From a virus, in the IMG/VR virus record IMGVR_UViG_3300044299_001914, positions 1 through 54,742 of that record: a stretch of DNA of 54,742 nt; one strand, written 5' to 3'. Of this stretch, positions 1 to 54,742 are shown piece after piece; positions within the stretch are counted from its first letter, which is position 1; each line of letters starts with the position of its first letter. The position numbers and the translations under genes were made by a program. A model generated the notes under the pieces. That model was not told the origin of the DNA. It made no database searches and worked only from the letters and a program-made list of their open reading frames with translations.

Positions 1-148
1 AACGCTACAATAAATCGTTCCTTTACGCTCCTTGAGAACCGAATACGGCTCTAAAGTTTGAATATCCGAAGCTATAACGCTCTCTAGCCTTATATCTCAT
101 ATTACCTGTATCGAAGTCTCCCTCTAATGCAGTTTGCATTGGTGATCT
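1..148. repeat. Terminal direct repeat copy 1 (identical to 54595..54742); assembly overlap of a circular or terminally redundant genome
   Basis: Read by eye: all 148 bases at the window start recur identically at the window end, so the unique length is 54594 bp. Confidence 0.9.
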
Positions 149-925
149 TTCAAAATACTTAAAGCCGTCAGGGCAGTCAGTTTTAATGAAATAAGCATCA
201 GTATCTGTAAGATAGTTATTTACAACATATCCATCAGGAAGCATGCCCATATTATTGATAGCGTTAATATCGTTATCAGATGTGGCTACTCTGCCTGGTG
301 TGTTGAGTAATCTATCAGCTACAAACACTAACTGTGGTGGAATGATGAGTTTCATTCCTCTTAAAGCAATATTAAGACCTCTATCATCTGTTAATGTAGA
401 AATACTAATAAGGTTGTCTTCAAGAGATGTCTCATTTAAGTCCGCCATAGTAGTTGCTCTGTTTGCTAGTGAACCACCGCCGCCTAGTGGGTGATCTGTA
501 GCTATCAAAGTTTTACCATCACCGCCAGTAACACTAAACGCATTGTTTAGTACTGCTGCAGCTTTGATTTGCTTTGTGTTTGCCATAGATCTAGCCAAGG
601 CTTTGGTATATCTTGCTCCGAGTCTATCATAAAGATTATCCTCAATTGCTTCTTCAGTAAGTGCGAAAGCTAAAGCCACTGTTTCGTGGGTATAACGGGA
701 AGTGTAACCTTCGTTAGCTGTATCAAATCTGACACCGCTTCCTTCAGCTTTTACTTCAGCATTACCAAACCCTACTATTAGGGTTTCTTCTTCAAACGCT
801 CTATCAGAAGTTTCTGCATCGTAGATCTCTGTATGTTGAGCTTCGTATCTGGCATATTCCATACCGAACAAAGCATTAAGACCTGGCTCTAATTCTTTAG
901 CTAATTGTGCTCTATTTATTGCCAT
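23..925 (-). CDS. Putative major capsid protein (300 aa)
   Basis: Last gene in the order terminase-portal-GroES-like-scaffold-decoration-like-capsid. Across the circular junction it is followed by a strong intrinsic terminator (54546..54570). The call rests on position and size only, with no motif-level family call. Confidence 0.6.
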   Translation of the reverse strand: MAINRAQLAKELEPGLNALFGMEYARYEAQHTEIYDAETSDRAFEEETLIVGFGNAEVKAEGSGVRFDTANEGYTSRYTHETVALAFALTEEAIEDNLYDRLGARYTKALARSMANTKQIKAAAVLNNAFSVTGGDGKTLIATDHPLGGGGSLANRATTMADLNETSLEDNLISISTLTDDRGLNIALRGMKLIIPPQLVFVADRLLNTPGRVATSDNDINAINNMGMLPDGYVVNNYLTDTDAYFIKTDCPDGFKYFERSPMQTALEGDFDTGNMRYKARERYSFGYSNFRAVFGSQGA

Positions 926-928
926 TTA

Positions 929-1489
929 TTATACTCCTGTTGGGTCGACATAGAAATGCTCATTAAATTTAACAATAACATTCACATTAGCTGAACCTGT
1001 TGTACTGTTGTCTGGATCACTCGAGAATCCCATGATTCTAAAAGTAGCAGTTGTCGCAGCCGTAGTTCCAGATAATTCCATAGCTGACATACCAGTTTTG
1101 GTAGAGCCAGATGTATAAGAAATATCTGCATTTAAACCTACGTCAGTTTGGGCTGGAGAGCCTGCACTTTGGATTTCAAAAACAGCATCAGGATCATCTA
1201 TTACGAACGCCTTTATATCGGACGATACAGTACCATCAGGATAGTGTGAACTGAAAACAGTTTCACCTGCAGAGTTTGTAAAAGTACATCCTCTAAACAC
1301 ACCTAAGGCTTCATCCCCAGCAGCAGCTACTAGAATAGTACCTGTGTTGAGCATTTTTACTAAATCGCCTGAAAAAATATTCCCAGAAGCACCAGAGGCT
1401 ATTTCGTATTCTGTTGTACCGCCATTAGCGACACCAGAACCTAATTTACCTACAACTCTTGCTCCAAAGGGGGCATTTTTGTTTGACAT
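929..1489 (-). CDS. Putative head decoration / capsid accessory protein (186 aa)
   Basis: Gly/Ala/Thr-rich beta-type ORF immediately upstream of the capsid gene, separated by 3 nt, as with lambda D before E. The call is positional. Confidence 0.4.
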   Translation of the reverse strand: MSNKNAPFGARVVGKLGSGVANGGTTEYEIASGASGNIFSGDLVKMLNTGTILVAAAGDEALGVFRGCTFTNSAGETVFSSHYPDGTVSSDIKAFVIDDPDAVFEIQSAGSPAQTDVGLNADISYTSGSTKTGMSAMELSGTTAATTATFRIMGFSSDPDNSTTGSANVNVIVKFNEHFYVDPTGV

Positions 1490-1524
1490 AATAAGTTACC
1501 TATATTTGTATATATTTTTAGCGA

Positions 1525-2007
1525 TCAACTTCGTTGACCACCACCAAAAGTTGTTTTGCTTTCTCTCCTCGGTTTTAAAATCGGGGAGTTTGGATCTGAT
1601 TCCTTCATAAGATCATTGTCCACAGCATCTTGCTGGGTTTGTGCACGCTCTGCGTAGTAGGAGTTTCTCTCATTACGTGTTTCATTAGGAATCCTAGCCA
1701 AAAGCAAACCACCTCGTTTTAATACTCCTGCATGTTGCCCTTCATCCATAGTGGTGTATTTCATTCGTTCCTCAGCAGGTATTTCCTCAGCTCTAACGAG
1801 TTCAAATCCCTCGCTCAATCTATCAGAAATATTGCCTCGATCCTCTACACCTAGATTCTCGGCCCTTATCCACCTATGAGTATAACCCTCAGGTGCCGCA
1901 GGAGCATCCAACCGTGATGGCGGGCTCCATACTTTGCGAGCTTCTTTGCTTGCTCGAGTGTCAGCAGAACGTGAAGTTCTGTTTAAATTTTTGTTATCTT
2001 CTGTCAT
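1525..2007 (-). CDS. Head-module protein of unknown function (160 aa)
   Basis: ORF between the scaffold and decoration-like genes. Charged, with no recognised motif. Confidence 0.5.
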   Translation of the reverse strand: MTEDNKNLNRTSRSADTRASKEARKVWSPPSRLDAPAAPEGYTHRWIRAENLGVEDRGNISDRLSEGFELVRAEEIPAEERMKYTTMDEGQHAGVLKRGGLLLARIPNETRNERNSYYAERAQTQQDAVDNDLMKESDPNSPILKPRRESKTTFGGGQRS

Positions 2008-2012
2008 AACTA

Positions 2013-2939
2013 TTACCTTTTAACATATTTTGCGTACTCTGTTAAGGGTACGTTTAATTTTTTTGCCATTTGTACTTCTGCAGGAGACAGTTTTACTTGC
2101 CTTTTTGAGCTCGTATTACCTGCTACTCTGCCTGCTGAAGCCACCTTTTGTTGAGGCTTCGTCTTTACAGAAGACTCTTCAAACTTGTGTGGAAACTCTG
2201 ATCGCATCATTTTATCGACTTCATTGTAATACTCGTCTGTTTTTGGATCATAGCCCTCTTGTATTAATTTTTGATCAATTGAAAACGCAGCTAGCGTCAT
2301 AATTTCATCTTCACCAAACCATTCATTTTGCTCAACCCATTTTTGTTGTTTTTCATCAAGCTGTGGGGCTGGTTGTGGTTGTACTGGCTGTTGATAATTT
2401 TGTTGGAGATTTTGCACCTGTGTTTCTTGCTCTAAAGCAGTTTTAGATGCTTGAACTCTTGTTTCTTCAACAGCTATTTTAGCTAAAACATCTTGAGCTT
2501 TTGCGACTTTTTCATAATCTTGATTTTCATGGGCTGATTTTAAAGCTGTCATCGCCTGGGTTTTTTGTGATTTAAGTCTACTCTCAGCTTCAGTTAAAAA
2601 AGATCTGTCTAAAGTTGAACTACGAGCCCGTAATTGTTCATTTTGAGCTGCAGTGCTTTTTGCATATTCATAAGCTGAATCTCTGCCTCTTTCTGCCTCT
2701 CTTAACTTTCTAGTAAGAGTATTTATTCTTTTTTTAACTTTAGCTGAGTAATCCTCATGCTCATCTTGTTTTTTTGTTTCTTCCGTTTCTGAAACATCCT
2801 CTACAACAGCCTCTGCCTCAACATCGTTAGTTTCAGTAGTGGTTGTTTCGGGTTGATCTTCCTCTACAGGATCTAGTTCAACAATTTCTCCCTCTTCTAT
2901 GTCTGTTTCTTCAACTGCTTGTGTGTTTTCTTCTGCCAT
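2013..2939 (-). CDS. Putative scaffolding protein (308 aa)
   Basis: Very acidic N-terminus (E/D/T-rich) followed by long Q/E/K/A-rich coiled-coil-like sequence. Lies between portal and capsid. Confidence 0.6.
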   Translation of the reverse strand: MAEENTQAVEETDIEEGEIVELDPVEEDQPETTTTETNDVEAEAVVEDVSETEETKKQDEHEDYSAKVKKRINTLTRKLREAERGRDSAYEYAKSTAAQNEQLRARSSTLDRSFLTEAESRLKSQKTQAMTALKSAHENQDYEKVAKAQDVLAKIAVEETRVQASKTALEQETQVQNLQQNYQQPVQPQPAPQLDEKQQKWVEQNEWFGEDEIMTLAAFSIDQKLIQEGYDPKTDEYYNEVDKMMRSEFPHKFEESSVKTKPQQKVASAGRVAGNTSSKRQVKLSPAEVQMAKKLNVPLTEYAKYVKR

Positions 2940-2947
2940 TTTTTCTC

Positions 2948-3442
2948 CTAAACTGCAAGAATATCGTCTGGATCTAAGATTGTGGCTATAACTTCATCAT
3001 CATTAATAATTCTACATTCAGATTCATCTCCGAGTTTGAAACGAGCACCAGCATATCTGCCAATCAATACCCATTGTTTTTCCTGACACCAAGGTTCTGC
3101 AAATTTATTTGCATCTTTATAGCAATCAGGACCCATTTTTACAACATACCCCACAACTGTAGCTAGAGATTCTCTATCTAAAGTTTGTTGTACTAAATGA
3201 ATACCACCTTCAGTTACACCTTTACCTTTGTAAGGCAGTATTAAAATACGCCAACCTGTTGGTTGTGGCATACGCTCTAAAATTGATTTGTCGAGAAGTG
3301 TAGGGTCAAGAACACGTGCCTCTTGTGACACATATGGTAATTCTTGACTAACTTCCTCTTTTGTTTCCTCTTGTTTTACTGCAGCTTCTTCTGCTTCTAT
3401 TTCTTTGGCTATATGTTCAGGAACCTGTATCTTCGATGTCAT
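2948..3442 (-). CDS. GroES/Cpn10-like protein with acidic N-terminal extension (164 aa)
   Basis: C-terminal ~100 aa aligns by eye with GroES: WRILILP..GVTEGGIHL..ATVVGYVVKMGP..WVLIGRYAGARFKL..CRIINDDEVIATI versus RVIVKR..SAGGIVL..GEVLAVGNG..DIVIF..EVLIMSESDILAIV. Confidence 0.6.
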   Translation of the reverse strand: MTSKIQVPEHIAKEIEAEEAAVKQEETKEEVSQELPYVSQEARVLDPTLLDKSILERMPQPTGWRILILPYKGKGVTEGGIHLVQQTLDRESLATVVGYVVKMGPDCYKDANKFAEPWCQEKQWVLIGRYAGARFKLGDESECRIINDDEVIATILDPDDILAV

Positions 3443-3626
3443 CTTGTATTACCCTTCCTAGCAGCTCTCTAAATATATTTTCTGCGTCAGCGAGAGAACT
3501 GTACCGCCCACGCAAAAACTCGTATTGTGCATGGTCTTTGCACCCTGCGAGCATTGTGTCTGTAATGTCTTCTCTTCTAAGTTCTAGCTCTTTTAAAAAC
3601 TTTTTACTTAACCAAGCTTCAGACAT
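3417..3626 (-). CDS. Hypothetical protein (69 aa)
   Basis: ORF tightly packed between neighbours. Its start shares 1 nt with the stop of the upstream gene at 3626. Confidence 0.5.
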   Translation of the reverse strand: MSEAWLSKKFLKELELRREDITDTMLAGCKDHAQYEFLRGRYSSLADAENIFRELLGRVIQDDIEDTGS

Positions 3627-3832
3627 TAATAAACACCAGAAAACTTACCGCCAAATTCTGCGGCTCCCATCCCTCTTGCTTTGCCTTTACCCATACCAGG
3701 TTTTGGTGTGGTATTTGCATCAAAAGTGCCAGCATCAGACTTTAAAGAAACACTACCCTTATTACTATAAGGATTTTTATTCTTCAAAGGGGTGGGGGTT
3801 TTCTGTTGTTTGATCTCTGTTCTTTTAATCAT
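3626..3832 (-). CDS. Small basic Gly/Lys-rich protein with C-terminal ARGMGAA..GGKF motif (68 aa)
   Basis: ORF directly downstream of the portal gene. The RG.GA motif is shared with ORFs 51623..52069 and 52069..52392. Confidence 0.5.
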   Translation of the reverse strand: MIKRTEIKQQKTPTPLKNKNPYSNKGSVSLKSDAGTFDANTTPKPGMGKGKARGMGAAEFGGKFSGVY

Positions 3833-3871
3833 GTGCCTAATTATGTGGCTCTATTTTTATTTTTGCAAGTT

Positions 3872-6346
3872 TTATTTTCTATTTTGCAAATCTAACATTT
3901 TAAAACGGGCTTGTTGTTCAAGCCTTTCTCTTGCAGTGTCGTCACGTAAATCTGCTATATCTTCTTGTGCTTCTATTCTCTCACGATCTACCGTTGCACG
4001 TAATTGTGCCTCTTGTGCTTTCCGTTGTTCTTCTTGTAAGAATTGTTGTTGCTCCATAGATAATTCTTGGCCTCGCAATGCTAATTCTTGTTTTCTAATA
4101 GCAACTAATGGATCTTCGTCAGTAGGTGCTTCTATCTGTTGCATAAATTCAGTGACAAGCTCTGCCATGATGGGTGAAGAAAATTGAGCTATCATGTCAT
4201 TGACTTGTAGGGCAAGTTGCTCTGCTTCTGCAGGTGATGCTTGTTGTGCTTGTTGTTCAAGTTGTTGCAGTTGTTGTTGCATTTCTGGAGGCATTTGTTG
4301 TCTACCTAAAGCATCTGCCTTCATTTGTAAATGTTGCATAATGTGTGAATGAATTAAAGATTGAACTTGTGCGTTCATCTGCACAGGTGGTGACTTTAAC
4401 AATGCCATATGCGTGGCTATATGTGCGTCATGGTTTTGTTGTGGAAAAGCTTGTGCTTGTTGACTTAATAAAAGTTGGTTGTTCTCAAATCCTGCTTCAA
4501 TTGGCTTTGGATCAGTAGGGGGCGGTGGTTGTAAAATTTTATCAATATTATCCACACCTATGGCCGCATACATTCTTTTGTATGATTCATAAATACCACT
4601 TTGTCCATGCACTTCTGGATTAGATTGTACTAATTGCATCATCTCCTGTGCCATAGCTATTCTTTGTGACTGGCTAAATATATCTGGGTTTGATACAGGA
4701 AAAATATCAACTCTTTCATCAAAGTCACTTAATTTTATATTTGCTTGGCCACCAGCTATAGCATAGGGATACTCTTGAGGTAAGTATTCTTGAAACACTT
4801 GTGCAAGCAACTTAAATTCTTTTTTCTGTGAGTTATGTAATCTTTTGTGTATAGCTGATAAAACCTTCGTTGATCTCTCAAGCAAAGCTAATGTTGTGCC
4901 TACAGGTGCGTTGGGATTGCCTTGCCCTGTGTTGATTTCGGCAATAGAAGCAAACTTTTTACCACCATCAACCAAAATACCAAGTAAGTTGAGTAAAGTA
5001 CTACTAGGCTCTTTGAATGGTAGAGGTTGTATGGATTCCCGTAACGAGCCACCAGGCGCATCAACATCTCTAAACTCACCTGGTTGGATAGGTGTGTCCT
5101 CATCTCTAATTCTAATACCACGGGTTTTGAATCCAGCAGGTAGATTTGCTAATGTCCCAGCATCAATAAGTTGTCTAAGTATTGAGGTTGAGGCTTTTGA
5201 CAAACCACCAATCATATGTGTTAAACCAAACCCATAGAACCCTAAACCTGGTAAAAACTTAAAATGCACAAAATACTCAATTTTGTTTTTTAAGGGATCT
5301 GTCTCTACAAAATTTCTGCGTATAGATAAAACATCATTTGAATTAGCATCAAGAGTTACAATATATGGCAGTTTTACGCCAGTTGGCATACCATCTGCAT
5401 CCAGATCCTCAAAACCATCTATTTCAAGGTTACAATGCACTTCGTACAATAAAGACACCTCTCCTGTGTCATAAGATGGCTCCAAACCAGATAATTTGTT
5501 AATTTCTTCCTTAGCGTCAGAGGTTACTGACTCTTCATCACCTGTTTCTATGTCAATTTTCCTATAAAAACCTAGAGCTTGTAGTTTTTTAACCTCGTTT
5601 TCAGGCATTTTCACTACATTAGTGATGCGAGGGCAAGTTTCTAAGTCCGTAGTAAAATAAGGAACTATCAAATCTTCAGGAGCTACAAATTTAGAAACTG
5701 CCCTGCCTAATCCTTCATCATAATAAACTTTTTTAAATGCAGATCCTGCTAATGGCAGGTAAAACAACATTTGGTCTAATTCTTCATCAAATTCTTCCAT
5801 AACATGAACAATCTGATAATTCATAAACTCTTTAACTCTCTGTGCTTGTTCCTCAACAACATCATCATAGGCACCAATGACTTGTGTTTTTACAGGGCCG
5901 CCAGATGGCAAGAGTTCTTTGTATGCTTGTGCTTGAAAAGTTGTGACTGCTTCGCCTAATAATGGGTGAATAACTCCAGATGCACCTTCAAATGGCTCAG
6001 ATCTTTCATCATCAAACTTCATGCCTAAATATTTCAGACCGTCTGTGTATGTTTTCTCCCAATCTTCTCTCGATGACTTGTCTTTTTCAATGCCGTCAAT
6101 CAATTGATTTGAAATGCGCATGAGTTCTGTCTCATCTAACATTTCTGCTAAGTTTTCATTGAATCCACTTTCAATAGGCTGTTGCAAATCTGACTCTAAA
6201 ATAGCACTTCCATCCTCTTGCATGACAAAATCACCGTCTTGTGCCATTTCTAAAGCTTCAATTGCTACACTTACGCCTTCTTCACCTAACGGTACTTGGT
6301 TTTCTTCATTTAAAACGGTTGGATTTATGTCTTTTTCTATTGCCAT
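3872..6346 (-). CDS. Portal protein (824 aa) with long C-terminal Q/E-rich helical extension
   Basis: Large ORF whose start overlaps the large-terminase stop by 1 nt. Size and position are typical of a portal. The C-terminal ~170 aa are Q/E/A/R-rich and coiled-coil-like. Confidence 0.75.
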   Translation of the reverse strand: MAIEKDINPTVLNEENQVPLGEEGVSVAIEALEMAQDGDFVMQEDGSAILESDLQQPIESGFNENLAEMLDETELMRISNQLIDGIEKDKSSREDWEKTYTDGLKYLGMKFDDERSEPFEGASGVIHPLLGEAVTTFQAQAYKELLPSGGPVKTQVIGAYDDVVEEQAQRVKEFMNYQIVHVMEEFDEELDQMLFYLPLAGSAFKKVYYDEGLGRAVSKFVAPEDLIVPYFTTDLETCPRITNVVKMPENEVKKLQALGFYRKIDIETGDEESVTSDAKEEINKLSGLEPSYDTGEVSLLYEVHCNLEIDGFEDLDADGMPTGVKLPYIVTLDANSNDVLSIRRNFVETDPLKNKIEYFVHFKFLPGLGFYGFGLTHMIGGLSKASTSILRQLIDAGTLANLPAGFKTRGIRIRDEDTPIQPGEFRDVDAPGGSLRESIQPLPFKEPSSTLLNLLGILVDGGKKFASIAEINTGQGNPNAPVGTTLALLERSTKVLSAIHKRLHNSQKKEFKLLAQVFQEYLPQEYPYAIAGGQANIKLSDFDERVDIFPVSNPDIFSQSQRIAMAQEMMQLVQSNPEVHGQSGIYESYKRMYAAIGVDNIDKILQPPPPTDPKPIEAGFENNQLLLSQQAQAFPQQNHDAHIATHMALLKSPPVQMNAQVQSLIHSHIMQHLQMKADALGRQQMPPEMQQQLQQLEQQAQQASPAEAEQLALQVNDMIAQFSSPIMAELVTEFMQQIEAPTDEDPLVAIRKQELALRGQELSMEQQQFLQEEQRKAQEAQLRATVDRERIEAQEDIADLRDDTARERLEQQARFKMLDLQNRK

Positions 6347-7806
6347 CAGTAATATACCCTTCTAACTGGTGCTTTTTCTTCGTCTGAATAGTCATCCTCA
6401 AGAGATACTAAACCACCTTCTCTAAAACGCATCAGAGCTTGAGTCATAGTATCACATAAATCATCATTTTTACCAAAAGGGAAGGCAGCACACTCCTCAA
6501 TCATCTCTTCAGCAAACTTGCGTTGAGGTGCATAGACTAAACTTGACTCAAAAATAGGTGCAACGGAGTGCATACGTGTGGATTTATCGTGTCCTCTAGT
6601 AGGAGAGTAGTTAACCACTGGTATACCTAGTCTTCTAAGTTCATGTGTTAACGGTGTGCCAGAGGCTTTGGCTTCGATTAGCGTCATATCTGGCTCCCAG
6701 TACTTGTACTCATTAAACGCAATACGTTTGAGTTCTGGAAAATCCCATCTGCCCTTTTGTGCATCTAGCAAAATTAAACAATCAGGTGAGTCTGCGTTTG
6801 GACGAAACACACCCCAAGTAGAAATAGCAGAATAGTCAGCGTTTTCTTTCTTAGAAAAAGCAGTATCATAGCTTTGAATTATATAGCTAACAGATGGCAT
6901 TTCGTCATGCTCCCAAATATTCCACCATTCTCGCTTTATTATCGAACCTTCCTCTGAAGTAGGGTTCTGCATCCACTGAGCGTTCCATTTTTGCACAGGC
7001 AGGGATGCTTTTACCTTCTCTAATTCAGTTATATCCCAAAACTCTGGCCATAAAGCGTTGTTTGTATCGGGAAAAATAGCAGGAAACTCTACTATCTCCC
7101 ACTGATCTGCAGCTTCTTCTTTCTGTGCATCAAGTAATTTTGCAGTGAGATCTATCGTACTCCATCGTGTCATTACAACAATAATGGCACCACCAGGTTG
7201 TAAACGCTGTCGAGGTCCAGAGGTGTACCACTCCCAACAAGACTCTAATGCGCTTGGACTCAAAGCATCTTGTTCGGAGTGTGGGTCGTCAATAATTAAT
7301 AGATCTGCACCACGACCTGTAATAGCACCACCGACACCTGCGGCAAAATATTCACCACCTTTGTTAGTCTCCCACCGACCAGCAGATTTAGAATCAGCTT
7401 GCAGTTCTACGCCATCGAAGATTCTTTTATATTCAACAGAATCCATCATATTTCTCACTTTTCTACCAAATCTAACGGCAAGTTCGCCTGTGTGGGTGGT
7501 TTGCATAATCTTTCGATTAGGTTGTTTACCCATAATCCACGCAGGAAAATAGGTTGAGCAAAATTCAGACTTAGTGTGTCTTGGTGGCATATTGACAATT
7601 AGCCTATTTATTTTGCCATTAGCAACATCTTCTAGCTTTTTAGCAAAGATTTCGTGATGGCGACCACAAATAAACTCTGGCCACATTTGTTCTACGTAGA
7701 ACAAGAAGCTGTTATGACACTGTTCTTGTTTGTTCAGCGTTTCTAGTCGTTCTTGCAGGACTAGAGTTTCTTTAATCTCTTGATCTGATAAGTGGGCAAG
7801 CTTCAT
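6346..7806 (-). CDS. Terminase large subunit (486 aa)
   Basis: GRGADLLIIDDPHSEQDA (Walker B-like) and VVMTRWSTIDL coupling motif typical of Terminase_6-type ATPases. C-terminal nuclease-like region with acidic residues. Immediately precedes the portal gene. Confidence 0.9.
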   Translation of the reverse strand: MKLAHLSDQEIKETLVLQERLETLNKQEQCHNSFLFYVEQMWPEFICGRHHEIFAKKLEDVANGKINRLIVNMPPRHTKSEFCSTYFPAWIMGKQPNRKIMQTTHTGELAVRFGRKVRNMMDSVEYKRIFDGVELQADSKSAGRWETNKGGEYFAAGVGGAITGRGADLLIIDDPHSEQDALSPSALESCWEWYTSGPRQRLQPGGAIIVVMTRWSTIDLTAKLLDAQKEEAADQWEIVEFPAIFPDTNNALWPEFWDITELEKVKASLPVQKWNAQWMQNPTSEEGSIIKREWWNIWEHDEMPSVSYIIQSYDTAFSKKENADYSAISTWGVFRPNADSPDCLILLDAQKGRWDFPELKRIAFNEYKYWEPDMTLIEAKASGTPLTHELRRLGIPVVNYSPTRGHDKSTRMHSVAPIFESSLVYAPQRKFAEEMIEECAAFPFGKNDDLCDTMTQALMRFREGGLVSLEDDYSDEEKAPVRRVYY

Positions 7807-10373
7807 AATTCAGCTAATATAGCGTCTATATCAACTGCACCACCGTATCTAAAAGCGTTGATACCACGCTTACTTATTGCGTCAAGTAATTCTGGACTAA
7901 ATTTTAGGTAAGTACCGTCAAATTCTGATCCTGTATCCACTGTTTCTAAAACGCCTTTTTCATCTACGCCTAATTCTTTGAGAACTTTTTTTATTTCATC
8001 TGCAGCATCTTGATAATTTTGCATAACACCTACTTTACCTTCACCACCTTCTCTAACTGCTTGATCTTTAATAATACTTACTCCATCAGCATTTTCTTTA
8101 TAAGCTTTCAATATGTTAGCTCTCATGGGTAATATGGTATATCTGTCTCTACCGCCTTTGTAATTTGGGCCTTGAGGCAATCCTTCTGTTTTTGCTGCTA
8201 CTGCTTTTTTCAATATTTTCACACCATCGGCTAATTCTATATCTTTGGTGCCGATATCAACAATATCATCAAAATAAGCTCTGACACGATCCTCTACTCT
8301 GGGGCCTGCGTCAAAGTATTTCTGTCTACCGCCTCGTTGGCCTTCAGTCATAAAAAATATTTCTTCTGGTGATTTATCCAAAGACTCTGCAAGAGGTCTG
8401 CCAGTTATTCTTTCAATATCTCTTGGCTTTATAGAAAACTCAGTTATGCCAAGATCCATAATTTCTTGGTCTAATCCATCTAGTAATTCAATGACTTCAT
8501 CTGGGTCGGGTTCTATACCTCTAAATTTATCTGCTTGAATTTTTTGTACTCTAGCAACTTTTTTGTTGTAATCAGCTAGTTTTTTCATTGTCGCGGCTTG
8601 TTGTTTAGGATCTATGAATCCTGTGCCTGGTTGCACCACAACTTTTTGGTTAAGAACCTCTTCTATTTTTCTTCTTTTAAGTAATTCTTTTATTAACTTC
8701 ATTAGTACTTCATCATCCAATTCCCGTAAATTTTTGTAGCCTTTTGCCATAAGTGTGGCATCAGTAACTTTTGGATCTAATGCTTTAATATCTTTAAATA
8801 TTTGCGCAGCTTTTGGTTTCTTATACCTGCCACCTTGACTTGCAGGCCTAATATAATCTTGTTTCAGAATCAACAAGGTTTCCTCTCTAATACCAGATGG
8901 TATTTCGTAGTCCACATAGCCTTTAGTAAAGTATTCGTAGTTATCACCTAACAAACTTTTTTGTGTTGCCACATCATTATCAAGCAAAGCTTTACGTAGT
9001 TTGGGATTTATCCCATCAACAAAAAACTCATAAAAAGTATCTCCTGTCATCCCACTAGGCATTTGTGTTAAATCTGAGTACCCTAAATCTGTATCTTGTA
9101 AAAAATCTTTTAAAATAGCGGCTAGTGGTCTGTTTCGTGTAGGAGCACCAAGTCTAAGCTGAACTGTTTCATCAATTCTTTTTATCTCGTTTAAGCCACC
9201 AGCATCTTCAAACACTTTCTTAATCTGTTTTCTAGGCTCTCTGTACTTTTTAGCAGCTTCTTTTTGAAAATCACTTTGAATACGAAAAACTTCTTTTATG
9301 TTGTCATTAAGTTGTAAGTCTATATTCTCAAAGGCTTTGTCAATAGAATTTCTTTGTCGTGCAGACAAATCGCCTCTTGCAGTGAAATATCTTGCACCTG
9401 GTTGAGTAATAGCTTCGCCATCAAACACATAGGCACTGTTGCCACGGTGCCCTTTGTCAAATTTGCTCTGGCTGTAATGATCTGGTGTCTTTCGATATTC
9501 GCCTGTACCTCGCATAAAATATACATTCTGCCGTTGATCACCGACATCTACATAAGTTGGTTTTGAGCTTGGATGTTCAAATTCTCCTACAGGTACTCCG
9601 CGAATTTGTAACGATTCCCGTTGTGCTCTTTGCATGTAATCATCTAAAAATTTACGACTTACCGTTTCTTGTCCTTCTGTTTCACTAAGCAGTCTTGTGC
9701 TTGGTGAACCATCGGGATCTATCAGTCGCAATAATTTAAGTTCTCCCTCTGGCAGATTGTCAGCTTTCATAGCGTCAATCCATTCGGTGACTGTTTTTGA
9801 TTGTTCGCTTGATTTCAAAGATCCAATATCAGGTTGATCGTAGCCATTGAGCCATTTACGAGTTTTTGAACCAAGGTTTAGTTGGTTGTAATTGATTGAA
9901 GAACCCAGATAATCTAGTCCACCGCCTGTTCTGTAATCAAGCTCAGCTAAGGGACGTTGTTGGAAAGGCTCAACTTCGGGTAAAGGTGGATCCTTCGGTG
10001 CTGAGGGTTGCAACGACTTGCCAATAGGGGGTTTGGCTTTTGTTGGAGTATCAATTGCTTTTACACCAGATTTTGTTGCACCCCTAGCACCACGAAGGAA
10101 TCTAAATAACGGTATCAAACTTACGCCTGCTAGTGCAGATATGCCTATATTACCCGCTGCGCCTAATCTATCGCCTGCTTCTATGTTGGCTTTGGCTCTA
10201 CGACCAAACTCTCCAACCTCGTAAGCAGCGATTGCATCACCTACGCCAGGAGAGATACTTACAGCTATTTGATCTACAAGAGGCAGTTCTTCAAAGGTAC
10301 GATAGGCTTCACGGATGTTACCTTCAGATATCTTGGTACTAAGATCTGCTAGTGTTTCTTTACGTGCAGCCAT
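7803..10373 (-). CDS. Large protein of unknown function (856 aa), upstream of terminase
   Basis: Long uninterrupted ORF, 4-nt ATGA overlap with terL. No recognised motif. Confidence 0.6.
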   Translation of the reverse strand: MAARKETLADLSTKISEGNIREAYRTFEELPLVDQIAVSISPGVGDAIAAYEVGEFGRRAKANIEAGDRLGAAGNIGISALAGVSLIPLFRFLRGARGATKSGVKAIDTPTKAKPPIGKSLQPSAPKDPPLPEVEPFQQRPLAELDYRTGGGLDYLGSSINYNQLNLGSKTRKWLNGYDQPDIGSLKSSEQSKTVTEWIDAMKADNLPEGELKLLRLIDPDGSPSTRLLSETEGQETVSRKFLDDYMQRAQRESLQIRGVPVGEFEHPSSKPTYVDVGDQRQNVYFMRGTGEYRKTPDHYSQSKFDKGHRGNSAYVFDGEAITQPGARYFTARGDLSARQRNSIDKAFENIDLQLNDNIKEVFRIQSDFQKEAAKKYREPRKQIKKVFEDAGGLNEIKRIDETVQLRLGAPTRNRPLAAILKDFLQDTDLGYSDLTQMPSGMTGDTFYEFFVDGINPKLRKALLDNDVATQKSLLGDNYEYFTKGYVDYEIPSGIREETLLILKQDYIRPASQGGRYKKPKAAQIFKDIKALDPKVTDATLMAKGYKNLRELDDEVLMKLIKELLKRRKIEEVLNQKVVVQPGTGFIDPKQQAATMKKLADYNKKVARVQKIQADKFRGIEPDPDEVIELLDGLDQEIMDLGITEFSIKPRDIERITGRPLAESLDKSPEEIFFMTEGQRGGRQKYFDAGPRVEDRVRAYFDDIVDIGTKDIELADGVKILKKAVAAKTEGLPQGPNYKGGRDRYTILPMRANILKAYKENADGVSIIKDQAVREGGEGKVGVMQNYQDAADEIKKVLKELGVDEKGVLETVDTGSEFDGTYLKFSPELLDAISKRGINAFRYGGAVDIDAILAEL

Positions 10374-10379
10374 GGTAGG

Positions 10380-11366
10380 CTATTGAGATATAGATTCTAG
10401 GATATTGGCTATTTCCATGTCTCTATTAGACATAGGACTAGCCGCTTGATTTCGAATCATGATTTTTTGTTGCTCAAGTTGATCTATTTCATTTACTAAA
10501 TTTTGAGCTCGTAATAATTCATTGTTTCTTACAGCCATTTCGTACTCTCTATATTTATTTTTAATATCGTTTTCGATAGTAAATATTTGAGAAAAAGGTG
10601 GTCGTTCGGCAAATCTAGGTTCGTTGTCCATGCCAGCTGCACCCATAGCTAAGGCTATACCTTTATCTCTGTTAGATAAAGTTGCAGCACCACCCTCAGC
10701 AAATAATAGAGATACAGGTTCTATAGCTCCAGATTCAAGCTCTGGAACGGTAGGTTGACCATACATTTCCATGTTTCTTTGGCGTTCAAGCTCCTCTTGG
10801 TATCCTTGTTGTATCTCCATAAAAAACAATGTTGCAGGCATAGCTGCTTGCTCAACTAGTCCAGAGGCTTCATCTACCGCTTCTGAAATACTTTTGCCCA
10901 TTTTAGCCGCTGCTCTACCTATCTGTTCTGGATCTAGCGACATTCTATTATCTAAACTGTAAGGTTCAGTAAAACCCTCTGTAGCATCATACATACTAGC
11001 TGCACCAATGCCCGCTACTGGACCAGCTACTTTTAGAAGCTTCATCACGTCAGCATCTGTTTTTGGGTCTAAAATACTACGTAAACCACTTCTTTGAAAA
11101 GGTCCTGTTTTTGTTTTATATTGTTCCAAAATTTTATCTATGTTTTTATTAGATCTTTTTACGTATTCAGCGTATTCAGGAGTGTCAAACATACCTTGTG
11201 CTCTAGCTTTTGCTACTGCATCGTCAGCCTCTTTCATTATTCTTGCTTCAGCTAATTCATCCAGCTTGCCAGGAACAATTGGAATATCAGTGCCATAAAT
11301 GTAATCATCTGGATTCTTCCTACCAGTAAGTTTTTGAAAAAGCTTTCTTAAAGCACGTAATTTCAT
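10380..11366 (-). CDS. Hypothetical protein (328 aa)
   Basis: Long ORF in the late operon. No recognised motif. Confidence 0.6.
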   Translation of the reverse strand: MKLRALRKLFQKLTGRKNPDDYIYGTDIPIVPGKLDELAEARIMKEADDAVAKARAQGMFDTPEYAEYVKRSNKNIDKILEQYKTKTGPFQRSGLRSILDPKTDADVMKLLKVAGPVAGIGAASMYDATEGFTEPYSLDNRMSLDPEQIGRAAAKMGKSISEAVDEASGLVEQAAMPATLFFMEIQQGYQEELERQRNMEMYGQPTVPELESGAIEPVSLLFAEGGAATLSNRDKGIALAMGAAGMDNEPRFAERPPFSQIFTIENDIKNKYREYEMAVRNNELLRAQNLVNEIDQLEQQKIMIRNQAASPMSNRDMEIANILESISQ

Positions 11367-11644
11367 TATATGCCGAACATCTCCCTAGCCATTTGTAGCT
11401 CTTCCATAGTAATACCAACTTGCTCTAAAAATGCTTGTATTTCAGCATCTGAGGCACCTTGATCTACCATTTGTTGTAAAATATTTATAATTTGCATGAG
11501 GGCTTGTTTAGCCTCTTCTTGGTCTGATCCAGAGATCTGATCTAATTCTGATTGCATTTGAGCTGGCATTTGCTGACCCATCGGAGTCCCTTGATCGGGC
11601 ATCATTACAGGGTCTACCTGCATATTCATCATATCTTCTTCCAT
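11366..11644 (-). CDS. Small acidic Met/Gln-rich protein (92 aa), first gene of the late operon
   Basis: ORF with a 1-nt overlap to the downstream gene. Preceded by promoter-like element A. Confidence 0.5.
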   Translation of the reverse strand: MEEDMMNMQVDPVMMPDQGTPMGQQMPAQMQSELDQISGSDQEEAKQALMQIINILQQMVDQGASDAEIQAFLEQVGITMEELQMAREMFGI

Positions 11645-11742
11645 TCGGTACCTCGTAGATAAAATCTGATATTAACATAAAAACAAAGACGATGACTAGC
11701 ATTGTGCTACAAATGTATTTTGTTTGTGTTCGTTATTAAGCT

Positions 11743-11810
11743 TGTGTGTGTATATACTGCGTAGCACGATTTTTGTCCCCCCCCTTACTTTTTGTAATCT
11801 TACCGACCGA
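11743..11810 (-). promoter_or_regulatory. Composite intergenic element A (TGTGTGTGT-ATATAC on + strand; C8 run; CCGACCGA), promoter-like for the late operon
   Basis: The minus strand reads GGGGGGGGACA-17nt-TATATA-CACACACA about 100 nt upstream of the 11644 start. Related to elements at 12425, 13072, 13384 and 16181. Confidence 0.4.
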
Positions 11811-11840
11811 AAATATGTGATCTAAAAGAATCCTAAGCAT

Positions 11841-11864
11841 AAAAAAAGGGACAATTAAGTCCCT
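11841..11864 (-). terminator. Rho-independent terminator (minus strand)
   Basis: The minus strand reads AGGGAC-ttaatt-GTCCCT followed by T7, directly after the stop of ORF 11885..12058. Confidence 0.65.
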
Positions 11865-11884
11865 TCTTTTCTCCGATTATGTGG

Positions 11885-12058
11885 TTAAGGTTTGCCGAAA
11901 TTATCTATGTAATTCTGTAAGCCTTCTCTATCTATGATCTCAACTGTTGTATAGTTTCCATCATCATCTTTATTAATTTTGATAAATCCTAAAGATTCTA
12001 AGTCTTTAATTGATTGAATAAATAAAGGATTATCTTTTAAGTTATTTATGTTCAACAT
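11885..12058 (-). CDS. Small hypothetical protein (57 aa; below the ORF-track cutoff)
   Basis: Hand translation gives MLNINNLKDNPLFIQSIKDLESLGFIKINKDDDGNYTTVEIIDREGLQNYIDNFGKP. TAATG coupling to the upstream gene; followed by a terminator. Confidence 0.5.
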   Translation of the reverse strand: MLNINNLKDNPLFIQSIKDLESLGFIKINKDDDGNYTTVEIIDREGLQNYIDNFGKP

Positions 12059-12261
12059 TAATTGATCTCATTAGGATTAGGCAATTGAACGACATTGTCA
12101 CCTTCTGCATCTTGCAAGTTCAATAACTCTCTCATCTCACCATGAATACCACCATTCGAAATAACAGTTTGTCCATTGATTACAAGATGGTCAAGATTAG
12201 GTTCAACAATACCTAACGGAATTGAAACATCATCTATTATTATTTGTGCAAACATTTTCAT
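12058..12261 (-). CDS. Hypothetical protein (67 aa)
   Basis: ORF preceded by a strong AGGAGG Shine-Dalgarno (minus strand reads aaggaggtctatATG). Confidence 0.6.
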   Translation of the reverse strand: MKMFAQIIIDDVSIPLGIVEPNLDHLVINGQTVISNGGIHGEMRELLNLQDAEGDNVVQLPNPNEIN

Positions 12262-12424
12262 ATAGACCTCCTTATTGATCTAATAGTTAAAGAATCTATT
12301 GTACCATGAAATGGATACATATTGTCTACTTTTTTTATTAATGTTTTTTTTGATCTAGACGAATTGGAGTGAAAACCTGGACAGCGGCCTAAGACACTGG
12401 CGTTTTTTTCCAGGTGCGGCTTTT

Positions 12425-12493
12425 TGTGTGTGTAAGTGCTTGTATGCGTTGGCAGTCCGACCCGACCCGATAAACTCACGCCCGACCCGACAT
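12425..12493 (-). promoter_or_regulatory. Composite intergenic element D (TGTGTGTGT ... TCCGACCCGACCCGAT ... GCCCGACCCGACAT)
   Basis: GC-rich CCCGAC repeats in an AT-rich genome, same orientation and order as elements A, B and C. Lies upstream (minus sense) of gene 12058..12261. Confidence 0.4.
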
Positions 12494-12545
12494 AAGGAAC
12501 ACCAACACATACAAAGCGATTGTAATAATAAAGAGTGTGTCCAAG

Positions 12546-12809
12546 CTAGCACTCTAAATACTGTAACTCGCTTTCTCCTTTTGGCAACAAAGCACGCTTT
12601 ATACATTTGTTATCTACATAAAAGCGGTATTCTCTATCTCCATTATCTAGTTCTTTGTGTGTTGTCCTATGGTTTAGGAAGTGGTGAGAGTTTCGGCCAC
12701 TCGTCCCAACTCTAACCTCAACCTCGCCACGCTCTCGCACTCCGTAAGATTTACTTCCGGAATATATACAAGCTGTTATATTGTTCCATATTGGATAAGA
12801 TCTACTCAT
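12546..12809 (-). CDS. Hypothetical protein (87 aa)
   Basis: ORF with an ATGA overlap to the upstream small gene. Composition is protein-like, unlike the overlapping ORFs in the repeat region. Confidence 0.55.
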   Translation of the reverse strand: MSRSYPIWNNITACIYSGSKSYGVRERGEVEVRVGTSGRNSHHFLNHRTTHKELDNGDREYRFYVDNKCIKRALLPKGESELQYLEC

Positions 12810-12946
12810 TTTGACCCCCTCTTCAATTCTTGCTTAGCTTCTTCAATTACTGATTTATTTTCTGGATTGTAATTAATCAAAAGATCAGCTACTGATTTAT
12901 TCTTTGTTGCTATTTTGAGAATAGCTTCATTTACTCGTTTGTTCAT
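12806..12946 (-). CDS. Small hypothetical protein (46 aa from the internal Met; the ORF extends to 12991)
   Basis: MNKRVNEAILK... is preceded by GGAGA (minus strand reads gtaggagaaataATG). ATGA coupling to the next gene. Confidence 0.45.
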   Translation of the reverse strand: MNKRVNEAILKIATKNKSVADLLINYNPENKSVIEEAKQELKRGSK

Positions 12947-13071
12947 TATTTCTCCTACTATTAAAAGATCTATTATAGCAGGTGGATACAAAATGTCAAC
13001 CTGCTTTTATTTGGTGATCTTAGACGGATGCAGTGCCAGAGGCGGCCCTGGATCTATTATTGTGTTTCGTT

Positions 13072-13124
13072 TGTGTGTGTTTATCTACGCAGTAGCAAAG
13101 AAACCCGACTCCCGACCCCCGACA
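13072..13124 (-). promoter_or_regulatory. Composite intergenic element B (TGTGTGTGT-TTATCTACGCAGTAGCA ... CCCGACTCCCGACCCCCGAC)
   Basis: The minus strand reads GTCGGGGGTCGGGAGTCGGG-16nt-TAGATA-AACACACACA, upstream of gene 12806..12946. Confidence 0.4.
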
Positions 13125-13151
13125 TAAAAAAGCCCGACATTGATCGGGCTT
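13124..13151 (-). terminator. Rho-independent terminator (minus strand)
   Basis: 8-bp stem AAGCCCGA/TCGGGCTT with a 6-nt loop, followed on the minus strand by TTTTTT. Confidence 0.55.
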
Positions 13152-13383
13152 AGATGTTCGGGACACTACGCAACTTTTCTTTGTGCTTTCGCTGTTAGTA
13201 TCAATCCTAGAGATTAAGTTTTATTATTTTATTCTATTGTATTTATATAGACTCTTTAACTTAATGTCTTAATATCTATTCTACTACATAATGGATACAA
13301 AAAGCAACTCTTTTTTTCATTAATGCTCGATCCGTTTGCCTGACCCCGCTGGCAAAATCTGGCATATGTGATGTGTGTTAAAC

Positions 13384-13446
13384 TGTGTGTGTATATAGCT
13401 AAAACCAGAGACAATCCCGACATCCCGACACCCCGACCCGACCCGA
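13384..13446 (-). promoter_or_regulatory. Composite intergenic element C (TGTGTGTGT-ATATAGC ... five CCCGA(C/T) units)
   Basis: The minus strand reads ATCGGGTCGGGTCGGGGTGTCGGGATGTCGGGA-17nt-TATATA-CACACACA, pointing toward the ORF-free stretch that ends at terminator 13124..13151. Confidence 0.4.
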
Positions 13447-13585
13447 TTGATTATAGGGCTTTTTTCGTGCTTTTATTTTGCGAAGGGCGACTTGGTGAGG
13501 GGGTAGATGCGATTTATCCTCAAAATACCATCATATAAATATTCATTACTGTAAAAAATAGATACAAATAGTTTACTAATATATC

Positions 13586-13613
13586 TTGACATATTGGATA
13601 CAAATAGTAAAAT
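13586..13613 (+). promoter_or_regulatory. Sigma70-like early promoter (TTGACA-16-TAAAAT)
   Basis: TTGACA at 13586-13591 and TAAAAT at 13608-13613, about 40 nt upstream of the first plus-strand gene. The spacer carries a GATACAAATAGT repeat. Confidence 0.55.
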
Positions 13614-13650
13614 TAAGACTTAGTTATCACATTTAATAAACGGAGGAAAT

Positions 13651-14076
13651 ATGGCAACTAGATCAAATATAGCTTATGAACAAGCTGACGGAAAAGTTAT
13701 AGTCACTTACTGCCACTATGACGGATATCCAGAATACAACGGCAGAATCATTAATAAACACTACAACAACAAAGCTAAAGCAAAAGAGTTAGCTAATGTT
13801 GGTTATCTAAGTGGACTTAAATCAACTATTGCTGAGTCAATAGAAGATAGAGTGCATCAAGATAAACCTAAAGTGTATGACAACATCAGACAGTATTTGA
13901 ATGATGTAAATTGGGATATTGAGTATGCATATCTGTATAGCAATGAGCAATGGTATATCTTAGACGATATGATGAAAGTAGATGATGATTACAAGATCAT
14001 AGATCAAAACTTCAAACCAACACAGTTCAAACCTTTATGGTCTGTTCTGGCACGATTAGAGAGAGTATCAGCATGA
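13651..14076 (+). CDS. Early protein of unknown function (141 aa)
   Basis: ORF with a GGAGG RBS (aacggaggaaatATG). The motif YCHYDGYPEYNG recalls a widespread uncharacterised phage family. Confidence 0.65.
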   Translation: MATRSNIAYEQADGKVIVTYCHYDGYPEYNGRIINKHYNNKAKAKELANVGYLSGLKSTIAESIEDRVHQDKPKVYDNIRQYLNDVNWDIEYAYLYSNEQWYILDDMMKVDDDYKIIDQNFKPTQFKPLWSVLARLERVSA

Positions 14077-14330
14077 TTAGGAAGTTTGAACAAGACGCAA
14101 TAGTCAATGAACTCATGATTGGAATACATGAGACTATTGATAAAACCATGAAAAGAGCAAAACGCAATAAGGACATTAAGACAATGGAGAAAGTTGCAAA
14201 TTGGTACAAAAACATGGAGACAACCAAGAACACCATCACGGATAAACTTGCAGTAGCTTTATTAGACAAAGCTAATCAAGGCAGAATAGAACAAGTATTA
14301 ACCCAGATCATGAAAGAGTTAGAGGTATAA
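14073..14330 (+). CDS. Early hypothetical protein (85 aa from the ATGA-coupled start; the ORF opens at 14037)
   Basis: The ATG at 14073 overlaps the upstream TGA stop (ATGA). Confidence 0.55.
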   Translation: MIRKFEQDAIVNELMIGIHETIDKTMKRAKRNKDIKTMEKVANWYKNMETTKNTITDKLAVALLDKANQGRIEQVLTQIMKELEV

Positions 14331-14332
14331 CA

Positions 14333-14467
14333 ATGGATAAATGTAATCTATGCAAAAAACAAGTAGATGAAAGATCAACGCAAGATCAAGCAGGTTATTC
14401 GTTATGCCTTACTTGTAGTAATCAATACACAGACGAAGAATTAGTTGAAATTATGGAGAATCAATAA
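14333..14467 (+). CDS. Small zinc-ribbon-like protein (44 aa; below the ORF-track cutoff)
   Basis: Hand translation gives MDKCNLCKKQVDERSTQDQAGYSLCLTCSNQYTDEELVEIMENQ with CxxC...CxxC. Tightly packed between neighbours. Confidence 0.45.
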   Translation: MDKCNLCKKQVDERSTQDQAGYSLCLTCSNQYTDEELVEIMENQ

Positions 14468-14586
14468 TGAAACCAACAGACGCAGAAAATACTATTAAAA
14501 AGCTTAAATATCCAAAACACTTACGCCATTTATCTTTAAAACGCTTAAAGATTCTGGCAAAGGTTTTTGCACCGAAAGGAGGGTGA
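14467..14586 (+). CDS. Small basic protein (39 aa; below the ORF-track cutoff)
   Basis: Hand translation gives MKPTDAENTIKKLKYPKHLRHLSLKRLKILAKVFAPKGG. TAATG coupling upstream; its stop abuts the next ATG. Confidence 0.35.
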   Translation: MKPTDAENTIKKLKYPKHLRHLSLKRLKILAKVFAPKGG

Positions 14587-14799
14587 ATGATGCAAATTAA
14601 AACGCCAAGAATACAAATTAATGAAGTCAAAGATTGGCTTGATACTTTTGACGGCAATGATGCAACAGTAATTTTAGCTGCGATTGCGAACAATGAACTT
14701 AAAACCGAAGAAATGATTGATAGCATCTTAGCTTTTGCTGAAGGAGAAAATAACATAGCAAAATTTTGGTATGAACAAATGTGGAGGAAAGAAGAATGA
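14587..14799 (+). CDS. Early hypothetical protein (70 aa)
   Basis: ORF preceded by GGAGGG; abuts the previous stop. Confidence 0.55.
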   Translation: MMQIKTPRIQINEVKDWLDTFDGNDATVILAAIANNELKTEEMIDSILAFAEGENNIAKFWYEQMWRKEE

Positions 14800-15020
14800 G
14801 CAAACCAATAACAAAATCCAAATATAAAGTGTATACAAGTTGGATTGGCTATTCTGAAATAGTAGTTGAAGCTAAATCAAAAGAAAAAGCTAGAGAAATA
14901 GTTGATGAAGGAAGCTACGATCCTAGTAATGAAAAATTTACATTTAATGGCTTGGATTATGGTGGAGAAGAAGAAGAAATTTATGATGTAGAGGAGATAA
15001 ATGATGTCAACCTATTATAG
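14796..15020 (+). CDS. Early hypothetical acidic protein (74 aa from the ATGA-coupled start)
   Basis: The ATG at 14796 overlaps the upstream TGA. Confidence 0.55.
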   Translation: MSKPITKSKYKVYTSWIGYSEIVVEAKSKEKAREIVDEGSYDPSNEKFTFNGLDYGGEEEEIYDVEEINDVNLL

Positions 15021-15345
15021 ACCAAGCAAACCAATACGACTTGACGACATTAAGAACAATGAAGTCTTACAAGAGATTGGATTCGAGATAACAAATTTGA
15101 AAGACAAGAAATACTTTTGTCATGAAGGAAACTATATACATTTTGAACTGAACGATAACAATGAAGTTATAGATCTATTTCGTTATGGTGGCAATGACGC
15201 AGATGCAATCCTTATACCATTAGAGCAAATGTTCAAAGTAGAATTCATATCGGAGTATGATCTTGGTTATGACGATCTGGCACACGCAGACACTTCTGTC
15301 CGTAGATTTCATATCAAAGACGGACAAATTCATTTTCAAGAATGA
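15001..15345 (+). CDS. Early hypothetical protein (114 aa)
   Basis: ORF preceded by GAGGAG. Confidence 0.55.
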   Translation: MMSTYYRPSKPIRLDDIKNNEVLQEIGFEITNLKDKKYFCHEGNYIHFELNDNNEVIDLFRYGGNDADAILIPLEQMFKVEFISEYDLGYDDLAHADTSVRRFHIKDGQIHFQE

Positions 15346-15415
15346 TTGATACATGGTTTTATATAACCATAGCTATCTATGTATTGATTTACCTATGTTC
15401 TGATAGGCCAGATGT

Positions 15416-15613
15416 GTGATTAAGTTAGACATTGAGATAGTTGACTTCGATCCCACACTTTACGACCTAGAACGCTACAAAAATATCCATTTTAGCCCTT
15501 TTAAGGTGGGTTTTCTTGTTTATAGAGACAACAAACTCATACACACAGCTTGGTTTACTTCAGAAACTGCACTATTTAAAGGTTTAGATAGCTATTTAGA
15601 CTCTTTTGATTGA
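15416..15613 (+). CDS. Hypothetical protein (65 aa, GTG start)
   Basis: ORF at the end of the early block. Its 3' end converges on and overlaps terS by 22 nt. Confidence 0.4.
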   Translation: MIKLDIEIVDFDPTLYDLERYKNIHFSPFKVGFLVYRDNKLIHTAWFTSETALFKGLDSYLDSFD

Positions 15614-16155
15614 TCTTTTACTTCTTTCAAGAGTTTGCCAGGACCCTTTTTGTTTTCAATATTAGCTTCAACTATATTTCCCATAAGTTGTTCTAACCTG
15701 GCTTCAACTTCTTCCCGACTCATTTGATCTACTTTACCAAACTTAACTTCCTTCCGATCTACAATAAGGCCCCCGACTTTCAATAACGAGTTCTGGGCCG
15801 AGATTGCAGCGTTAAATGACCCAGCTTCCATTGCTTTATCTCTTATGTCGTATAAATCTTGTACCGCCCGATCATAATTTAATTCATACTTCTTTTTAGC
15901 CTGATTCATCAAATAGTTATACTCTTGCCTAATCAAGGGCTTGTCCATTAACTTATTGGCCGCTTGACGAGGATCCTTATACCCAGCTTTATAGGCACAT
16001 TCTACTAACGATAACCGAGGATTATTAACTGCGATCCAAATAAAATTTCTCTGTCTACGATTTAGTTTCGTATCCAGATTGCAGTATTCTATTGGCGCTT
16101 CTTCGTCAGACGACAGGATTGGTTCATATTCTAGTTTATTTTTTCTATGTCCCAT
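15592..16155 (-). CDS. Terminase small subunit (Terminase_2 / P27-like)
   Basis: LNRRQRNFIWIAVNNPRLSLVECAYKAGYKDPRQAANKLMDKPLIRQEY matches the HTH signature of Terminase_2-type small subunits. Confidence 0.75.
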   Translation of the reverse strand: MGHRKNKLEYEPILSSDEEAPIEYCNLDTKLNRRQRNFIWIAVNNPRLSLVECAYKAGYKDPRQAANKLMDKPLIRQEYNYLMNQAKKKYELNYDRAVQDLYDIRDKAMEAGSFNAAISAQNSLLKVGGLIVDRKEVKFGKVDQMSREEVEARLEQLMGNIVEANIENKKGPGKLLKEVKDQSKESK

Positions 16156-16180
16156 GTTTGTTTCGCACTAGAGCTATATT

Positions 16181-16208
16181 TATATACTAGCTACCCCCAC
16201 TTAACCCC
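16181..16208 (-). promoter_or_regulatory. Weaker relative (E) of the composite elements, upstream of terS
   Basis: The minus strand reads GGGG-ttaagtGGGGGtagctag-TATATA, 26 nt upstream of the terS start. Confidence 0.3.
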
Positions 16209-16221
16209 ATAGTGTTTTGAA

Positions 16222-16251
16222 AGCATACTTGAAGATCTATGACCTGGTCAA
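16222..16251 (-). promoter_or_regulatory. Possible sigma70-like promoter for terS (TTGACC-18-TATGCT)
   Basis: Hexamers read on the minus strand within the 228-nt gap upstream of terS. Confidence 0.3.
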
Positions 16252-16382
16252 GTATTTTGTAAGTTTTTTATTGTATTTTTATCAAAGTCTTGTGACAAAA
16301 ATGAAAAAAATAAAATAATCACGAAAAGCCTATTCTTATCATGTTTTTTACTGTCATGCTTTTTTGACAATAATTGACAATA

Positions 16383-16622
16383 TTAACGAGGTATTGTTTT
16401 ATCGGCATATTTAGCCAGTAATTCAACTACCAAGTTTGCTACTTCTTTGTCGTCAAACTGATCATTCAATTGTGATATACAAAAACTTAAAGCAGCTAAC
16501 ACAATATTAAGTTTGTCTTCACCCCGATATTCCATGTTTTGAAACATGATATCTAGGCGTTCACAAACTTCGTGTAGTGTAGGTTTCCCTAGCTTCTCTT
16601 TGATTGCTACCAATTTTGGCAT
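16383..16622 (-). CDS. Hypothetical protein (79 aa)
   Basis: ORF downstream of the PP-loop gene in the same operon. Confidence 0.55.
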   Translation of the reverse strand: MPKLVAIKEKLGKPTLHEVCERLDIMFQNMEYRGEDKLNIVLAALSFCISQLNDQFDDKEVANLVVELLAKYADKTIPR

Positions 16623-16639
16623 ATCGCATCATAACACGA

Positions 16640-17389
16640 TTAATCATTTTGCATACAAAAAATGCCACATTCAAAATTATAACTTTTAAGATCACGGCCT
16701 TTTGCGTCAACTGGTAGATCTTGCAACATTATTCTTTCACCCTTATAACGAACTAGCTTTGCACCTAACTTATTAGATGTCTTAACTCTTTGCTCAAAAA
16801 CACTTGGAAAAGTTTTTCTTACTAGATTCCAATATGTAGGTGAAGTTGCTTTTACACACCCAACACAGTTAGCGTTAGGAAAACCCAATGCATAGATCTC
16901 TGGCAGTTTTATACCTTCCTGCAACAAAATATCAAAACATCCCTGCTTTGTTATGCCCTCATCTATTAAAACAGGCAAAAGATTGTCTCCTTGCGTCTCT
17001 TTAAATTTAGCAGCCCGTTTCTTTTCATCAAAAGTAAAACCAAGAACAATATAATCGGTGTCATGGCGTAGTTCCCAATATCTTCTAGCGTTCTTTTTTA
17101 AATGTAAAGTGCATGGCGCACCAAAATTACTCGACATAAAAGCTGTTTTTTGCCAAACAGTCTCACAAGATTGATCTGGAAACTTAGGATTAATAGCATA
17201 TTCTATTTTCACACCTAGCCATTTCTCAACATCTTTTAAGAACCTTCTATTATCTTTATGTTCTTCCCTAATAGGATTGTTGACAACTCTGATTGTGTTG
17301 TCTTGACCATACAACTCTATGGTTTTCTTAGCTGCCACAGCACTTGCAGCACCACAGCTAAACCAGACAGTTATGATTTTACCTTTCAT
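16640..17389 (-). CDS. PAPS-reductase-like PP-loop ATP pyrophosphatase family protein (249 aa)
   Basis: N-terminal KIITVWFSCGAASAVAAK in the position of the PP-loop SGGxDS motif. C-terminal Cys cluster NANCVGCVK ... ECGIFC. ATGA overlap with the methyltransferase gene. Confidence 0.6.
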   Translation of the reverse strand: MKGKIITVWFSCGAASAVAAKKTIELYGQDNTIRVVNNPIREEHKDNRRFLKDVEKWLGVKIEYAINPKFPDQSCETVWQKTAFMSSNFGAPCTLHLKKNARRYWELRHDTDYIVLGFTFDEKKRAAKFKETQGDNLLPVLIDEGITKQGCFDILLQEGIKLPEIYALGFPNANCVGCVKATSPTYWNLVRKTFPSVFEQRVKTSNKLGAKLVRYKGERIMLQDLPVDAKGRDLKSYNFECGIFCMQND

Positions 17390-19173
17390 GCCATATTTTT
17401 ATAAATATGCTTAATCACCTCTACTGTCCAGCCGTTGCCTAACATCTTATAGCGCTGCGTGTTAGACACCTGATTTGTGTAATTATCTGGAACTGTCTGT
17501 AATCTTTCACATTCCAAAGGTGTAAGCTTACGCCATGTAAGATCTTCATGTTGCACACCTGTAGCATGAAATGTGCCTTGCCTTTCAAAGTTTGCTCTTG
17601 ATGATTTAAAGTATTGCGACTTTATTGTTTGTGATTTATCTGGTAATTTTTTAACCACCACACTGTCTTTGCCAACTGTTGTTATAGCATTTGATTTACT
17701 ATCTTGTCTAAGTTCAAGCATTTGTTTTGTTTTATTTGCTACCGATACGCCATCTTTATCCATGCGCTTACCGTCTTTATCGTAAGCTCTACCACGAAAA
17801 GCACCGCCAGTTACTACTTTTGGCTCTCTATTACCACCTTGACAGGTATTGACCGTTGGCGACTTACCATCTGGACTATACACTCGTTTGAGTATGTCAT
17901 GACCATTTATGTCTACTGCAACGCCTACTTGTTGTGGCTTAGTTTCTATCATTTGCTCTTTGTTTGATGCAGTAAGTGTAGGTGATTTACCTTGATCGCT
18001 ATAAACCCTTTGTGTGCTTTCATATACACCATCTCTGTATTCAAACTCCATGATCTGTTTATCAAACACGCTTGATGTAAACCCAAGAACTTCTTTGAGC
18101 TTAAACCATATATTATCACTTGGTATAGCAAAACTACTATCAGTCCTGAACCAATGCTCTACTTTAGTGATTGGCATATTTGTTTCATCTGCAATTTGTT
18201 TATTAGTTTTTTTACTATTTTTCTTATAAGCACGTAGAGCTTGTTGTAACAACAAAATATCAACCTCATGCTTCCTAACTTTTACTTCTTCTACATTCAT
18301 GCCTACTTTAATTGGTTTAGTTTGTTTTATTGCTTTATCATTTACCCACATGTTGCCATTGCTACTATTTGTTCTTAATGTAGTTGACTTATTGCCTTTT
18401 ATAGTTTTTTTATTGTAAGGATCATTAAAATCTGCGTTTACATCTTCAACATATTTTTTAACTGATTCTGCGGAAATGTATTCTTTAGTTGGCTTATTGA
18501 CTAACTGTCTTCTATGTTTCTTCTTGTATTGTTCAACACTTGCACCTTTGTAATAATTTGCATCTATACAATGTGCTTTATTTCTTTCACTCTCAAAGTT
18601 ATCTTCCAATATATCCCTCAACACTATACCCCTATCCTCTGGTTGCTTAATACCTGGTATATTAGTCCAATAGTATCTCTGCCTTGACTGAGCGCTAAGA
18701 AGAGAACTGTTTATGAAGATGGGCTCAAACCTTACTTCACCTAAAACATTTAGAAATTGATTATCAACATCTTCTGGCTTATAACACTGTGAAACTTGCT
18801 CTGTTATTATCTCTAAAAACTCTTTTTTCATTCTTACATTTTCAAGTAAAAAATATTTTGGCTTTATGTCTTTTAGTAAACGGATGAACTCAAAAAACAA
18901 TGCAGATCTAGGATCATCAAAAGCAAGCTGCTTACCTGCAAAACTAAATCCTTGGCATGGCGAACCAGCTTGTATTAAGTCTACATCTTTATAATCTTCT
19001 GCATTTAGATTGCATACATCCCCGACTTGTATAGTATTTGGATAGTTAGCCTGTGTAACCTTAATAGCATATTTATCAATCTCACTTGCGTAGTATTTCT
19101 CAACTGGTATGCCTAGTTGATCCAGTGCAATCTGGCCGCAGCTCATACCATCAAATAAACTTAATACTTTCAT
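17386..19173 (-). CDS. DNA (cytosine-5)-methyltransferase with a very large variable region (595 aa)
   Basis: C5-MTase motifs: I LSLFDGMSCG, IV GSPCQGFSFAGK, VI FLLENV, then after ~350 aa IX-like ERLQTVPDNYT and X MLGNGWTV. Confidence 0.85.
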   Translation of the reverse strand: MKVLSLFDGMSCGQIALDQLGIPVEKYYASEIDKYAIKVTQANYPNTIQVGDVCNLNAEDYKDVDLIQAGSPCQGFSFAGKQLAFDDPRSALFFEFIRLLKDIKPKYFLLENVRMKKEFLEIITEQVSQCYKPEDVDNQFLNVLGEVRFEPIFINSSLLSAQSRQRYYWTNIPGIKQPEDRGIVLRDILEDNFESERNKAHCIDANYYKGASVEQYKKKHRRQLVNKPTKEYISAESVKKYVEDVNADFNDPYNKKTIKGNKSTTLRTNSSNGNMWVNDKAIKQTKPIKVGMNVEEVKVRKHEVDILLLQQALRAYKKNSKKTNKQIADETNMPITKVEHWFRTDSSFAIPSDNIWFKLKEVLGFTSSVFDKQIMEFEYRDGVYESTQRVYSDQGKSPTLTASNKEQMIETKPQQVGVAVDINGHDILKRVYSPDGKSPTVNTCQGGNREPKVVTGGAFRGRAYDKDGKRMDKDGVSVANKTKQMLELRQDSKSNAITTVGKDSVVVKKLPDKSQTIKSQYFKSSRANFERQGTFHATGVQHEDLTWRKLTPLECERLQTVPDNYTNQVSNTQRYKMLGNGWTVEVIKHIYKNMA

Positions 19174-19185
19174 GCTCTGAAGATA

Positions 19186-19425
19186 TTATTCAATAGGTCG
19201 ACCCCAACTATCATAGTTATAAAAAGGTGGTTCATCTTGCACCACATCCTCATATCTAAAGTTTTTTACCTCTGCTTCTGGCTCAGCAGGGACACTGCCA
19301 ATAATCTTTTTGTGATGTTTGATATATGCTTGTACTAGATCTTGAGATTCGCCCATGATAATATCATTGTTGGCACAATCAAAAGCGTCTCTTTTATCTA
19401 ACCTTAGGTTTTTTAATTTACTCAC
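19186..19425 (-). CDS. Hypothetical protein (79 aa), first gene of the methyltransferase operon
   Basis: ORF preceded by GAGGAG. Confidence 0.55.
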   Translation of the reverse strand: MSKLKNLRLDKRDAFDCANNDIIMGESQDLVQAYIKHHKKIIGSVPAEPEAEVKNFRYEDVVQDEPPFYNYDSWGRPIE

Positions 19426-19474
19426 TTATTATACTCCTCTTTCTACTTTTATAAAAAATATGTTTTACTATATG

Positions 19475-19503
19475 TAGACATTATACACAAGATAGGTTAA
19501 TAT
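19475..19503 (+). promoter_or_regulatory. Sigma70-like promoter (TAGACA-17-TAATAT) for the plus-strand recombination genes
   Basis: Hexamers at 19475-19480 and 19498-19503, about 25 nt upstream of the 19529 start. Confidence 0.45.
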
Positions 19504-19507
19504 ACAA
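19480..19507 (-). promoter_or_regulatory. Divergent sigma70-like promoter (TTGTAT-16-TATAAT) for the methyltransferase operon
   Basis: Perfect TATAAT on the minus strand at 19480-19485, overlapping the -35 of the plus-strand promoter. Confidence 0.4.
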
Positions 19508-19528
19508 AAACATTAATAGGAGAAACGT

Positions 19529-19723
19529 ATGAGTAAACCAAAAACAGATATATCTGAAATTATAGAGGGCATAATAACTTATGCACCGACAAAGTCTAAA
19601 CAAGACGCTGAAGAACAAATAGATCGTGATAAAGTTAATTATCTAATCTGGCAGATCGGTGTCGCTGTTAAGGAATTACAACAAGCAATAAAAGAATTGC
19701 AACAAGATAAGGACATATTATGA
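19529..19723 (+). CDS. Hypothetical coiled-coil protein (64 aa)
   Basis: ORF with an AGGAGA RBS; ATGA overlap with the next gene. Confidence 0.55.
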   Translation: MSKPKTDISEIIEGIITYAPTKSKQDAEEQIDRDKVNYLIWQIGVAVKELQQAIKELQQDKDIL

Positions 19724-20607
19724 AGATACCAAGTATGTTAGAAAATTTTGAGCATGTAATCATAGGGGATGTAGCTTACTTTCCCAACCTTGATAACAAC
19801 ACTTATCACAATGGCCCTGGTATATCTTCATCAAAAATAAGAAGATTTAGCCAAAGTCAGTATCATGCCTTAGAGGAAGTGGTTGAGAAAACGCCTGCAA
19901 TGACGTTCGGTTCAGCCGCTCATTCGTTGATTGTTGAAGGTGAGGCTGCATTTTGGAGCGATGTTGTGACTATTAAGGGATCGCCATACACTAACGCTAA
20001 TAAACAACTGAAGAAAGATAGTCTTGCAAAAGGTTTGTCAGTTATCACTGAAGAACAAAGAGACACTATTTACAGTATGAATAATAGTTTGGTACTAGAA
20101 GCAGAACCATACCTGCATCCAGGTAAAGACTATCCACAAGTTTTAGAGTCACCAAAAGAAGTATCAATTTATTGGTATGAACAAGGTTTGCTGTGTAAAA
20201 CACGGGCTGATGTTGTTTGCAATGCGTTTGATAACAATTTTGGGGAAGATGCCATTGTGCTTGTAGATTATAAAACAACGAGTGATTGCTCGGTAAGGGG
20301 GTTTACCAATTCGGTAAGGCGTTACTCGTATGATCTACAAGCTGCATGGTATAAGCGTGGCTTTGAGCGTGCTGGATTTAAAGTTGCAGACTTTGTGTTC
20401 GTAGCACAAGAAAAGAAACTACCGTATGCAAACAAAATATTTAAAATGAATCACGCTGATATGGAGATAGGTTGGAATTTTCTCAGTGGTTACTTGGAAG
20501 ATTACAACAAGATGTTAGCGGGCAACCCAGCAACTATTTACAACAGTCCAAATGTTGTTGAACTAAATACTGGCAATTTTTATAGGGAGGATGCAAATGA
20601 AACTTAA
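19720..20607 (+). CDS. PD-(D/E)XK exonuclease (RecE/exonuclease VIII-like, DUF3799-type)
   Basis: YHNGPGISSSKIRRF near the N-terminus, FGSAAHSLIVEG, and the nuclease core VLVDYKTTSD ... YDLQAAWY. Confidence 0.7.
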   Translation: MKIPSMLENFEHVIIGDVAYFPNLDNNTYHNGPGISSSKIRRFSQSQYHALEEVVEKTPAMTFGSAAHSLIVEGEAAFWSDVVTIKGSPYTNANKQLKKDSLAKGLSVITEEQRDTIYSMNNSLVLEAEPYLHPGKDYPQVLESPKEVSIYWYEQGLLCKTRADVVCNAFDNNFGEDAIVLVDYKTTSDCSVRGFTNSVRRYSYDLQAAWYKRGFERAGFKVADFVFVAQEKKLPYANKIFKMNHADMEIGWNFLSGYLEDYNKMLAGNPATIYNSPNVVELNTGNFYREDANET

Positions 20608-20773
20608 TTTTGAAGTAAAGAAGAAAAACACAACAGGAGTGCAGTTTAGAATAGATCCACATACTAAGAAGAAACTTAATGCATTAAAAAGGTATTATGG
20701 TGTTGGAACAGGAGTGTTGATTAAACAAATGATATGTCAATGCCATGATGCGTTAGCAGAGGTAGATAAATAG
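20597..20773 (+). CDS. Small putative ribbon-helix-helix DNA-binding protein (58 aa from the second ATG)
   Basis: GGGAGG lies 6 nt upstream of the ATG at 20597. GVQFRIDPHTKKKLNALKRYYGV...LIKQMI resembles an RHH beta-strand plus helices. Confidence 0.4.
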   Translation: MKLNFEVKKKNTTGVQFRIDPHTKKKLNALKRYYGVGTGVLIKQMICQCHDALAEVDK

Positions 20774-20874
20774 TGGTGCACTTGTGATAACTTCATTTAA
20801 AATCATTCTAATAATACTTGCTCTAAGTATTGTCTTACCTTTGGCTTACATAGCCATCACAGATAGCGATAAGT

Positions 20875-20900
20875 AAAAAAAAAGGGGCTTGCGCCCCTTT
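20875..20900. terminator. Bidirectional rho-independent terminator
   Basis: A9-GGGGC-ttgc-GCCCC-TTTT between convergent genes 20597..20773 (+) and 20903..21364 (-). Confidence 0.75.
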
Positions 20901-20902
20901 TA

Positions 20903-21364
20903 TCACATAGTAGGGATATTCTCCCTCGGAGGTGTCATATCTGCGTCTTCACTTTGTAGATACAACTTGATCTTTGTTTTCTTAGCAGTAATCTCTTTAC
21001 CTTCGTTGTTAGTGAAAGTATCATCGACATTGCCAAGCGATAACCTTAGGCCTTTACCAACAAAGTCACTATGATTTTCTGGATATTTTTTATACCCAAC
21101 AGCTTTAGTAAGCCTGGTAAAAATCTCAGTGCTTATACGCTTGTTATCTTCGTTTGTAGCCCATAGGTTATACCATTCGTTATGGTCACGATACTTACCC
21201 CCAGCAATTTGAAACGTGACTTTTAATGTCCAGTTTCCTGCTGCAGATTTGTATTTATCAGTCGCAATAATCTTTGCATTATATTCGCCCTCTGGTGCGA
21301 CTGGTGTGCCAGTGGACTGCTCTTCTAAATTGTCGAAAAACTCGACATCACTAAAATCACTCAT
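20903..21364 (-). CDS. DUF669-like putative ssDNA-binding protein (153 aa)
   Basis: APEGEYNAKIIATDKYKSAAGNWTLKVTFQIAGGKYRDHNEW resembles the DUF669 core. It sits immediately after a Sak4-like ATPase, the usual partner. Confidence 0.55.
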   Translation of the reverse strand: MSDFSDVEFFDNLEEQSTGTPVAPEGEYNAKIIATDKYKSAAGNWTLKVTFQIAGGKYRDHNEWYNLWATNEDNKRISTEIFTRLTKAVGYKKYPENHSDFVGKGLRLSLGNVDDTFTNNEGKEITAKKTKIKLYLQSEDADMTPPRENIPTM

Positions 21365-22079
21365 TAGATTCCCCCTTTGTGATATTTGTTAATGAAAACC
21401 CTAACTTTTCAATTAAGGCACTTATATCAGGTCTTTCAAAATCATCTAGCTTACCGCTTCTGTCTTTTGCTTTATATCCCTGACCATAGACGGTTTGCAA
21501 CCATCTGTTTCTAGTGTTCCTGCCTTCCTCGTCTTGATCCTCTATGATGCGTAATGCAAGCACCTCATCAAAGAAATAGGTTACAGTTTCACCAAGTTGT
21601 TGACCAACCATTTTCGGTGCATGTTTCAATACACCATCATCATTTATGACGGCTTCTTTACATAGAAATAAAACGTGCATATGTAAGTCTCTAAATGCAC
21701 GCATAAGATTACCTACTGAATCTTGGACATTACCATATGCCATTCTAGGATCTTTGCTTCTAGACTTTTCCCAATTCAATAAGATCTCACTTATTTCAGA
21801 TACTGAGTCTAAGCAAACTGTGTCATATTGTAGTTCGCCAGACTTCAAAGCATCATGCAGTTGCATAACTTCTGACGCTTCTTTTACTTCAATAGCATCA
21901 ACATTGTTGGCATCTTTAATTGCAAGTAAGCCAGCTTCTGCACTAATGACAAGCACTCGTCCAGGACATGTTTTTGCTAGGGTAGTTTTACCCGCACCAG
22001 CCATACCATATACCAAGATTTTAGCACCTTGATTTTGTACTAGCTTTTGCGGAGATACGATTCTTTTTGATAGTTCCAT
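21357..22079 (-). CDS. Sak4-like RecA-fold AAA ATPase (AAA_24 type)
   Basis: Walker A KILVYGMAGAGKTTLAKT followed by VLVISAEAGL. Walker B-like TVCLDSVSE. Typical phage recombination ATPase. Confidence 0.8.
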   Translation of the reverse strand: MELSKRIVSPQKLVQNQGAKILVYGMAGAGKTTLAKTCPGRVLVISAEAGLLAIKDANNVDAIEVKEASEVMQLHDALKSGELQYDTVCLDSVSEISEILLNWEKSRSKDPRMAYGNVQDSVGNLMRAFRDLHMHVLFLCKEAVINDDGVLKHAPKMVGQQLGETVTYFFDEVLALRIIEDQDEEGRNTRNRWLQTVYGQGYKAKDRSGKLDDFERPDISALIEKLGFSLTNITKGESNE

Positions 22080-22101
22080 ACTTTCTCCTAATAAAATTTA
22101 C

Positions 22102-22130
22102 TTGACGATTATACATCAAATCGTTACCAT
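22102..22130 (+). promoter_or_regulatory. Possible promoter for the HTH/primase operon (TTGACG-17-TACCAT) enclosing a 20-bp palindrome
   Basis: Hexamers read on the plus strand. The spacer contains ACGATT-n8-AATCGT (22105..22124). Confidence 0.35.
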
Positions 22131-22136
22131 GTGTAA
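22108..22136 (-). promoter_or_regulatory. Divergent promoter for the Sak4 operon (TTACAC-17-TATAAT)
   Basis: Perfect TATAAT on the minus strand at 22108-22113, with the -35 at 22131-22136. It overlaps the plus-strand promoter and the palindrome. Confidence 0.45.
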
Positions 22137-22173
22137 AATTTATTTTTTTACAATATGATGACAGGAGAAGCAA

Positions 22174-22521
22174 ATGGACAATATCAAGCAAGAGAATATT
22201 ACTTGGCAAGCAAATTTCTTTTTTCGTACAAAGAGTTTAGCAACAGAAAAACTTAAGGAATTAGAGACTATGGGAATAAAACCAAATCATGTTACAAGAA
22301 AAGTTAAAAGGTATACACTTAAAGAGTATATAGAGTTTTTAGGACAAAGAGAATCTGCAAAACAATTTGGTTGCTCAGAGGCCGCCATTAAGTCATGGAG
22401 ATATGGTTATAGAAATCCAACTGTCAATCAAGCAAAAAAAATAATTCGAGCAACTGATGGGAGATTAGATTACGAGTCTATTTACGGGCCTATATCTGAA
22501 ATCATAGAAACAGAAGATTAG
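22174..22521 (+). CDS. Cro/YdaS-like helix-turn-helix DNA-binding protein (115 aa)
   Basis: SAKQFGCSEAAIKSWRYGYRNPTVNQAKKIIRATDGRL matches the YdaS/Cro-type HTH pattern. Sits at a divergent promoter. Confidence 0.6.
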   Translation: MDNIKQENITWQANFFFRTKSLATEKLKELETMGIKPNHVTRKVKRYTLKEYIEFLGQRESAKQFGCSEAAIKSWRYGYRNPTVNQAKKIIRATDGRLDYESIYGPISEIIETED

Positions 22522-22522
22522 T

Positions 22523-24646
22523 GTGTTTCAGCTTAATATCACTGAGGACGACACATCCTTAGAGCAAGCACTTGCTTACTATGACGAGGGCTATAATGTT
22601 GTTCCTTTACAAAGATCTAATAAAAAGCCACCCCCTTTTCTTAAGGGTTGGGAGCAGTACAAACAACAAAGGCCATCAAGAGATCTTGTTAAGTCATGGT
22701 TTGAGGGTAAGGACAATCTAGTCGTTGCTCTTGTCTGTGGCAAGTTTATTGTTGTAGACGCTGATTCTCCAGAGGCTATGAACTGGGTAGAAAACAATTT
22801 ACCACCTTGTCCATTTAAAGTAGTAACTGGTAAGGGTATGCATTACTATTACAATAACCCACAAAACTACACTACATTTGCTACGAGAAGAACTCCAGAG
22901 ACACCCATTGAAAGACTAATAGATATTAGAGGTGTAGGTGGATTAATCATTGCACCATGGAATAAGCATGCCAATGGGCAAATTTACAAACCTATAACCT
23001 TTCCAGATTGGAAGATAAATGACCACACAGATCTTCCAGACTTTACTGAGATAGAGTTTGCAAAAATCACTGGCGTGCCAAAGACAGAGACAAGCGTGCA
23101 AACAGCACCTTTTTTATTAGAAGGTGTGTTGGAGGGATCAAGAAATGATGAGGCCGCTAGGATATCTGGTTATCTAATTTCTAAAAATGTAAACATTGAG
23201 TTTGTTAAGATCTTTCTACAAAACTGGAACAAAAATAATAATCCACCGTTACCACAAGAAGAGATAGAAAGAGTGGTCACAAGTGTTAAAAGCACACATG
23301 ATAGGAAAAATCAGATCGCACCTTTGTTTGTGCAAGCAAGTGAAACCATACACAAACCAAAAGATTTATTTAACCCACCAGGTTTACTGAAGGATATGTT
23401 TAAGTTTTGTGAAGAGATAGCACAAGTGCCACAACCAGAGTTGTCTTTAATAGGTGCGTTAGCATTAGCAAGTGTGACTTGTGGCCGCATTTATAGGACA
23501 AACATGAATAACTTTTCTTCTATGTATTTTATGGGTATTGCAAAGTCTGGACAAGGTAAAGAGAACATCAAGACTTTTGTAGAGTCAGTGTTAAATGCTA
23601 GTGACCATGAAAAGCTTGTAGTAGGAGATGGTTACACATCATCTGGTGCAGTGCACTCAGTCTTAAAAATGCGACCTACTCAAATAACCATCATGGACGA
23701 GTTTGGTAAAAGATTAGAGGCAATAGGAGCATCACAGAATACAAATAGAGAAGATGGTATACAAACATTGATGGAAGCATGGGGTAGGTGTCATGGAACA
23801 TTACGGCCAGATAACTATTCTTTGATGAATGTGCAAGAACAATACAAAGAAATGATGATGAGTCGTGTGACACATAAACCTGCCATTACATTAGTTGGTC
23901 TGTCAGTGCCAAAAAACTTTTACAAAGCATTAAACAGTGGTCGCATCGCTGACGGGTTTCTAAATCGTTTTGTTGTTGTAGAATCAAAAGAGCCAAGACG
24001 GGTAGGTGAGTTACGAAGATTTAAAGAGCCACCAACATCAATTGTCAACTGGATTAATTATGTTCGCAGACAAAGAGGTAATATGAGTGATGTATCAAGG
24101 GATAACGCAGAGATAGACCTTGATCAAATAGTCTTAAAGTTTGATAGAGAATCAGAAGAAATATTGCAAGATTTTGCCCGTGAGATCGTAAAACGCCAAG
24201 ATATATTAGAAAAAGACAACTTAGAGCCACTTCTAAGCCGTTCTAAGGAGAAGGCTATGCGTTTAGCCCTGTTATGCACACTTGCCTCTAACGCTGACGC
24301 ACAGACGATTACAGGCGATATTACAACGTGGGCTGTGGATTTCATCAGATATTACGATCTGTTGTTTATAGAGGCTTGTAGAGACAAGGTTGCTAGCAGT
24401 GCTATGGAAGCCAAAATCAAACAGGTGCTATCGTTTATAAGATCTAGAAACGGTGAAGGTATCTCTAAGCGTGAAGTAGATAGACATGAGTTATTTAGAA
24501 GTATGAAGTCATATGAGGTAAAAGAGATTATTGAAAGACTTAAAAATGCAGGTGAAATACAAGAGGTTGAAATCAAGATAGGTGGTAAAGGTAGGCCTGC
24601 TAAAAGATTTGTAGCCGTTGATCCAAACTTCTTTGAGGATATTTAA
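22523..24646 (+). CDS. Bifunctional primase-polymerase (Prim-Pol) / PriCT / DUF3987-type helicase (707 aa, GTG start)
   Basis: N-terminal YYDEGYNVVPL...KKPP..GWEQY...VVALVCGKFIVVDADSPEA (Prim-Pol). EGSRNDEAARISGYL...NNPPLPQEEIERVVTSV (PriCT-like). Walker A GIAKSGQGKEN and Walker B-like ITIMDEFG. Confidence 0.8.
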   Translation: MFQLNITEDDTSLEQALAYYDEGYNVVPLQRSNKKPPPFLKGWEQYKQQRPSRDLVKSWFEGKDNLVVALVCGKFIVVDADSPEAMNWVENNLPPCPFKVVTGKGMHYYYNNPQNYTTFATRRTPETPIERLIDIRGVGGLIIAPWNKHANGQIYKPITFPDWKINDHTDLPDFTEIEFAKITGVPKTETSVQTAPFLLEGVLEGSRNDEAARISGYLISKNVNIEFVKIFLQNWNKNNNPPLPQEEIERVVTSVKSTHDRKNQIAPLFVQASETIHKPKDLFNPPGLLKDMFKFCEEIAQVPQPELSLIGALALASVTCGRIYRTNMNNFSSMYFMGIAKSGQGKENIKTFVESVLNASDHEKLVVGDGYTSSGAVHSVLKMRPTQITIMDEFGKRLEAIGASQNTNREDGIQTLMEAWGRCHGTLRPDNYSLMNVQEQYKEMMMSRVTHKPAITLVGLSVPKNFYKALNSGRIADGFLNRFVVVESKEPRRVGELRRFKEPPTSIVNWINYVRRQRGNMSDVSRDNAEIDLDQIVLKFDRESEEILQDFAREIVKRQDILEKDNLEPLLSRSKEKAMRLALLCTLASNADAQTITGDITTWAVDFIRYYDLLFIEACRDKVASSAMEAKIKQVLSFIRSRNGEGISKREVDRHELFRSMKSYEVKEIIERLKNAGEIQEVEIKIGGKGRPAKRFVAVDPNFFEDI

Positions 24647-27600
24647 CCTAGTATGGGTCTGCCCGCTACCTGTTCAGCAAACTCAATACGCTCTTCAGAT
24701 AAAGGATCTGGTATTTGTGCTTGTGCTAGATCTGGTGACACAACCTCTGGCACTTCGGGTGTAGGTCTTAAAGGTTTTGTAAGTTCGTTTATCTGGTTAC
24801 GTATTTGGTCATACACTTTAATTCCTTCACCAGTTTGTTCTTCTACTTGCTGATCAGTAATGCCAACGGCAGTTTTTGCATCTTCAAATAATTCATCAGC
24901 AAAATCAACTGTACCTTCGACAAAAGAACCATCAACGCTTCTTACACCATACTGTCTAGCTGCTCGCTCCATAATCTGTACAGCTTGAGCTATACTGCCT
25001 GGATCGTTCTTACTTAATAGACCAACAAATCTTGGATTACTTAATGCTGTTCTCGCAATAACAAGACCTAGTAATGGTTTTAATGAAGCAAGAGGTGCAA
25101 ATACAACGGCTGCACCAAGACCTGCAGCTACCAGTCCACCAGCACTACCGCCTCTACCAATCTCTCCTGCTGTTAATATATCTACCTGCTTTTGGAAATC
25201 TCGCAAACCTCTGGTTGTTTCTTTACCGAACATAGCCTCAAGGGTTTCGTCTCCATAAGAGTTTAGAGCTGTCTCTAAATTACCAGATTTAAAAATGTCA
25301 TTGATTCTGCCATTTCCATTAAAATCAACAGATCTTTTTAATAGTTTCATCATGCTCGCTTGTTGAATACTATTGAATACATCGTCATCAACTGTTGCTT
25401 TCAGATCTTCAATAACCTTAGCATTGCCAGGTCTAAAAATAGTGTCTGTTGTTGCTTCAATACCTTTCTCTGGTAAATCAGCAATTGCACGATTAGCTCT
25501 GAATTTTAAAACTTTTTCAGATTCGTTAGCCAATTCTGTCAGGCCTCTAATAAAAGCCTTGCCTTGTGCGTTTGCATCAAGACCCTCTTTGGTGCCACTA
25601 AAATCAGCTACTAAGTCACGCAAATCTTTTGGTTTTAAGTTTGGTTGTACTCTATTTAAGTTAAATATAGTTTTTCTAACCAGCTCACCGCTGCCACCAC
25701 CTGTTTTATCTTGAAATAAAATATCAATCTTACCCTTATTTTCTAAGTCTTTATCAAACTTCATTATTTGTCTGGCAAAAGTTGTAAAGTTTATATTACG
25801 GGTTTCTCCATCTGTTGCTTTGTAAATAGCATCGTCAAAGAGCTTTTGTTTAAGTTGAGCTTTTAATTTTGCCTCTGTATTTGCAGGCTTGTTAATACTA
25901 GCTAGATACTCATCATAGTTTCTAACTGCTTTAAACAAATCTTCTAAATCTCTAGTTGAGCCACCAAGAAAAATCTTTTGATAAATGTCGTCAGGTGGAG
26001 TAGAACCAATCTTTGCGTTTGATATAATTTTTTGTATATTCAAGTTATCAAACGGTTGCATCCTTTGAGCGTTTAATAAATTAATTTTTCTTAGTTCTTT
26101 TAATGAATTGTTTATTACATCTGCTTGTTGCTTTGTTACAGATATCCCTTGTCTTTTTAATCGTATGTTTAGATCAGCAAAGGTTTTTTTGCCAAGATCT
26201 GTCATTATACTTCTTCTAGTATCAGAGCCAGTGGAGTCAATCAATCTTTTTAAATCAATCAACAGCTCCCTTTGTGGTGATGGTAATGGACTTTCTTTAA
26301 TATATATATCTAAATCTTTTGCAAAGTTACGCAATTGAAAAAGGCTTACACCTTCTCCTGCTGTAATTGCTTCTGCACCTGTTTTGTTGTATAAATCTAA
26401 AAACTTCTTCTCAACCTGTTCTAATGTCGTGCCACGTACTAATGGGTCTTGAATACTTAGATTGTAACCAGGAAAGTCGTCTTTAAAAGTTTTAATACGC
26501 AACAAGCCTTTTTCAAAGTATTCATTTGCTGTCGTGTTAATTGCGGCGTTTATTGCGTTTGCCACATCTTTTGCTTGACCTGTTTTTAAAACAAAATCTG
26601 GTTTTACACCTGGTATTGGCGATCTACCAACAGGTTGCAAGTCGCCCACATCATCTGGTTCGAGCTTATAAATACTACGCATATCTTTCATTAGGTTGTC
26701 GACTTTTTGATACTTTAGACCCATCTCTTTAGTAACAAAAGCACGGGCTGTAGATACTGTGTTTTTTATGCTGTCACCAAAGTCTTTTCTGCTAGGTATG
26801 TGGCCATAATTACCTATTTGCAGTGCATCTTCTGTGACATCTTTAAGTAATTTATCTAAACGATTGGTCACATCGGATTCAGCACTTCTGAGTGCTTGTA
26901 GTTTTTCGTCAATAGATTTATCTAATCTGCCTTTTTGTGCTGATGATATATATGAATCAAGAGCTGATCTTTCACTCTTAATACCCCTAAGAAGGTAATT
27001 TAGTTCTGCGAATAAATAACTAGCATTAGCCTTATCTCTGTTGTTACCTAATACTTGTTCAGCGATACTTTGTGCTCTACCAGGCAACATTCTTTCTAAC
27101 GATTGTTGTGCAGGTATAGCACCAGCAGATTTATCCATCTTCCAATCAAATCTCTTTACTTTACCTTTTTTAATAGCGTCTTTAATTTGCCTTTCTGTTG
27201 CCTCTTTACCTAGCTCCCTATCAAGTTTCATAATGTCGGTTACAGATCTATTTTGGTTTTGGTTAAACAAAACTCTAGAATCAGAAGGTTGTACTCTTTT
27301 CCCTAAGAAGGTTTGGTAAATCTTAAATACACCTTCTCCAAGCCCTTGAGCTAATGATCCAAAGACAAACTCTTGTTTGTATAAATCATTAATTTCATCT
27401 CTTTCTTGCAACTGAAAACCCTCAACAGTTTCGACCACTTCCTCTTCAGCTGCCTTACCTGCTGCACTACCTACACCAGCAGTAAGCATACGTCCTAATA
27501 CCGCATTGTTACCCATAAGTCTTGTCATGCCCTTGAGTATTCTAGTTTGTGGAATAAAACCTGTTATTGTACCTAGTATAGGCCCTGCGACTCCAGCAAG

Positions 27601-28074
27601 ATCGGATAAATCGCCAGTTCGTAAATTAAAATCGTTTTCATCTATTATGGTGTTGAGTTTTATTTTAGAACCATCTGAGAGAGTGCGTTCTTTAATTAAA
27701 TTTTGTAGACCAAGTTGACGCATGCCATAGGGTGTTAATGCCATTTGTCCTTTAGTATTTCTTATAAATCCTTGTTCTCCTACCTCATTTACTAACTTGT
27801 TTTCTTGTCCTATCGGCTCATTCTGTGCACGAACTTCATCAAAAATATTTTGTATAGCTTTATTTTGTTCTTCAGTAGTTTCTGCTAGAGCTAAATTTCT
27901 TCTTAGTCTTTTATTATCAACTCCTGTTTCATAGTCAAAGAAGAGTTCATCATAAAATGGTGACAATGCACCTTGAGCTATAAGTGCTTTTACCTTTTTT
28001 CTTGCTTCATCAGCGTTTTTTGCCTCTACAGTTTCAGTAACTCCAGGAGAAATTTCAACTTCAAATATTTCCAT
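24643..28074 (-). CDS. Large virion-associated / internal (ejection-type) protein candidate (1143 aa)
   Basis: Last and largest gene of the late operon, with a 1-nt overlap to the upstream gene. No catalytic motif recognised. The call rests on size and position only. Confidence 0.4.
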   Translation of the reverse strand: MEIFEVEISPGVTETVEAKNADEARKKVKALIAQGALSPFYDELFFDYETGVDNKRLRRNLALAETTEEQNKAIQNIFDEVRAQNEPIGQENKLVNEVGEQGFIRNTKGQMALTPYGMRQLGLQNLIKERTLSDGSKIKLNTIIDENDFNLRTGDLSDLAGVAGPILGTITGFIPQTRILKGMTRLMGNNAVLGRMLTAGVGSAAGKAAEEEVVETVEGFQLQERDEINDLYKQEFVFGSLAQGLGEGVFKIYQTFLGKRVQPSDSRVLFNQNQNRSVTDIMKLDRELGKEATERQIKDAIKKGKVKRFDWKMDKSAGAIPAQQSLERMLPGRAQSIAEQVLGNNRDKANASYLFAELNYLLRGIKSERSALDSYISSAQKGRLDKSIDEKLQALRSAESDVTNRLDKLLKDVTEDALQIGNYGHIPSRKDFGDSIKNTVSTARAFVTKEMGLKYQKVDNLMKDMRSIYKLEPDDVGDLQPVGRSPIPGVKPDFVLKTGQAKDVANAINAAINTTANEYFEKGLLRIKTFKDDFPGYNLSIQDPLVRGTTLEQVEKKFLDLYNKTGAEAITAGEGVSLFQLRNFAKDLDIYIKESPLPSPQRELLIDLKRLIDSTGSDTRRSIMTDLGKKTFADLNIRLKRQGISVTKQQADVINNSLKELRKINLLNAQRMQPFDNLNIQKIISNAKIGSTPPDDIYQKIFLGGSTRDLEDLFKAVRNYDEYLASINKPANTEAKLKAQLKQKLFDDAIYKATDGETRNINFTTFARQIMKFDKDLENKGKIDILFQDKTGGGSGELVRKTIFNLNRVQPNLKPKDLRDLVADFSGTKEGLDANAQGKAFIRGLTELANESEKVLKFRANRAIADLPEKGIEATTDTIFRPGNAKVIEDLKATVDDDVFNSIQQASMMKLLKRSVDFNGNGRINDIFKSGNLETALNSYGDETLEAMFGKETTRGLRDFQKQVDILTAGEIGRGGSAGGLVAAGLGAAVVFAPLASLKPLLGLVIARTALSNPRFVGLLSKNDPGSIAQAVQIMERAARQYGVRSVDGSFVEGTVDFADELFEDAKTAVGITDQQVEEQTGEGIKVYDQIRNQINELTKPLRPTPEVPEVVSPDLAQAQIPDPLSEERIEFAEQVAGRPILG

Positions 28075-30074
28075 TAGCTGCCTGTTGTTGTAGCGTTAGG
28101 ATTCAAGGTAATTTTATTAATCCTACCAGGTCGTGACTTAGTAGAAGTTACGAAATCATTTGCGTACGGGTTGCCTGCAAGCTCACCTGTTTCCATGTAA
28201 TCTATAAGGTCGTCATTTTGTATTAAACTCATATCACCATAGTTTTCCATACCAATATAGTTGGATTTCAGTCTCGCTATGGCTCCAGACATGTTTGTTA
28301 AAATACCCTCTCTTGTTAATCTTAACGCTTCAAGTGCTTCAGCATCTGTTTTAAAGAACTGTAAACTTCCTACTAATTCGTCAACAATCTGTCTATCTAA
28401 GTTTGAAATAGTTTTACCTGACTCACCAAGAATATCTCTAATATTTTTTTGTTTTATTTGGTTAAGCAACACTTTGGCTCTTACTCTTGGACTCAACTCA
28501 TTCCATCCTTTACCCTCAGGATCTGGTTGACCATCAGTGTTAAAAACAGCGCCCGCTTTGTCAAATATCTCTTGGATAACAGCTCTAGCAGATGTCGTAT
28601 CTTCGTTTAATATTATTTCTTCAACTCTACCAACAATTTCTAATGTGTTATTTCCACTAACCACCTCATTGTAATCTGCATTTATTTGCCCAGCTAAATC
28701 TATATTTTCTTTTGGTTTTAATTTTTCTTTTGCCCCTGCAGCAATTTCTGCTAACTTAATCTCTCTTTGTCTTTCAGCTTCTGCTATATCACGGGCAGCT
28801 CTTTCCTCAGCTGCTTTGGCAGCACCAAGCACAAGACCTGGGCCAAATTGTCCAGTTTCAGACAAACCTGCACCAACATTTCTAATAAAATCAAGAAACC
28901 TATCTGTGCCAAAGAATCCAGGTGTATTAAGTTTCTTTTGTGTAGCATTTCTAGCTATATTAGGATCACCTTTTTCTTCTTGTTCAGCTGCAACAGATGC
29001 AATGAGATCTTCTGCATTTTGTGCAGGTAATAACTCTTCGTTTATCAGTGCATCAGCATCTGGTATATTCATATTAGCTATTTCAGTTTTTAATTCATCA
29101 GGTGACAAACCTTCAAACTTTGTTTCAATACCAAGTTTTGTGTCTTCTTCGGTTATATCTAAGTTTACTAACGGTGGTTGAATGTCATTCAACAAGCTTG
29201 TTATCTCATCGACATCAACATCTTTTGGTCTTTGTACATCCTCAGTATCAAATCTTGCTTCCAAATCTTGTCTTTGTCCAGATAGCTCATCAAGTGTCGT
29301 AGATATTTCGTCTATATTAAGCCTAGTATTAAATGGATCGATGTCGCTAGTGATGTCTTTTACAGGACGCATACCCACTTCTTCTGGTCTAATGTCTGGG
29401 TTTGCACGCAGATATGCTTGATCTTCAGGACTATACTGTTGCAACATTTGTTCTCTAGCAAAATTTCCATCACTTACTTTAAGACCCATATCGTCTTGAC
29501 GAAAATCAAAACTTGTTGGCTCAGGTAAAGGAAAATCAAGTTGTGAAACATCAGGTTGTTTTTCTTCTTCCTCTTCGACAATCCTACGCATCATAAACCT
29601 AGCACGGTCTTCATCTGTAGGTATATAAGACTCATCTCTTGGTATTGTCAAACCTCCTAAACCAACTTCAACTGGATCTGCAATATCTTTGAGTGCTTGA
29701 CCTATGCCGAGTCTGTCTTCGCCTATCACTTGACCTGCTAAGCCTGCAGTTTGTCTTACAGCAGGCTCAAGAAACCTAGCAGTTCTCAGAACAGCATCAG
29801 CCACGTTTGTGCCGATATCTTCTCCCAACTGAAAAGGCCCAAGTTTCGGAGCATCTTTTTTCTGAAAATCCTCTAATATTCTTTGTACTGCATCACCTTT
29901 TTCCAAACTATCATCATATAAAATTTTATATGGATTGAATCCAAAGGTATTTATAAAATCAGGCTTTATATTGTAAACTTCACCTGTTTTTCTATCTCGT
30001 ATTTGAAAGTCGCCTAGACCTTGATCTTCAGCTTGACCACCAATACGGAACATTTTTCTGTTAAGAAAATTCAC
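28074..30074 (-). CDS. Large virion-associated protein candidate (666 aa)
   Basis: Long ORF translationally coupled on both sides. Acidic and helical in composition. Confidence 0.4.
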   Translation of the reverse strand: MNFLNRKMFRIGGQAEDQGLGDFQIRDRKTGEVYNIKPDFINTFGFNPYKILYDDSLEKGDAVQRILEDFQKKDAPKLGPFQLGEDIGTNVADAVLRTARFLEPAVRQTAGLAGQVIGEDRLGIGQALKDIADPVEVGLGGLTIPRDESYIPTDEDRARFMMRRIVEEEEEKQPDVSQLDFPLPEPTSFDFRQDDMGLKVSDGNFAREQMLQQYSPEDQAYLRANPDIRPEEVGMRPVKDITSDIDPFNTRLNIDEISTTLDELSGQRQDLEARFDTEDVQRPKDVDVDEITSLLNDIQPPLVNLDITEEDTKLGIETKFEGLSPDELKTEIANMNIPDADALINEELLPAQNAEDLIASVAAEQEEKGDPNIARNATQKKLNTPGFFGTDRFLDFIRNVGAGLSETGQFGPGLVLGAAKAAEERAARDIAEAERQREIKLAEIAAGAKEKLKPKENIDLAGQINADYNEVVSGNNTLEIVGRVEEIILNEDTTSARAVIQEIFDKAGAVFNTDGQPDPEGKGWNELSPRVRAKVLLNQIKQKNIRDILGESGKTISNLDRQIVDELVGSLQFFKTDAEALEALRLTREGILTNMSGAIARLKSNYIGMENYGDMSLIQNDDLIDYMETGELAGNPYANDFVTSTKSRPGRINKITLNPNATTTGS

Positions 30075-32176
30075 TAGCTTGTTCCTTGTCTAGGAGCAAG
30101 AGCACCATAAGCACTAAATGCAGCACCTAGACCAGCGGCAGTAGGATCAGTAGGCATACCATATTGAGAATCAATTTGTGTTCTTGATCCTTGATAACCA
30201 GGTAACATTCCTGCAAGCTGAGCCAACACTTGTAATGGTCTGAGTTGTTGTCCTAATTGTTGTTCATATAATCTTTGCAACCCTGTCTCAGCAATTCCTC
30301 TACCTATACTACCGAAGCCTGCTAGTTCACCTCTTTGTCCTGCTCGAAGCTGTTCTTGTGTTCTTCCAAGATCTGTCATCTGTCCACCAAATCCAGCTAA
30401 TCTTTGAGCTAAGGCACCTGCGGCACTGCCTCGACCTGTGCCAATTCCTAGTAAGCCTTGTGCTGCAAGTCTCCTTGCTTGTTGTTGTCTTGCAAATTCA
30501 CTGAGTCCAGTTCTTTGTGCCTCACTAAATCCTCTTTGTCTAATATTACCAAGAGCTTGTGCTAAACCCTCTCCAAGAGCTTCTCTACGCTCCATAGCAC
30601 CAAGTCTAGCTCTACTGCCACCAAATGCACCAGAACCAATTTCTCTAGCTCTTGCAGCTATATCCTGTTGTTCACCTGCCTCAAACACATCATCAATAGT
30701 TCGTTGCACTACCGCATCTTCAAATGGGTTGTAAAACTGTTGTGTCATACTAGGATCATAAGCACCCATGGTATTTTGAAATATTTCTTCAGCTTGAGAG
30801 TAATAAGGATCTTGTAAAGCCTCAGCTCGTCTAGATTGCTGAATAGCTTGATTTATTAACCTTCTGTTTTGTTGTAAAAATGGTTCAAAACCACCAAGGC
30901 CTGCAACTGCTTGTTGTCTTGCTAATAATTCTAATGGTGAAAGTCCTGCAGTTTGTTGTAATGGGACATCACTTCCTATTAAATTAGCACCAGCTTGTTG
31001 TAATTGATTAAAGAAGCCAGGTTGATCTGCAGTGCCAAAATATAAAGATCTCAGTAAAGGATCTCCTAAAACTTCAGAAGCTTGTTGATTTAACAACACA
31101 GGATCTATTGCTCCTTGCGTCATTTGTGCCTGCATCGAATCTGTTGTACCAGTAGTAGTTGCTGTAACTGTGGGATCTGTTGCACCAGCTGTTGCACCAG
31201 TAGCAGTTGCCATCCCTGTTGTATCATCAGCAGGTTGTGAAGTGCCTACACCAGTATTACTAAATCCAGGTGCACCAGCTAAGGGATTACCACCTGTTAC
31301 ATCAAATCCAGGAGTGCCACCTGCAACAACTTGGTCTCCACCTCCGATTGGCATAAGTGATGGTGGTCTTACTCCTACGCTTAAAGAGCCTCCGCCTGGA
31401 GTTGGAAACTCTTTGTAGGTGCCTCCACCTGGACCTCCGATTGACATTGGAGGTTGTGGTCTACTTCCTGGTGGACGAAGACCAAGGCCTGGTCTTTGTA
31501 TGCCTGTGTACGGTCTTAAAACTGATGTTGGGTTTGATGGAGTTGGAGTAGCAGAGAATATTGTGCCATCTGGTCCCACAGGTGGACGAGCCAACTCATT
31601 TGAAAAATTAGGTCGGCGTGGTGGTACAGGTAATGGTCTTGCTGTTGGCAACTCGTTCGTATCTGGTGGTGTAAAAGGTATTGATGGACCAACAGGCAAA
31701 GCAGAAACTATATCGTCTGCTTGTGGAAGACCAGTTTCATATTTAGGCATGGGTAAACCAACAGGTCTGCCAATAACACCTGTTTCCCTCTCTAAAGTTT
31801 GTGGAGGTGCTACGGGTAAGGCAACGGGCCCTCCTTGTATTAACCCAGCTCCTCCCATCGGTGGTGTAAATGGTGGCCTACCTATGTTTGTTGGTGGAGC
31901 CACTGGTCTACCTATGGCAAAGCCTGGATTATTTCTATCAAATTCACTTGGACCACCTATCGGCATCCTAGCTCGAGCATCTCCAACTGGCATCCTAGCT
32001 AGAGGATTTCCAAACATGCCACCACTAGGCCCACCTATTGATATAGGTGGTGTTGGTCTGCCTCTTACTGGTCCTCTAAAAGGTACACCTCTACCCACAG
32101 GTAAAGCTCTTGAAATACCACCGCCTCTAGCAGGAGTTGATTTCGCTATTCCAGATAGTCTTTTGAATAAACTCAT
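30074..32176 (-). CDS. Pro/Gly-rich virion protein candidate (700 aa)
   Basis: The N-terminal ~300 aa are dominated by degenerate P/G/R motifs (IGGPSGG, IGRPVAPP, MPIGGPS, PPMSIGGPGGG). The C-terminal half is Q/A/G/L/R-rich. Confidence 0.45.
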   Translation of the reverse strand: MSLFKRLSGIAKSTPARGGGISRALPVGRGVPFRGPVRGRPTPPISIGGPSGGMFGNPLARMPVGDARARMPIGGPSEFDRNNPGFAIGRPVAPPTNIGRPPFTPPMGGAGLIQGGPVALPVAPPQTLERETGVIGRPVGLPMPKYETGLPQADDIVSALPVGPSIPFTPPDTNELPTARPLPVPPRRPNFSNELARPPVGPDGTIFSATPTPSNPTSVLRPYTGIQRPGLGLRPPGSRPQPPMSIGGPGGGTYKEFPTPGGGSLSVGVRPPSLMPIGGGDQVVAGGTPGFDVTGGNPLAGAPGFSNTGVGTSQPADDTTGMATATGATAGATDPTVTATTTGTTDSMQAQMTQGAIDPVLLNQQASEVLGDPLLRSLYFGTADQPGFFNQLQQAGANLIGSDVPLQQTAGLSPLELLARQQAVAGLGGFEPFLQQNRRLINQAIQQSRRAEALQDPYYSQAEEIFQNTMGAYDPSMTQQFYNPFEDAVVQRTIDDVFEAGEQQDIAARAREIGSGAFGGSRARLGAMERREALGEGLAQALGNIRQRGFSEAQRTGLSEFARQQQARRLAAQGLLGIGTGRGSAAGALAQRLAGFGGQMTDLGRTQEQLRAGQRGELAGFGSIGRGIAETGLQRLYEQQLGQQLRPLQVLAQLAGMLPGYQGSRTQIDSQYGMPTDPTAAGLGAAFSAYGALAPRQGTS

Positions 32177-33300
32177 TACACTCTCCCAATATCGTTATAT
32201 TGCTCAAACATCTTCATAAGTCTGTCCATGTTTTTTGCGCCCTTTTGTCTGTCAGGTTTACCACTTGGCATTATTTCAATACCAGTTTCTGTTTTGGTTA
32301 CCTTAAATCCACCTAAGCCATTGTTAGCTGCAGATGTCATAACAAACTCTCCATCACTGAGCATGGCAGGTATGTCATCACTTGTGCCTGTACCAGGGCC
32401 TATTGATGGGCCACCCATACGCATATCTAATTCTTGTAATCCACCCATGGCTGCAGGTTTTCTAATACCTAGATCGAAACCTTGAAAGGTTGGCTGTGGC
32501 ATAAGATCTGGTCTGATTGATTGTCTGATATCTTTAAGTCCACCCTCTTTCTCTTTAAAATCTTCTTTGACCGCTTTGCCGTACAATGCAGCTAGAGCCA
32601 TCAGACCAGCGTTGCCACCAAATCCACCGCCATCTCCTCTGCCAAAAAAGTCACCTATTTTTCCAGGCAATGTGGCTGATCCTTGTTCTGCTTCAGCTTT
32701 AGCAATTGCAGCAGCTTTTTCTTCATCTGTCATAGCTTGTATTTCTGCATCTGTATAACCATATTGCTCTAAAGCAGCAGATCGACCACCAAATCCAAAC
32801 TGATCACCAATAGTTTTTATAAATTGTGGCGTGCTTCCAACATCATCTGGATCTCTTTTAAATAAATTTCCTGCTATTCCTTTAAGACCTTCTCTAAATT
32901 TGCCGCTTGCTCCAAAAAATTTACCTGAAGTTGCTTTACTTGCACCTTTACCTAATATCTTACCTAATGGTCCAGCTCCACCTATGCCAGCAATGCCGAG
33001 TCCGACTGCAGCTATAGGTGCAACTTTTTTAACTACTTTTTTGAGACTTTTACCTAATTTTTTTAGAAATCCAAACTCAGCCATACCTGTAATTGGATTA
33101 ATTGACATACCTTGACCTACAGTATATTCATTCGGATCAAGCCCTACAGCCATCATTTCTTGTTGTATTATTTGTTGGGTTTGTGGAGAAATAACTGGTG
33201 GTACTACCATCTCCCCTGGTGCTACATGGGCAAGCATTGTATCTTCCCCTCTGCCTAGACCTGCTATACCGCCTGGATTATTCATTTCATTCATGCTCAA
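32176..33300 (-). CDS. Gly-rich virion protein candidate (374 aa)
   Basis: GEDTMLAHVAPGEMVVPP near the N-terminus and long G/A/K-rich low-complexity stretches. Confidence 0.4.
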   Translation of the reverse strand: MSMNEMNNPGGIAGLGRGEDTMLAHVAPGEMVVPPVISPQTQQIIQQEMMAVGLDPNEYTVGQGMSINPITGMAEFGFLKKLGKSLKKVVKKVAPIAAVGLGIAGIGGAGPLGKILGKGASKATSGKFFGASGKFREGLKGIAGNLFKRDPDDVGSTPQFIKTIGDQFGFGGRSAALEQYGYTDAEIQAMTDEEKAAAIAKAEAEQGSATLPGKIGDFFGRGDGGGFGGNAGLMALAALYGKAVKEDFKEKEGGLKDIRQSIRPDLMPQPTFQGFDLGIRKPAAMGGLQELDMRMGGPSIGPGTGTSDDIPAMLSDGEFVMTSAANNGLGGFKVTKTETGIEIMPSGKPDRQKGAKNMDRLMKMFEQYNDIGRV

Positions 33301-33301
33301 A

Positions 33302-34009
33302 TCATTCCTCGTTACATGTTAACCAAAATACCAAAAGGTATCTATCTCCTGATTCTACTGCTAGCCCTCTATGCATATGCGTAAAACTAGGAAAAATTAG
33401 AGCGTGGCCTGTAGGTAATGGCTCGACTGTACCACGTTTTAAAAACTCAGTTCCGCCACCTTTGTACTCCCCCGTGTTCAAAGGAACTACCATACTTATA
33501 TCAGCACTTGCATCATGATGCCAAGCACCTTGTTTTTTATCCTTTAAATTATAATTAGCTATTTGGATTCCGCCCCCATCTACATGCCTATTCCAAATAT
33601 TTAAAAATATAGGATTTCCAATAGTATATATCGTTTGCATTAAAGATTGAAATATTTGTGGACAATTATCTTGAAACGTTATTTCTGGTATTTGTCGTAG
33701 ATCATCCTCTTCTGGGTTAGGATTAAAGCCAAAATGTGTTTCCAAATGTTTCATTTCATCCATTAATATCTGACAAAACTTCTCTGAAAAAAAAGGCACG
33801 GTGTAAACATCCTTTAATGGTTCTTCTATAATTTTGTCTAAAGGTGTTGATTTTGGCGACTTTGTGCCACTTTCTTGGTAAAAATCTACTATTGGGTTTA
33901 TAGAGTCTTTTACTGCAGCAAAAGTTTCTTTGTTTATATACCAATCACTTGGATAGGTGAGTAGTAGGTTTTTTGGTTGATAAATAAGGTTTTCAGCTAC
34001 GTTTATCAT
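33302..34009 (-). CDS. 2OG-Fe(II) oxygenase (prolyl-4-hydroxylase-like)
   Basis: Facial-triad-like WHHDASAD (HxD) ... FPSFTHMHRG (distal His) ... GDRYLLVFW (Arg/Lys for 2OG), the standard P4H/2OG-FeII_Oxy layout. Confidence 0.7.
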   Translation of the reverse strand: MINVAENLIYQPKNLLLTYPSDWYINKETFAAVKDSINPIVDFYQESGTKSPKSTPLDKIIEEPLKDVYTVPFFSEKFCQILMDEMKHLETHFGFNPNPEEDDLRQIPEITFQDNCPQIFQSLMQTIYTIGNPIFLNIWNRHVDGGGIQIANYNLKDKKQGAWHHDASADISMVVPLNTGEYKGGGTEFLKRGTVEPLPTGHALIFPSFTHMHRGLAVESGDRYLLVFWLTCNEE

Positions 34010-34332
34010 AACTCTATGGTTGTTGCTCCTGCTATCTTGATAGTTACTGTGCCAACCTCTGATGTCATCTCAAAACCCTTAGCTAAGGTTCTATCGCCTA
34101 TATCTACCCATTTGTTACCTGTGTAGACTTGTAAAACACCAATTGTGGTATTCCAAACAATACTACCTGCATTAAACTGTAAGGTGTTTTTTTCTGCGTC
34201 AGATATCTGCCTAACATTATCAAGATCCACTGCACCAAGATTAATTTCTAAAATACGGACTAATCTATTAAAAATATCAGAGGAAACGGTGTCAGTAGCT
34301 AGTGGTAGCTGAGTTTGTAAAATCTTACTCAT
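34006..34332 (-). CDS. Small tail-associated protein (108 aa)
   Basis: ORF with ATGA coupling on both sides. LQFNAGSIVWNTTIGVLQVYTGNKWVDIG resembles fibre or neck-whisker beta motifs. Confidence 0.35.
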   Translation of the reverse strand: MSKILQTQLPLATDTVSSDIFNRLVRILEINLGAVDLDNVRQISDAEKNTLQFNAGSIVWNTTIGVLQVYTGNKWVDIGDRTLAKGFEMTSEVGTVTIKIAGATTIEL

Positions 34333-36227
34333 CTTTTACCATCTGGTTTTATGTCTATCCTCGTGGCTCCTAATCTCCATCCTATTGATAAATTACCATT
34401 GTTAGATGCATCGTCATCAGATTCAAAACGCAAAGCTATTTGTCTTGAACGACTACGCACAAAGACTTGTTGAGTTGTTGCTGATATGGCATTTGTAGAA
34501 TTTGTGGTAAGAGAGTCGCCTGGAAAGTTTCTTGTTTTCAAAACAATGTTTACATTACCGTTGTTATCATCTTGTATAAATTTGTAATCTGGTATTATTC
34601 TTTTCAAAAAGCTAAATTGGTCGCCATCACCTATATCCATATCAGAGCTTTCTATAAACACATTTGTCATAGGAGATCCATCATCATCAAAACCTATTTC
34701 CTGTTTAAATAGATAACTGTTACCAACTGCTCTCGGATAATTTTCTATGCCAGAATCAAGCCAAGCTGTTCTAACTAATTGCCCATAAAACCATAAATTT
34801 TCTACATAATTATAGATTACATATCTATCTATTTCACTAGATGAGCTTGAACAATAGAACCACCCTATTTCACTTTTATCTTTTATGGTGAAAGCATGTA
34901 TTTTAAAAGATTGTGATAGGTTAATATCGTTAAAAACATAGTTATGCACTGAACAAGGTAAGGTTTGCACAGATCCGTTGTAGACATAAAAATTGTTGTA
35001 GCTCATCCAAAAAACGCCACTAGGGGCTGTTGTAGCAGCTTTTGGCCCTATAAGACCAGTTCCTTCGTTGATAAGGTTTATACCAAAAGTAAAGGGCGGC
35101 CCTATGAACTGCATACTGTAAAGAGCAGTATCTGTCCAAATTAAAGTTTCTTGTCTTGCTTTAACACCACCAATAATCGAAGAGCCGCTTGACAACCTCA
35201 ATGAACCTGCAGTGTTCGTTGTCAAGGGCTCAAAATCTAACTCATTTTCTTGATCACTAAAAGCCACTAACATAGGATCTATCGTCCCTGTTCTGGAGGA
35301 TCCAGATATAGGATCTGCACCTAAAACAATCAAATGTCTATCTTTTTCTGATGTTAAGACTTGTAATGCTTTTGTTGGCACTAAATTTGCACCAGATATA
35401 GCTGAAAGTTCAACAGCTCTTGTCGATAAACCACCAGATTCTAGCCATCTAAAAATACCACCGTTTCTCTGATTTATAATCAAATTTTCACCAAAGTTGT
35501 CATGTGTCCATAAACGCAATTGGTTTGTGTCTGATAAAGTTGCAGCTTGTCCAAACGCTCCTATACCCCATCCATTAGCACCCCAACCTGTACTAGGCAT
35601 ATAAATATCTAAACCAACATTAACTTGATATGTACCAACGACTGAAGAACCACCATTACCGCTATCAGAAGAGTTAGCCGTAACTGTTGTTCCGTCAGTG
35701 TCTTTTGCTTCAATTGTATAACTGTTTGTGTTAACTATGGTAGCTATTTGATACTCTTGATTAAGAACTGTAGCTGTAATATTGCCACCAAGCGAAGATG
35801 CACCACTAAAAGTCACAAAATCATTCTTCACTGCACCATGAGCAGTATCGGTCACTGTAATCGTAGCATCGCCATTACTAGCAGAAAAAGTCACATCACC
35901 TGCCGATGTGGTTAATCTAATCGGTGTGATATCATTAAAAGACCCACCTGACTCTATGTAATACTTAAGATGGCTACCTAATCCTAGGTATTTAGCTCCC
36001 TCTAATGATATCCAAGGATGTAATGCTCTTACTGTGCCTAAGTATGTATTAGATGTAAGTTTCTCCCAACCTCCAAACTTTTCTGGCCTACCTTTACGAA
36101 ACCTAACTAAATTACAGTCAAACCAACCGCCTTCATTATCATATGCGGTGCCCTCTCTATTTATTCCTGGTCTAAATGTAATCTTTTGTAAAGGCATATT
36201 AGATGTGATGCCACTCTTTGCCTTCAA
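34329..36227 (-). CDS. Putative tail / host-interaction structural protein (632 aa)
   Basis: Large beta-rich S/T/G/N ORF immediately downstream of the endolysin gene in the late operon. No enzymatic motif. Confidence 0.45.
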   Translation of the reverse strand: MKAKSGITSNMPLQKITFRPGINREGTAYDNEGGWFDCNLVRFRKGRPEKFGGWEKLTSNTYLGTVRALHPWISLEGAKYLGLGSHLKYYIESGGSFNDITPIRLTTSAGDVTFSASNGDATITVTDTAHGAVKNDFVTFSGASSLGGNITATVLNQEYQIATIVNTNSYTIEAKDTDGTTVTANSSDSGNGGSSVVGTYQVNVGLDIYMPSTGWGANGWGIGAFGQAATLSDTNQLRLWTHDNFGENLIINQRNGGIFRWLESGGLSTRAVELSAISGANLVPTKALQVLTSEKDRHLIVLGADPISGSSRTGTIDPMLVAFSDQENELDFEPLTTNTAGSLRLSSGSSIIGGVKARQETLIWTDTALYSMQFIGPPFTFGINLINEGTGLIGPKAATTAPSGVFWMSYNNFYVYNGSVQTLPCSVHNYVFNDINLSQSFKIHAFTIKDKSEIGWFYCSSSSSEIDRYVIYNYVENLWFYGQLVRTAWLDSGIENYPRAVGNSYLFKQEIGFDDDGSPMTNVFIESSDMDIGDGDQFSFLKRIIPDYKFIQDDNNGNVNIVLKTRNFPGDSLTTNSTNAISATTQQVFVRSRSRQIALRFESDDDASNNGNLSIGWRLGATRIDIKPDGKR

Positions 36228-36642
36228 ACAACAAAGACTCTGCTAGTCTTCTGCGCTCTAACCCCTCTAAAACTTTTCCGTTTGCTTTGTTCCATCTACG
36301 CATTTGATGTGGAGCTTCTTCTTTCTTGTTTTCATTTAATACTTTCAGCAGAGTGCTATTGTTTAGATTTGTTGGCCCCAAATTATAAGTCCATGCAACC
36401 AAAGCATCAAACTCATTTTGCGATAATGGTACATGAACTGCATTACTTACATAAGCACCATATACAGGAAGCTCTTCGTGTAACCACTCATCAGCTTGCT
36501 CCTGTGTACAAGTATCACCTTTTTTTACATTTTTAGTTCTACCGTATCCTATAGTCCAAACACCTGCACTGCATTTGTATGCCTCTAGCTCACACCCTTC
36601 AAATTTTTTTATTAAACTTGTGCCTTCTTGTGAAATTTGCAT
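36199..36642 (-). CDS. Endolysin, GH24 lysozyme (147 aa from the internal Met; the ORF extends to 36693)
   Basis: LIKKFEGCELEAYKCSAGVWTIGYGRT is the GH24 catalytic N-terminus. GAGGAGGAG lies 5 nt upstream of the ATG at 36642, which abuts the o-spanin stop. Confidence 0.85.
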   Translation of the reverse strand: MQISQEGTSLIKKFEGCELEAYKCSAGVWTIGYGRTKNVKKGDTCTQEQADEWLHEELPVYGAYVSNAVHVPLSQNEFDALVAWTYNLGPTNLNNSTLLKVLNENKKEEAPHQMRRWNKANGKVLEGLERRRLAESLLFEGKEWHHI

Positions 36643-36643
36643 A

Positions 36644-37027
36644 TTACTCCTCCTCTTTTGTCGTAGTAACTTCCCTATAATACACAACAACATCTTTTAA
36701 TTCACTTATATAGCGTTTAATTTCTTGCATGTTATATGCCATAACTTCGTAATCTGGCACTGTCATAGCTAGAAAAACAAGCTCTCCTTCTTGATTTTCT
36801 ATTATTGCAAACTGTTCTTCAAAATTTTCGGGTGTAATAGTAAGCCATCTAACCTCTCTAAGAGATATTTCTCTTGGCATAACTGGTTGTACAATTACCC
36901 TTTCTAAGGGTTTTGCGGTAACTTCTATTTGTTTAGTTGGAATCAGGCTGCAACTGCAAGCCATCATCAAGATCATCAACAGTGATGCTGATTTGCTCGA
37001 TATCTTCCATAATGTGTTTTGTACCAT
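36644..37027 (-). CDS. o-spanin (outer-membrane lipoprotein; 127 aa)
   Basis: Signal peptide with lipobox LMMAC|S. The gene starts inside the 3' end of the i-spanin gene (95-nt overlap), an overlapped spanin architecture next to the endolysin. Confidence 0.65.
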   Translation of the reverse strand: MVQNTLWKISSKSASLLMILMMACSCSLIPTKQIEVTAKPLERVIVQPVMPREISLREVRWLTITPENFEEQFAIIENQEGELVFLAMTVPDYEVMAYNMQEIKRYISELKDVVVYYREVTTTKEEE

Positions 37028-37331
37028 TATTTATCTTCCTTTGCATTTCAACTGGATCAGCTATGATTTTTGCACTTAACTGATAGTTTTGTATAAATTC
37101 TGTGTATCTTAACAACTCTCTTTGTGCTGCTTGACTTTTTTTTGATAACTCACTCATTTGTTGTGTTTGCAAGTCAAAATCGTTTTGTAGCGCTGTGATT
37201 GCTTCTTCTTGCGTTGCTATTGCACCCTCTAGCGCCTGATTATTTGCACTTAAAACCTTATTTTGATTGTATAAATAATAAGATGTAAAGCCTAAGGTAA
37301 GTATGATTGCTAATAAAAATTGTTGCATCAA
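36933..37331 (-). CDS. i-spanin (132 aa)
   Basis: N-terminal TM helix FLLAIILTLGFTSYYLY followed by Q/E/L-rich coiled coil, upstream of the o-spanin and endolysin. Confidence 0.65.
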   Translation of the reverse strand: MMQQFLLAIILTLGFTSYYLYNQNKVLSANNQALEGAIATQEEAITALQNDFDLQTQQMSELSKKSQAAQRELLRYTEFIQNYQLSAKIIADPVEMQRKINNGTKHIMEDIEQISITVDDLDDGLQLQPDSN

Positions 37332-37555
37332 GCGTCCTCAATAATGTAATTTAAGCCAGAAACACTTCTATACTCTACCACTTTGTCATTTACATCTCTA
37401 AACTTAAGATGTTTTTCTTTTTGTATTATTATTTTTTTTGAAATGTATGTTTTATCGTCTGAATCTCCATATTCTTTGTTGAAGGACACAGTAATTTTGT
37501 ACCTAGTAGAAAAATACTCACAGATCCAAATATATAATTTTTTAAAGTATTGCAT
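37328..37555 (-). CDS. Hypothetical protein (75 aa)
   Basis: ORF with an ATGA overlap to the i-spanin gene. Confidence 0.5.
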   Translation of the reverse strand: MQYFKKLYIWICEYFSTRYKITVSFNKEYGDSDDKTYISKKIIIQKEKHLKFRDVNDKVVEYRSVSGLNYIIEDA

Positions 37556-37734
37556 TATACAAATTTAGATAAAACTATAGATACTAAGATAAAAGGGTAG
37601 ACAGCCCATATCATGTTTTCTAATTTATCAAAACGTGCTGACCCATCTTCTAATCTTTGTTCTATATTTTTGTATCTTATAGAACATTCTTTTTCATGTG
37701 TTTCTATTTTGTTTAGTGCTTCTTGCGTACTCAT
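37555..37734 (-). CDS. Small tail-anchored membrane protein (59 aa; below the ORF-track cutoff)
   Basis: Hand translation gives MSTQEALNKIETHEKECSIRYKNIEQRLEDGSARFDKLENMIWAVYPFILVSIVLSKFV. ATGA overlap with the cyclase stop and TAATG overlap with the next gene. Confidence 0.5.
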   Translation of the reverse strand: MSTQEALNKIETHEKECSIRYKNIEQRLEDGSARFDKLENMIWAVYPFILVSIVLSKFV

Positions 37735-39479
37735 CTTGTTGTATAAATTGCTAAAGAGTGTTTTTTCCCTTTTACTTTTATTGGTTTTAATAATTTTAAC
37801 TCAAAACTACAAGATTTTTTAGTGTTATGACCTATTATTATGTCCACACCCACATCTTTGGTAGCACTTTCAAGTCTTGCTGCAGTATTTACTGCATCTC
37901 CTATTGCACTATAATCAAAACGTGTTTCACTACCCATATTACCTATTATGGCTTCTCCAGAATTTATGCCTATACCTATGTCTATTCCTAAATTGGATTG
38001 CTCCATGTCTGCCTTTATTTTCTGCGCTGCTAGTATGGCTTTATTCTCATGATCTTGTAGGTCTATTGGTGCGTTAAAAATAGCCATCATTGCATCACCT
38101 ATATATTTATCAACCATACCCCCATACTCTTTCACTGCATCTGCTTGTATTGTTAGGGCTTTGTTCATAATTCTAGTAACTTCTTCTGGCTCTAGCTTTT
38201 CTGATAAACTTGTAAAGCCTCGTACATCTGTAAATAAAAAGGTGCAATACTTTCTTTCACCACCTAGCTTTAGTAAGTTTGGAGTTTTTTGCAAAATTGC
38301 CACTTGTCTCGGGTCAAGATAGTGCTCAAACTGTTTTTTTATCTGTTGTCTAAGTTTGTATTGTTCTCTGAAGCGTAAATAGAAAGCAGTAGATCCTGCA
38401 ATGAATTGTGATATTAACGACCATGTTACATCTATAAGAAGGCTTTTTTGTATCAAATAATAGCCTAAAGTGCCCGTAGAGAGCATAATTGTTAAACCTA
38501 ATGTAATACCTAGGGTTATACCAAAACGGATTAATACAAGCCAAATTAGAGTCACTGTGAGCAAATATATTAGTATCTCAACGGCTAAAGAGTAATCAGG
38601 TATGTATGGACTATCTTGTATTAGAATTGATTCTGCTAAGGCTGCCTGTATTTTATGTGGCTCTAACAGACCAACAGGCGTAGCAATTTGTGGCATGACA
38701 CCTGCAGCAGTAACTCCAATTACAACAAATCTACCATTTACATCCATCTCCTCAAGATCTGTTTGTGGCGTGTCTACCCAACTTATCCATTTACGACCTA
38801 GACTATCTGTTTTGACTGGCGGTATGCCTCTTATTGATATTTCTTGTATACCATTATCATTGGTTTTTATAATGTAAGTTTTTATGCCAAACAAAGATTT
38901 ATAGATCTGTGTGCCAAAACTAGGTATCCAATCGTTATTAGGAGTTCGTACAAGCAATGGTATTCTTCTGACGAGCTGATCTATGTCAGTGGGAGCAATG
39001 GCCAAACCTTCGTATGAGTTTTGAGTAAGTAGAAGCAGGTTCTCCTTTACTCCCGTAGTCATTATACCACCTTTATCTTCACCTACAACAACAGTTCCAG
39101 GTGTTGACGGGTACACACCTTTGCCGTCTTCAAACATAGCAATGACTGAAGGTGCGTATCCCAATGATCTACCAAAGTCTTCATCTCCACCCATTCTGTC
39201 AGGCTGTGGAAAAGATATTGCCCAACCAACTCCAACAGCACCACGACCTAAAATTTCTAGGTTGATTTCTGCTAATCTTTGTCGTGGCAACGGCCAACCA
39301 CCTTCTTGTTCAACATTATCTTCAGTAATATTAAGAATCACAAAATTACCTGATGGGTCATAGTTTTTGACTAAAGCATCAAATGTTCTAAGTTTTATAA
39401 TTTCGGTTGGTGTGCTTTGAAATATAAGAGGTAGTGATAATAGTAATAACAAAGATAAATAAATTTTATATTTCATCAA
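37731..39479 (-). CDS. CHASE2-domain membrane sensor fused to a class III adenylate cyclase (582 aa)
   Basis: Signal/TM, ~280-aa extracytoplasmic region, then a 3-TM block (LAVEILIYLLTV...FIAGSTAFYL). The cyclase core is FLFTDVRGFT, VDKYIGDAMMAIF, GINSGEAIIGNMG, FDYSAIGDAVNTAARLES. Confidence 0.85.
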   Translation of the reverse strand: MMKYKIYLSLLLLLSLPLIFQSTPTEIIKLRTFDALVKNYDPSGNFVILNITEDNVEQEGGWPLPRQRLAEINLEILGRGAVGVGWAISFPQPDRMGGDEDFGRSLGYAPSVIAMFEDGKGVYPSTPGTVVVGEDKGGIMTTGVKENLLLLTQNSYEGLAIAPTDIDQLVRRIPLLVRTPNNDWIPSFGTQIYKSLFGIKTYIIKTNDNGIQEISIRGIPPVKTDSLGRKWISWVDTPQTDLEEMDVNGRFVVIGVTAAGVMPQIATPVGLLEPHKIQAALAESILIQDSPYIPDYSLAVEILIYLLTVTLIWLVLIRFGITLGITLGLTIMLSTGTLGYYLIQKSLLIDVTWSLISQFIAGSTAFYLRFREQYKLRQQIKKQFEHYLDPRQVAILQKTPNLLKLGGERKYCTFLFTDVRGFTSLSEKLEPEEVTRIMNKALTIQADAVKEYGGMVDKYIGDAMMAIFNAPIDLQDHENKAILAAQKIKADMEQSNLGIDIGIGINSGEAIIGNMGSETRFDYSAIGDAVNTAARLESATKDVGVDIIIGHNTKKSCSFELKLLKPIKVKGKKHSLAIYTTR

Positions 39480-40639
39480 CCACTCTGTTTTATCGTAATA
39501 ACACTACTGCTACCACCATTAATCTTGATAGTCTTTGAAACACCATCTTGAATTAAAATTACGGTGTAACTTGCAGATACATCTAAATCTAGTCTAGCAG
39601 TGTTATTTACAGATCTTATTAGGGTAAATCTATCGCCATCTATAAAAGAAATTATCTGAGTTTCTGTATCTTGACCAAACTTAGTTCCTGCTATGGCAAC
39701 TGATGTAACATCTTGTTGTAACTGATCCTCTTCTTCAGCAATCTCTAAAGCATCTAAAACATCTAATAAATCTTCAAGAAAATTTACATCAAGGTAATTT
39801 ATGTCTAATTCTGTAAACTCTAGATCTGCCTCATTGTCTAAAAAGTCCTCATCTAAATAATCTATATCTAAGTCATTAAAATCTAAAAAATCATTTGTAT
39901 TAAGAATAACTTCTTCAGCTTGCATTTCTACTGGCTCTGGCGGACTTACAATAAGCATGTTGTCAATAATATCTAAAGTTAGATCTAAAATTACTGGCTT
40001 ACTAGGTGCACTTTCAAATACGCTAACTGTAGTAGCTTGAAAAGGTTGATTTAGTATGACGCTGCCCGTTGCAGTGGTTACCTCTATTTCTCCACTGGAA
40101 AGACCAAGTGCATCTGGTAGCAATATTATTAGGGATGCTCCTAACTCATTTACTGTGGTTGTAAAGTCAGTGCCACGAATGGCTATATTCGCTGTGGGTG
40201 TTTTTAACGAGATGTTTTGTTTATCTATTCTATTTAAGTTACCTGTTATAAATCTTGTGGTACCTAGCGCAAAGGTAAGCGCCATCTTTGATTTAGATGG
40301 ATCTGGGTCATAAATATATTCGTCTATTACAAGTTGTGAGTGTTCTGTAAGTTTTACTTGGCTATCATCGAGAAAAGTTATAGCCATGCGCCCATTGTTA
40401 GTAATGGCCTCATCGTTATTTTGTATTACAAAATCTATACTAGCGTCATAAGGTATATCTCTTACAACGCTAGCTGAACCAGAAAGTTCAGAGATGTCAC
40501 CAATGTTAACAGCTTGTGCTTGTACCTTGGTCGTTTTGGATAACGCAAATATTGCTATTAGAAGTGTTGCTAATAATCTTAAGGTAATCCCTTGCCAAAG
40601 TAGAAGATTGTGTAACATCAATCGTGTTTGAACTGCCAT
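39476..40639 (-). CDS. Secreted FecR-domain protein with an acidic D/L-repeat linker (387 aa)
   Basis: Signal peptide LRLLATLLIAIFALSKTTKVQAQA. FecR-like SGSASVVRD..NNDEAITNNGRMAITFLDDSQVKLTEHSQLVIDEY. ATGA overlap with the cyclase gene. Confidence 0.7.
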   Translation of the reverse strand: MAVQTRLMLHNLLLWQGITLRLLATLLIAIFALSKTTKVQAQAVNIGDISELSGSASVVRDIPYDASIDFVIQNNDEAITNNGRMAITFLDDSQVKLTEHSQLVIDEYIYDPDPSKSKMALTFALGTTRFITGNLNRIDKQNISLKTPTANIAIRGTDFTTTVNELGASLIILLPDALGLSSGEIEVTTATGSVILNQPFQATTVSVFESAPSKPVILDLTLDIIDNMLIVSPPEPVEMQAEEVILNTNDFLDFNDLDIDYLDEDFLDNEADLEFTELDINYLDVNFLEDLLDVLDALEIAEEEDQLQQDVTSVAIAGTKFGQDTETQIISFIDGDRFTLIRSVNNTARLDLDVSASYTVILIQDGVSKTIKINGGSSSVITIKQSG

Positions 40640-41231
40640 CTAAATCAAGATAAAAATAACCACTGTCAGCAGATGTGGTGCCACCGTACCCGCTACCACT
40701 AAAATTTAATGTATTACTGCTACCATTTACATCGACATAGTTGATTGCATTTGCATAATCTATATCAAAATCAAACTCATTACTGCCACCAGTAACAATC
40801 CAATCTAGATCAAGATAAGACGCATCATCATCCTCAGCCACTGCTAAATCAAAGGTGTTACTTGATCCAGTGACATTTATATTCATATTAATATAATCTG
40901 AGTCAATAAGGCCTGTGCTATCTACAAGTATGTCAAAGACATTACTGTCACCTGTAAATTCAAAAAAGCCTGTAAAATTATCACCATCAATAGCATCAGA
41001 TCTAAATTTATTACTTGCACCTATTTGGTTTATGTCAAGTATCATTGACACACCATCAAGATCTAATGCAGTCATAGTGCCAGATGTAGCACTTGTACCA
41101 CCAATAAGGTTAGATCCACCTTGTTGCTCTAAATCTATGGTTGCAGAGTTTCCAGTTTGGTTTACATAAATTTCATTGTCCGCAACAACAGAAAGAGACA
41201 TAAATAAAAAAATGTTAATTAGTTTCTTCAT
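40506..41231 (-). CDS. Secreted curlin-like repeat protein (241 aa)
   Basis: Sec signal MKKLINIFLFMSLSVVA. VNQTGNSATIDLEQQGGSN fits the curlin Q-x-G-x-x-N-x-A-x3-Q pattern. About 8 degenerate xxGxSNxFDxxV repeats follow. Adjacent to csgG/csgF. Confidence 0.6.
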   Translation of the reverse strand: MKKLINIFLFMSLSVVADNEIYVNQTGNSATIDLEQQGGSNLIGGTSATSGTMTALDLDGVSMILDINQIGASNKFRSDAIDGDNFTGFFEFTGDSNVFDILVDSTGLIDSDYINMNINVTGSSNTFDLAVAEDDDASYLDLDWIVTGGSNEFDFDIDYANAINYVDVNGSSNTLNFSGSGYGGTTSADSGYFYLDLDGSSNTIDVTQSSTLARDYLKIISNTSNSNICVIQNDQGTSTSC

Positions 41232-42036
41232 ATTTCCAATACCCTCTTGTATTTCCTACGTTTATTATTTCTAAGACTGCACCTTCTATAGCTTTCATTA
41301 AAGCTATGGTTGTGCTTTCGTTGCGGGTGGCACCCGTTTCTATTTCAACCAACTCTGTGCCCATCTCTATGAATCTGAACACATCTTGAGATTGGCCATA
41401 ACTATAGATAGTTTTTTGTGACATGACCTCAATCAAAATTTCACCTGTAGCTACTGATACCATACGCAGACTAACACTTACGCTATCTTCTCGGTACTGC
41501 AAACTAGAGCCTATGCCCAAATATCTTGCGCCTAGTCCACCTGTAACTAAGTTACTATCATACGATACAACTGCACCTTCAAGCAAGACACCAGCAAAAA
41601 GCAGCGGCCCTAGAGCCTGGCTTTCACCAAGTTGTTCTCTTGTAGATCTAATTAGTTGTCTTTCTTTTGTAAGGTTATCAAGACCAACTCTCTCTACAAC
41701 ACGAAAGAAATTACCATTTGATGCATGTTTTAAAGACCTAATTAAAAGCGTGTGTGGTGCTTGTGTGATTGCAGATGAAAATAAAGCAAACTCACTATTG
41801 CTTTTTCTTTGTCCTGTTTGATCTGTAAAGGCAGTAGGATACACAGCAACGACAGGTTTGACTGCGGGAGCTGGTATATATGCTAGTTCGTCAGACTGCA
41901 ACGAATAAATACTATAATCGTGTAATCCTTTACTTTGGTATCTATCTGGTCTTGTATCTTTTACAACTTCTAGTATTGAACAACTAGAAAGAGAAATCAC
42001 CAAGAGGCAGTTCAATAGTCGTGGTAGAACCGTCAT
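41215..42036 (-). CDS. csgG: CsgG-family outer-membrane curli secretion channel lipoprotein (273 aa)
   Basis: Lipobox LVISLSSC|S. VAVYPTAFTDQTGQRKSN...FSSAITQAPHTLLIRSLKHASNGNFFRVVERVGLDNLTKERQLIRS matches the conserved CsgG core. Confidence 0.8.
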   Translation of the reverse strand: MTVLPRLLNCLLVISLSSCSILEVVKDTRPDRYQSKGLHDYSIYSLQSDELAYIPAPAVKPVVAVYPTAFTDQTGQRKSNSEFALFSSAITQAPHTLLIRSLKHASNGNFFRVVERVGLDNLTKERQLIRSTREQLGESQALGPLLFAGVLLEGAVVSYDSNLVTGGLGARYLGIGSSLQYREDSVSVSLRMVSVATGEILIEVMSQKTIYSYGQSQDVFRFIEMGTELVEIETGATRNESTTIALMKAIEGAVLEIINVGNTRGYWKYEETN

Positions 42037-42472
42037 TTGAGTTAAAAATAGTAAGAATTATCATACCGTCTTCAATCTTGTAAGATATTATATTACCTTC
42101 AAGTTCAAACGTGCCTTCAGTAGATTGTGTTTCGCCAAACATATTTTCTACAATCTGTCTGGATATTTGTGCGTAGATACGGCTTTCTAAGTTTCTAATA
42201 AATCTTGCAAGAGTTGTGTTCTCAGCATCTCTTTCTAATTCTTCTTGTAAAGCTTTGATCTCCTCTTTTATAGTCATCTTACGCATATGTTCTTGGTTTT
42301 CTATTGTTAAGTAATGAGAGCTGGTATTGATGCCACTAAAAGATGGAGACTTAAATTTAAAAGTTATAGTATCTGCTTGTGCACTTTGTATGAAGCCAAA
42401 AGTAAAAAGCATCATGCCGCACAAAATACTAAGTGCGTATAAATTATCTTTGTTTTTTTCTTTTTGCATCAT
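41984..42472 (-). CDS. csgF: CsgF-family curli assembly component (162 aa)
   Basis: Signal peptide ending SAQA, then the mature N-terminus TFKFKSPSFSGINTSS, which matches the CsgF F-x-F-x-N/S-P-x-F-G-G constriction motif. Adjacent to csgG. Confidence 0.7.
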   Translation of the reverse strand: MMQKEKNKDNLYALSILCGMMLFTFGFIQSAQADTITFKFKSPSFSGINTSSHYLTIENQEHMRKMTIKEEIKALQEELERDAENTTLARFIRNLESRIYAQISRQIVENMFGETQSTEGTFELEGNIISYKIEDGMIILTIFNSNDGSTTTIELPLGDFSF

Positions 42473-42701
42473 CTTGTTCTTTAAGTTTCACTACTGTATC
42501 AACTTTCTCTTTTAATCGTATCATATCTTGATCCAATAGGCGAAGTTGATCTGTTAACCTTATTATGGTCGTTTTCATTTCACTTACTGATGGATCTATA
42601 GTTTTAGTGATGGTTTGCCATACATAAAAAACAAAATATCCTAACCCTATAACCATAACAGTTGGAAAGCCAAACTTTTGCACCAGTACAACTATATCCA
42701 T
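42444..42701 (-). CDS. Membrane protein, N-terminal TM plus coiled coil (85 aa); holin/antiholin-class candidate
   Basis: GFPTVMVIGLGYFVFYVW TM helix, then a heptad-like region and a basic tail. Paralogous in architecture to the upstream gene. Confidence 0.4.
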   Translation of the reverse strand: MDIVVLVQKFGFPTVMVIGLGYFVFYVWQTITKTIDPSVSEMKTTIIRLTDQLRLLDQDMIRLKEKVDTVVKLKEQDDAKRKKQR

Positions 42702-42997
42702 TAGTCACGCCTTGCGTCTATCTTGCCATCTTCTACAAAATTCTCTGCTCTAGCAATCCTATCAAGATCTGGTGGTATGTTAAGTGCACTAGAAACCACA
42801 GTATCTATTCTAATAATATCGTTGTTCATTATAGAAGCACGGGTAATAAGCATTTTGGTAATGCCTTGCACTGACTGTATATCTGAAACAAGGTTGTTCA
42901 TAAGCTGTCTTATGATTAAAAATATGAAATAGCCCATAATCAAACCACTAGCTATTGGTAGTCCTACCTCGCTTATCAAGCTTATAGCTTGATTCAT
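42701..42997 (-). CDS. Membrane protein, N-terminal TM plus coiled coil (98 aa); holin/antiholin-class candidate
   Basis: GLPIASGLIMGYFIFLII TM helix, aligned by eye with the TM of 42444..42701. 1-nt overlaps on both sides. Confidence 0.4.
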   Translation of the reverse strand: MNQAISLISEVGLPIASGLIMGYFIFLIIRQLMNNLVSDIQSVQGITKMLITRASIMNNDIIRIDTVVSSALNIPPDLDRIARAENFVEDGKIDARRD

Positions 42998-43383
42998 TAT
43001 TTATCTTCGCCTTTGAAACTCTTAGATGCGCCAGATGTACCTGCATAAAGACCAAACCAAGCTGCACCTGCACCAACAATAATTGATATAAGTCCAGATT
43101 GTTCAAATGTAGGGCTCTCTAGTGCCATAAACCACATTGTTGAATAGTAGAGTAAAAATATATAAACGCTTAAAAATGCACGTGGAAATATTCTCCATGC
43201 ATCAACTGCTTGTGCTAAATGAATCCACTTTTGATGTGGATTAACATTGCTTACATCCTCAAGTTCTCTTATTTTATCTTTTAGATCAGAAATTTCTCGC
43301 ATCATATCCATGAACTTGTTAAGGTCCATTTCGACTTCGTTTCTATCCATATCTCCGCTAAATTGTCCTGGATTCATATTCAT
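42997..43383 (-). CDS. Multi-TM small membrane protein, holin candidate (128 aa from the TAATG-coupled start; the ORF opens at 43398)
   Basis: C-terminal half has 2-3 hydrophobic helices (AFLSVYIFLLYYSTMWFMAL, LISIIVGAGAAWFGLYAG) and a charged tail. Confidence 0.45.
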   Translation of the reverse strand: MNMNPGQFSGDMDRNEVEMDLNKFMDMMREISDLKDKIRELEDVSNVNPHQKWIHLAQAVDAWRIFPRAFLSVYIFLLYYSTMWFMALESPTFEQSGLISIIVGAGAAWFGLYAGTSGASKSFKGEDK

Positions 43384-43763
43384 TAGTAATCTCCCCAAAC
43401 TTTGGTTTTTTTGCCACCGTCATAAGCAACTGCATGGCCTTCTTTAATTAATATTTGACAAATATCTTTGCCGTCATCTGTATAAGGTATGCCTAGTATA
43501 CGGCCATATTTACCTTTACCCAATGATTTTACTTTTATATGCCCTGTGCAAAGTTCTTTTAATCGAGCTTTTGCAGCCAAACCTAGTACTTTTTCAGCTT
43601 TATCTCTAGTTCTTGATTCTGGTGTATCAATGCCTGCTAGTCTCACTCTTTGTTTATGAAGCTTTACATCAAACCCAAGATCAAGACAACAATCAAAAGT
43701 GTCTCCATCAACTATTCTTTCTAGAATTGCATTATAAACAAATGCATCAGGTGCTTTAGGCAT
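43383..43763 (-). CDS. Staphylococcal-nuclease-like (SNase/thermonuclease fold) nuclease (126 aa)
   Basis: VERIVDGDTFDC...QRVRLAGIDTPESRT...GKYGRILG matches the SNase Ca-binding and catalytic motifs (DGDT, R-L-x-GID-PE). Confidence 0.75.
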   Translation of the reverse strand: MPKAPDAFVYNAILERIVDGDTFDCCLDLGFDVKLHKQRVRLAGIDTPESRTRDKAEKVLGLAAKARLKELCTGHIKVKSLGKGKYGRILGIPYTDDGKDICQILIKEGHAVAYDGGKKTKVWGDY

Positions 43764-43842
43764 TTTTTACCACGCACTTATGTTTGAAAATATTTTGTAG
43801 CAAGACATCTTGGCCGCATTTCTCACATGTAGCCATAATCAT
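43756..43842 (-). CDS. Possible micro-ORF (28 aa, Cys-rich)
   Basis: Hand translation gives MIMATCEKCGQDVLLQNIFKHKCVVKNA. It fills the gap between genes and overlaps the nuclease start by 8 nt. Confidence 0.25.
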   Translation of the reverse strand: MIMATCEKCGQDVLLQNIFKHKCVVKNA

Positions 43843-43846
43843 GCTT

Positions 43847-44005
43847 TTATTTTTTAGTCTTTTTGACTCTCTTTGTTGTATATGCTTCATTTACATCAGG
43901 TGTAGATTTATCATCTGCAACATAATGGCCTTTTTCATTTCTTGCACGCACTACTGTTTCTTCAGTGCCTGTAACCCAATCTACTAATTTAGTCCACCAC
44001 TTCAT
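43847..44005 (-). CDS. Small basic protein (52 aa; below the ORF-track cutoff)
   Basis: Hand translation gives MKWWTKLVDWVTGTEETVVRARNEKGHYVADDKSTPDVNEAYTTKRVKKTKK. Its start overlaps the end of the upstream gene by 17 nt. Confidence 0.4.
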   Translation of the reverse strand: MKWWTKLVDWVTGTEETVVRARNEKGHYVADDKSTPDVNEAYTTKRVKKTKK

Positions 44006-44240
44006 CTTTTTCTCCTGCAGAAATATCTTCTGCTTTATTTTGCTCTGTGCTTGTTAAAAGAGCGTTTTTATAAACACTTAGAGCTGCGTTTATTTGATCA
44101 AGCTCGCTTTGTACTCTAAATTGTTTGTTTGATAGATCTTGCACTTGATGAACAAAATACCTTTGTTCTTCATTTAAATCTGTAAGTTTTGTATCGACAC
44201 CATCAATTACGACACTTGGTTCTTTGTTCTCTTTTCCCAT
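43989..44240 (-). CDS. Hypothetical coiled-coil protein (83 aa)
   Basis: ORF preceded by GGGGG/AAAGG. Helical composition. Confidence 0.5.
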   Translation of the reverse strand: MGKENKEPSVVIDGVDTKLTDLNEEQRYFVHQVQDLSNKQFRVQSELDQINAALSVYKNALLTSTEQNKAEDISAGEKDEVVD

Positions 44241-44259
44241 AATTCCCCCTTTAATTATT

Positions 44260-44604
44260 TTAACTTAAAACTTTCGTTACTGATGTTGGTGATACCTTTT
44301 CTGCTATACTTGCATCTAATCTAGCTTTCATAGCTGCAACCTCATCAGCACCTAACGCTGTTTCTACCCAGCCTTGTACATCACTAGCTTTAAGACTTGA
44401 CCAATTAATAAAACTTGATAAATCACTAGTATCTAGGTCTTGTGAGCCATAGACAGTTTCAGTTTGTGGGTTGCCATCTGCATCATTATTACTATCATCA
44501 GTGCCAGTAAGTCTCCAATGAACTGTATGCACCACATTAGATTTACCACTCTTTGATGGGTATGTATCACATGTGTTTACATCCCAAGTATAAGATATTG
44601 CCAT
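44260..44604 (-). CDS. Hypothetical protein downstream of the tail fibre (114 aa)
   Basis: ORF 1 nt after the fibre gene stop. No recognised motif. Confidence 0.5.
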   Translation of the reverse strand: MAISYTWDVNTCDTYPSKSGKSNVVHTVHWRLTGTDDSNNDADGNPQTETVYGSQDLDTSDLSSFINWSSLKASDVQGWVETALGADEVAAMKARLDASIAEKVSPTSVTKVLS

Positions 44605-44605
44605 A

Positions 44606-46477
44606 TTATTTCTCCTTTAAACTCGCAATTTCACTTTTAAGTGTTTCTATTTGTTTTTGTTGCTCTTGCATACCTTTTACAAGATGCGTAACAAGTTTAC
44701 TATAATCCATTGAGTAATAACCATCTTCGTCTTGATTAACTGCATTTGGTACAAGTTCTTCAACCTCTTGTGCTATCAATCCTTCATCTGCATGGTTGTC
44801 AGCTTTCCAATTATAAGCAACAGGATTGAGGTTATTGATTACATCTAATCCTCTTGCTGATCCTGTAACATCTTTTAGTCTTGCATCTGAGGATGTGTTA
44901 TAGGTTACTGCATTTGTTGAGCTTTGATTGATTGAGCCAATCTGTGTGCTGTTTCTTCTAAATACATATAATTCAGCACCACCAGAGGTACCATCCATAT
45001 TTTGTTGAATGTTTACACCTGTTGATCCCTTTTGAAAAGAAATACCACCTACACCTTGATTGGTTGTAGTTCCTATAAGAACATGCCCGTTCACATTTAT
45101 GCGCATCCTCTCTGTTGTTGTGTCATTACCAAACCTAATATCATTCCTCGCTGCAATGTATGATGTTCCTGTAGAATCTTTAAGCTGTATCCTTACTTCT
45201 GTGTCTGTACTTTCAAATTTAGTATTTATATCGTTTGTGCCTGAATTTATATGTAGCGTAACATCGGGCGAAGTTTCGTTGATGCCAACTTTTGCAGTTG
45301 AGCTAATATGCATTGCAACTGTACTAGCATCAGCACCTTCTGAAGGCATATCAGTTAATATTTGTATATCACCTTCTCCACCAGATGCACCTGCAATACC
45401 TCTAATAATCCCAAAAACTCCGGGTGTATTATCAGTAGTATCGGCACTATGAAACTGTATTGCTCCTGTTACGTCACCTTGACTTGCTTCACCTGTTCCT
45501 GAAAGTCGCATAACAGCACCACCACCACTTGATGCTCCTGCAATATCAAGAGCTTTTTGTGGACTTGTAGTTCCTATACCAACACCAGTTCCATCAATAC
45601 GCATTTTTTCTGACGCTGTACTTCCAACACCAAATTTAATTACACCTGAACTATTATTTACACCCACATTTAATTCAGTTGTAGAGGTTGTAATAAAAGC
45701 ATCACTTGCAGAGATCATCCCTGCTGTTCCTGCTGAAGAGCCAAATACTCCAAGATTTAATCCTGTATCTGCATCATTTGAAACAACTACATTAGCAACT
45801 TGTGCTGAATTATTACCAACTTTAAAAGTTGCTGCTGTGGCTGCTGAACTTTGTGTTACTGTCACAGCACCACCTACAGCTAAAGTAGAAGCCATATCCA
45901 CAGCTCCGTCAATATCTACTACATCAAGGTTAGTCGTACCGTCTACATCTAAATCGCCATTAAAGTCTCCATTTCCTGTGAGTGTTAGAGCACCACCTAT
46001 ACTTACATCATCGGTAACTGTTAAGTCATCTTCTACTTTAAGATCGACTACATTTAAACTTGCAAAAGCATCAACCATAGCAGCACCTGAGCCTGCACCG
46101 TCCGAGTATATTGCTTTTGTATCTCCTGGAGGTACTGTTACATTAGCGCCAGAGCCCTGCGAAATAATTATGTTTTGGGAGCCAGAAGTGCCATTTTCTA
46201 TAAACCAAAGCTTAGATACGGTATTAGGGCCTATTGTAATGGTGCAAGCTGAGTCCAGTGTGCCTGTATATTTTAAGTAAATAGATCTACCAGGATCAGT
46301 AGAGCCGTCTGCAATAGTGGTGGTGTGAGTATCTGCGTTGGTTGTTATAGCCTCTGTACCAAAGCTAAACGCTTCAGCAATTAGCTCTAAATTAGTGTTG
46401 GTCGAAGTCCCCCAAGTACCTGACTCATCACCTGTTGCTATCTCTTTTAATCTTAAATCATTAACATACGTTGCCAT
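44606..46477 (-). CDS. Tail fibre/spike with a C-terminal peptidase-S74 intramolecular chaperone domain (623 aa)
   Basis: C-terminus SDARLKDVTG...LNPVAYNWK...EGLIAQEVEELVPNAV...YYSMDYSKLV plus a terminal coiled coil is the S74 autoproteolytic chaperone signature. The body is G/S/T/N/V-rich beta repeats. Confidence 0.8.
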   Translation of the reverse strand: MATYVNDLRLKEIATGDESGTWGTSTNTNLELIAEAFSFGTEAITTNADTHTTTIADGSTDPGRSIYLKYTGTLDSACTITIGPNTVSKLWFIENGTSGSQNIIISQGSGANVTVPPGDTKAIYSDGAGSGAAMVDAFASLNVVDLKVEDDLTVTDDVSIGGALTLTGNGDFNGDLDVDGTTNLDVVDIDGAVDMASTLAVGGAVTVTQSSAATAATFKVGNNSAQVANVVVSNDADTGLNLGVFGSSAGTAGMISASDAFITTSTTELNVGVNNSSGVIKFGVGSTASEKMRIDGTGVGIGTTSPQKALDIAGASSGGGAVMRLSGTGEASQGDVTGAIQFHSADTTDNTPGVFGIIRGIAGASGGEGDIQILTDMPSEGADASTVAMHISSTAKVGINETSPDVTLHINSGTNDINTKFESTDTEVRIQLKDSTGTSYIAARNDIRFGNDTTTERMRINVNGHVLIGTTTNQGVGGISFQKGSTGVNIQQNMDGTSGGAELYVFRRNSTQIGSINQSSTNAVTYNTSSDARLKDVTGSARGLDVINNLNPVAYNWKADNHADEGLIAQEVEELVPNAVNQDEDGYYSMDYSKLVTHLVKGMQEQQKQIETLKSEIASLKEK

Positions 46478-46480
46478 ATT

Positions 46481-47308
46481 TTATGCTACCTCTTCCCAAT
46501 CTGGGGTTTGTGTTTCATTAATTTCAGCAAAGGATGAACTTTGGTCATCATCAATATTAGCATAATTTTGACTTTGTGTTTGATTTATTGCACTAAAACT
46601 AGAGGCTTGATCGTCTGATATGTCAGAGAAGTTTCTTGTTTGTTTTTCGTCAACTAATCCCCAAACAAGCACATTGTTCACAAAACCTGTTGCTGAAACT
46701 CCTAATAATGTAACTGTTGATTTTGCAATTGTAGTTACAGAACCAACCTCAGATGTACTTTCTACACCATCTATACTAAATTTAGCATTGTGATGAATTG
46801 TTAAAGATCCAACTGCAGATGTTGTGCTTAAACCTGATATAACAACATTTGCCTCGCCATCTACATCAACTCCAACACTGCCTACAGATCCAACTGCTCC
46901 AGGTGCATTTGCTACGGCATCACCGTTTACTCCGACACCTCCTATAGCTGATGTACCCACTTGCGAGCTTGGTGTAATATTTGCTTTACCCGTTATTGTT
47001 AAGGTTCCAACAGAAACTGTTGCCAGTTGTGTTGTCGGTGACACATTAGCTTTTGCGACAACTGTAGGTGTGCCAAGTGCAGATGTCGATGATTGTCCTG
47101 TAAGGGTAAGATTAGCTTCACCATCAATACTAGGTGATCCTACGGATCCTGTGCCGACTTGTGATGAGGGTGTTATATTAGCTTTAGCTACAACTGAAAC
47201 AGTGCCAAGTGCACTTGTAGCTGCTACACCTGTGAGTGTAACGGGTATGGGTTCACTCCAAGGCCCTTCTCCCCAGGTGCCTCGACCCCAACCAGTTATA
47301 TTAGCCAT
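46481..47308 (-). CDS. Repeat-containing fibre-like protein (275 aa)
   Basis: Internal repeats VVAKANITPSSQVGTGSVG / VVAKANVSPTTQLATVSVG / GKANITPSSQVGTSAIG. C-terminal acidic DDQ(A/S)SSF..INxTQ duplicates. Confidence 0.55.
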   Translation of the reverse strand: MANITGWGRGTWGEGPWSEPIPVTLTGVAATSALGTVSVVAKANITPSSQVGTGSVGSPSIDGEANLTLTGQSSTSALGTPTVVAKANVSPTTQLATVSVGTLTITGKANITPSSQVGTSAIGGVGVNGDAVANAPGAVGSVGSVGVDVDGEANVVISGLSTTSAVGSLTIHHNAKFSIDGVESTSEVGSVTTIAKSTVTLLGVSATGFVNNVLVWGLVDEKQTRNFSDISDDQASSFSAINQTQSQNYANIDDDQSSSFAEINETQTPDWEEVA

Positions 47309-47312
47309 AAGG

Positions 47313-47741
47313 CTAAGCTATTCTGATAATCGCTGTGCTTGCTGCTGCTGCAGGAAATACTATAGTAAAATCGCCTGCTGTAGATGTTTTGTCACCACCA
47401 AAATCTATAGTTGCTACAGATTTATTACTATCTGATGAGTTGTAAATCATACAACCTCTAGCAGTTATAGTTGCAGTTCCAAATGTTAAATCTGCAAAAT
47501 CAGTAAAACCAGTGGTGCCACTAGATGTAGGATCTACTCTAGTTAAATTACTACCGCCAGATGTGTAGTTTGTGCCACTAGCTTGTCCTGTAGTGGTAAA
47601 AGCTGTAGTTGTAGCACCTAAGGTAGCTGAACTTGTATATAAGGCTAATTTAAAGGTATCACCACCAGAGTTTTTAAAATTATGCACAGCTTCAAGAAGT
47701 TCTTTTTTGAAACTTGTGGTTAAAGTAGAGCTTATAGCCAT
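47313..47741 (-). CDS. Structural protein candidate (142 aa)
   Basis: S/T/G/A-rich beta-type ORF in the tail module. Confidence 0.45.
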   Translation of the reverse strand: MAISSTLTTSFKKELLEAVHNFKNSGGDTFKLALYTSSATLGATTTAFTTTGQASGTNYTSGGSNLTRVDPTSSGTTGFTDFADLTFGTATITARGCMIYNSSDSNKSVATIDFGGDKTSTAGDFTIVFPAAAASTAIIRIA

Positions 47742-47742
47742 A

Positions 47743-48042
47743 TTAAATACCTCTAATAATTTTTGCTAATTCTTCCTCTCCACCACCTATTAAATCTTGT
47801 ATTAGAGAGGCTTTATAAGATTTTAACGCATTTTTTATATAAATCAAACACACTTGATATATAGCATCTTTGTAAGCTTTGGCTTGTTCTTTGATATGTG
47901 GCTCCTTGTCTTCAGAGTAACTTACAATTTTTTCTGTAAGTCTTTCAGCCCAAAATTCAGGGGGATGGCCACCAAAATTTGTAGTTTTAGCTTCAATAAT
48001 ACCTAATTCTGGCATCCCAGCAGGTGTGATCTTATCTACCAT
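47743..48042 (-). CDS. Hypothetical protein (99 aa)
   Basis: ORF 1 nt upstream of the next gene. Confidence 0.5.
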   Translation of the reverse strand: MVDKITPAGMPELGIIEAKTTNFGGHPPEFWAERLTEKIVSYSEDKEPHIKEQAKAYKDAIYQVCLIYIKNALKSYKASLIQDLIGGGEEELAKIIRGI

Positions 48043-48767
48043 TTTTTAGGTTCTGGTGGTTTTAAATGACTGTCGTTGCGATCAATTAGCGTTGGTTCTT
48101 GCGATTTTTTAACTATATCTAGATTATCAATGCGTTCTAGCTTTATACCCTTTTCATCTACTAAAATGATATATGGATTTTTAAGTCTATGATAACCATA
48201 AAGTTTCTGTTCTGCTGGTACATCTGTATCTAATAAACTTGATGTATGCGCTACTTCTACTTGCATACCCGCAGAAATACACTTACTCAACCAGAACTCT
48301 ACGCACCCTCGCCCTGCTTCTGCAAAGTGCAAATTACCTTTGTAAGAGAAATCTATACCAAAAAGTTTAAGATTTGCAACTTCATTCCAAAATGCAAAAG
48401 CTATAGCATAGGCTACTGTGTTGTTTAGGTAATGACAATTTGAATACTGGACTACTTCTTCAAGTGGATATTCAACCAATCCAGGGCATCTTTCATCTAA
48501 CTCACATGTATATATAGGACCTTCATGTTCTAAAAGCATTTCTTTCATACTTTCTGTCTGACCACCAGCGTCCTCTGTATCTAAAAATCGTGATGCAGGA
48601 TCCATCATAAATACTCTATCGTGATATATTACCGATGCTACTCCATTTATGGCCCATACTTCATCAAAATGAACCCCATGCGATTTAGCTAAATTATAAT
48701 CAAACCAACTTTTACCCATACCAACGATGGCAACTGTTTTGCCTTTAAGGCTTTCTGTATTACTCAT
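48036..48767 (-). CDS. Rossmann-like protein, possible DUF115/MAF-type glycosyltransferase-like enzyme (243 aa)
   Basis: KGKTVAIVGMGKSW ... EVWAINGV ... DRVFMMDP ... NTVAYAIAFAF..ANLKLFGIDFS resembles the DUF115 (MptE/motility-associated-factor) layout. Recognition is weak. Confidence 0.3.
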   Translation of the reverse strand: MSNTESLKGKTVAIVGMGKSWFDYNLAKSHGVHFDEVWAINGVASVIYHDRVFMMDPASRFLDTEDAGGQTESMKEMLLEHEGPIYTCELDERCPGLVEYPLEEVVQYSNCHYLNNTVAYAIAFAFWNEVANLKLFGIDFSYKGNLHFAEAGRGCVEFWLSKCISAGMQVEVAHTSSLLDTDVPAEQKLYGYHRLKNPYIILVDEKGIKLERIDNLDIVKKSQEPTLIDRNDSHLKPPEPKKW

Positions 48768-48774
48768 TTTTATT

Positions 48775-49449
48775 TTATGAAACCGATGACCTCAAAGAAT
48801 CGTAACGGTATTCATCTCTTCTCCCCCTAGCTTCTGCAAGATTTTTCAACCTTGATATTTCCATCATAAAGCGTTGCTCATATTGTTGTTGCATGTCGCT
48901 TTCCCCTTTTAAAAATATATTTGCCTCTACTAAACACCCATACAATAAAGCGTTTCTAGCATTAGTAGACAGCCATGTGCCCGTAGTATCTGTAACTAAT
49001 GAAGTTGGTTTGAAAAGGTAATGTAACTCAACACTGTAATTGGAATCTGGCACAGGACTTACTATTAATGTAGAGCCATTATTTGTCGCTGTAGAGAGCT
49101 CTTTATCAAAATCAGCATAATACTTGGGTAAATCCCTAAGCGTTGTATCTGTTGGATCTACGATGTATTCACGCATAAAAGATGGATGTTTTTTATCTAA
49201 ATAATGATAATCACCATTGCCATCAATAACTGCGAGTGAAAAACTCATTTGAAAGTCTGACGGTGTTGTTAAATATGTGTTGCCTGCGGTTAGAGAGCCT
49301 GTTACATTTTTTCTAAAAAAGTCAAACTGCACTAATTCAAATATGCGTTCTTCAGCGTTTTTTATAAAGTCATCTAAGCTGTTTACAAAGGTAGTTTCTT
49401 CGTTTTCAACATAGTTTTGTATTAATGTCTTGAGTTCGGCTAATGTCAT
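48775..49449 (-). CDS. Head-tail joining / structural protein candidate (224 aa)
   Basis: ORF in the neck/tail block, with an ATGA overlap to the upstream gene. Confidence 0.4.
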   Translation of the reverse strand: MTLAELKTLIQNYVENEETTFVNSLDDFIKNAEERIFELVQFDFFRKNVTGSLTAGNTYLTTPSDFQMSFSLAVIDGNGDYHYLDKKHPSFMREYIVDPTDTTLRDLPKYYADFDKELSTATNNGSTLIVSPVPDSNYSVELHYLFKPTSLVTDTTGTWLSTNARNALLYGCLVEANIFLKGESDMQQQYEQRFMMEISRLKNLAEARGRRDEYRYDSLRSSVS

Positions 49450-49787
49450 GTGATAACTATTGTAACCTCACCTACACTACCTGTCATCTTGGAAACTGTA
49501 AAGTTTGCAGGTAAAGTTGATGGGTTCATGTAGTCTGGTCTAAAGATATTTGAATTTACAACAACAACAAACCCTTCACCTTCTTCTGCGTCATTATTAG
49601 GACGTGGTTTGTATAAAGCCTCAGGATCCGCAGTAGCAGTGAGTGGCTCTAATTGTGGATGTTTTGGTTCATAACAATGTGGACAAACCTTAGCACCATT
49701 CCATTCTTCTTTTAACTCTAGAAGCTTATATTCAAAACCACATCTATCACATAATGCTTTTGCAAATTTACCTAAAGCGTATGCCAT
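49446..49787 (-). CDS. Zinc-ribbon protein (113 aa)
   Basis: CDRCGFEY...VCPHCYEPKHPQ gives a CxxC-n21-CxxC ribbon. Confidence 0.5.
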   Translation of the reverse strand: MAYALGKFAKALCDRCGFEYKLLELKEEWNGAKVCPHCYEPKHPQLEPLTATADPEALYKPRPNNDAEEGEGFVVVVNSNIFRPDYMNPSTLPANFTVSKMTGSVGEVTIVIT

Positions 49788-50458
49788 TAGTTCATCCTTA
49801 TGTCAGGTCTTACTCTAAATGATGCTCTATCCTCATCTTGATCTGCAGCTCTTCTAAATTCTTCCTCATACATTGCTTTAAGTTGTGGTGTAAGTTGTGG
49901 ATTCTTCTTCATAGACAAGTAGTACGCTAAACCAGCAACAAAACAAGGATAAAACCTAAACGGCATGTCCATAGTATTAGTTGCAGCATCTGCATCATCC
50001 ATTCTTACAAGCTTGTTAAAAACTAAAATATCCGTGCTATTTTCTGGTGCAGGCCATATTTTTAAAGCAGGTGTAGTTAATTTATCAAAAAAGAACTGTG
50101 AGGGTCTTGCTTTTGTTTCTTTATTTGGAATGTTTAGATATTCAGATCTACTAATTCTGTTCATGCTAATATCAGTTTGCTCTTGGTTTACAGTCCTACG
50201 CACCACTACATCTAATACATCAATTACATTAGCATTTAATGAATAACTAGAAGTGCCTTCAGTAACAGTTTGTGTGGCTTGTTCTATAGTCCATTGATTG
50301 AGACCTCTATTAGCCCATTCAGCTAACATAAGATTTACACTTCTAATAGCAGTTTTAAGATCATATCCTGTTCTTAATTCAGCACCACACCTCTCGTAGG
50401 CCTCTTCTATAAACTCTGTTACATTCGGTTCAAAATTTGTGCTGCCAGATAATGCCAT
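49787..50458 (-). CDS. Head-tail adaptor-type structural protein candidate (223 aa)
   Basis: ORF with 1-nt overlaps on both sides, in the neck position. No enzymatic motif. Confidence 0.4.
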   Translation of the reverse strand: MALSGSTNFEPNVTEFIEEAYERCGAELRTGYDLKTAIRSVNLMLAEWANRGLNQWTIEQATQTVTEGTSSYSLNANVIDVLDVVVRRTVNQEQTDISMNRISRSEYLNIPNKETKARPSQFFFDKLTTPALKIWPAPENSTDILVFNKLVRMDDADAATNTMDMPFRFYPCFVAGLAYYLSMKKNPQLTPQLKAMYEEEFRRAADQDEDRASFRVRPDIRMN

Positions 50459-51147
50459 TAATCTTTCCTATCATCTTGATTATATAGATTATCAAATGTT
50501 GTGTATGAATCCATATAACTATCGTGTTTCTCTGCTGAGTGAATCCATTGACTTGGTGAAAAATCGGGCGGCCCGTCACCAACACGCCAAAGAGCTGGAT
50601 TTGTAGCTCTCACTCTATTGTTTGGTAAAGCTACAAAATTACCAGTATATTCACCAGCGTCTGTCAAATATAACACATGTGACTGTTTATGTTGAGCAGA
50701 ATCGTCTGCGATACTATTTTCTGTGTAATCTACAGTAAACATATAGGTGCCTGTATAGAACTCACCCCCTATTTTGCATATCCAGGGAGAAGAGCTAACT
50801 CTATCTAATACTACTACTGAATGATGATGACTCAAACAATCCCAAGGTTGTGCTAAATGATCCTCCATAGGTGTAGGCCATTCATCCACTGGTACATCAG
50901 CTATAAGTGCTTGTATTGGCATCCTTGCCCACATAGCACCACCATGTATATTTTCATCTGGATGATCCTCTAGATCTGTTTCGCAACCAGTGAATACCAC
51001 TTGAAAAGACAAAGATCTGTCTGGAATAGTGTTAACTGCAAAGGCTAAGGCATGCAGATATTCTCCGTGATATTTTTGATGGTTTGCTGTAAATTCTTTA
51101 CGCACCCAACATTTGAACTGTGGTATGTTCGATATTAGATAAGACAA
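50458..51147 (-). CDS. Hypothetical protein (229 aa)
   Basis: His/Trp/Asp-rich ORF. No recognised motif. Confidence 0.5.
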   Translation of the reverse strand: MSYLISNIPQFKCWVRKEFTANHQKYHGEYLHALAFAVNTIPDRSLSFQVVFTGCETDLEDHPDENIHGGAMWARMPIQALIADVPVDEWPTPMEDHLAQPWDCLSHHHSVVVLDRVSSSPWICKIGGEFYTGTYMFTVDYTENSIADDSAQHKQSHVLYLTDAGEYTGNFVALPNNRVRATNPALWRVGDGPPDFSPSQWIHSAEKHDSYMDSYTTFDNLYNQDDRKD

Positions 51148-51168
51148 AATAACCCCCTAGTCTTAGTT

Positions 51169-51423
51169 TTAAACTCTTCCGCCTTTTGACATGTATTTAC
51201 TAGCTTTTCCACCTCTAGCCATGTACTTTGAAGCTTTACCACCTTTAGCCATATATTTAGATGCCTTCCCACCTTTTGCCATATATTTAGATGCTTTTCC
51301 GCCCTTTGCCATATATTTTGAAGCCTTACCGCCTTTTGCCATGTATTTTGAGGCTTTGCCACCTTTAGCCATGTACTTACTGACTTTACCGCCCATAGCG
51401 TATCCTTTTGTTCTTCTATACAT
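51169..51423 (-). CDS. Tandem-repeat basic protein, ~8 x MAKGGKASKY (84 aa)
   Basis: The 10-aa unit repeats with near-identical protein sequence, while the underlying 30-nt DNA units differ at synonymous positions. Confidence 0.6.
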   Translation of the reverse strand: MYRRTKGYAMGGKVSKYMAKGGKASKYMAKGGKASKYMAKGGKASKYMAKGGKASKYMAKGGKASKYMARGGKASKYMSKGGRV

Positions 51424-51425
51424 AA

Positions 51426-51614
51426 TTAATCCTTTTTCTTTGGTCTGCCTTTCTTAGCAGTTGTTTTCTTTGCAGCAGCCTTTTTTTTCGGCTTTACTTG
51501 ATTGCCAGAAGAATCTAAATAAATACGATCTTCGACAACGGGCTGATCTGGTCTGACTTTTGCATCAAGTCTTGCTTGTAATTTTGGATCTACACTAGAT
51601 TTTTTCTTTGGCAT
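51426..51614 (-). CDS. Small lysine-rich basic protein (62 aa)
   Basis: K-rich termini (MPKKKSS..., KKKAAAKKTTAKKGRPKKKD). Confidence 0.55.
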   Translation of the reverse strand: MPKKKSSVDPKLQARLDAKVRPDQPVVEDRIYLDSSGNQVKPKKKAAAKKTTAKKGRPKKKD

Positions 51615-51622
51615 ATCTTCTC

Positions 51623-52069
51623 CTAACTAATAGTTGTGACCTTTCTTTTGTCAGGTCTGACAGCTCCACAACCTCTTGCTATAAAGCCACCTTTTTTCAT
51701 TTTAACACGATTTTGTTTTTTCATGGCTTTTTCGATTGCCATACCTCTTTTCATCTCATAGGATGAAATTTTGCCATCTTTATCAAGATCTGCTTTTTTT
51801 CTATTCTTTAACATTGTTGTGCCTCCTGTCTTCATAGAAACTCTTGCCTTTTTTGTGTTTGCAACCACTGTTTTACCTTTAGCCCCTGCTCTTTTTTTCT
51901 TTCTTGCAGTTTTTGCTCTTTCTGACTTAGATAAACTTCTAGCTTTTGCAGCTGGTAAACAACGATCTGGGTTTTTTTTATCTTTACTTGTGCCGCAAGG
52001 CCCTTTAATAGATCCATCTGTGCCAATGCGCACCCAGTTTTGTTCACGCCACTGCTTAAGTTGTCCCAT
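51623..52069 (-). CDS. Lys/Arg-rich basic protein with Cys pair and C-terminal KKGGF.ARGCGAV motif (148 aa)
   Basis: WVRIGTDGSIKGPCGTSKDKKNPDRCLPAAKA followed by K/R-rich sequence. The motif is shared with 52069..52392 and 3626..3832. Confidence 0.55.
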   Translation of the reverse strand: MGQLKQWREQNWVRIGTDGSIKGPCGTSKDKKNPDRCLPAAKARSLSKSERAKTARKKKRAGAKGKTVVANTKKARVSMKTGGTTMLKNRKKADLDKDGKISSYEMKRGMAIEKAMKKQNRVKMKKGGFIARGCGAVRPDKRKVTTIS

Positions 52070-52392
52070 TACCTTAGTCTATCTGACATGACAGCACCTT
52101 GGCCTCTAATACTTACGAAGCCACCCTTAGCCTTTTTTTTCCTTTTTTTACTGCCTTTTGCATAATTAGGATCTTTACAATACTTCGATGCAGCCATATT
52201 TGCATATGCTGAAGGGTATGTATCAAAAGTTCTTTTTGCCCAAGCTTTGCCCTCTGGGCAAATTTTGCCTCCACTTTTAACTTTACCTCCCTTTTTCATT
52301 TTAAGAGTTTGTAATGTTTTTGCTTGTTTTGCATGCGTTTTGCTTGCTTTTTGCAGACCCTTAATAACTTTTTTTAATTTTTGTTTAGCCAT
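52069..52392 (-). CDS. Lys-rich basic protein with YPSAYAN motif and C-terminal KGGFV.IRGQGAV (107 aa)
   Basis: CPEGKAWAKRTFDTYPSAYANMAASKYCK flanked by K-rich segments. Confidence 0.55.
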   Translation of the reverse strand: MAKQKLKKVIKGLQKASKTHAKQAKTLQTLKMKKGGKVKSGGKICPEGKAWAKRTFDTYPSAYANMAASKYCKDPNYAKGSKKRKKKAKGGFVSIRGQGAVMSDRLR

Positions 52393-52720
52393 AATTTAAC
52401 TCGTCTAAATGATAGTTTAGCGTAAGCTCCTCGCCAACACTAATTTTTTTTGATGTAATTACATTAAAAACTCTATAGTCGTCCCAGTCTAATTCTTCGC
52501 TAAGGTAACAATTTGAATCTTCTGAGTGATTTAAAAAGCCCCCTATGGATGTTCTTACATAACCTTTTATAATAGGAACTTTTATATGTGACATACCTAA
52601 ATCAAAATCTTTGTCAATATTATCTACCGCAAACAGTCCATATCCTTCTATAGGGCTTTTTTGAACTTCAATACAATCTGGTAATGGTTTGTAATAAAAT
52701 TTATTATAAACAGGATACAT
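52385..52720 (-). CDS. Minimal SET-domain protein lysine methyltransferase (vSET-like, 111 aa)
   Basis: KSPIEGYGLFA (GxG), GGFLNHSEDSNC (NHS..N), VGEELTLNY (ELxxxY). Aligns by eye along its whole length with the 119-aa chlorovirus PBCV-1 vSET. Confidence 0.8.
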   Translation of the reverse strand: MYPVYNKFYYKPLPDCIEVQKSPIEGYGLFAVDNIDKDFDLGMSHIKVPIIKGYVRTSIGGFLNHSEDSNCYLSEELDWDDYRVFNVITSKKISVGEELTLNYHLDELNYG

Positions 52721-53010
52721 TATTTAGTTCTGCCAAATTTTTTACGTATTGAGTCTTTACCACGCCTAAATATTTCTGCTTGCCTTGGCTTGCCACCATA
52801 CTTAGATCTTTGTTCACCCACTGTTAATATTTGTATTAATCTAGCAAAAGGTTTTTTAGTTTTTTTAACTTTAGCAACTGTATCTCTTGCATCTTGGACT
52901 GTAGCATATTTAATAGAAACTGTATCTTTAGGGTTTTCATCAGTATAAAGCCTTCGACCTGAACCTTTTGGTTTTTTACCAGTGCCTTTCTTTGGATCTG
53001 ACTTAGCCAT
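52720..53010 (-). CDS. Lys/Arg-rich basic protein (96 aa)
   Basis: K/R/G-rich termini around LYTDENPKDTVSIKYATVQDARDTV. 1-nt overlap with the SET gene. Confidence 0.55.
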   Translation of the reverse strand: MAKSDPKKGTGKKPKGSGRRLYTDENPKDTVSIKYATVQDARDTVAKVKKTKKPFARLIQILTVGEQRSKYGGKPRQAEIFRRGKDSIRKKFGRTK

Positions 53011-53310
53011 TTAACATTTCCACCTTCTTCTAGCTTGTCTAATTCTTGAATTTGGATTGTTTCTTGTTTTTGCAGAACTTTTCTTTAATTGCCCTAGCGA
53101 CCTTGCACAAAAAGATTTTCTTCTTTTAGCTGCTTTGCTACCTTTTTTTACCTTGCCAGTAACAGCGCCTTTTAATTTAGATCCTGGGTTAGCTTTTCTA
53201 TAAGCTCTTATTCCTTTCTTAGTCATACCCGCCCCTTTTTTAGTGGGGCGGTAATTACCACCTTTACCAGTTGTTCTGCGTATTTGTTTAGCTTTTCGTC
53301 TGGTAGCCAT
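53011..53310 (-). CDS. Lys/Arg-rich basic protein (99 aa)
   Basis: About 40 percent K+R by eye (MATRRKAKQIRRTTGKGG...KAAKRRKSFCARS...RQARRRWKC). Confidence 0.55.
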   Translation of the reverse strand: MATRRKAKQIRRTTGKGGNYRPTKKGAGMTKKGIRAYRKANPGSKLKGAVTGKVKKGSKAAKRRKSFCARSLGQLKKSSAKTRNNPNSRIRQARRRWKC

Positions 53311-53313
53311 TCA

Positions 53314-53718
53314 TTAATAGTTTTTGTTCAAAACTAAGATTATCGAATACGCATCGCCACTAGAGTGACCAACTGTTGTGAAGTCTATATCGCCTGTAAC
53401 ACCTGAACCTGCATTGTTAGGTATACCACTAAATCTATCATCATAATACTCATCACCTGTGCTATCTGCAGGTAGTGGTATTGCTAAAACATTAGTGGAT
53501 GCGTCAAATTCTATATCTACACCCATACCTCTGGTTGCCCAGTATATGCGTGCTATAGAGACGCTGGTACAAGCTTCTCCTGCACTGTTGGAGGTCAATG
53601 CGGATACATCTACTTTTTTAACACTAGATTCGCCTGTACCATCAGACTCGTTTGTAAACTTTAAGATAGCAACTCTTTCACCATCTTGGATAGTTTGTGA
53701 CGTTACTGTATCTGCCAT
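53314..53718 (-). CDS. Beta-rich structural protein candidate (134 aa)
   Basis: ORF following the 238-aa gene. S/T/G/D-rich. Confidence 0.45.
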   Translation of the reverse strand: MADTVTSQTIQDGERVAILKFTNESDGTGESSVKKVDVSALTSNSAGEACTSVSIARIYWATRGMGVDIEFDASTNVLAIPLPADSTGDEYYDDRFSGIPNNAGSGVTGDIDFTTVGHSSGDAYSIILVLNKNY

Positions 53719-53727
53719 TGTTTACTC

Positions 53728-54444
53728 CTATCTTTCGACTGCTGCAACTACGTAATCAATTGTCATGGTTTGTGCAGAAGCTTCACCATTTTGAATACCA
53801 AATGATACTGTTAATTCTTCATCATCTGGTAAGTTAGTGATTGCAACACCCACAGGTTTTGCGTTATTTATAGAATAAAAAACTTTAGAGGCATCTGGAT
53901 CTATAAACCATGTAGTAGTAATGAAAGTATCGTCAGCCATTGTTGCTACATCTTCAGTAGTAGTAGCTGTGTTATCTTTCTCAACTAAGAAATCTAGGCC
54001 TGCATCACCATCTGCTGAGATAAAAAATACACCGTCTGTTGTATCAAGTGGTGTTGTATCAGTAATACCCAGACCCATTACAAAGTCTGATTGGTCAACG
54101 TCATTCACTTTAAATCTAGCTGAAAAGTAAGCTTTTTTACTGGTGCTAAGTTTAAAACCTTCACCTTTTAATTGTAAAAAGTCTAAGTCATTATCTCCAG
54201 CAGCATTAGTAAGCAATAAAGCTCCACCAGCTGATGAAGTTACGGCTTCAGATGCACTTCCTGTGCCAGCTTCAGTAGTTGTAATCGTCCAATCACCAGA
54301 GTTATATGTAAAAAAGTCATTGTGATACATATAAAACGTCTGATCTGACGGATATGGTGCGAACATAGGCTGGTTTTTCTTGTGCTCGGAAGCAACAGTA
54401 TTACCTGCCCAAAGTATTAGGTTTTGAAAATGTGGATTAGCCAT
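53728..54444 (-). CDS. Beta-rich structural protein candidate (238 aa), first gene after the capsid terminator
   Basis: Strong RBS (aaaggagttcataATG). T/A/D/G-rich beta-type composition. Confidence 0.5.
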   Translation of the reverse strand: MANPHFQNLILWAGNTVASEHKKNQPMFAPYPSDQTFYMYHNDFFTYNSGDWTITTTEAGTGSASEAVTSSAGGALLLTNAAGDNDLDFLQLKGEGFKLSTSKKAYFSARFKVNDVDQSDFVMGLGITDTTPLDTTDGVFFISADGDAGLDFLVEKDNTATTTEDVATMADDTFITTTWFIDPDASKVFYSINNAKPVGVAITNLPDDEELTVSFGIQNGEASAQTMTIDYVVAAVER

Positions 54445-54545
54445 TATGAACTCCTTTATCTTGTATTAATGGAAACCTTGCGGCCCTCATCAAGCTAATT
54501 AATTATATAACCTCTTAAATTCTATACCTAAATTTACGGACAAGC

Positions 54546-54570
54546 AACAAAAAAGGGAGCCGAAGCTCCC
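54546..54570 (-). terminator. Rho-independent terminator downstream of the capsid gene (across the circular junction)
   Basis: The minus strand reads GGGAGC-ttcg-GCTCCC followed by TTTTTTGTTG, about 45 nt after the capsid stop once 54594 is joined to 1. Confidence 0.8.
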
Positions 54571-54594
54571 TTAGAAAATTGTAGATGAGTTAGA

Positions 54595-54742
54595 AACGCT
54601 ACAATAAATCGTTCCTTTACGCTCCTTGAGAACCGAATACGGCTCTAAAGTTTGAATATCCGAAGCTATAACGCTCTCTAGCCTTATATCTCATATTACC
54701 TGTATCGAAGTCTCCCTCTAATGCAGTTTGCATTGGTGATCT
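54595..54742. repeat. Terminal direct repeat copy 2 (identical to 1..148); carries a duplicated 3' end of the capsid gene
   Basis: Exact 148-nt match to the window start. Confidence 0.9.

What the first reader, a model, noticed from the sequence alone, without database searches (positions are those of the whole stretch)
37731..42472. Phage-borne envelope module inside the lysis cassette: CsgF, CsgG, curlin-repeat protein, FecR-domain protein and CHASE2 adenylate cyclase
Five consecutive co-directional genes sit between holin-like membrane genes (42444..43383) and the spanin/endolysin genes (36199..37331).
- They are linked by overlaps of 4 to 134 nt.
- They encode an OM secretion channel lipoprotein (CsgG core motif), its cap/adaptor (CsgF N-terminal FKFKSPSFSG), a Sec-dependent curlin-like repeat substrate, a secreted FecR-domain protein, and an inner-membrane CHASE2 sensor fused to a class III cyclase.
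- All five carry export signals or TM segments, so the set spans every compartment of a Gram-negative envelope.
- From memory, FecR-domain genes are frequent neighbours of CHASE2 genes in bacteria, and csgGF with a curlin is a minimal amyloid export set. I do not recall the two being fused into one operon, or carried in a lytic-looking phage lysis region.
- Possible roles (inference only): surface remodelling or superinfection exclusion, cAMP reprogramming of the host in response to a periplasmic cue, lysis timing, or use of the CsgG pore for export.
Basis: partly seen in the sequence, partly recalled or inferred. Interest (0 to 1): 0.92.

Follow-up and report, generated by a model that had tools for sequence, protein, structure and literature searches.

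The report
Known pelagiphage curli-secretion and cyclase module
The five genes are real and mostly correctly identified, but this outer-membrane secretion channel plus envelope-sensing adenylate cyclase cassette is already published for abundant marine SAR11-type phages and is common in ocean viromes; only its function remains untested.

Summary
Five overlapping minus-strand genes encode CsgF, CsgG, a secreted beta-solenoid repeat protein, a periplasmic FecR-domain protein and a CHASE2-class III adenylate cyclase. Four assignments pass Pfam thresholds. The curlin assignment does not.

The novelty claim fails. The window is an HTVC023P-type podophage. Wittmers et al. 2022 (PMC9599517) described this gene order in that lineage and in pelagimyophages. 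HTVC008M (2013) and Melnitz (2022) carry it annotated. I found 406 IMG/VR contigs with a CsgG relative, and all module parts co-occur in every fetched locus with enough flank.

Points I did not find in the three papers I searched:
- The cyclase has a CHASE2 sensor, and FecR+CHASE2 is a recurrent bacterial sensing pair, also present in SAR11 genomes. FecR here is probably a sensor partner, not an iron regulator.
- The published 'histidine kinases' are 85-98 aa single-pass membrane proteins with no kinase domain. They are module members, not this phage's holins.
- The podophage module sits in a variable cargo slot between a putative holin and p75-spanins-endolysin. Module-less relatives carry other secreted proteins there.

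No experimental study of its function is in the searched library.

The parts
42701..42997 (-). Small single-pass membrane protein, 'B-type' (98 aa). It is the first gene of the conserved module. It corresponds by position to the 'histidine kinase' of Wittmers et al., but it has no kinase domain.
   Evidence: N-terminal TM helix. phrog_18771, unknown function, 6.6e-23. No Pfam hit at E<=0.1. Orthologues lie directly upstream of csgF in HTVC008M, Melnitz and myophage contigs. The family has at least 7,999 clusters; the 120 listed are short (82-182 aa) with no Pfam domain.
42444..42701 (-). Small single-pass membrane protein, 'A-type' (85 aa). It is a paralogue of the gene above and the second gene of the module.
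   Evidence: phrog_18771 1.7e-24. No Pfam hit. The alignment shows two orthologous subfamilies kept in the order B then A ahead of csgF in podophages and myophages.
41984..42472 (-). CsgF homologue (162 aa): secreted adaptor/plug of the CsgG channel.
   Evidence: Pfam CsgF 2.7e-19, 70 bits against a cut-off of 25.8. The N-terminal motif DTITFKFKSPSFSG aligns with E. coli GTMTFQFRNPNFGG of 6L7A. Signal peptide present.
41215..42036 (-). CsgG homologue (273 aa): outer-membrane lipoprotein secretion channel.
   Evidence: Pfam CsgG 1.9e-47. Aligns with E. coli CsgG structures at 1.6e-42 over residues 49-270. Lipobox LSSC is read from the sequence. 52% identical to HTVC008M CsgG.
40506..41231 (-). 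Secreted beta-solenoid repeat protein (241 aa) in the csgA/B position. It is the presumed channel substrate. Homology to curlin is not established.
   Evidence: Seven G-x-S-N turn motifs and a signal peptide. The AF2 model has pLDDT 76 and is an all-beta stack of strand-turn-strand units. Curlin_rpt E=0.067, below cut-off; 4 of 10 family members hit it, best 8.6e-6. hhalign against E. coli CsgA gives probability 3%. Foldseek finds no match at E<=1e-3.
39476..40639 (-). Periplasmic FecR-domain protein (387 aa). It has an N-terminal hydrophobic helix, a FecR domain, an acidic LD-rich repeat region and a C-terminal domain found only in the viral proteins.
   Evidence: Pfam FecR 2.1e-9, residues 80-167. 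phrog_37870 2e-70. Only residues ~20-230 have bacterial homologues; the C-terminal-half HMM hits none of 76 bacterial loci. The AF2 model failed, pLDDT 35.5.
37731..39479 (-). Inner-membrane CHASE2 sensor fused to a class III (IIIb-like) adenylate cyclase (582 aa).
   Evidence: Pfam CHASE2 6.7e-24 and Guanylate_cyc 1.4e-19. Best PDB relatives are Cya2, CyaB, bPAC and CyaC. Catalytic motifs FTDVRGFT, KYIGD and GDAVNTAAR are intact, with Ser at the second specificity position; 56 of 68 viral homologue ORFs keep them.
42997..43398 (-). Backbone gene, not part of the module: 133-aa protein with two C-terminal TM helices. It is a candidate holin and marks the upstream edge of the cargo slot.
   Evidence: phrog_10198, unknown function, 2.1e-20. 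Retained in the module-less relative L243. The 2-TM part is 55% identical to unannotated 83-aa ORFs of T5-like Vibrio phages. The holin role is inference only.
36199..37734 (-). Backbone lysis block at the downstream edge of the slot: 59-aa C-terminal-TM protein (37555..37734), 75-aa protein (37328..37555), i-spanin (36933..37331), o-spanin (36644..37027) and lysozyme-type endolysin (36199..36693).
   Evidence: PHROGs endolysin 1.4e-59 and Rz-like spanins 1.2e-12 and 2.8e-11. The same order occurs in relatives with and without the module.

Best explanation
This is an instance of the already described 'viral T8SS/curli' auxiliary module of marine pelagiphages. Here it sits in an uncultivated HTVC023P-type podophage. 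The module has seven genes, not five: two small single-pass inner-membrane proteins, CsgF, CsgG, a secreted beta-solenoid repeat protein, a periplasmic FecR-domain protein and a CHASE2-adenylate cyclase.

Shown:
- The domain identities.
- The fixed gene order in two phage families.
- Complete co-occurrence of all parts in the fetched loci.
- Intact cyclase catalytic residues.
- Placement in a gene chain without gaps that runs into the spanin and endolysin genes.

Inferred mechanism:
- During late infection the phage installs a CsgG-CsgF channel in the host outer membrane and exports the beta-solenoid protein to the cell surface. The likely result is surface remodelling: fibres, aggregation or exclusion of other phages.
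- The FecR-domain protein and the CHASE2 domain form a periplasmic sensing pair, as they do in bacteria. This pair reports an envelope state to the cytoplasm as cAMP. The state could be channel or fibre assembly, or an external cue.
- The phage encodes no detected cAMP receptor, so cAMP would act through host factors.
- The position next to the lysis genes reflects a variable late-expressed cargo slot, not membership of the lysis machinery.
For: Identity:
- Pfam hits above threshold for CsgG, CsgF, FecR, CHASE2 and cyclase.
- CsgG aligns full-length with E. coli CsgG, and the CsgF plug motif is conserved.

Lineage:
- TerL is 56-61% identical to 023Pt_psg01, HTVC027P and HTVC023P.

Prior description:
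- The same order is annotated in HTVC008M and Melnitz and described in PMC9599517, PMC7029224 and PMC9004378.

Conservation:
- 406 IMG/VR contigs encode a CsgG relative.
- Among the fetched loci: curlin-like and FecR 71/71, CHASE2+cyclase 48/48, CsgF and at least one small TM protein 64/64.
- The same order holds in divergent myophage contigs.

Sensor pair:
- 15 of 76 bacterial FecR loci have a CHASE2 gene within 10 kb, 8 of them with a cyclase domain. SAR11 genomes have CHASE2-PP2C plus FecR.
- A CRP gene lies between FecR and the CHASE2-cyclase in L149.
- The Burkholderia and P. aeruginosa FecR+CHASE2-kinase operons are in the literature.

Active cyclase:
- Catalytic motifs are intact and conserved.

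Cargo slot:
- Module-less relatives L243 and L239 have other secreted or membrane proteins between tm133 and p75-spanins.

Long residence:
- No compositional anomaly across the module.
Against: - No experiment exists for any step.
- The substrate's homology to curlin is not established, so fibre formation is conjecture.
- CsgE is not detected, so gating and substrate delivery are unexplained.
- Physical or functional coupling between CsgG/F and FecR/CHASE2 rests only on co-inheritance. Most sampled contigs are closely related (CsgG at least 72% identical), so the counts are not independent.
- No bacterial locus combining the two halves was found.
- The FecR C-terminal half could not be modelled.
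- No phage cAMP receptor was found among the 20 further ORFs scanned. Whether the host has a suitable receptor was not tested.
Confidence: 0.55

Rival explanations
1. Lysis-timing or outer-membrane permeabilising device, extending Buchholz et al. The ungated CsgG pore, possibly with the small TM proteins acting as holin/antiholin-like factors, conditions the envelope for lysis. FecR/CHASE2/cAMP serves as the timer or as a lysis-inhibition signal.
For: - In every podophage contig with enough flank, the module lies between a 2-TM candidate holin and p75-spanins-endolysin.
- All genes in that chain overlap or abut by 1-134 nt, and no convincing internal promoter or terminator was found.
- No CsgE gate is detected.
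- The lysis-timing idea has already been published for Melnitz.
Against: - In the myophages the module is not next to lysis genes. It lies between gp32 and gp2 or tail genes.
- Relatives lacking the module keep the same spanin/endolysin block and carry unrelated secreted cargo in the slot.
- The podophage already has a complete endolysin plus two-component spanin set.
- The small TM proteins match no holin family.
- A roughly 1.3 nm outer-membrane pore (channel diameters quoted in PMC9004378) does not depolarise the inner membrane (established knowledge).
Confidence: 0.15
2. Two functionally independent cassettes that merely travel together: a minimal T8SS (small TM proteins, CsgF, CsgG, repeat protein) and a separate FecR/CHASE2-adenylate cyclase host-reprogramming unit.
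For: - The FecR/CHASE2 pair exists on its own in bacteria, and no CsgG or CsgF was found nearby in 76 loci.
- The FecR-cyclase junction tolerates unrelated insertions: a 149-aa secreted protein, a Dcm-like methyltransferase, and ferredoxin/Fe-S genes.
Against: - Co-occurrence and order are complete in every locus sampled here. This holds across podophage and myophage lineages with only 40-50% protein identity.
- In podophages the FecR gene overlaps the repeat-protein gene by about 131-134 nt.
- The viral FecR has a virus-specific C-terminal half that no bacterial homologue has. This suggests adaptation to a module-specific partner.
Confidence: 0.15
3. Nutrient or cofactor uptake pore. An ungated CsgG channel raises outer-membrane permeability for small solutes that phage replication needs. 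FecR/CHASE2 senses the incoming solute.
For: - No CsgE gate is detected.
- The hypothesis appears in PMC7029224 and PMC9599517.
- Fe-S and ferredoxin genes are inserted in the myophage version.
Against: - It does not explain the strictly conserved CsgF and secreted repeat protein.
- The FecR protein lacks the anti-sigma/ECF/TonB-transducer context that defines iron-citrate signalling.
- No transporter genes are present in the module.
Confidence: 0.07

Closest known systems
T8SS/Curli partner-AMG module of HTVC023P-type podophage pelagiphages (Wittmers et al. 2022, PMC9599517)
   Same: Same phage lineage (TerL 56-61% identical to the type phages). Same gene order: one or two small upstream genes, CsgF, CsgG, repeat protein, FecR, adenylate cyclase.
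   Different: - This window lacks the optional second repeat-protein gene.
- The paper labels the small upstream genes histidine kinases, but they have no kinase domain.
- The paper treats FecR as an iron regulator.
- The words CHASE2, holin, spanin and endolysin do not occur in the paper.
Curli operon of pelagimyophage HTVC008M and Methylophilales phage Melnitz (T4-like; KC465899, MZ577097; PMC7029224, PMC9004378)
   Same: The same seven families in the same order, including both small TM proteins. CsgG is 47-52% identical.
   Different: - The myophage versions have an extra repeat-protein gene or Fe-S/ferredoxin inserts between FecR and the cyclase.
- They lie between replication genes (gp32) and gp2 or tail genes, not next to spanins and endolysin.
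Enterobacterial curli system csgBAC-csgDEFG (type VIII secretion)
   Same: CsgG lipoprotein channel and CsgF with a conserved N-terminal plug motif. A Sec-dependent repeat protein is encoded alongside them.
   Different: - No CsgE, CsgC/H or CsgD.
- The repeat protein is not demonstrably homologous to CsgA/B.
- Constriction residues Tyr51 and Asn55 are replaced by Asn and Leu; Phe56 is kept.
- The module has FecR, CHASE2-AC and two small TM proteins in addition.
Bacterial periplasmic FecR-domain protein + CHASE2 transducer operons (Burkholderia 'BiofilmReg', P. aeruginosa pair, PMC5192318; the SAR11 CHASE2-PP2C/FecR cluster found here)
   Same: A secreted FecR-domain protein encoded next to a membrane protein with a periplasmic CHASE2 domain and a cytoplasmic output. 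Several bacterial examples have the same cyclase output, and one has an adjacent CRP.
   Different: - The bacterial versions have no CsgG or CsgF nearby (0 of 76 loci).
- Their FecR proteins lack the acidic repeat and C-terminal domain of the viral protein.
- Their outputs vary: kinase, PP2C phosphatase or cyclase.
FecA-FecR-FecI trans-envelope signalling (a 'works like' comparison only)
   Same: A FecR-domain periplasmic element that could link an outer-membrane protein to an inner-membrane or cytoplasmic output.
   Different: No N-terminal anti-sigma domain, no ECF sigma factor and no TonB-dependent transducer. The output would be cAMP, not sigma-factor release. The module is not a member of this system.

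Membership tests
CsgG (PF03783) | Profile match above the curated threshold over the whole domain | tested here: met
   161.8 bits against a cut-off of 20.8, residues 55-269. E. coli CsgG structures match at 1.6e-42.
CsgG (PF03783) | Lipoprotein signal with a lipobox cysteine | tested here: met
   LLVISLSS-C read from the sequence. N-terminal hydrophobic segment. No dedicated lipoprotein predictor was run.
CsgG (PF03783) | Constriction-loop residues Tyr51/Asn55/Phe56 of E. coli CsgG | tested here: inconclusive
   In the alignment Phe56 is conserved, Tyr51 is Asn and Asn55 is Leu.
CsgF (PF10614) | Profile match above threshold and the N-terminal CsgG-binding motif | tested here: met
   70.1 bits against a cut-off of 25.8. 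TFKFKSPSFSG aligns with TFQFRNPNFGG. The NCBIfam equivalog cut-off is not reached (13.9 against 171), so this is a divergent member.
Curlin CsgA/CsgB (PF07012 Curlin_rpt) | Curlin repeat profile above the gathering score | tested here: not met
   13.6 bits against 20.7, E=0.067. NCBIfam CsgB 18.1 bits against 165. 4 of 10 family members hit, best E 8.6e-6.
Curlin CsgA/CsgB (PF07012 Curlin_rpt) | Detectable sequence or fold similarity to solved CsgA | tested here: not met
   The family profile does not find CsgA in the PDB. hhalign probability is 3% (the CsgA reference was validated). Foldseek finds only generic beta-helices, all with E>1e-3.
Curlin CsgA/CsgB (PF07012 Curlin_rpt) | Sec signal plus a stacked strand-turn-strand repeat architecture | tested here: met
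   Signal peptide and seven GxSN turns. AF2 model is an all-beta stack, pLDDT 76.
Canonical curli T8SS operon | Presence of CsgE (periplasmic gate) and the regulator CsgD | tested here: not met
   None of the module or flanking proteins hits CsgE or CsgD in Pfam or NCBIfam. The same conclusion is reached in PMC9599517.
FecR domain (PF04773) | Profile match above threshold | tested here: met
   38.2 bits against a cut-off of 24, residues 80-167.
FecR-type anti-sigma iron-citrate regulator | Cytoplasmic anti-sigma N-domain, a partner ECF sigma factor and a TonB-dependent transducer | tested here: not met
   The N-terminus is only a hydrophobic helix. No sigma factor or TonB-dependent receptor is encoded in the module or in related loci.
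CHASE2 sensor (PF05226) | Profile match and the topology TM-periplasmic domain-TM cluster | tested here: met
   85.3 bits against a cut-off of 26.3, residues 14-307. Hydrophobic segments at residues 2-24 and about 296-334 and beyond.
Class III adenylate cyclase (PF00211) | Two metal-binding Asp, substrate Lys, transition-state Asn and Arg | tested here: met
   FTD(416), KYIGD(458) and GDAVNTAAR(527). Ser at the second specificity position matches the class IIIb pattern (established knowledge). 56 of 68 viral homologues keep the motifs. Enzyme activity was not tested.
Histidine kinase (label used for the small upstream genes in PMC9599517) | HisKA/DHp with a phospho-acceptor His plus an HATPase_c catalytic domain | tested here: not met
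   The proteins are 85 and 98 aa, with one TM helix and one further helix. No Pfam hit at E<=0.1. None of the 120 listed family members has a Pfam domain or a kinase name.
Pelagiphage T8SS module (Wittmers et al. 2022) | Conserved order small gene(s)-CsgF-CsgG-repeat protein-FecR-(repeat protein)-AC in an HTVC023P-type or pelagimyophage genome | tested here: met
   Order confirmed. Backbone affiliation confirmed.
Holin (for 42997..43398 and 37555..37734) | Membership of a known holin family, or demonstrated membrane-lesion activity | tested here: inconclusive
   The TM topology is compatible, but only unknown-function PHROGs match, and homologues in Vibrio phages are unannotated.

The most novel reading that the evidence does not exclude
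The FecR-domain protein, through its virus-specific acidic repeat and C-terminal domain, docks onto the phage-installed CsgG/CsgF channel or its secreted beta-solenoid product. It passes that state to the CHASE2 domain of the cyclase. The seven genes would then form one phage-encoded trans-envelope signalling device that converts an outer-membrane or surface event into cytoplasmic cAMP. This could be used to time lysis or to reprogramme the host, and it may compete with the host's own FecR/CHASE2-PP2C sensor.
Probability: 0.15. Interest if true: 0.75.

Novelty: already known. Interest (0 to 1): 0.3.

Why it matters
The module is abundant in ocean viromes. PMC9599517 reports it at all 65 GOV2.0 stations. 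It gives streamlined hosts, which lack curli genes according to the cited papers, a secretion channel and a second-messenger enzyme. Its function therefore bears on how phages of the most abundant marine bacteria alter cell surfaces, aggregation and mortality.

The finding itself adds no new system.
- FecR is a partner of a CHASE2 sensor rather than an iron regulator.
- The 'histidine kinases' are small bitopic membrane proteins.
- The podophage insertion point is a variable cargo slot inside the lysis gene chain.

Tried and rejected
- DNA-level search of the region against isolate phages (blastn) found only the nuclease gene, so no close isolate exists.
- Profile search of the repeat-protein family against PDB sequences, Foldseek of its AF2 model and hhalign against E. 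coli CsgA all failed to link it to curlin.
- AlphaFold2 of the FecR protein gave mean pLDDT 35.5 and was discarded. The idea that its C-terminal domain replaces CsgE could not be tested.
- The promoter/terminator scan gave counts at or below the shuffle expectation, so no transcription-unit boundaries could be assigned.
- The Rfam scan found nothing and there are no tRNAs.
- Pfam scans of 20 further window ORFs found no cNMP-binding or CRP protein.
- Searching isolates for tm133 found only unannotated Vibrio phage ORFs, so it gave no holin evidence.
- I considered that the four MAG contigs carrying the whole module (L086-L089) might be a cellular version. I rejected this for L086, L087 and L089, which are phage DNA in bins. 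L088 remains unresolved.
- I considered that the 0.4-1.7 kb gaps between FecR and the cyclase in some relatives were a second curlin gene. They are a 149-aa secreted protein and a Dcm-like methyltransferase instead.

Full report
**1. Observation**

ORF listing confirms five co-directional minus-strand genes at the stated coordinates. The overlaps between neighbours are 4, 134, 17 and 53 nt.

Pfam supports four assignments above the curated thresholds:
- CHASE2 (6.7e-24) plus class III cyclase (1.4e-19) in the 582-aa protein.
- FecR (2.1e-9) in the 387-aa protein.
- CsgG (1.9e-47).
- CsgF (2.7e-19).

The fifth assignment, curlin, is weak. Curlin_rpt scores E=0.067, 13.6 bits against a cut-off of 20.7. 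NCBIfam CsgB scores 18 bits against 165.

All five proteins have N-terminal hydrophobic signals or TM segments. Immediately downstream lie an i-spanin, an o-spanin and a lysozyme-type endolysin. GC content across the module (0.34-0.375) is within the window's range (0.34-0.45).

**2. What the genome is**

The large terminase is 56-61% identical to those of phage 023Pt_psg01, Pelagibacter phages HTVC027P and HTVC023P, and phage DSL-LC04. The window is therefore an HTVC023P-type podophage.

Near-identical contigs exist in IMG/VR (L006 and L009). Identical proteins occur on marine metagenome contigs of 54.7 and 60.7 kb. No isolate is close at the DNA level.

**3. The module is already known**

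A tblastn search with CsgG against isolate phages finds Pelagibacter phage HTVC008M (52%) and the Methylophilales Melnitz phages (47%). Their GenBank annotations show the same order: CsgF, CsgG, curlin-associated protein, FecR or hypothetical protein, a further repeat protein, adenylate/guanylate cyclase.

Three papers discuss it:
- Zaragoza-Solas et al. 2020 describe a curli cluster widespread in pelagimyophages and propose 'sibling capture' or uptake (PMC7029224).
- Buchholz et al. 2022 model CsgG and CsgF of Melnitz and propose a pinholin- or secretin-like role in lysis timing (PMC9004378).
- Wittmers et al. 2022 describe exactly this arrangement in nine HTVC023P-type podophage genomes and in myophages. 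[quoted passage not shown] They also report presence at all 65 GOV2.0 stations, transcripts in metatranscriptomes, and an inferred alphaproteobacterial origin with transfer between phage families (PMC9599517).

I found no later or experimental paper in the library.

It is not met for 'experimentally characterised'.

**4. Independent check of conservation**

A scan of IMG/VR found 406 contigs encoding a CsgG relative. I mapped the window's proteins onto the 80 best loci.

In every contig with enough flank the order is:
- small TM protein(s), CsgF, CsgG, repeat protein, FecR, CHASE2-cyclase;
- then small proteins, i-spanin, o-spanin, sometimes the nuclease, endolysin, and the 632-aa structural protein.

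The counts are:
- repeat protein and FecR: 71/71;
- CHASE2 plus cyclase: 48/48;
- CsgF and at least one small TM protein: 64/64.

These contigs are close relatives (CsgG at least 72% identical), so the counts are not independent events. However, the same seven families in the same order recur in the much more divergent myophage loci.

**5. Three things the published descriptions I searched do not say**

*(a) CHASE2 and FecR form a sensing pair.*

The cyclase carries an N-terminal periplasmic CHASE2 sensor. That word does not occur in any of the three papers.

I scanned one genome per bacterial species with an alignment of viral FecR proteins. This returned 76 genuinely bacterial loci, mostly Alphaproteobacteria, and only the N-terminal FecR domain is homologous in them.
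- None has CsgG or CsgF within 10 kb.
- 15 have a CHASE2 gene within 10 kb, eight of them with a cyclase domain.
- SAR11 single-cell genomes carry CHASE2-PP2C phosphatase, a 440-455-aa protein with a weak outer-membrane-barrel hit, and a 191-aa FecR protein.
- Other loci add TPR proteins (one with a sub-threshold SlipAM match), an OmpA-family protein, or, in L149, a CRP-type cAMP receptor between FecR and the CHASE2-cyclase.
- A FecR-plus-CHASE2-kinase operon that regulates biofilm is described in Burkholderia and P. aeruginosa (PMC5192318).

The viral FecR protein has no anti-sigma domain, and no ECF sigma factor or TonB-dependent transducer is encoded nearby. The 'iron-dependent regulator' reading is therefore unsupported. 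It is better seen as the periplasmic partner of the CHASE2 sensor.

The cyclase looks active and adenylate-specific:
- Both metal-binding Asp residues, the substrate Lys, and the Asn and Arg of the transition-state motif are intact.
- Ser or Thr sits at the second specificity position, as in class IIIb enzymes.
- 56 of 68 viral homologue ORFs keep this pattern.

*(b) The 'histidine kinases' are not kinases.*

The two genes directly upstream of csgF (42701..42997 and 42444..42701) encode proteins of 98 and 85 aa. Each has one N-terminal TM helix followed by a single conserved helix.
- They form two orthologous subfamilies, kept in the order B then A ahead of csgF in both podophages and myophages.
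- They have no Pfam hit and belong to an unknown-function PHROG.
- The family saturated the search at about 8,000 clusters. The 120 listed are short, 82-182 aa (the longest look like tandem fusions of the two types), without domains, and never named a kinase.
- They cannot be histidine kinases.
- Because they travel with the module in T4-like phages, they are module components rather than this podophage's own holins.

My mapping of Wittmers' 'HK' onto these genes rests on position and number only. I could not see their figure.

*(c) The podophage module sits in a variable cargo slot.*

A scan anchored on the i-spanin found three relatives without the module. In L243 (a 59.7-kb contig) and L239, the 133-aa 2-TM backbone protein and the p75-spanin-endolysin block are retained. 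Between them lie three other genes:
- a 379-aa secreted low-complexity protein;
- a 773-838-aa protein with an N-terminal TM or signal segment and an acidic middle region;
- a 114-119-aa protein with a TM helix and a coiled coil.

In phage DSL-LC04 a holin and an endolysin lie directly upstream of the homologous structural gene. The lysis genes' position is therefore ancestral, and the slot upstream of them takes alternative envelope-directed cargo.

In the myophages the module is nowhere near lysis genes. This weakens the inference that the module is part of the lysis machinery. It remains true that it sits in a gap-free chain of genes that overlap or abut by 1-134 nt and run into the spanins and endolysin, with no convincing internal signals.

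**6. The repeat protein**

It has a signal peptide and seven G-x-S-N turn motifs spaced 22-33 residues apart. AlphaFold2 gives an all-beta stack of strand-turn-strand units (mean pLDDT 76).

The link to curlin is not established:
- Foldseek against the PDB returns only generic beta-helices, none with E<=1e-3. The CsgA fibril entries are not among the top 50.
- A family profile does not find CsgA among PDB sequences.
- hhalign against E. coli CsgA gives probability 3%. The CsgA reference sequence was validated against 8ENQ.
- Four of ten family members reach Curlin_rpt, best E 8.6e-6.

I therefore call it a curlin-like secreted beta-solenoid by position and architecture. Homology is unproven.

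**7. CsgG and CsgF**

CsgG aligns with E. coli CsgG over residues 49-270. Phe56 of the constriction is kept, but Tyr51 is Asn and Asn55 is Leu. It has a lipobox (LSSC). The CsgF N-terminal plug motif is conserved. No CsgE, CsgC/H or CsgD is present.

**8. Mechanism**

The best-supported reading is a late-expressed auxiliary cassette.
- It installs a CsgG-CsgF outer-membrane channel and exports the beta-solenoid protein.
- A FecR/CHASE2 periplasmic sensing pair drives cAMP synthesis.
- The domain identities, order, co-inheritance and catalytic competence are shown.
- Export, fibre formation, coupling of the two halves and the role of cAMP are inferred.
- No cAMP receptor was found among the 20 further window ORFs scanned. 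Any signal would therefore act on host factors.

The rivals are a lysis-timing device, two independent cassettes, and an uptake pore. Each is weighed in its own section.

**9. Failures**

The FecR model was unusable (pLDDT 35.5). Its virus-specific C-terminal half, which has no bacterial homologue, remains uncharacterised. That is the main gap for the most interesting reading, in which FecR bridges CsgG/F and CHASE2.

**10. Verdict**

The finding is real and mostly well annotated, but the system is already described and common. The interest of 0.92 is not justified for the finding as stated, and I score it 0.3. The residual value lies in the three refinements above and in the fact that no experimental study of its function is in the searched library.

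Noticed in passing
window 40506..40639; also L006, L009 and most podophage loci: The 5' end of the FecR gene, which encodes its hydrophobic signal or anchor, overlaps the 3' end of the repeat-protein gene by 134 nt in a different frame. Podophage relatives keep a ~131-134 nt overlap. In the myophages there is no such overlap: in HTVC008M the two genes are adjacent with a 2-nt gap, and the FecR N-terminus is shorter.
   Followed up: partly
L009 6158..6607; L056 4864..6546; L247 10412..11554: The junction between FecR and the cyclase is an insertion hotspot. Near-identical relatives of the window carry a 149-aa secreted protein there. Other podophages carry a 560-aa Dcm-like cytosine methyltransferase. 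Myophage contigs carry a 115-aa ORF plus ferredoxin, zf-CHCC and FeS_assembly_P genes. The window has none of these.
   Followed up: partly
L243 3969..7773; L239 11..3140: Module-less relatives carry an alternative cargo in the same slot: a 379-aa secreted Asn/Thr-rich low-complexity protein, a 773-838-aa protein with an N-terminal TM or signal segment and a long acidic Glu-rich region, and a 114-119-aa TM plus coiled-coil protein. Function is unknown.
   Followed up: no
L128 6443..10378 (also L107, L122, L129, L130, L135): Pelagibacteraceae single-cell genomes encode, next to an FtsW/RodA-family gene, a CHASE2-SpoIIE (PP2C phosphatase) membrane protein, a 440-455-aa protein with a weak DUF2860 (outer-membrane barrel) hit, and a 191-aa FecR-domain protein. 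So the presumed host has its own FecR/CHASE2 envelope sensor.
   Followed up: partly
L149 9647..14475: In an alphaproteobacterial MAG a CRP-family gene (cNMP_binding + HTH_Crp_2) lies between the FecR-domain gene and a CHASE2-cyclase gene. Together these form a complete sensor-to-transcription cAMP pathway.
   Followed up: no
window 43383..43763; L008 12386..12763; L247 13940..14258: The staphylococcal-nuclease-like gene changes position among podophages. It lies either upstream of the 2-TM protein or between the o-spanin and the endolysin. It also lies just downstream of the module (after gp2) in myophage contigs. This stretch is the only part of the region with DNA-level similarity to cyanophage genomes.
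   Followed up: no
L086, L087, L089 (and possibly L088): Contigs deposited as parts of bacterial MAGs (Candidatus Pelagibacter MED605, Parvibaculum, Flavobacteriaceae, Saprospirales) carry the whole phage module. L086 also has TerL, portal, spanins and endolysin. L089 is 94-100% identical (protein level) to myophage contigs. These are phage sequences binned into MAGs.
   Followed up: yes
window 42997..43398: The C-terminal two-TM part of this 133-aa protein is about 55% identical to unannotated 83-aa ORFs in more than 340 T5-like Vibrio phage genomes (Demerecviridae). It may be a widespread, unrecognised small membrane protein family and a holin candidate.
   Followed up: partly
window 48775..49449 and 49787..50458: Two tandem paralogues both match the SU10 adaptor protein family (3.9e-26 and 2.5e-13). 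The window also encodes a 595-aa DNA methyltransferase (17386..19173) and a primase-helicase (22523..24646). No tRNA gene and no Rfam family were detected anywhere in the window.
   Followed up: no
window 40506..41231 (C-terminus): The repeat protein ends in a conserved ...ICxIQNDQGTSTSC tail with two cysteines in the podophage versions. Both myophage homologues in the alignment lack this tail.
   Followed up: no

Follow-up and report, generated by a model that had tools for sequence, protein, structure and literature searches.

The window analysed here, a stretch of viral DNA of 54,742 nucleotides (IMG/VR record IMGVR_UViG_3300044299_001914), encodes a protein in which a CHASE2 sensor domain is joined through membrane helices to a class III nucleotidyl cyclase domain. 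From its sequence, this protein is probably a receptor-type class III adenylate cyclase that forms cAMP as an active homodimer, and its substrate-specifying pair is Lys/Ser, which is class IIIb-like. An active ATP-specific homodimer had also been predicted in the initial annotation of this DNA, but with a Lys/Asp pair; the residue correction, Lys/Ser and class IIIb-like by alignment, is an addition of the present check.

The gene occupies positions 37731..39476 of the minus strand, on which all features described below are located. By ORF and Pfam analysis its product has 581 aa when read from the ATG at 39476-39474; the TTG at 39479 given by the ORF finder is one codon 5' of this ATG, and residue numbers throughout are counted from that TTG (582-aa numbering). 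The exact 581-aa product was present on 42 contigs in public collections under the name "adenylate cyclase". Hydropathy showed an N-terminal hydrophobic helix (aa 2-24) ahead of the CHASE2 sensor domain (38559..39440, aa 14-307), which matched Pfam PF05226 with an E of 6.7e-24 and a score of 85.3 bits (cutoff 26.3) over profile positions 4-253 of 257, and is predicted to be periplasmic. Membrane-spanning helices and then a helical linker to the cyclase follow (38355..38594, aa ~296-375); the hydropathy peak after CHASE2 was at aa 296-334, and the AF2 helices were at 295-318, 320-344 and 352-387. The class III nucleotidyl cyclase catalytic domain (37758..38249, aa 411-574; Pfam PF00211, E 1.4e-19, 70.8 bits for a cutoff of 21.9) lies within the segment that the initial annotation had called a cyclase. 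Its best match to a solved structure in a phmmer search of the PDB had an E of 5.7e-33, and the domain match is therefore not due to chance. An N-terminal TM helix, CHASE2, C-terminal TM helices and an output domain predicted to be cytoplasmic are together the layout of a CHASE2 receptor. In the full-length AlphaFold run, made from a shallow alignment of 30 sequences, the CHASE2 part was modelled poorly (pLDDT <50) and the cyclase part was the sole informative region; in the AF2 monomer model the loop bearing Ser524 (aa 514-524) had low confidence.

All the motifs quoted in the initial annotation, FLFTDVRGFT, VDKYIGD/YIGDAMMA, RFDYSAIGD and GDAVNTAARLES, are present at aa 414-538 of the ORF at 37731..39479 (minus strand). 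The alignment to Rv1625c that had been proposed as a check was run with a reference sequence 100% identical to 4p2m, and it was free of gaps from the GS motif to GDAVN. Five of the six canonical residues that had been claimed were placed in active-site positions. The metal-binding Asp418 in FTDVRGFT (38226..38228), which is invariant in the homologues, and Asp462 (38094..38096) correspond to Rv1625c D256 and D300; the substrate-specifying Lys458 (38106..38108) corresponds to K296; and the transition-state residues Asn531 and Arg535 of NTAAR (37875..37889) correspond to N372 and R376. The protein thus has the two metal Asp and the transition-state Asn and Arg of class III at their canonical positions. 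The sixth residue, the specificity Asp, was not found: the position of Rv1625c Asp365, which in either protein precedes the Asn by seven residues, is occupied by Ser524 (AGT, 37908..37910), where class IIIb enzymes have Thr. The substrate Asp had been assigned to RFDYSAIGD, in which D522 aligns with Rv1625c F363 and D528 with D368 of the conserved GDxVN. Because D365 aligns to Ser524, the supposed Lys/Asp pair is a Lys/Ser pair, and the Asp at this position that characterizes class IIIa is lacking. With this correction, the target for mutagenesis becomes Ser524 and not an Asp.

The nearest solved relatives of the cyclase are all of class IIIb, namely Spirulina CyaC (1wc0/1wc1), P. aeruginosa CyaB (PaCyaB; 3r5g), bPAC (5m27), OaPAC (4yus) and Synechocystis Cya2 (2w01), and every one of them ranked above every class IIIa enzyme. 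In the PDB phmmer search the class IIIb enzymes had E values of 5.7e-33 to 1e-19, while Rv1625c reached ~1e-10 and mammalian tmAC 1e-4, and Foldseek returned a TM of 0.72-0.80 over the five class IIIb enzymes (0.79-0.80, with an rmsd of 2.4-2.5, to CyaC and PaCyaB). Common to the window cyclase and these structures are the FxDxRGFT and DK[FY][IVM]GD motifs and a hydroxyl at the Asp365-equivalent position, which is provided by Ser in the window and by Thr in the class IIIb structures, whereas Cya2 has Glu/Gly; their sensors are MASE2, BLUF and others instead of CHASE2. Rv1625c, which is class IIIa, has the fold, the two metal Asp, the Lys, the Asn and the Arg in common with the window cyclase, but it differs in the Asp365 to Ser exchange and in its membrane anchor, and the two are 24% identical. 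Ser may be an accepted variant at the Thr position of class IIIb, and responses to inorganic carbon (CO2/bicarbonate) have been reported for class IIIb enzymes. Class IIIb has been defined partly by the replacement of Asp by Thr (PMC2613629); the window enzyme keeps the Lys of the class IIIb pair, and its Ser is not the literal defining Thr, which is found in 36/120 and 43/81 close relatives. By these comparisons the window enzyme is class IIIb-like and not Rv1625c-like. Our literature searches found no published assay in which a class III cyclase had Lys/Ser instead of Lys/Thr, nothing usable on cAMP signalling in SAR11 and, for phage-encoded adenylate cyclases, no assay data for the window protein or any phage homologue.

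The residue set D-K-D-[S/T]-N-R was conserved in 120/120 close homologues save one N to T exception and one fragment, in 134 of ~150 representative clusters, in 82 of the 83 sequences of the bacterial-locus alignment and in all 81 sequences of the viral set. Lys was found at the K458 position in 148 of the 154 aligned cyclase domains of the representative set. The ratio of Ser to Thr at the 524 position was 84/36 among the close homologues, 96/47 in the representative set, 52/30 in the bacterial-locus alignment and 38/43 in the viral set, and Asp was seen there in phage Melnitz and four representative clusters. Lys with Ser or Thr, present in all 80 viral loci examined as well as in all 80 bacterial relatives, is by these alignments the family norm, and Ser and Thr swap freely at 524. 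The dN/dS was ~0.05 at a dS of 0.6, with no difference between the CHASE2, TM and cyclase regions; strong purifying selection thus acts on sensor, membrane and catalytic regions alike, which is a further addition of the present check. An active cAMP-forming homodimer is still the best prediction because Lys with Ser/Thr is family-wide and the nearest solved structures are class IIIb cyclases, and the low dN/dS supports it; both the activity and the ATP preference are predictions. At least 600 stretches in IMG/VR matched, and 587 of those listed encode a relative of the cyclase. With the 15 kb surrounding the gene as query, megablast against GenBank phages gave no match, and relatives were found by protein-level searches only.

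A class IIIa, Rv1625c-like cyclase taking its ATP specificity from a Lys/Asp pair could draw on Lys458 and on the two Asp near the specificity position in RFDYSAIGD, but it is refuted at the sequence level by Ser524 at the D365 position of an ungapped alignment, and we regard it as hardly credible. D522 is also found in PaCyaB (MDYT) and bPAC (MDHT), in which Thr aligns with Asp365, the bacterial relatives have Ser or Thr throughout, and Rv1625c matches far less well than do the class IIIb enzymes. It is unlikely, though less so, that the enzyme is active with a main product other than cAMP, for example cGMP, a mixture of products or, as with PycC of Pycsar, a pyrimidine cNMP. The top PADLOC match was indeed the PycC model (96.6 bits, E 4e-28), and Ser, which is smaller than Thr or Asp, might loosen base selection. 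However, the same model scored PaCyaB at 104.5, a Cya2 derivative at 86, bPAC at 77 and Rv1625c at 53 bits, and identity with PycC was rejected since genuine cyclases score comparably or higher on it. Guanylate cyclases have Glu at the position of the nearly invariant Lys (DEFMGD in Cya2), the studied CHASE2 cyclases of S. meliloti signal via cAMP, and no effector of the Pycsar type, carrying a cNMP-binding or a PycTM domain, was found in the window, nor was any ORF with a cNMP-binding domain fused to TM or TIR. A degenerate, non-catalytic domain, which would leave the protein as only a membrane sensor or anchor for the curli genes described below, is very improbable. The window protein does lack the ~80-aa C-terminal extension of most bacterial homologues, and some Melnitz-type phage relatives lack the transition-state Asn, but functional residues occupy all catalytic positions and are invariant over hundreds of phage copies, and the dN/dS of the cyclase part, 0.05, is as low as that of the sensor.

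The window belongs to a marine podophage. Its genes for portal, TerL, MCP, tail fibre and lysozyme identify it as phage DNA; its structural genes are related to HTVC023P, HTVC027P and 023Pt_psg01, and a SAR11-type host is presumed from this phage relatedness only. Upstream of the cyclase lies a gene for a FecR-domain protein with an N-terminal signal/anchor (39476..40639; Pfam PF04773, E 2.1e-9; phrog_37870, E 2e-70). The ATG of the cyclase overlaps the FecR stop codon (TGATG), and by their sequence the two genes are translationally coupled. The FecR ORF also overlaps the ORF of a curlin-like repeat protein, and its true start is therefore probably downstream of 40639. This curlin-like protein, a putative CsgA/B analogue with a signal peptide (40506..41231), has ~5 repeats containing G-[GS]-S-N, matched NCBIfam CsgB weakly and is homologous to the 'curlin' genes of HTVC008M and Melnitz. 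It is preceded by the curli secretion pore CsgG with a lipoprotein-like N-terminus (41215..42036; Pfam PF03783, E 1.9e-47, with an NCBIfam match) and by CsgF (41984..42472; Pfam PF10614, E 2.7e-19). Three small TM/coiled-coil ORFs of 85, 98 and 133 aa (42444..43398) lie upstream of CsgF, and the 98-aa ORF was kept in 29/29 related loci. A histidine kinase ('HK') stands ahead of CsgF in the published module (PMC9599517), and these small ORFs may be that 'HK', although Pfam found no kinase domain in the three. Downstream of the cyclase, in 36199..37555, are a 75-aa ORF, an i-spanin-like ORF with TM and coiled-coil segments, an o-spanin-like ORF that overlaps it and resembles a lipoprotein, and a gene for phage lysozyme (Pfam PF00959, E 4.5e-47); the two spanin-like assignments are putative. 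Synteny downstream of the cyclase was conserved among the viral loci, and the order CsgF-CsgG-curlin-FecR-cyclase was identical in all 29 viral loci with enough flank and was the same in HTVC008M and Melnitz.

The closest cellular relatives of the cyclase are from Alphaproteobacteria. Bacterial CHASE2 cyclases, such as CyaD1, CyaD2 and CyaK of S. meliloti and those of Campylobacterota, have the architecture and a FecR-domain neighbour in common with the window, but they are only 25-35% identical to the window cyclase and carry the C-terminal extension. Among 80 bacterial loci, a FecR ORF was found within 8 kb of the cyclase in 23, in ~14 of these directly upstream on the same strand, and no curli genes were found near the cyclase. 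A cluster of FecR with a CHASE2 cyclase (CHASE2-AC/FecR/TPR/PDE) has been described in Campylobacterota (PMC9239204). In S. meliloti the three CHASE2 cyclases drive a cAMP/Clr cascade, smc02177, which encodes a FecR-domain protein next to smc02178, lies in the chromosomal neighbourhood of cyaD1, and CyaD1 without CHASE2 produces cAMP constitutively, so that CHASE2 is a negative gate (PMC5498481). A Crp-type receptor such as Clr is thus known in bacteria, whereas in the window Pfam detected no cNMP-binding or Crp-like protein in essentially all ORFs of at least 100 aa, and phmmer with E. coli CRP as an approximate query, a weak test, gave no match. One Sinorhizobium locus (L069) was considered as cyaD1-clr, which would have linked Lys/Ser with a proven cyclase, and rejected, as it is another FecR-TPR/CHASE2-cyclase locus without a Crp neighbour; a PycTM-like ORF in it was found in none of the other 161 loci. 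In bacteria FecR with a CHASE2 cyclase is an ancestral pair, and only in phages was it joined to curli genes, which the present check adds to the earlier descriptions. Because the pair was inherited from (alpha)proteobacteria, the FecR-domain protein is likely the periplasmic partner of CHASE2.

The cyclase gene is the last, and is translationally coupled, in a CsgF-CsgG-curlin-FecR-cyclase module carried by phages, all other products of which are exported. In the proposed mechanism, each chain would consist of the N-terminal TM helix, the periplasmic CHASE2 sensor, the TM bundle and one cytoplasmic catalytic domain; because there is a single catalytic domain per chain, two chains would pair head to tail as a homodimer, creating two symmetric active sites. 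At each site, Asp418 and Asp462 of one subunit would hold two divalent metals, while Lys458 and Ser524 of the other subunit would read the adenine and its Asn531 and Arg535 would stabilise the transition state, yielding cAMP and pyrophosphate. Like the membrane topology, gating by FecR and CHASE2 and any downstream effect of the cAMP are putative. As a speculation to which we give a low probability, FecR and CHASE2 may act as a phage-borne envelope sensor that reads the state of the periplasm brought about by the phage's own curli pore and fibres, or an outside cue such as cell contact or superinfection, with a pulse of cAMP through which lysis is timed or a host without curli of its own is reprogrammed; if true, the virus would have imported a complete sensor-to-second-messenger circuit. 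In the podophage lineage, the position of the module between small membrane ORFs and spanin/lysozyme genes fits an envelope sensor. Also improbable is an active cyclase that belongs to lysis-timing circuitry and reports envelope state or superinfection without regulating curli or host transcription. The podophage module is always found between small TM ORFs and spanin-like/lysozyme genes (36199-43398 here), and Buchholz et al. proposed such a role for the phage CsgGF pore (PMC9004378), but in the myophages HTVC008M and Melnitz the module adjoins replication and baseplate genes and not lysis genes, and the evidence for lysis timing consists of synteny.

A CHASE2-gated cyclase had been called unusual for a phage in the initial annotation; Pelagibacter phage HTVC008M and Methylophilales phage Melnitz, however, both have annotated homologues, and the module and the protein were already public. 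Wittmers et al. (2022, PMC9599517) described a CsgF-CsgG-CsgA/B-FecR-AC module for HTVC023P-type podophages and detected the curli proteins of viruses, together with the FecR associated with them, at every one of the 65 GOV2.0 stations, and the module and the carriage of the cyclase by phages are thus already known. By installing a receptor cyclase, a virus could give a streamlined host a signalling input that it does not otherwise have; this idea is already in the literature, without residue-level analysis, and the published work on the pelagiphage T8SS (curli) module makes no mention of CHASE2 or the catalytic residues. The cyclases of HTVC008M (AGE60353) and Melnitz (gp104) have the module order and the CHASE2 and cyclase architecture seen in the window, but these proteins of cultured myophages are only 31-34% identical to the window cyclase, and in the window FecR and the cyclase are not separated by a second curlin gene. 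The HTVC008M cyclase also has D-K-D-S-N-R, whereas in that of Melnitz the specificity site is occupied by Asp, the Asn is replaced by Ser, and a C-terminal extension is present.

The cyclase gene was called by the ORF finder at 37731..39479 (minus strand) with a TTG start. Directly after the TTG comes an ATG (39476-39474), which shares bases with the stop of the FecR gene (TGATG), and the 581-aa product counted from this ATG is the form present in public collections; residues are numbered here in the 582-aa scheme, counted from the TTG. The exact protein was found on 42 public contigs, of which the window is the longest, under the JGI name "adenylate cyclase". The Pfam matches were CHASE2 (aa 14-307; E 6.7e-24, profile covered nearly in full) and class III cyclase (aa 411-574; E 1.4e-19), and hydrophobic segments (an N-terminal helix and a block from aa ~296 to 375) flank the sensor on both sides. 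This layout is typical of a CHASE2 receptor, in which the sensor would lie outside the cell and the cyclase inside.

The initial annotation, which took the last 190 codons of the ORF as the cyclase region, had claimed all six canonical class III catalytic residues with a Lys/Asp pair, and had proposed alignment with Rv1625c as a check. We used a catalytic region of Rv1625c 100% identical to PDB 4p2m across 213 residues, and aligned the query with it alone and then jointly with bPAC, Cya2, P. aeruginosa CyaB (PaCyaB), and the cyclases of phages HTVC008M and Melnitz. All quoted motifs were found, and five of the six residues were borne out: D418 and D462 (metal; Rv1625c D256 and D300), K458 (substrate; K296), and N531 and R535 (transition state; N372 and R376). 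The position of the substrate Asp, D365, is occupied by Ser524 (AGT, 37908-37910, minus strand), so that the pair is Lys/Ser and class IIIb-like. Between GS and GDxVN the two proteins align without gaps, with the specificity residue seven residues ahead of the Asn in both. Neither Asp of the motif RFDYSAIGD is the substrate Asp, because D522 lies opposite F363 and D528 opposite D368 of the conserved GD. In HMMER alignments to solved structures, Ser524 was opposite Thr in PaCyaB (MDYTIIG) and bPAC (MDHTLLG), and opposite Gly in the guanylate cyclase Cya2.

Class IIIb is partly defined by Thr in place of the substrate-binding Asp (PMC2613629). The ranking of solved structures points the same way as the residue at the D365 site: the class IIIb proteins Cya2, PaCyaB, bPAC, OaPAC and CyaC matched at E 5.7e-33 to 1e-19, and outside this class Rv1625c matched at about 1e-10 and a mammalian tmAC at about 1e-4. 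The AlphaFold model was poor over CHASE2 but good over the cyclase domain, where pLDDT was 75-95; superposing the latter on CyaC and on PaCyaB gave TM 0.79-0.80 (rmsd 2.4-2.5 Å). Among the 120 closest homologues (73-94% identity), the site held Ser in 84 and Thr in 36, and the other five sites were invariant except for one N-to-T change. Representatives of 150 clusters at 50% identity included 90 with DKD-S-NR, 44 with DKD-T-NR and 4 with DKD-D-SR; all 80 bacterial CHASE2 cyclases from genomes had Lys with Ser or Thr, and the 80 IMG/VR viral loci gave Thr 43 times and Ser 38 times. Judged from these alignments, Lys/Ser pairing is the norm for this family.

A minority clade, comprising the Melnitz cyclase (6917-8968 of its locus) and cluster representatives P0152, P0158, P0162 and P0163, carries Asp at the specificity site. 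In 5/5 of these the transition-state Asn is Ser (D-K-D-D-S-R; GDSVSTAAR in Melnitz), which looks like a coupled substitution. The bacterial CHASE2 cyclases also have a conserved extension of ~80 aa past the catalytic domain (median 81 residues), whereas the window protein and that of HTVC008M stop right after the domain and Melnitz has a long tail.

On grounds other than Lys/Asp, the protein is probably an active homodimer that forms cAMP. Its catalytic positions are all filled by functional residues, which are conserved in hundreds of phage copies. In comparison with the nearest viral relative (dS 0.6), the CHASE2, membrane and cyclase parts each had a dN/dS of 0.05, indicating that the entire receptor is kept by selection. 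ATP use is predicted from Lys458, since guanylate cyclases such as Cya2 have Glu there; the nucleotide preference is a prediction because literature searches found no published, verifiable assay of a Lys/Ser class III enzyme. A Pycsar-type pyrimidine cyclase (PycC) looked like a rival, given a PADLOC match to the PycC model at 96.6 bits. However, that model also scored known cyclases (PaCyaB, 104.5; a Cya2 derivative, 86; bPAC, 77; Rv1625c, 53 bits) and is therefore uninformative on pyrimidine specificity, and no Pycsar-type effector was found in the window. Also in favour of cAMP, the CHASE2 cyclases characterised in S. meliloti act via this nucleotide, and CyaD1 without CHASE2 produces cAMP constitutively (PMC5498481). 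Pfam detected no cNMP-binding or Crp-type protein among essentially all window ORFs of at least 100 aa, and literature searches returned nothing on cAMP signalling in SAR11.

The nearest cellular homologues of the cyclase were mostly alphaproteobacterial (25-35% identity). By iterated search, a FecR-like ORF lay within 8 kb of the cyclase in 23 of the 80 bacterial loci, directly upstream on the same strand in about 14 of them, and CsgG or CsgF was never nearby in the 80. In one Sinorhizobium locus a FecR-TPR fusion is immediately 5' of the cyclase. A CHASE2-cyclase/FecR/TPR/phosphodiesterase cluster is reported from Campylobacterota (PMC9239204), and in S. meliloti the FecR-domain gene smc02177 adjoins smc02178, itself near cyaD1 (PMC5498481). 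Because these neighbourhoods share the pairing, FecR and the CHASE2-cyclase form an inherited signalling pair, and FecR is therefore the most likely candidate for the periplasmic partner of CHASE2; the union of this pair with curli genes appears phage-specific. The Sinorhizobium sp. 6-70 locus also has, divergent from its FecR-TPR/CHASE2-cyclase pair, a 181-aa ORF (2604-3149 of the locus, minus strand) with a match at E 9.5e-11 to PycTM, the Pfam family for the TM domain of Pycsar effectors; nothing resembling it turned up in the remaining 79 bacterial loci, in the 80 viral loci or in the window.

The window represents the genome of a phage, with genes for the portal, the large terminase, the major head protein, a primase, a tail fibre and a lysozyme, and with structural proteins distantly related to those of Pelagibacter podophages HTVC023P and HTVC027P and phage 023Pt_psg01. 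The cyclase is preceded on its own (minus) strand by CsgF (41984-42472), CsgG (41215-42036), a curlin-like repeat protein (40506-41231) and the FecR-domain protein (39476-40639), all four with export signals. As annotated, the FecR ORF shares 134 nt with the end of the curlin gene, and the real start of FecR therefore probably lies further downstream. A strongly acidic repetitive stretch at aa ~250-305 (DFLDFNDLDIDYLDEDFLDNEADLEFTELDINYLDVNFLEDLLDVLD) separates its FecR domain from a C-terminal domain. Other accessory genes encode a SET-domain protein (52385-52720), a Cpn10/GroES-like protein (2948-3442), a PAPS-reductase-like protein (16640-17389), a large DNA methyltransferase (17386-19173), a 2OG-Fe(II) oxygenase (33302-34009) and a staphylococcal-nuclease-like protein (43383-43763).

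In this podophage lineage (36199-43398 of the window, minus strand, and the IMG/VR loci), the module is always nested within an apparent lysis region, whereas in the myophages HTVC008M and Melnitz it is placed elsewhere. Small TM ORFs of 85, 98 and 133 aa precede it, the 98-aa ORF in 29/29 loci with enough flank; a TM and coiled-coil ORF, an overlapping lipoprotein-like ORF (a spanin-like pair) and lysozyme follow. According to the published description (PMC9599517), CsgF in this module is invariably preceded by a histidine kinase; the three 85-133 aa ORFs before CsgF here (42444-43398) contained no Pfam kinase or HisKA/HATPase domain.

A phage-borne cyclase had been considered unusual, but its occurrence in marine phages has been published and annotated before. 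The five-gene order was kept in 29/29 IMG/VR loci with sufficient upstream sequence, and is shared by Pelagibacter phage HTVC008M and Methylophilales phage Melnitz, whose annotations call the last gene an adenylate/guanylate cyclase. Wittmers et al. 2022 (PMC9599517) described the module exactly as here for HTVC023P-type podophages and pelagimyophages, naming FecR and adenylate cyclase as additions absent from bacterial curli operons; CHASE2 and the catalytic residues go unmentioned there. To that description our analysis makes modest additions: a residue-level correction, evidence of selection, and a bacterial FecR-CHASE2 ancestry.

Follow-up and report, generated by a model that had tools for sequence, protein, structure and literature searches.

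The window analysed here, i.e., the whole stretch of 54,742 nt, carries a 148-bp repeat shared by its two ends, and because of this terminal repeat it represents a complete genome, that of a 54.7-kb pelagiphage. The source phage is of the HTVC023P type, whose nearest cultured relatives infect Pelagibacter; the closest of these is Pelagibacter phage HTVC027P (TerL 61% identical). Once the ends are joined at the terminal repeat, the major head gene (23..925, minus strand; phrog_371 at 6.9e-24) lies directly upstream of a co-directional late array of small basic genes on the minus strand, and virion/tail genes follow downstream, so that the placement of this block between capsid and neck/tail genes in the first-pass annotation is correct. 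An intrinsic-terminator-like hairpin upstream of the array (54553..54572, minus strand; 8-bp stem with 5 GC pairs, followed by a T run), located just past the capsid gene, is the sole strong same-strand terminator in the scanned region 48000-54742. The variable slot occupied by the array is bordered upstream by a 134-aa acidic protein (53314..53718, minus strand), which is kept in related loci and shows a dN/dS of 0.02, and downstream by a 229-aa acidic protein (50458..51147, minus strand; phrog_3704 at 1.5e-29). The latter belongs to a family of 1074 clusters and found no match in a profile search of PDB, Pfam and NCBIfam, and its AF2 model was unusable (pLDDT 32), yielding no fold.

Between these borders lie the seven ORFs predicted at the outset, all present on the minus strand, as are all features given below: a 111-aa SET-domain ORF (52385..52720) and six flanking ORFs, designated A to F. 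The six had been described as extremely basic, and this agrees with their K+R contents of 29–36% and pI values of 10.4–12.0, the outer neighbours having pI values of 4–5. In fact, every ORF with K+R ≥ 0.25 in a non-overlapping ORF set of the whole 54.7-kb genome lies inside the block; the greedy ORF choice behind this set had put an antisense repeat artefact in place of ORF A, which was restored from a separate ORF analysis. The genes are tightly packed: F and E abut (TAAATG), E and SET overlap by 1 nt (TAATG), SET and D by 8 nt and D and C by 1 nt, and spacers of 8 nt (containing GGAG) and 2 nt separate C from B and B from A, respectively. The coupling of SET proposed for both of its sides corresponds to the E/SET and SET/D overlaps. 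Since dN/dS values range from 0.05 to 0.12, SET, C, D, E and F are real genes under selective constraint, and ORF A is considered a real gene because its near-identical decapeptides are encoded by codons differing by ~20% synonymously.

Protein F (53011..53310; 99 aa, pI 12.0) is a stand-alone DUF6321 domain (PF19846; 45.6 bits in Pfam, cut-off 28.5) and has two conserved cysteines and an RRKS[FY]CARS motif in common with its homologues. This family is very large (at least 8000 clusters at 90% identity, 2510 at 50%), and the domain usually forms the extreme C-terminus of its protein, in proteins of 99–850 aa. Protein E (52720..53010; 96 aa, K+R 0.30, dN/dS 0.05) is an 'LYTDENPKDT' module and is variably present among relatives. 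Protein D (52069..52392; 107 aa, phrog_27331 at 1.8e-25, dN/dS 0.12) combines an N-terminal 'KGLQKASKTHAKQAK' module, a Cys-pair 'YPSAYAN' core and a 'KGGF..RG.GA' tail, and its halves match two separate genes of HTVC027P, gp51 and gp49. Likewise composite, protein C (51623..52069; 148 aa, phrog_23735 at 5.3e-24) consists of a 'WV..G..PCG...C.P' Cys-pair module matching gp50 of HTVC027P at its N-terminus, a canonical EF-hand-type loop (DLDKDGKISSYE), for which the Pfam match is sub-threshold at 19.1 bits, and a 'KKGGFIARGCGA' tail. Protein B (51426..51614; 62 aa, K+R 0.32) matched no known family; it is found at 58–98% identity in many related loci and is missing from others. Protein A (51169..51423; 84 aa) is built from seven near-identical decapeptide repeats of the GGKASKYMAK type, five of them exactly so (TRF: 30-nt period, 6.6 copies, 80% DNA matches, 51182..51379), and the repeat number differs among relatives, with, e.g., 10 units in the sister locus L104. 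Most of the mini-domains in the basic proteins feature either a conserved cysteine pair or KGG repeats, and each of A–F offers 16–30 lysines in repeated short motifs such as KASKY (seven copies) or RRKSF.

The suggestion that these are virion-packaged, histone-like proteins stands in part. Virion association is plausible, as discussed below, but none of the six matched a DNA-binding family in Pfam or NCBIfam. Pfam at E ≤ 1 returned only DUF6321 for F and sub-threshold matches to EF-hand/dockerin for C and to the Spt5 repeat for A, and NCBIfam a single far-sub-threshold chance match of D to a fimbrial-protein model (12.3 bits, cut-off 517 bits), so that B, D and E are without a meaningful match in either database. 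PHROGs placed C, D and F in families of unknown function and returned nothing for B and E. A histone-, HU/IHF- or H-NS-like identity of the basic ORFs was consequently rejected.

The SET ORF itself is far better defined. It matches the Pfam SET family (PF00856) with 34.4 bits at a gathering cut-off of 22.4, the same family being precomputed on nearly all of its homologues, and it carries the expected motifs GYGLFA, FLNHSEDSNC and GEELTLNY. Among 32 homologues, G26, G28, N64, H65, N70, E97, E98 and Y103 are invariant, and GYGLFA (G26-Y-G28) aligns with the GxG of MLL1 and MLL4. A profile search of PDB, proposed as a check of the fold and of the S-adenosylmethionine-binding residues, retrieved KMT2 SET domains at ~1e-10 and vSET at 1.5e-8. 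The AF2 model (pLDDT 85.6, pTM 0.76) has vSET, 3kma_A, as its top Foldseek match in PDB (E 8e-7, TM 0.66/0.69), with 106 alignment columns over the 105 residues of vSET; this bears out the likeness to PBCV-1 vSET noticed by eye. Altogether 291 PDB entries matched the predicted structure at E ≤ 0.001; all 50 of those listed have a SET domain. The full-length homologues, as listed, are mostly ~100–123 aa long. Judged by motifs, profiles and the predicted structure, the 111-aa ORF is a genuine vSET-like minimal SET-domain lysine methyltransferase, reduced to the bare catalytic core.

From the same evidence we infer that this enzyme is almost certainly catalytically active. The ORF could conceivably encode an inactive remnant or have a structural role only, as some eukaryotic SET proteins such as MLL5 and SET-24 are inactive. 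Either fate is nevertheless very improbable: homologues down to 41% identity all retain the GxG, the NH dyad and the catalytic tyrosine, the dN/dS is 0.06 (at saturating dS), and the match of the confident model to active SET enzymes extends through the full domain.

With PBCV-1 vSET (A612L), the phage enzyme has in common its viral origin, a size of ~110–120 aa, the lack of pre-SET and post-SET zinc modules, and the GxG, NHS and E-E-x-T-x-x-Y motifs, yet the two are only 24% identical and the phage gene is an optional cassette in its lineage. Chlorovirus vSET is an H3K27 methyltransferase that is packaged in the virion. Pelagibacter has no histones, and H3K27 therefore cannot be the substrate of the phage enzyme. 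The strongest profile matches were to the SET domains of KMT2/MLL (MLL1-4, ~1e-10), with LegAS4/RomA of Legionella following at 3e-6; the catalytic core is common to all of them, but those proteins are large and multidomain and act on eukaryotic histones, whereas the phage protein is a bare core with a shorter insert between GxG and NHS.

Comparison with sister loci revealed SET to be a dispensable single-gene indel in otherwise near-identical blocks. Sister contigs without SET retain all six basic genes, at 87–98% identity and in unchanged order; two of them, L103 and L104, read F-E-D-C-B-A with E abutting D, and their F, E, D and C are 87–97% identical to those of the window. In a pairwise DNA alignment, L103 is 90.8% identical to the window over 2927 columns, and the sole large gap, 328 nt starting at 52720 (52393..52720), equals SET. 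An imperfect 8-nt repeat lies on both sides of the cassette, with AAATAATG at the upstream junction (52718..52725), as read from the sequence, and its partner AAATTATG at the downstream junction (52390..52397); contigs without SET have a single AAATAATG at the E/D junction. On a broader scale, 46 of 48 new loci retrieved via the downstream 229-aa gene are without SET, and in all but two of these 46 the slot still contains ORFs with K+R ≥ 0.25, up to six per locus. SET occurs in only ~6 of 52 sampled relatives, and in IMG/VR at least 599 matches to the 229-aa gene compare with 101 confirmed SET relatives. The 229-aa gene is found in nearly all SET-positive loci that reach far enough and in many SET-negative ones; its adjacency to SET is a matter of position alone, most loci with this gene being without SET. 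The array itself takes more than 30 architectures among 56 related loci. These were derived from motif-based module calls; clustering by BLAST was unusable, as most basic ORFs fell into a single cluster on account of their low-complexity K/G repeats. As sister phages keep the six genes without SET, SET and the array share a gene-swapping hot spot, and their proximity does not prove an enzyme-substrate pair.

More distant homologues of SET (42–65% identity) are scattered over unrelated marine podo-, sipho- and myophages. The neighbour is a primase/helicase gene in siphophage Kolga and nrdB in P-SSM7; P-RSM6 has its copy between baseplate genes (PAAR and gp25), another myophage contig close to gp59/gp32, and other ~53-kb phages in the vicinity of a resolvase gene. 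In no case are the adjacent genes rich in K+R. In SET-positive Kolga, tblastn detected no homologue of A–F, though one related 'KFKVFV...RASFRARH' basic protein is encoded 21 kb away, and the first 50 kb of SET-positive P-SSM7 contain no homologue of a basic module. Being optional and scattered over differing gene neighbourhoods, SET behaves as a mobile accessory gene, and its neighbours in the window do not specify its target.

These data bear directly on the enzyme-plus-substrate reading of the first-pass annotation, according to which SET would methylate the co-encoded basic proteins late in infection, as an optional tuning of DNA binding, packaging or stability. The tight co-directional packing with stop/start overlaps on both sides of SET fits this idea, as do the lysine-rich repeats of A–F, the position of SET inside or at the edge of the array in nearly all examined SET-bearing loci of its clade, across more than 30 shuffled architectures, and the related basic protein of Kolga. 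The known substrates of vSET, the archaeal Go1-SET and other minimal SET enzymes are chromatin proteins that bind DNA and are small, basic and rich in lysine, and the basic neighbours resemble them. The position within the array and the translational coupling would also suit a functional link, and the absence of SET from sisters demonstrates that methylation is dispensable, not that it never happens. However, SET is missing from sisters in which F, E, D and C are almost identical, basic modules outnumber SET by far (412 vs 6 phage records; at least 8000 vs 464 protein clusters), and HTVC027P has the block and no SET in the compared 37.6 kb (20000-57595). Together with the distant homologues devoid of basic neighbours, this leaves an enzyme-substrate pair unsupported. 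We therefore regard methylation of the neighbours as rather unlikely.

Apart from SET, the basic modules have relatives of their own. Proteins of 400–850 aa contain E-, C- and F-type modules and a D-like motif, and multi-module proteins of this kind occur in 412 phage records, mostly those of cyanomyophages. ORF29 of cyanophage S-SCSM1, labelled 'virion protein' in GenBank, is homologous to F (E 4.6e-10) and more weakly to C, and a homologue in S-B43 is labelled 'structural protein'. The metagenomic multi-module protein P0279 (850 aa) has a homologue of protein E in its residues 63-137 (E 4.5e-7) and also matches phrog_23735, the family of C, at 2.7e-5. Protein C matches the cyanophage proteins weakly (HMM 16–18 bits). 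For the core of D, homology to them was rejected, as an HMM of its close relatives reached no more than ~6 bits, and the likeness is accordingly kept at motif level: W/YPSAYA, flanked by a Cys pair whose spacing is roughly comparable. The homology underlying the virion link is statistically robust for F/DUF6321 alone, weaker for C and E, and at motif level for D. The basic ORFs are, in any case, stand-alone and shuffled versions of mini-domains (DUF6321 and others), some of which are fused in T4-like cyanophages.

The S-SCSM1 study analysed virions by mass spectrometry and detected 13 proteins of unknown function; that ORF29 is among the detected proteins is inferred from its GenBank label. 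As this homologue bears a virion-protein label in a phage with mass-spectrometry-analysed virions, packaging of the basic proteins is plausible, and the fused proteins of cyanophages are, as far as labels and homology indicate, probably virion-borne. The best BLAST matches of ORF29 are labelled only 'hypothetical protein'. All 36 fused forms compared have [L/I/V]-x-E|DDMKG ahead of DUF6321, which matches the prohead-protease (gp21) site of the T4 type; the stand-alone proteins of the window have no such site. In ten long DUF6321 proteins, Pfam found no enzymatic or known structural domain except one DUF192. In the source phage, a prohead protease was not identified, and the searched literature holds no virion proteome of any HTVC023P-type phage.

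An alternative option would be that the basic proteins are intracellular late factors binding nucleic acids or ribosomes, or host-takeover peptides, whose place in the structural operon is incidental. A conserved host target would suit the extraordinary conservation of F/DUF6321 (84–99% identity in the best 120 clusters; 83% to gp52 of HTVC027P) and its movement between phages of unrelated types, among them T7-like pelagiphages with the gene near that of the endolysin and away from head genes. Moreover, the array is placed differently in HTVC027P and the source genome, and no capsid-targeting sequence was recognised in A–F. This option seems rather improbable in view of the virion and structural labels of the multi-module homologues, the conserved protease-type site of the fused forms and the location of the array within the head/neck gene region in both pelagiphage types; in addition, the Cys pairs and the EF-hand-type calcium loop would, judging from sequence, fit an extracellular, oxidising and calcium-rich setting.

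Known systems help to place the block. The cyanophage DUF6321-terminated proteins (S-SCSM1 ORF29, S-B43) are equally lysine-rich and encoded among structural genes, and they unite C-type and F-type modules with the D-like motif, as P0279 does for the E-type module; there, however, the modules are fused and encoded next to the terminase gene, with the probable protease site before DUF6321, whereas in the window they are stand-alone genes for 62–148 aa after the capsid gene. In HTVC027P, homologues of F, C and each half of D are found in gp44-gp52 besides KGG-rich and EF-hand-like small basic proteins, but this block lies between gp43 and a GroES-like gene, upstream of the capsid gene, and without SET and the 229-aa gene. 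The internal proteins IPI-III of T4 are likewise small and basic, and Alt is an enzyme; they too are encoded along with late genes and travel in the head with the DNA, as we propose tentatively here; the [L/I/V]-x-E sites of the fused homologues resemble those cut by gp21. They differ in having no sequence similarity, and the source phage is a podovirus-type relative.

The explanation towards which we lean, with some reservation, is that of an optional, mobile SET enzyme and a variable array of basic, most likely virion-borne proteins, which are separable and share one recombination-prone slot of the late operon. SET would methylate protein lysines with S-adenosylmethionine and, as a single-gene cassette in a minority of otherwise near-identical phages, would most likely act on a target common to many infections, i.e., a protein either of the host or shared widely among phages. 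It could reach this target by early expression or, where it is late-encoded as here, could be made late and possibly be packaged like vSET or T4 Alt. The array consists of shuffled mini-domains, of which F, E and C, if not more, reappear within large multi-module proteins of T4-like cyanophages, and its products would most likely be carried in the virion, probably inside the head and associated with DNA.

We consider it distinctly unlikely that, in SET-carrying pelagiphages, the enzyme methylates capsid-borne basic mini-proteins, or is co-packaged and, on entry, modifies nucleoid or ribosomal proteins of the host in this way. If so, DNA-associated proteins delivered by the phage would bear a switchable, 'chromatin-mark-like' modification that differs from one co-occurring sister phage to another, and one use of it could be, e.g., escape from a host defence recognising these proteins.

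The arrangement was thought to be undescribed, and in the searched literature (phage SET enzymes, DUF6321 and HTVC023P-type papers) we found neither the enzyme nor the block, nor any study of a SET-type lysine methyltransferase in a bacteriophage. The family described here is compact, vSET-like and evidently functional, with predicted activity, and is scattered in abundant marine phages of SAR11 and Prochlorococcus. Its presence/absence polymorphism in near-identical, co-occurring genomes offers a tractable entry to lysine methylation during infection of a histone-less host. The basic proteins, for their part, are stand-alone copies of very abundant, highly conserved and mobile mini-domains, split in pelagiphages and fused in cyanophages, where they are probably virion-borne, and point to a widespread, uncharacterised class of phage particle cargo. 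Databases already auto-annotate phage genes of this kind as SET-domain proteins.

The seven ORFs of the block all lie on the minus strand, with exactly the coordinates that the first-pass annotation had assigned to them. Labelled F to A in order of transcription, they comprise F (53011-53310, 99 aa), E (52720-53010, 96 aa), the SET-domain ORF (52385-52720, 111 aa), D (52069-52392, 107 aa), C (51623-52069, 148 aa), B (51426-51614, 62 aa) and A (51169-51423, 84 aa). E and SET as well as D and C overlap by 1 nt (TAATG), SET and D overlap by 8 nt, F and E abut, and short spacers are found at C/B and B/A. The six non-SET proteins contain 29-36% lysine plus arginine (K+R) and have a pI of 10.4-12.0; SET and the outer neighbours of the block are acidic (pI 4-5). 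In a non-overlapping ORF set of the whole window, all ORFs with K+R ≥ 0.25 were located inside the block, including ORF A, which was entered separately as the greedy ORF choice had taken an antisense repeat artefact instead. SET, C, D, E and F are real genes, since comparison with related contigs gave dN/dS values of 0.05-0.12 at a dS of about 0.9-1.4. ORF A consists of seven near-identical GGKASKYMAK-type decapeptides, five of them exactly GGKASKYMAK, encoded by a 30-nt repeat whose copies share just 80% identity, most of the differences being synonymous. Across relatives, this decapeptide repeat (window 51182-51399; 2704-3051 in the related locus L104) ranges from 1 to about 10 KGG units, and because of it two spurious ORFs appear, at 51135-51362 (minus, other frame) and 51191-51457 (plus).

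An exact direct terminal repeat of 148 bp (1-148 and 54595-54742) identifies the window as a complete phage genome, either circularly closed or with terminal redundancy, of about 54.6 kb. Its large terminase shares 56-61% identity with those of HTVC027P and HTVC023P, two phages of Pelagibacter. On the minus strand, and with the window ends joined, terminase, portal and GroES-like gene come first, then three genes of the head region and the major head protein (23-925). A hairpin (54572-54553) separates the latter from a 238-aa gene, a 134-aa gene and the basic block; beyond the block lie a 229-aa gene, genes homologous to HTVC027P gp64 and gp65, a gp66-homologous virion/tail protein and the tail fibre. 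The block was thus correctly placed between capsid-side and neck/tail genes. The strong hairpin with its T run (minus strand, 54553-54572) is terminator-like, lies directly 3′ of the major head gene and looks like the usual attenuator setting high capsid expression; an AT-rich stretch separates it from the 238-aa gene. The 229-aa protein (50458-51147) is conserved (1074 clusters), acidic and His/Trp-rich, and gave no match in Pfam, PDB or NCBIfam. Its PHROG is named "ferredoxin", yet it has four cysteines alone and no obvious Fe-S motif.

The description of the 111-aa ORF as a vSET-like minimal SET domain proved fair on the combined Pfam, PDB, motif and model evidence. It scored 34.4 bits against Pfam SET (cut-off 22.4), a single-sequence search of the PDB returned the MLL1 SET domain (4.6e-6) and vSET (2.3e-5), and a profile of 23 homologues matched KMT2 SET domains (~1e-10), vSET (1.5e-8) and Legionella LegAS4 (3e-6). 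Eight residues (G26, G28, N64, H65, N70, E97, E98 and Y103) are invariant in 32 homologues down to 41% identity, so that the SAM-binding GxG, the NH dyad and the catalytic tyrosine are all retained. The closest PDB structure to the AF2 model (pLDDT 85.6) is vSET (3kma_A; E 8e-7, TM 0.66/0.69), matched over all 105 target residues. From these residues and the model, SET is probably catalytically active, and a dead enzyme appears highly improbable. The best viral structural match, BFVD entry A0A218ML49, comes from an uncultured virus, where the SET domain belongs to a protein of 971 aa; in some viruses the domain is therefore part of a far larger protein. SET genes in phages are already recorded in databases: several predicted viral structures are named [quoted passage not shown], and JGI and NCBI names for members of the present family read likewise. 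The literature searched yielded no paper on phage SET genes, and the enzyme is new and unstudied.

The first-pass annotation had proposed that SET and its basic neighbours could form an enzyme-plus-substrates system. At 74-100% identity, SET occurs in 80 IMG/VR contigs, and almost all contigs of sufficient length have it in or at the edge of a basic-ORF array, upstream of the 229-aa gene. Loci were also retrieved through the 229-aa gene, which had at least 599 IMG/VR matches vs 101 for SET. Among 48 newly retrieved loci extending 2.5 kb or more upstream, 46 had no SET in the whole fetched stretch; apart from two, these still carried between one and six ORFs with K+R ≥ 0.25 in the slot; counting four already-known SET-positive loci among the 80 listed, about 6 of 52 loci have SET. 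In two SET-less loci, L103 and L104, the order F-E-D-C-B-A is kept, at 87-97% identity to the window for F, E, D and C and 67-98% for B and A, and the stop of E overlaps the start of D. Over 2927 aligned columns, window positions 50458-53718 are 90.8% identical to L103, and the only large gap, of 328 nt (52393-52720), is exactly the SET gene; besides it, ORF A differs by one additional 30-nt repeat unit. This single-gene cassette is flanked by AAATAATG and AAATTATG, and SET-less contigs have AAATAATG once. L103 shares its metagenome (3300049812) with the SET-positive locus L027.

Distant SET homologues (42-65% identity) occur in unrelated gene settings, three of them in cultured phages: in the siphophage Kolga the gene follows primase/helicase, in P-SSM7, a cyanomyophage, it follows nrdB, and in P-RSM6 it is flanked by the PAAR and gp25 baseplate genes. 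Another T4-like contig has it near gp59/gp32, and in other ~53-kb phages it lies after a 794-aa protein or, surrounded by small genes, close to a resolvase. No neighbour with K+R above about 0.23 was found beside any of those examined. Conversely, HTVC027P, the closest cultured relative, carries the basic block (gp44-gp52, between gp43 and the GroES-like gene) and lacks SET. Here, gp50 corresponds to the N-terminal module of C, gp49 to the D core, gp51 to the D N-terminus and gp52 to F (83% identical), alongside KGG-rich and EF-hand-like basic proteins. SET-less sisters, distant SET settings and the HTVC027P block are three independent comparisons that break the proposed link; the basic proteins do not need the SET enzyme, and an enzyme-plus-substrates system is not established.

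We therefore lean slightly towards SET and the basic genes being independent neighbours. SET could alternatively be an optional modifier of the co-encoded basic proteins, which are its most obvious local candidate substrates; as these are present without SET in sister phages and HTVC027P, we regard this as rather unlikely. As independent neighbours, SET would be an optional accessory methyltransferase that landed in a slot for small-cassette exchange at gene-boundary microhomologies, and would be made together with the late genes. Its placement differs between phages, among early/metabolic genes in some and baseplate/head genes in others, and this variation, together with its patchy occurrence across phage types and hosts, is consistent with a target common to many infections. 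The enzyme could be delivered by early expression or by packaging, as is the case for the packaged enzyme vSET or for T4 Alt. T4 Alt is discussed in PMC5512222.

The more surprising by-product is a family of basic mini-domains that are split in some phages and fused in others. F is a DUF6321 domain (Pfam, 45.6 bits). This very large and exceptionally conserved family has at least 8000 clusters at 90% identity, among which the 120 best matches to F are 84-99% identical to it, and 2510 clusters at 50% identity. DUF6321 mostly forms the extreme C-terminus of proteins of 99-850 aa, and the long forms hold modules that are separate genes in the window: an E-type segment (LYTDE[DN]PK), a C-type segment (W..GWV...PC....P.C), a D-N-terminal segment (K.L+KS..SHAKQA), a D-core-like segment (C...WPSAYA...C), another Cys-pair segment and DUF6321 last. 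The match to long proteins is strong for F (6e-32 to the representative P0279, 4.6e-10 to ORF29 of phage S-SCSM1), good for E (4.5e-7 to P0279), modest for C (HMM 16-18 bits; P0279 matches the PHROG of C at 2.7e-5) and at motif level only for the D core. More than 30 different module architectures, with fusions and fissions, occupy the slot in 56 related loci. As read from the sequences, the C, D and F modules each retain exactly two cysteines, and C residues 93-104 form a textbook EF-hand loop (DLDKDGKISSYE), putatively calcium-binding and below the Pfam threshold; HTVC027P gp44 (L087 8690-8956) has a similar loop, DLTGDGEVTKAD. In many relatives (e.g., L030 1327-1605 and about 55 other related loci), the F position is taken by a different basic protein (KTVTLNRP...KKRKVVFVKG...RKKSYCARS...YWARKDWDC), which has an RRKS-x-AR motif in common with DUF6321 and a relative in Kolga (gp56, L101 44414-44653).

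Multi-module DUF6321 proteins were found in 412 phage records, mostly of T4-like cyanophages. S-SCSM1 ORF29, between tail-fibre genes and the terminase gene, is labelled "virion protein". The S-SCSM1 paper reports 45 proteins identified by mass spectrometry in particles purified on CsCl, among them 13 whose function is unknown, and its annotation table gives "hypothetical protein" alone as BLAST match of ORF29 (PMC9602691); the likeliest source of the label is thus the proteome. In S-B43, the homologue carries the label "structural protein". Moreover, in the "EDDMKG" subtype of fused proteins (among P0260-P0375), 36 of 36 sequences have [L/I/V]-x-E followed by DDMKGMSVKSGHKRPTK before DUF6321, which looks like a T4 gp21-type prohead-protease site with cleavage after the glutamate. 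[L/I/V]-x-E is the motif cut by T4 prohead protease gp21. If used, processing inside the prohead would free a basic DUF6321 domain of about the size of F. Labels, protease-type site, cysteine pairs and the putative calcium loop lead us to favour, with some reserve, virion-borne and probably head-internal basic proteins. A conserved intracellular host target is also plausible, because DUF6321 is so conserved and so mobile among unrelated phages; in T7-like pelagiphages it is located near the endolysin gene.

Elsewhere in the window, a seventh small basic ORF (3626-3832, minus, 68 aa, pI 10.2, C-terminal end GKARGMGAAEFGGKFSGVY) lies between portal and GroES-like gene, approximately the slot of the whole basic block in HTVC027P. 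A 595-aa DNA methyltransferase-like ORF (17386-19173) aligns over residues 1-594 with just about 280 PHROG profile positions, suggesting a large insertion or fusion. Four large ORFs follow one another at 24643-33300 (1143, 666, 700 and 374 aa), the first three with no PHROG match, and may encode internal or ejection proteins. The 700-aa ORF has a Gly/Arg/Pro-rich N-terminus, and most of the stretch with a G+C content of 0.45 (30001-32000, vs about 0.37 elsewhere) lies inside its gene.
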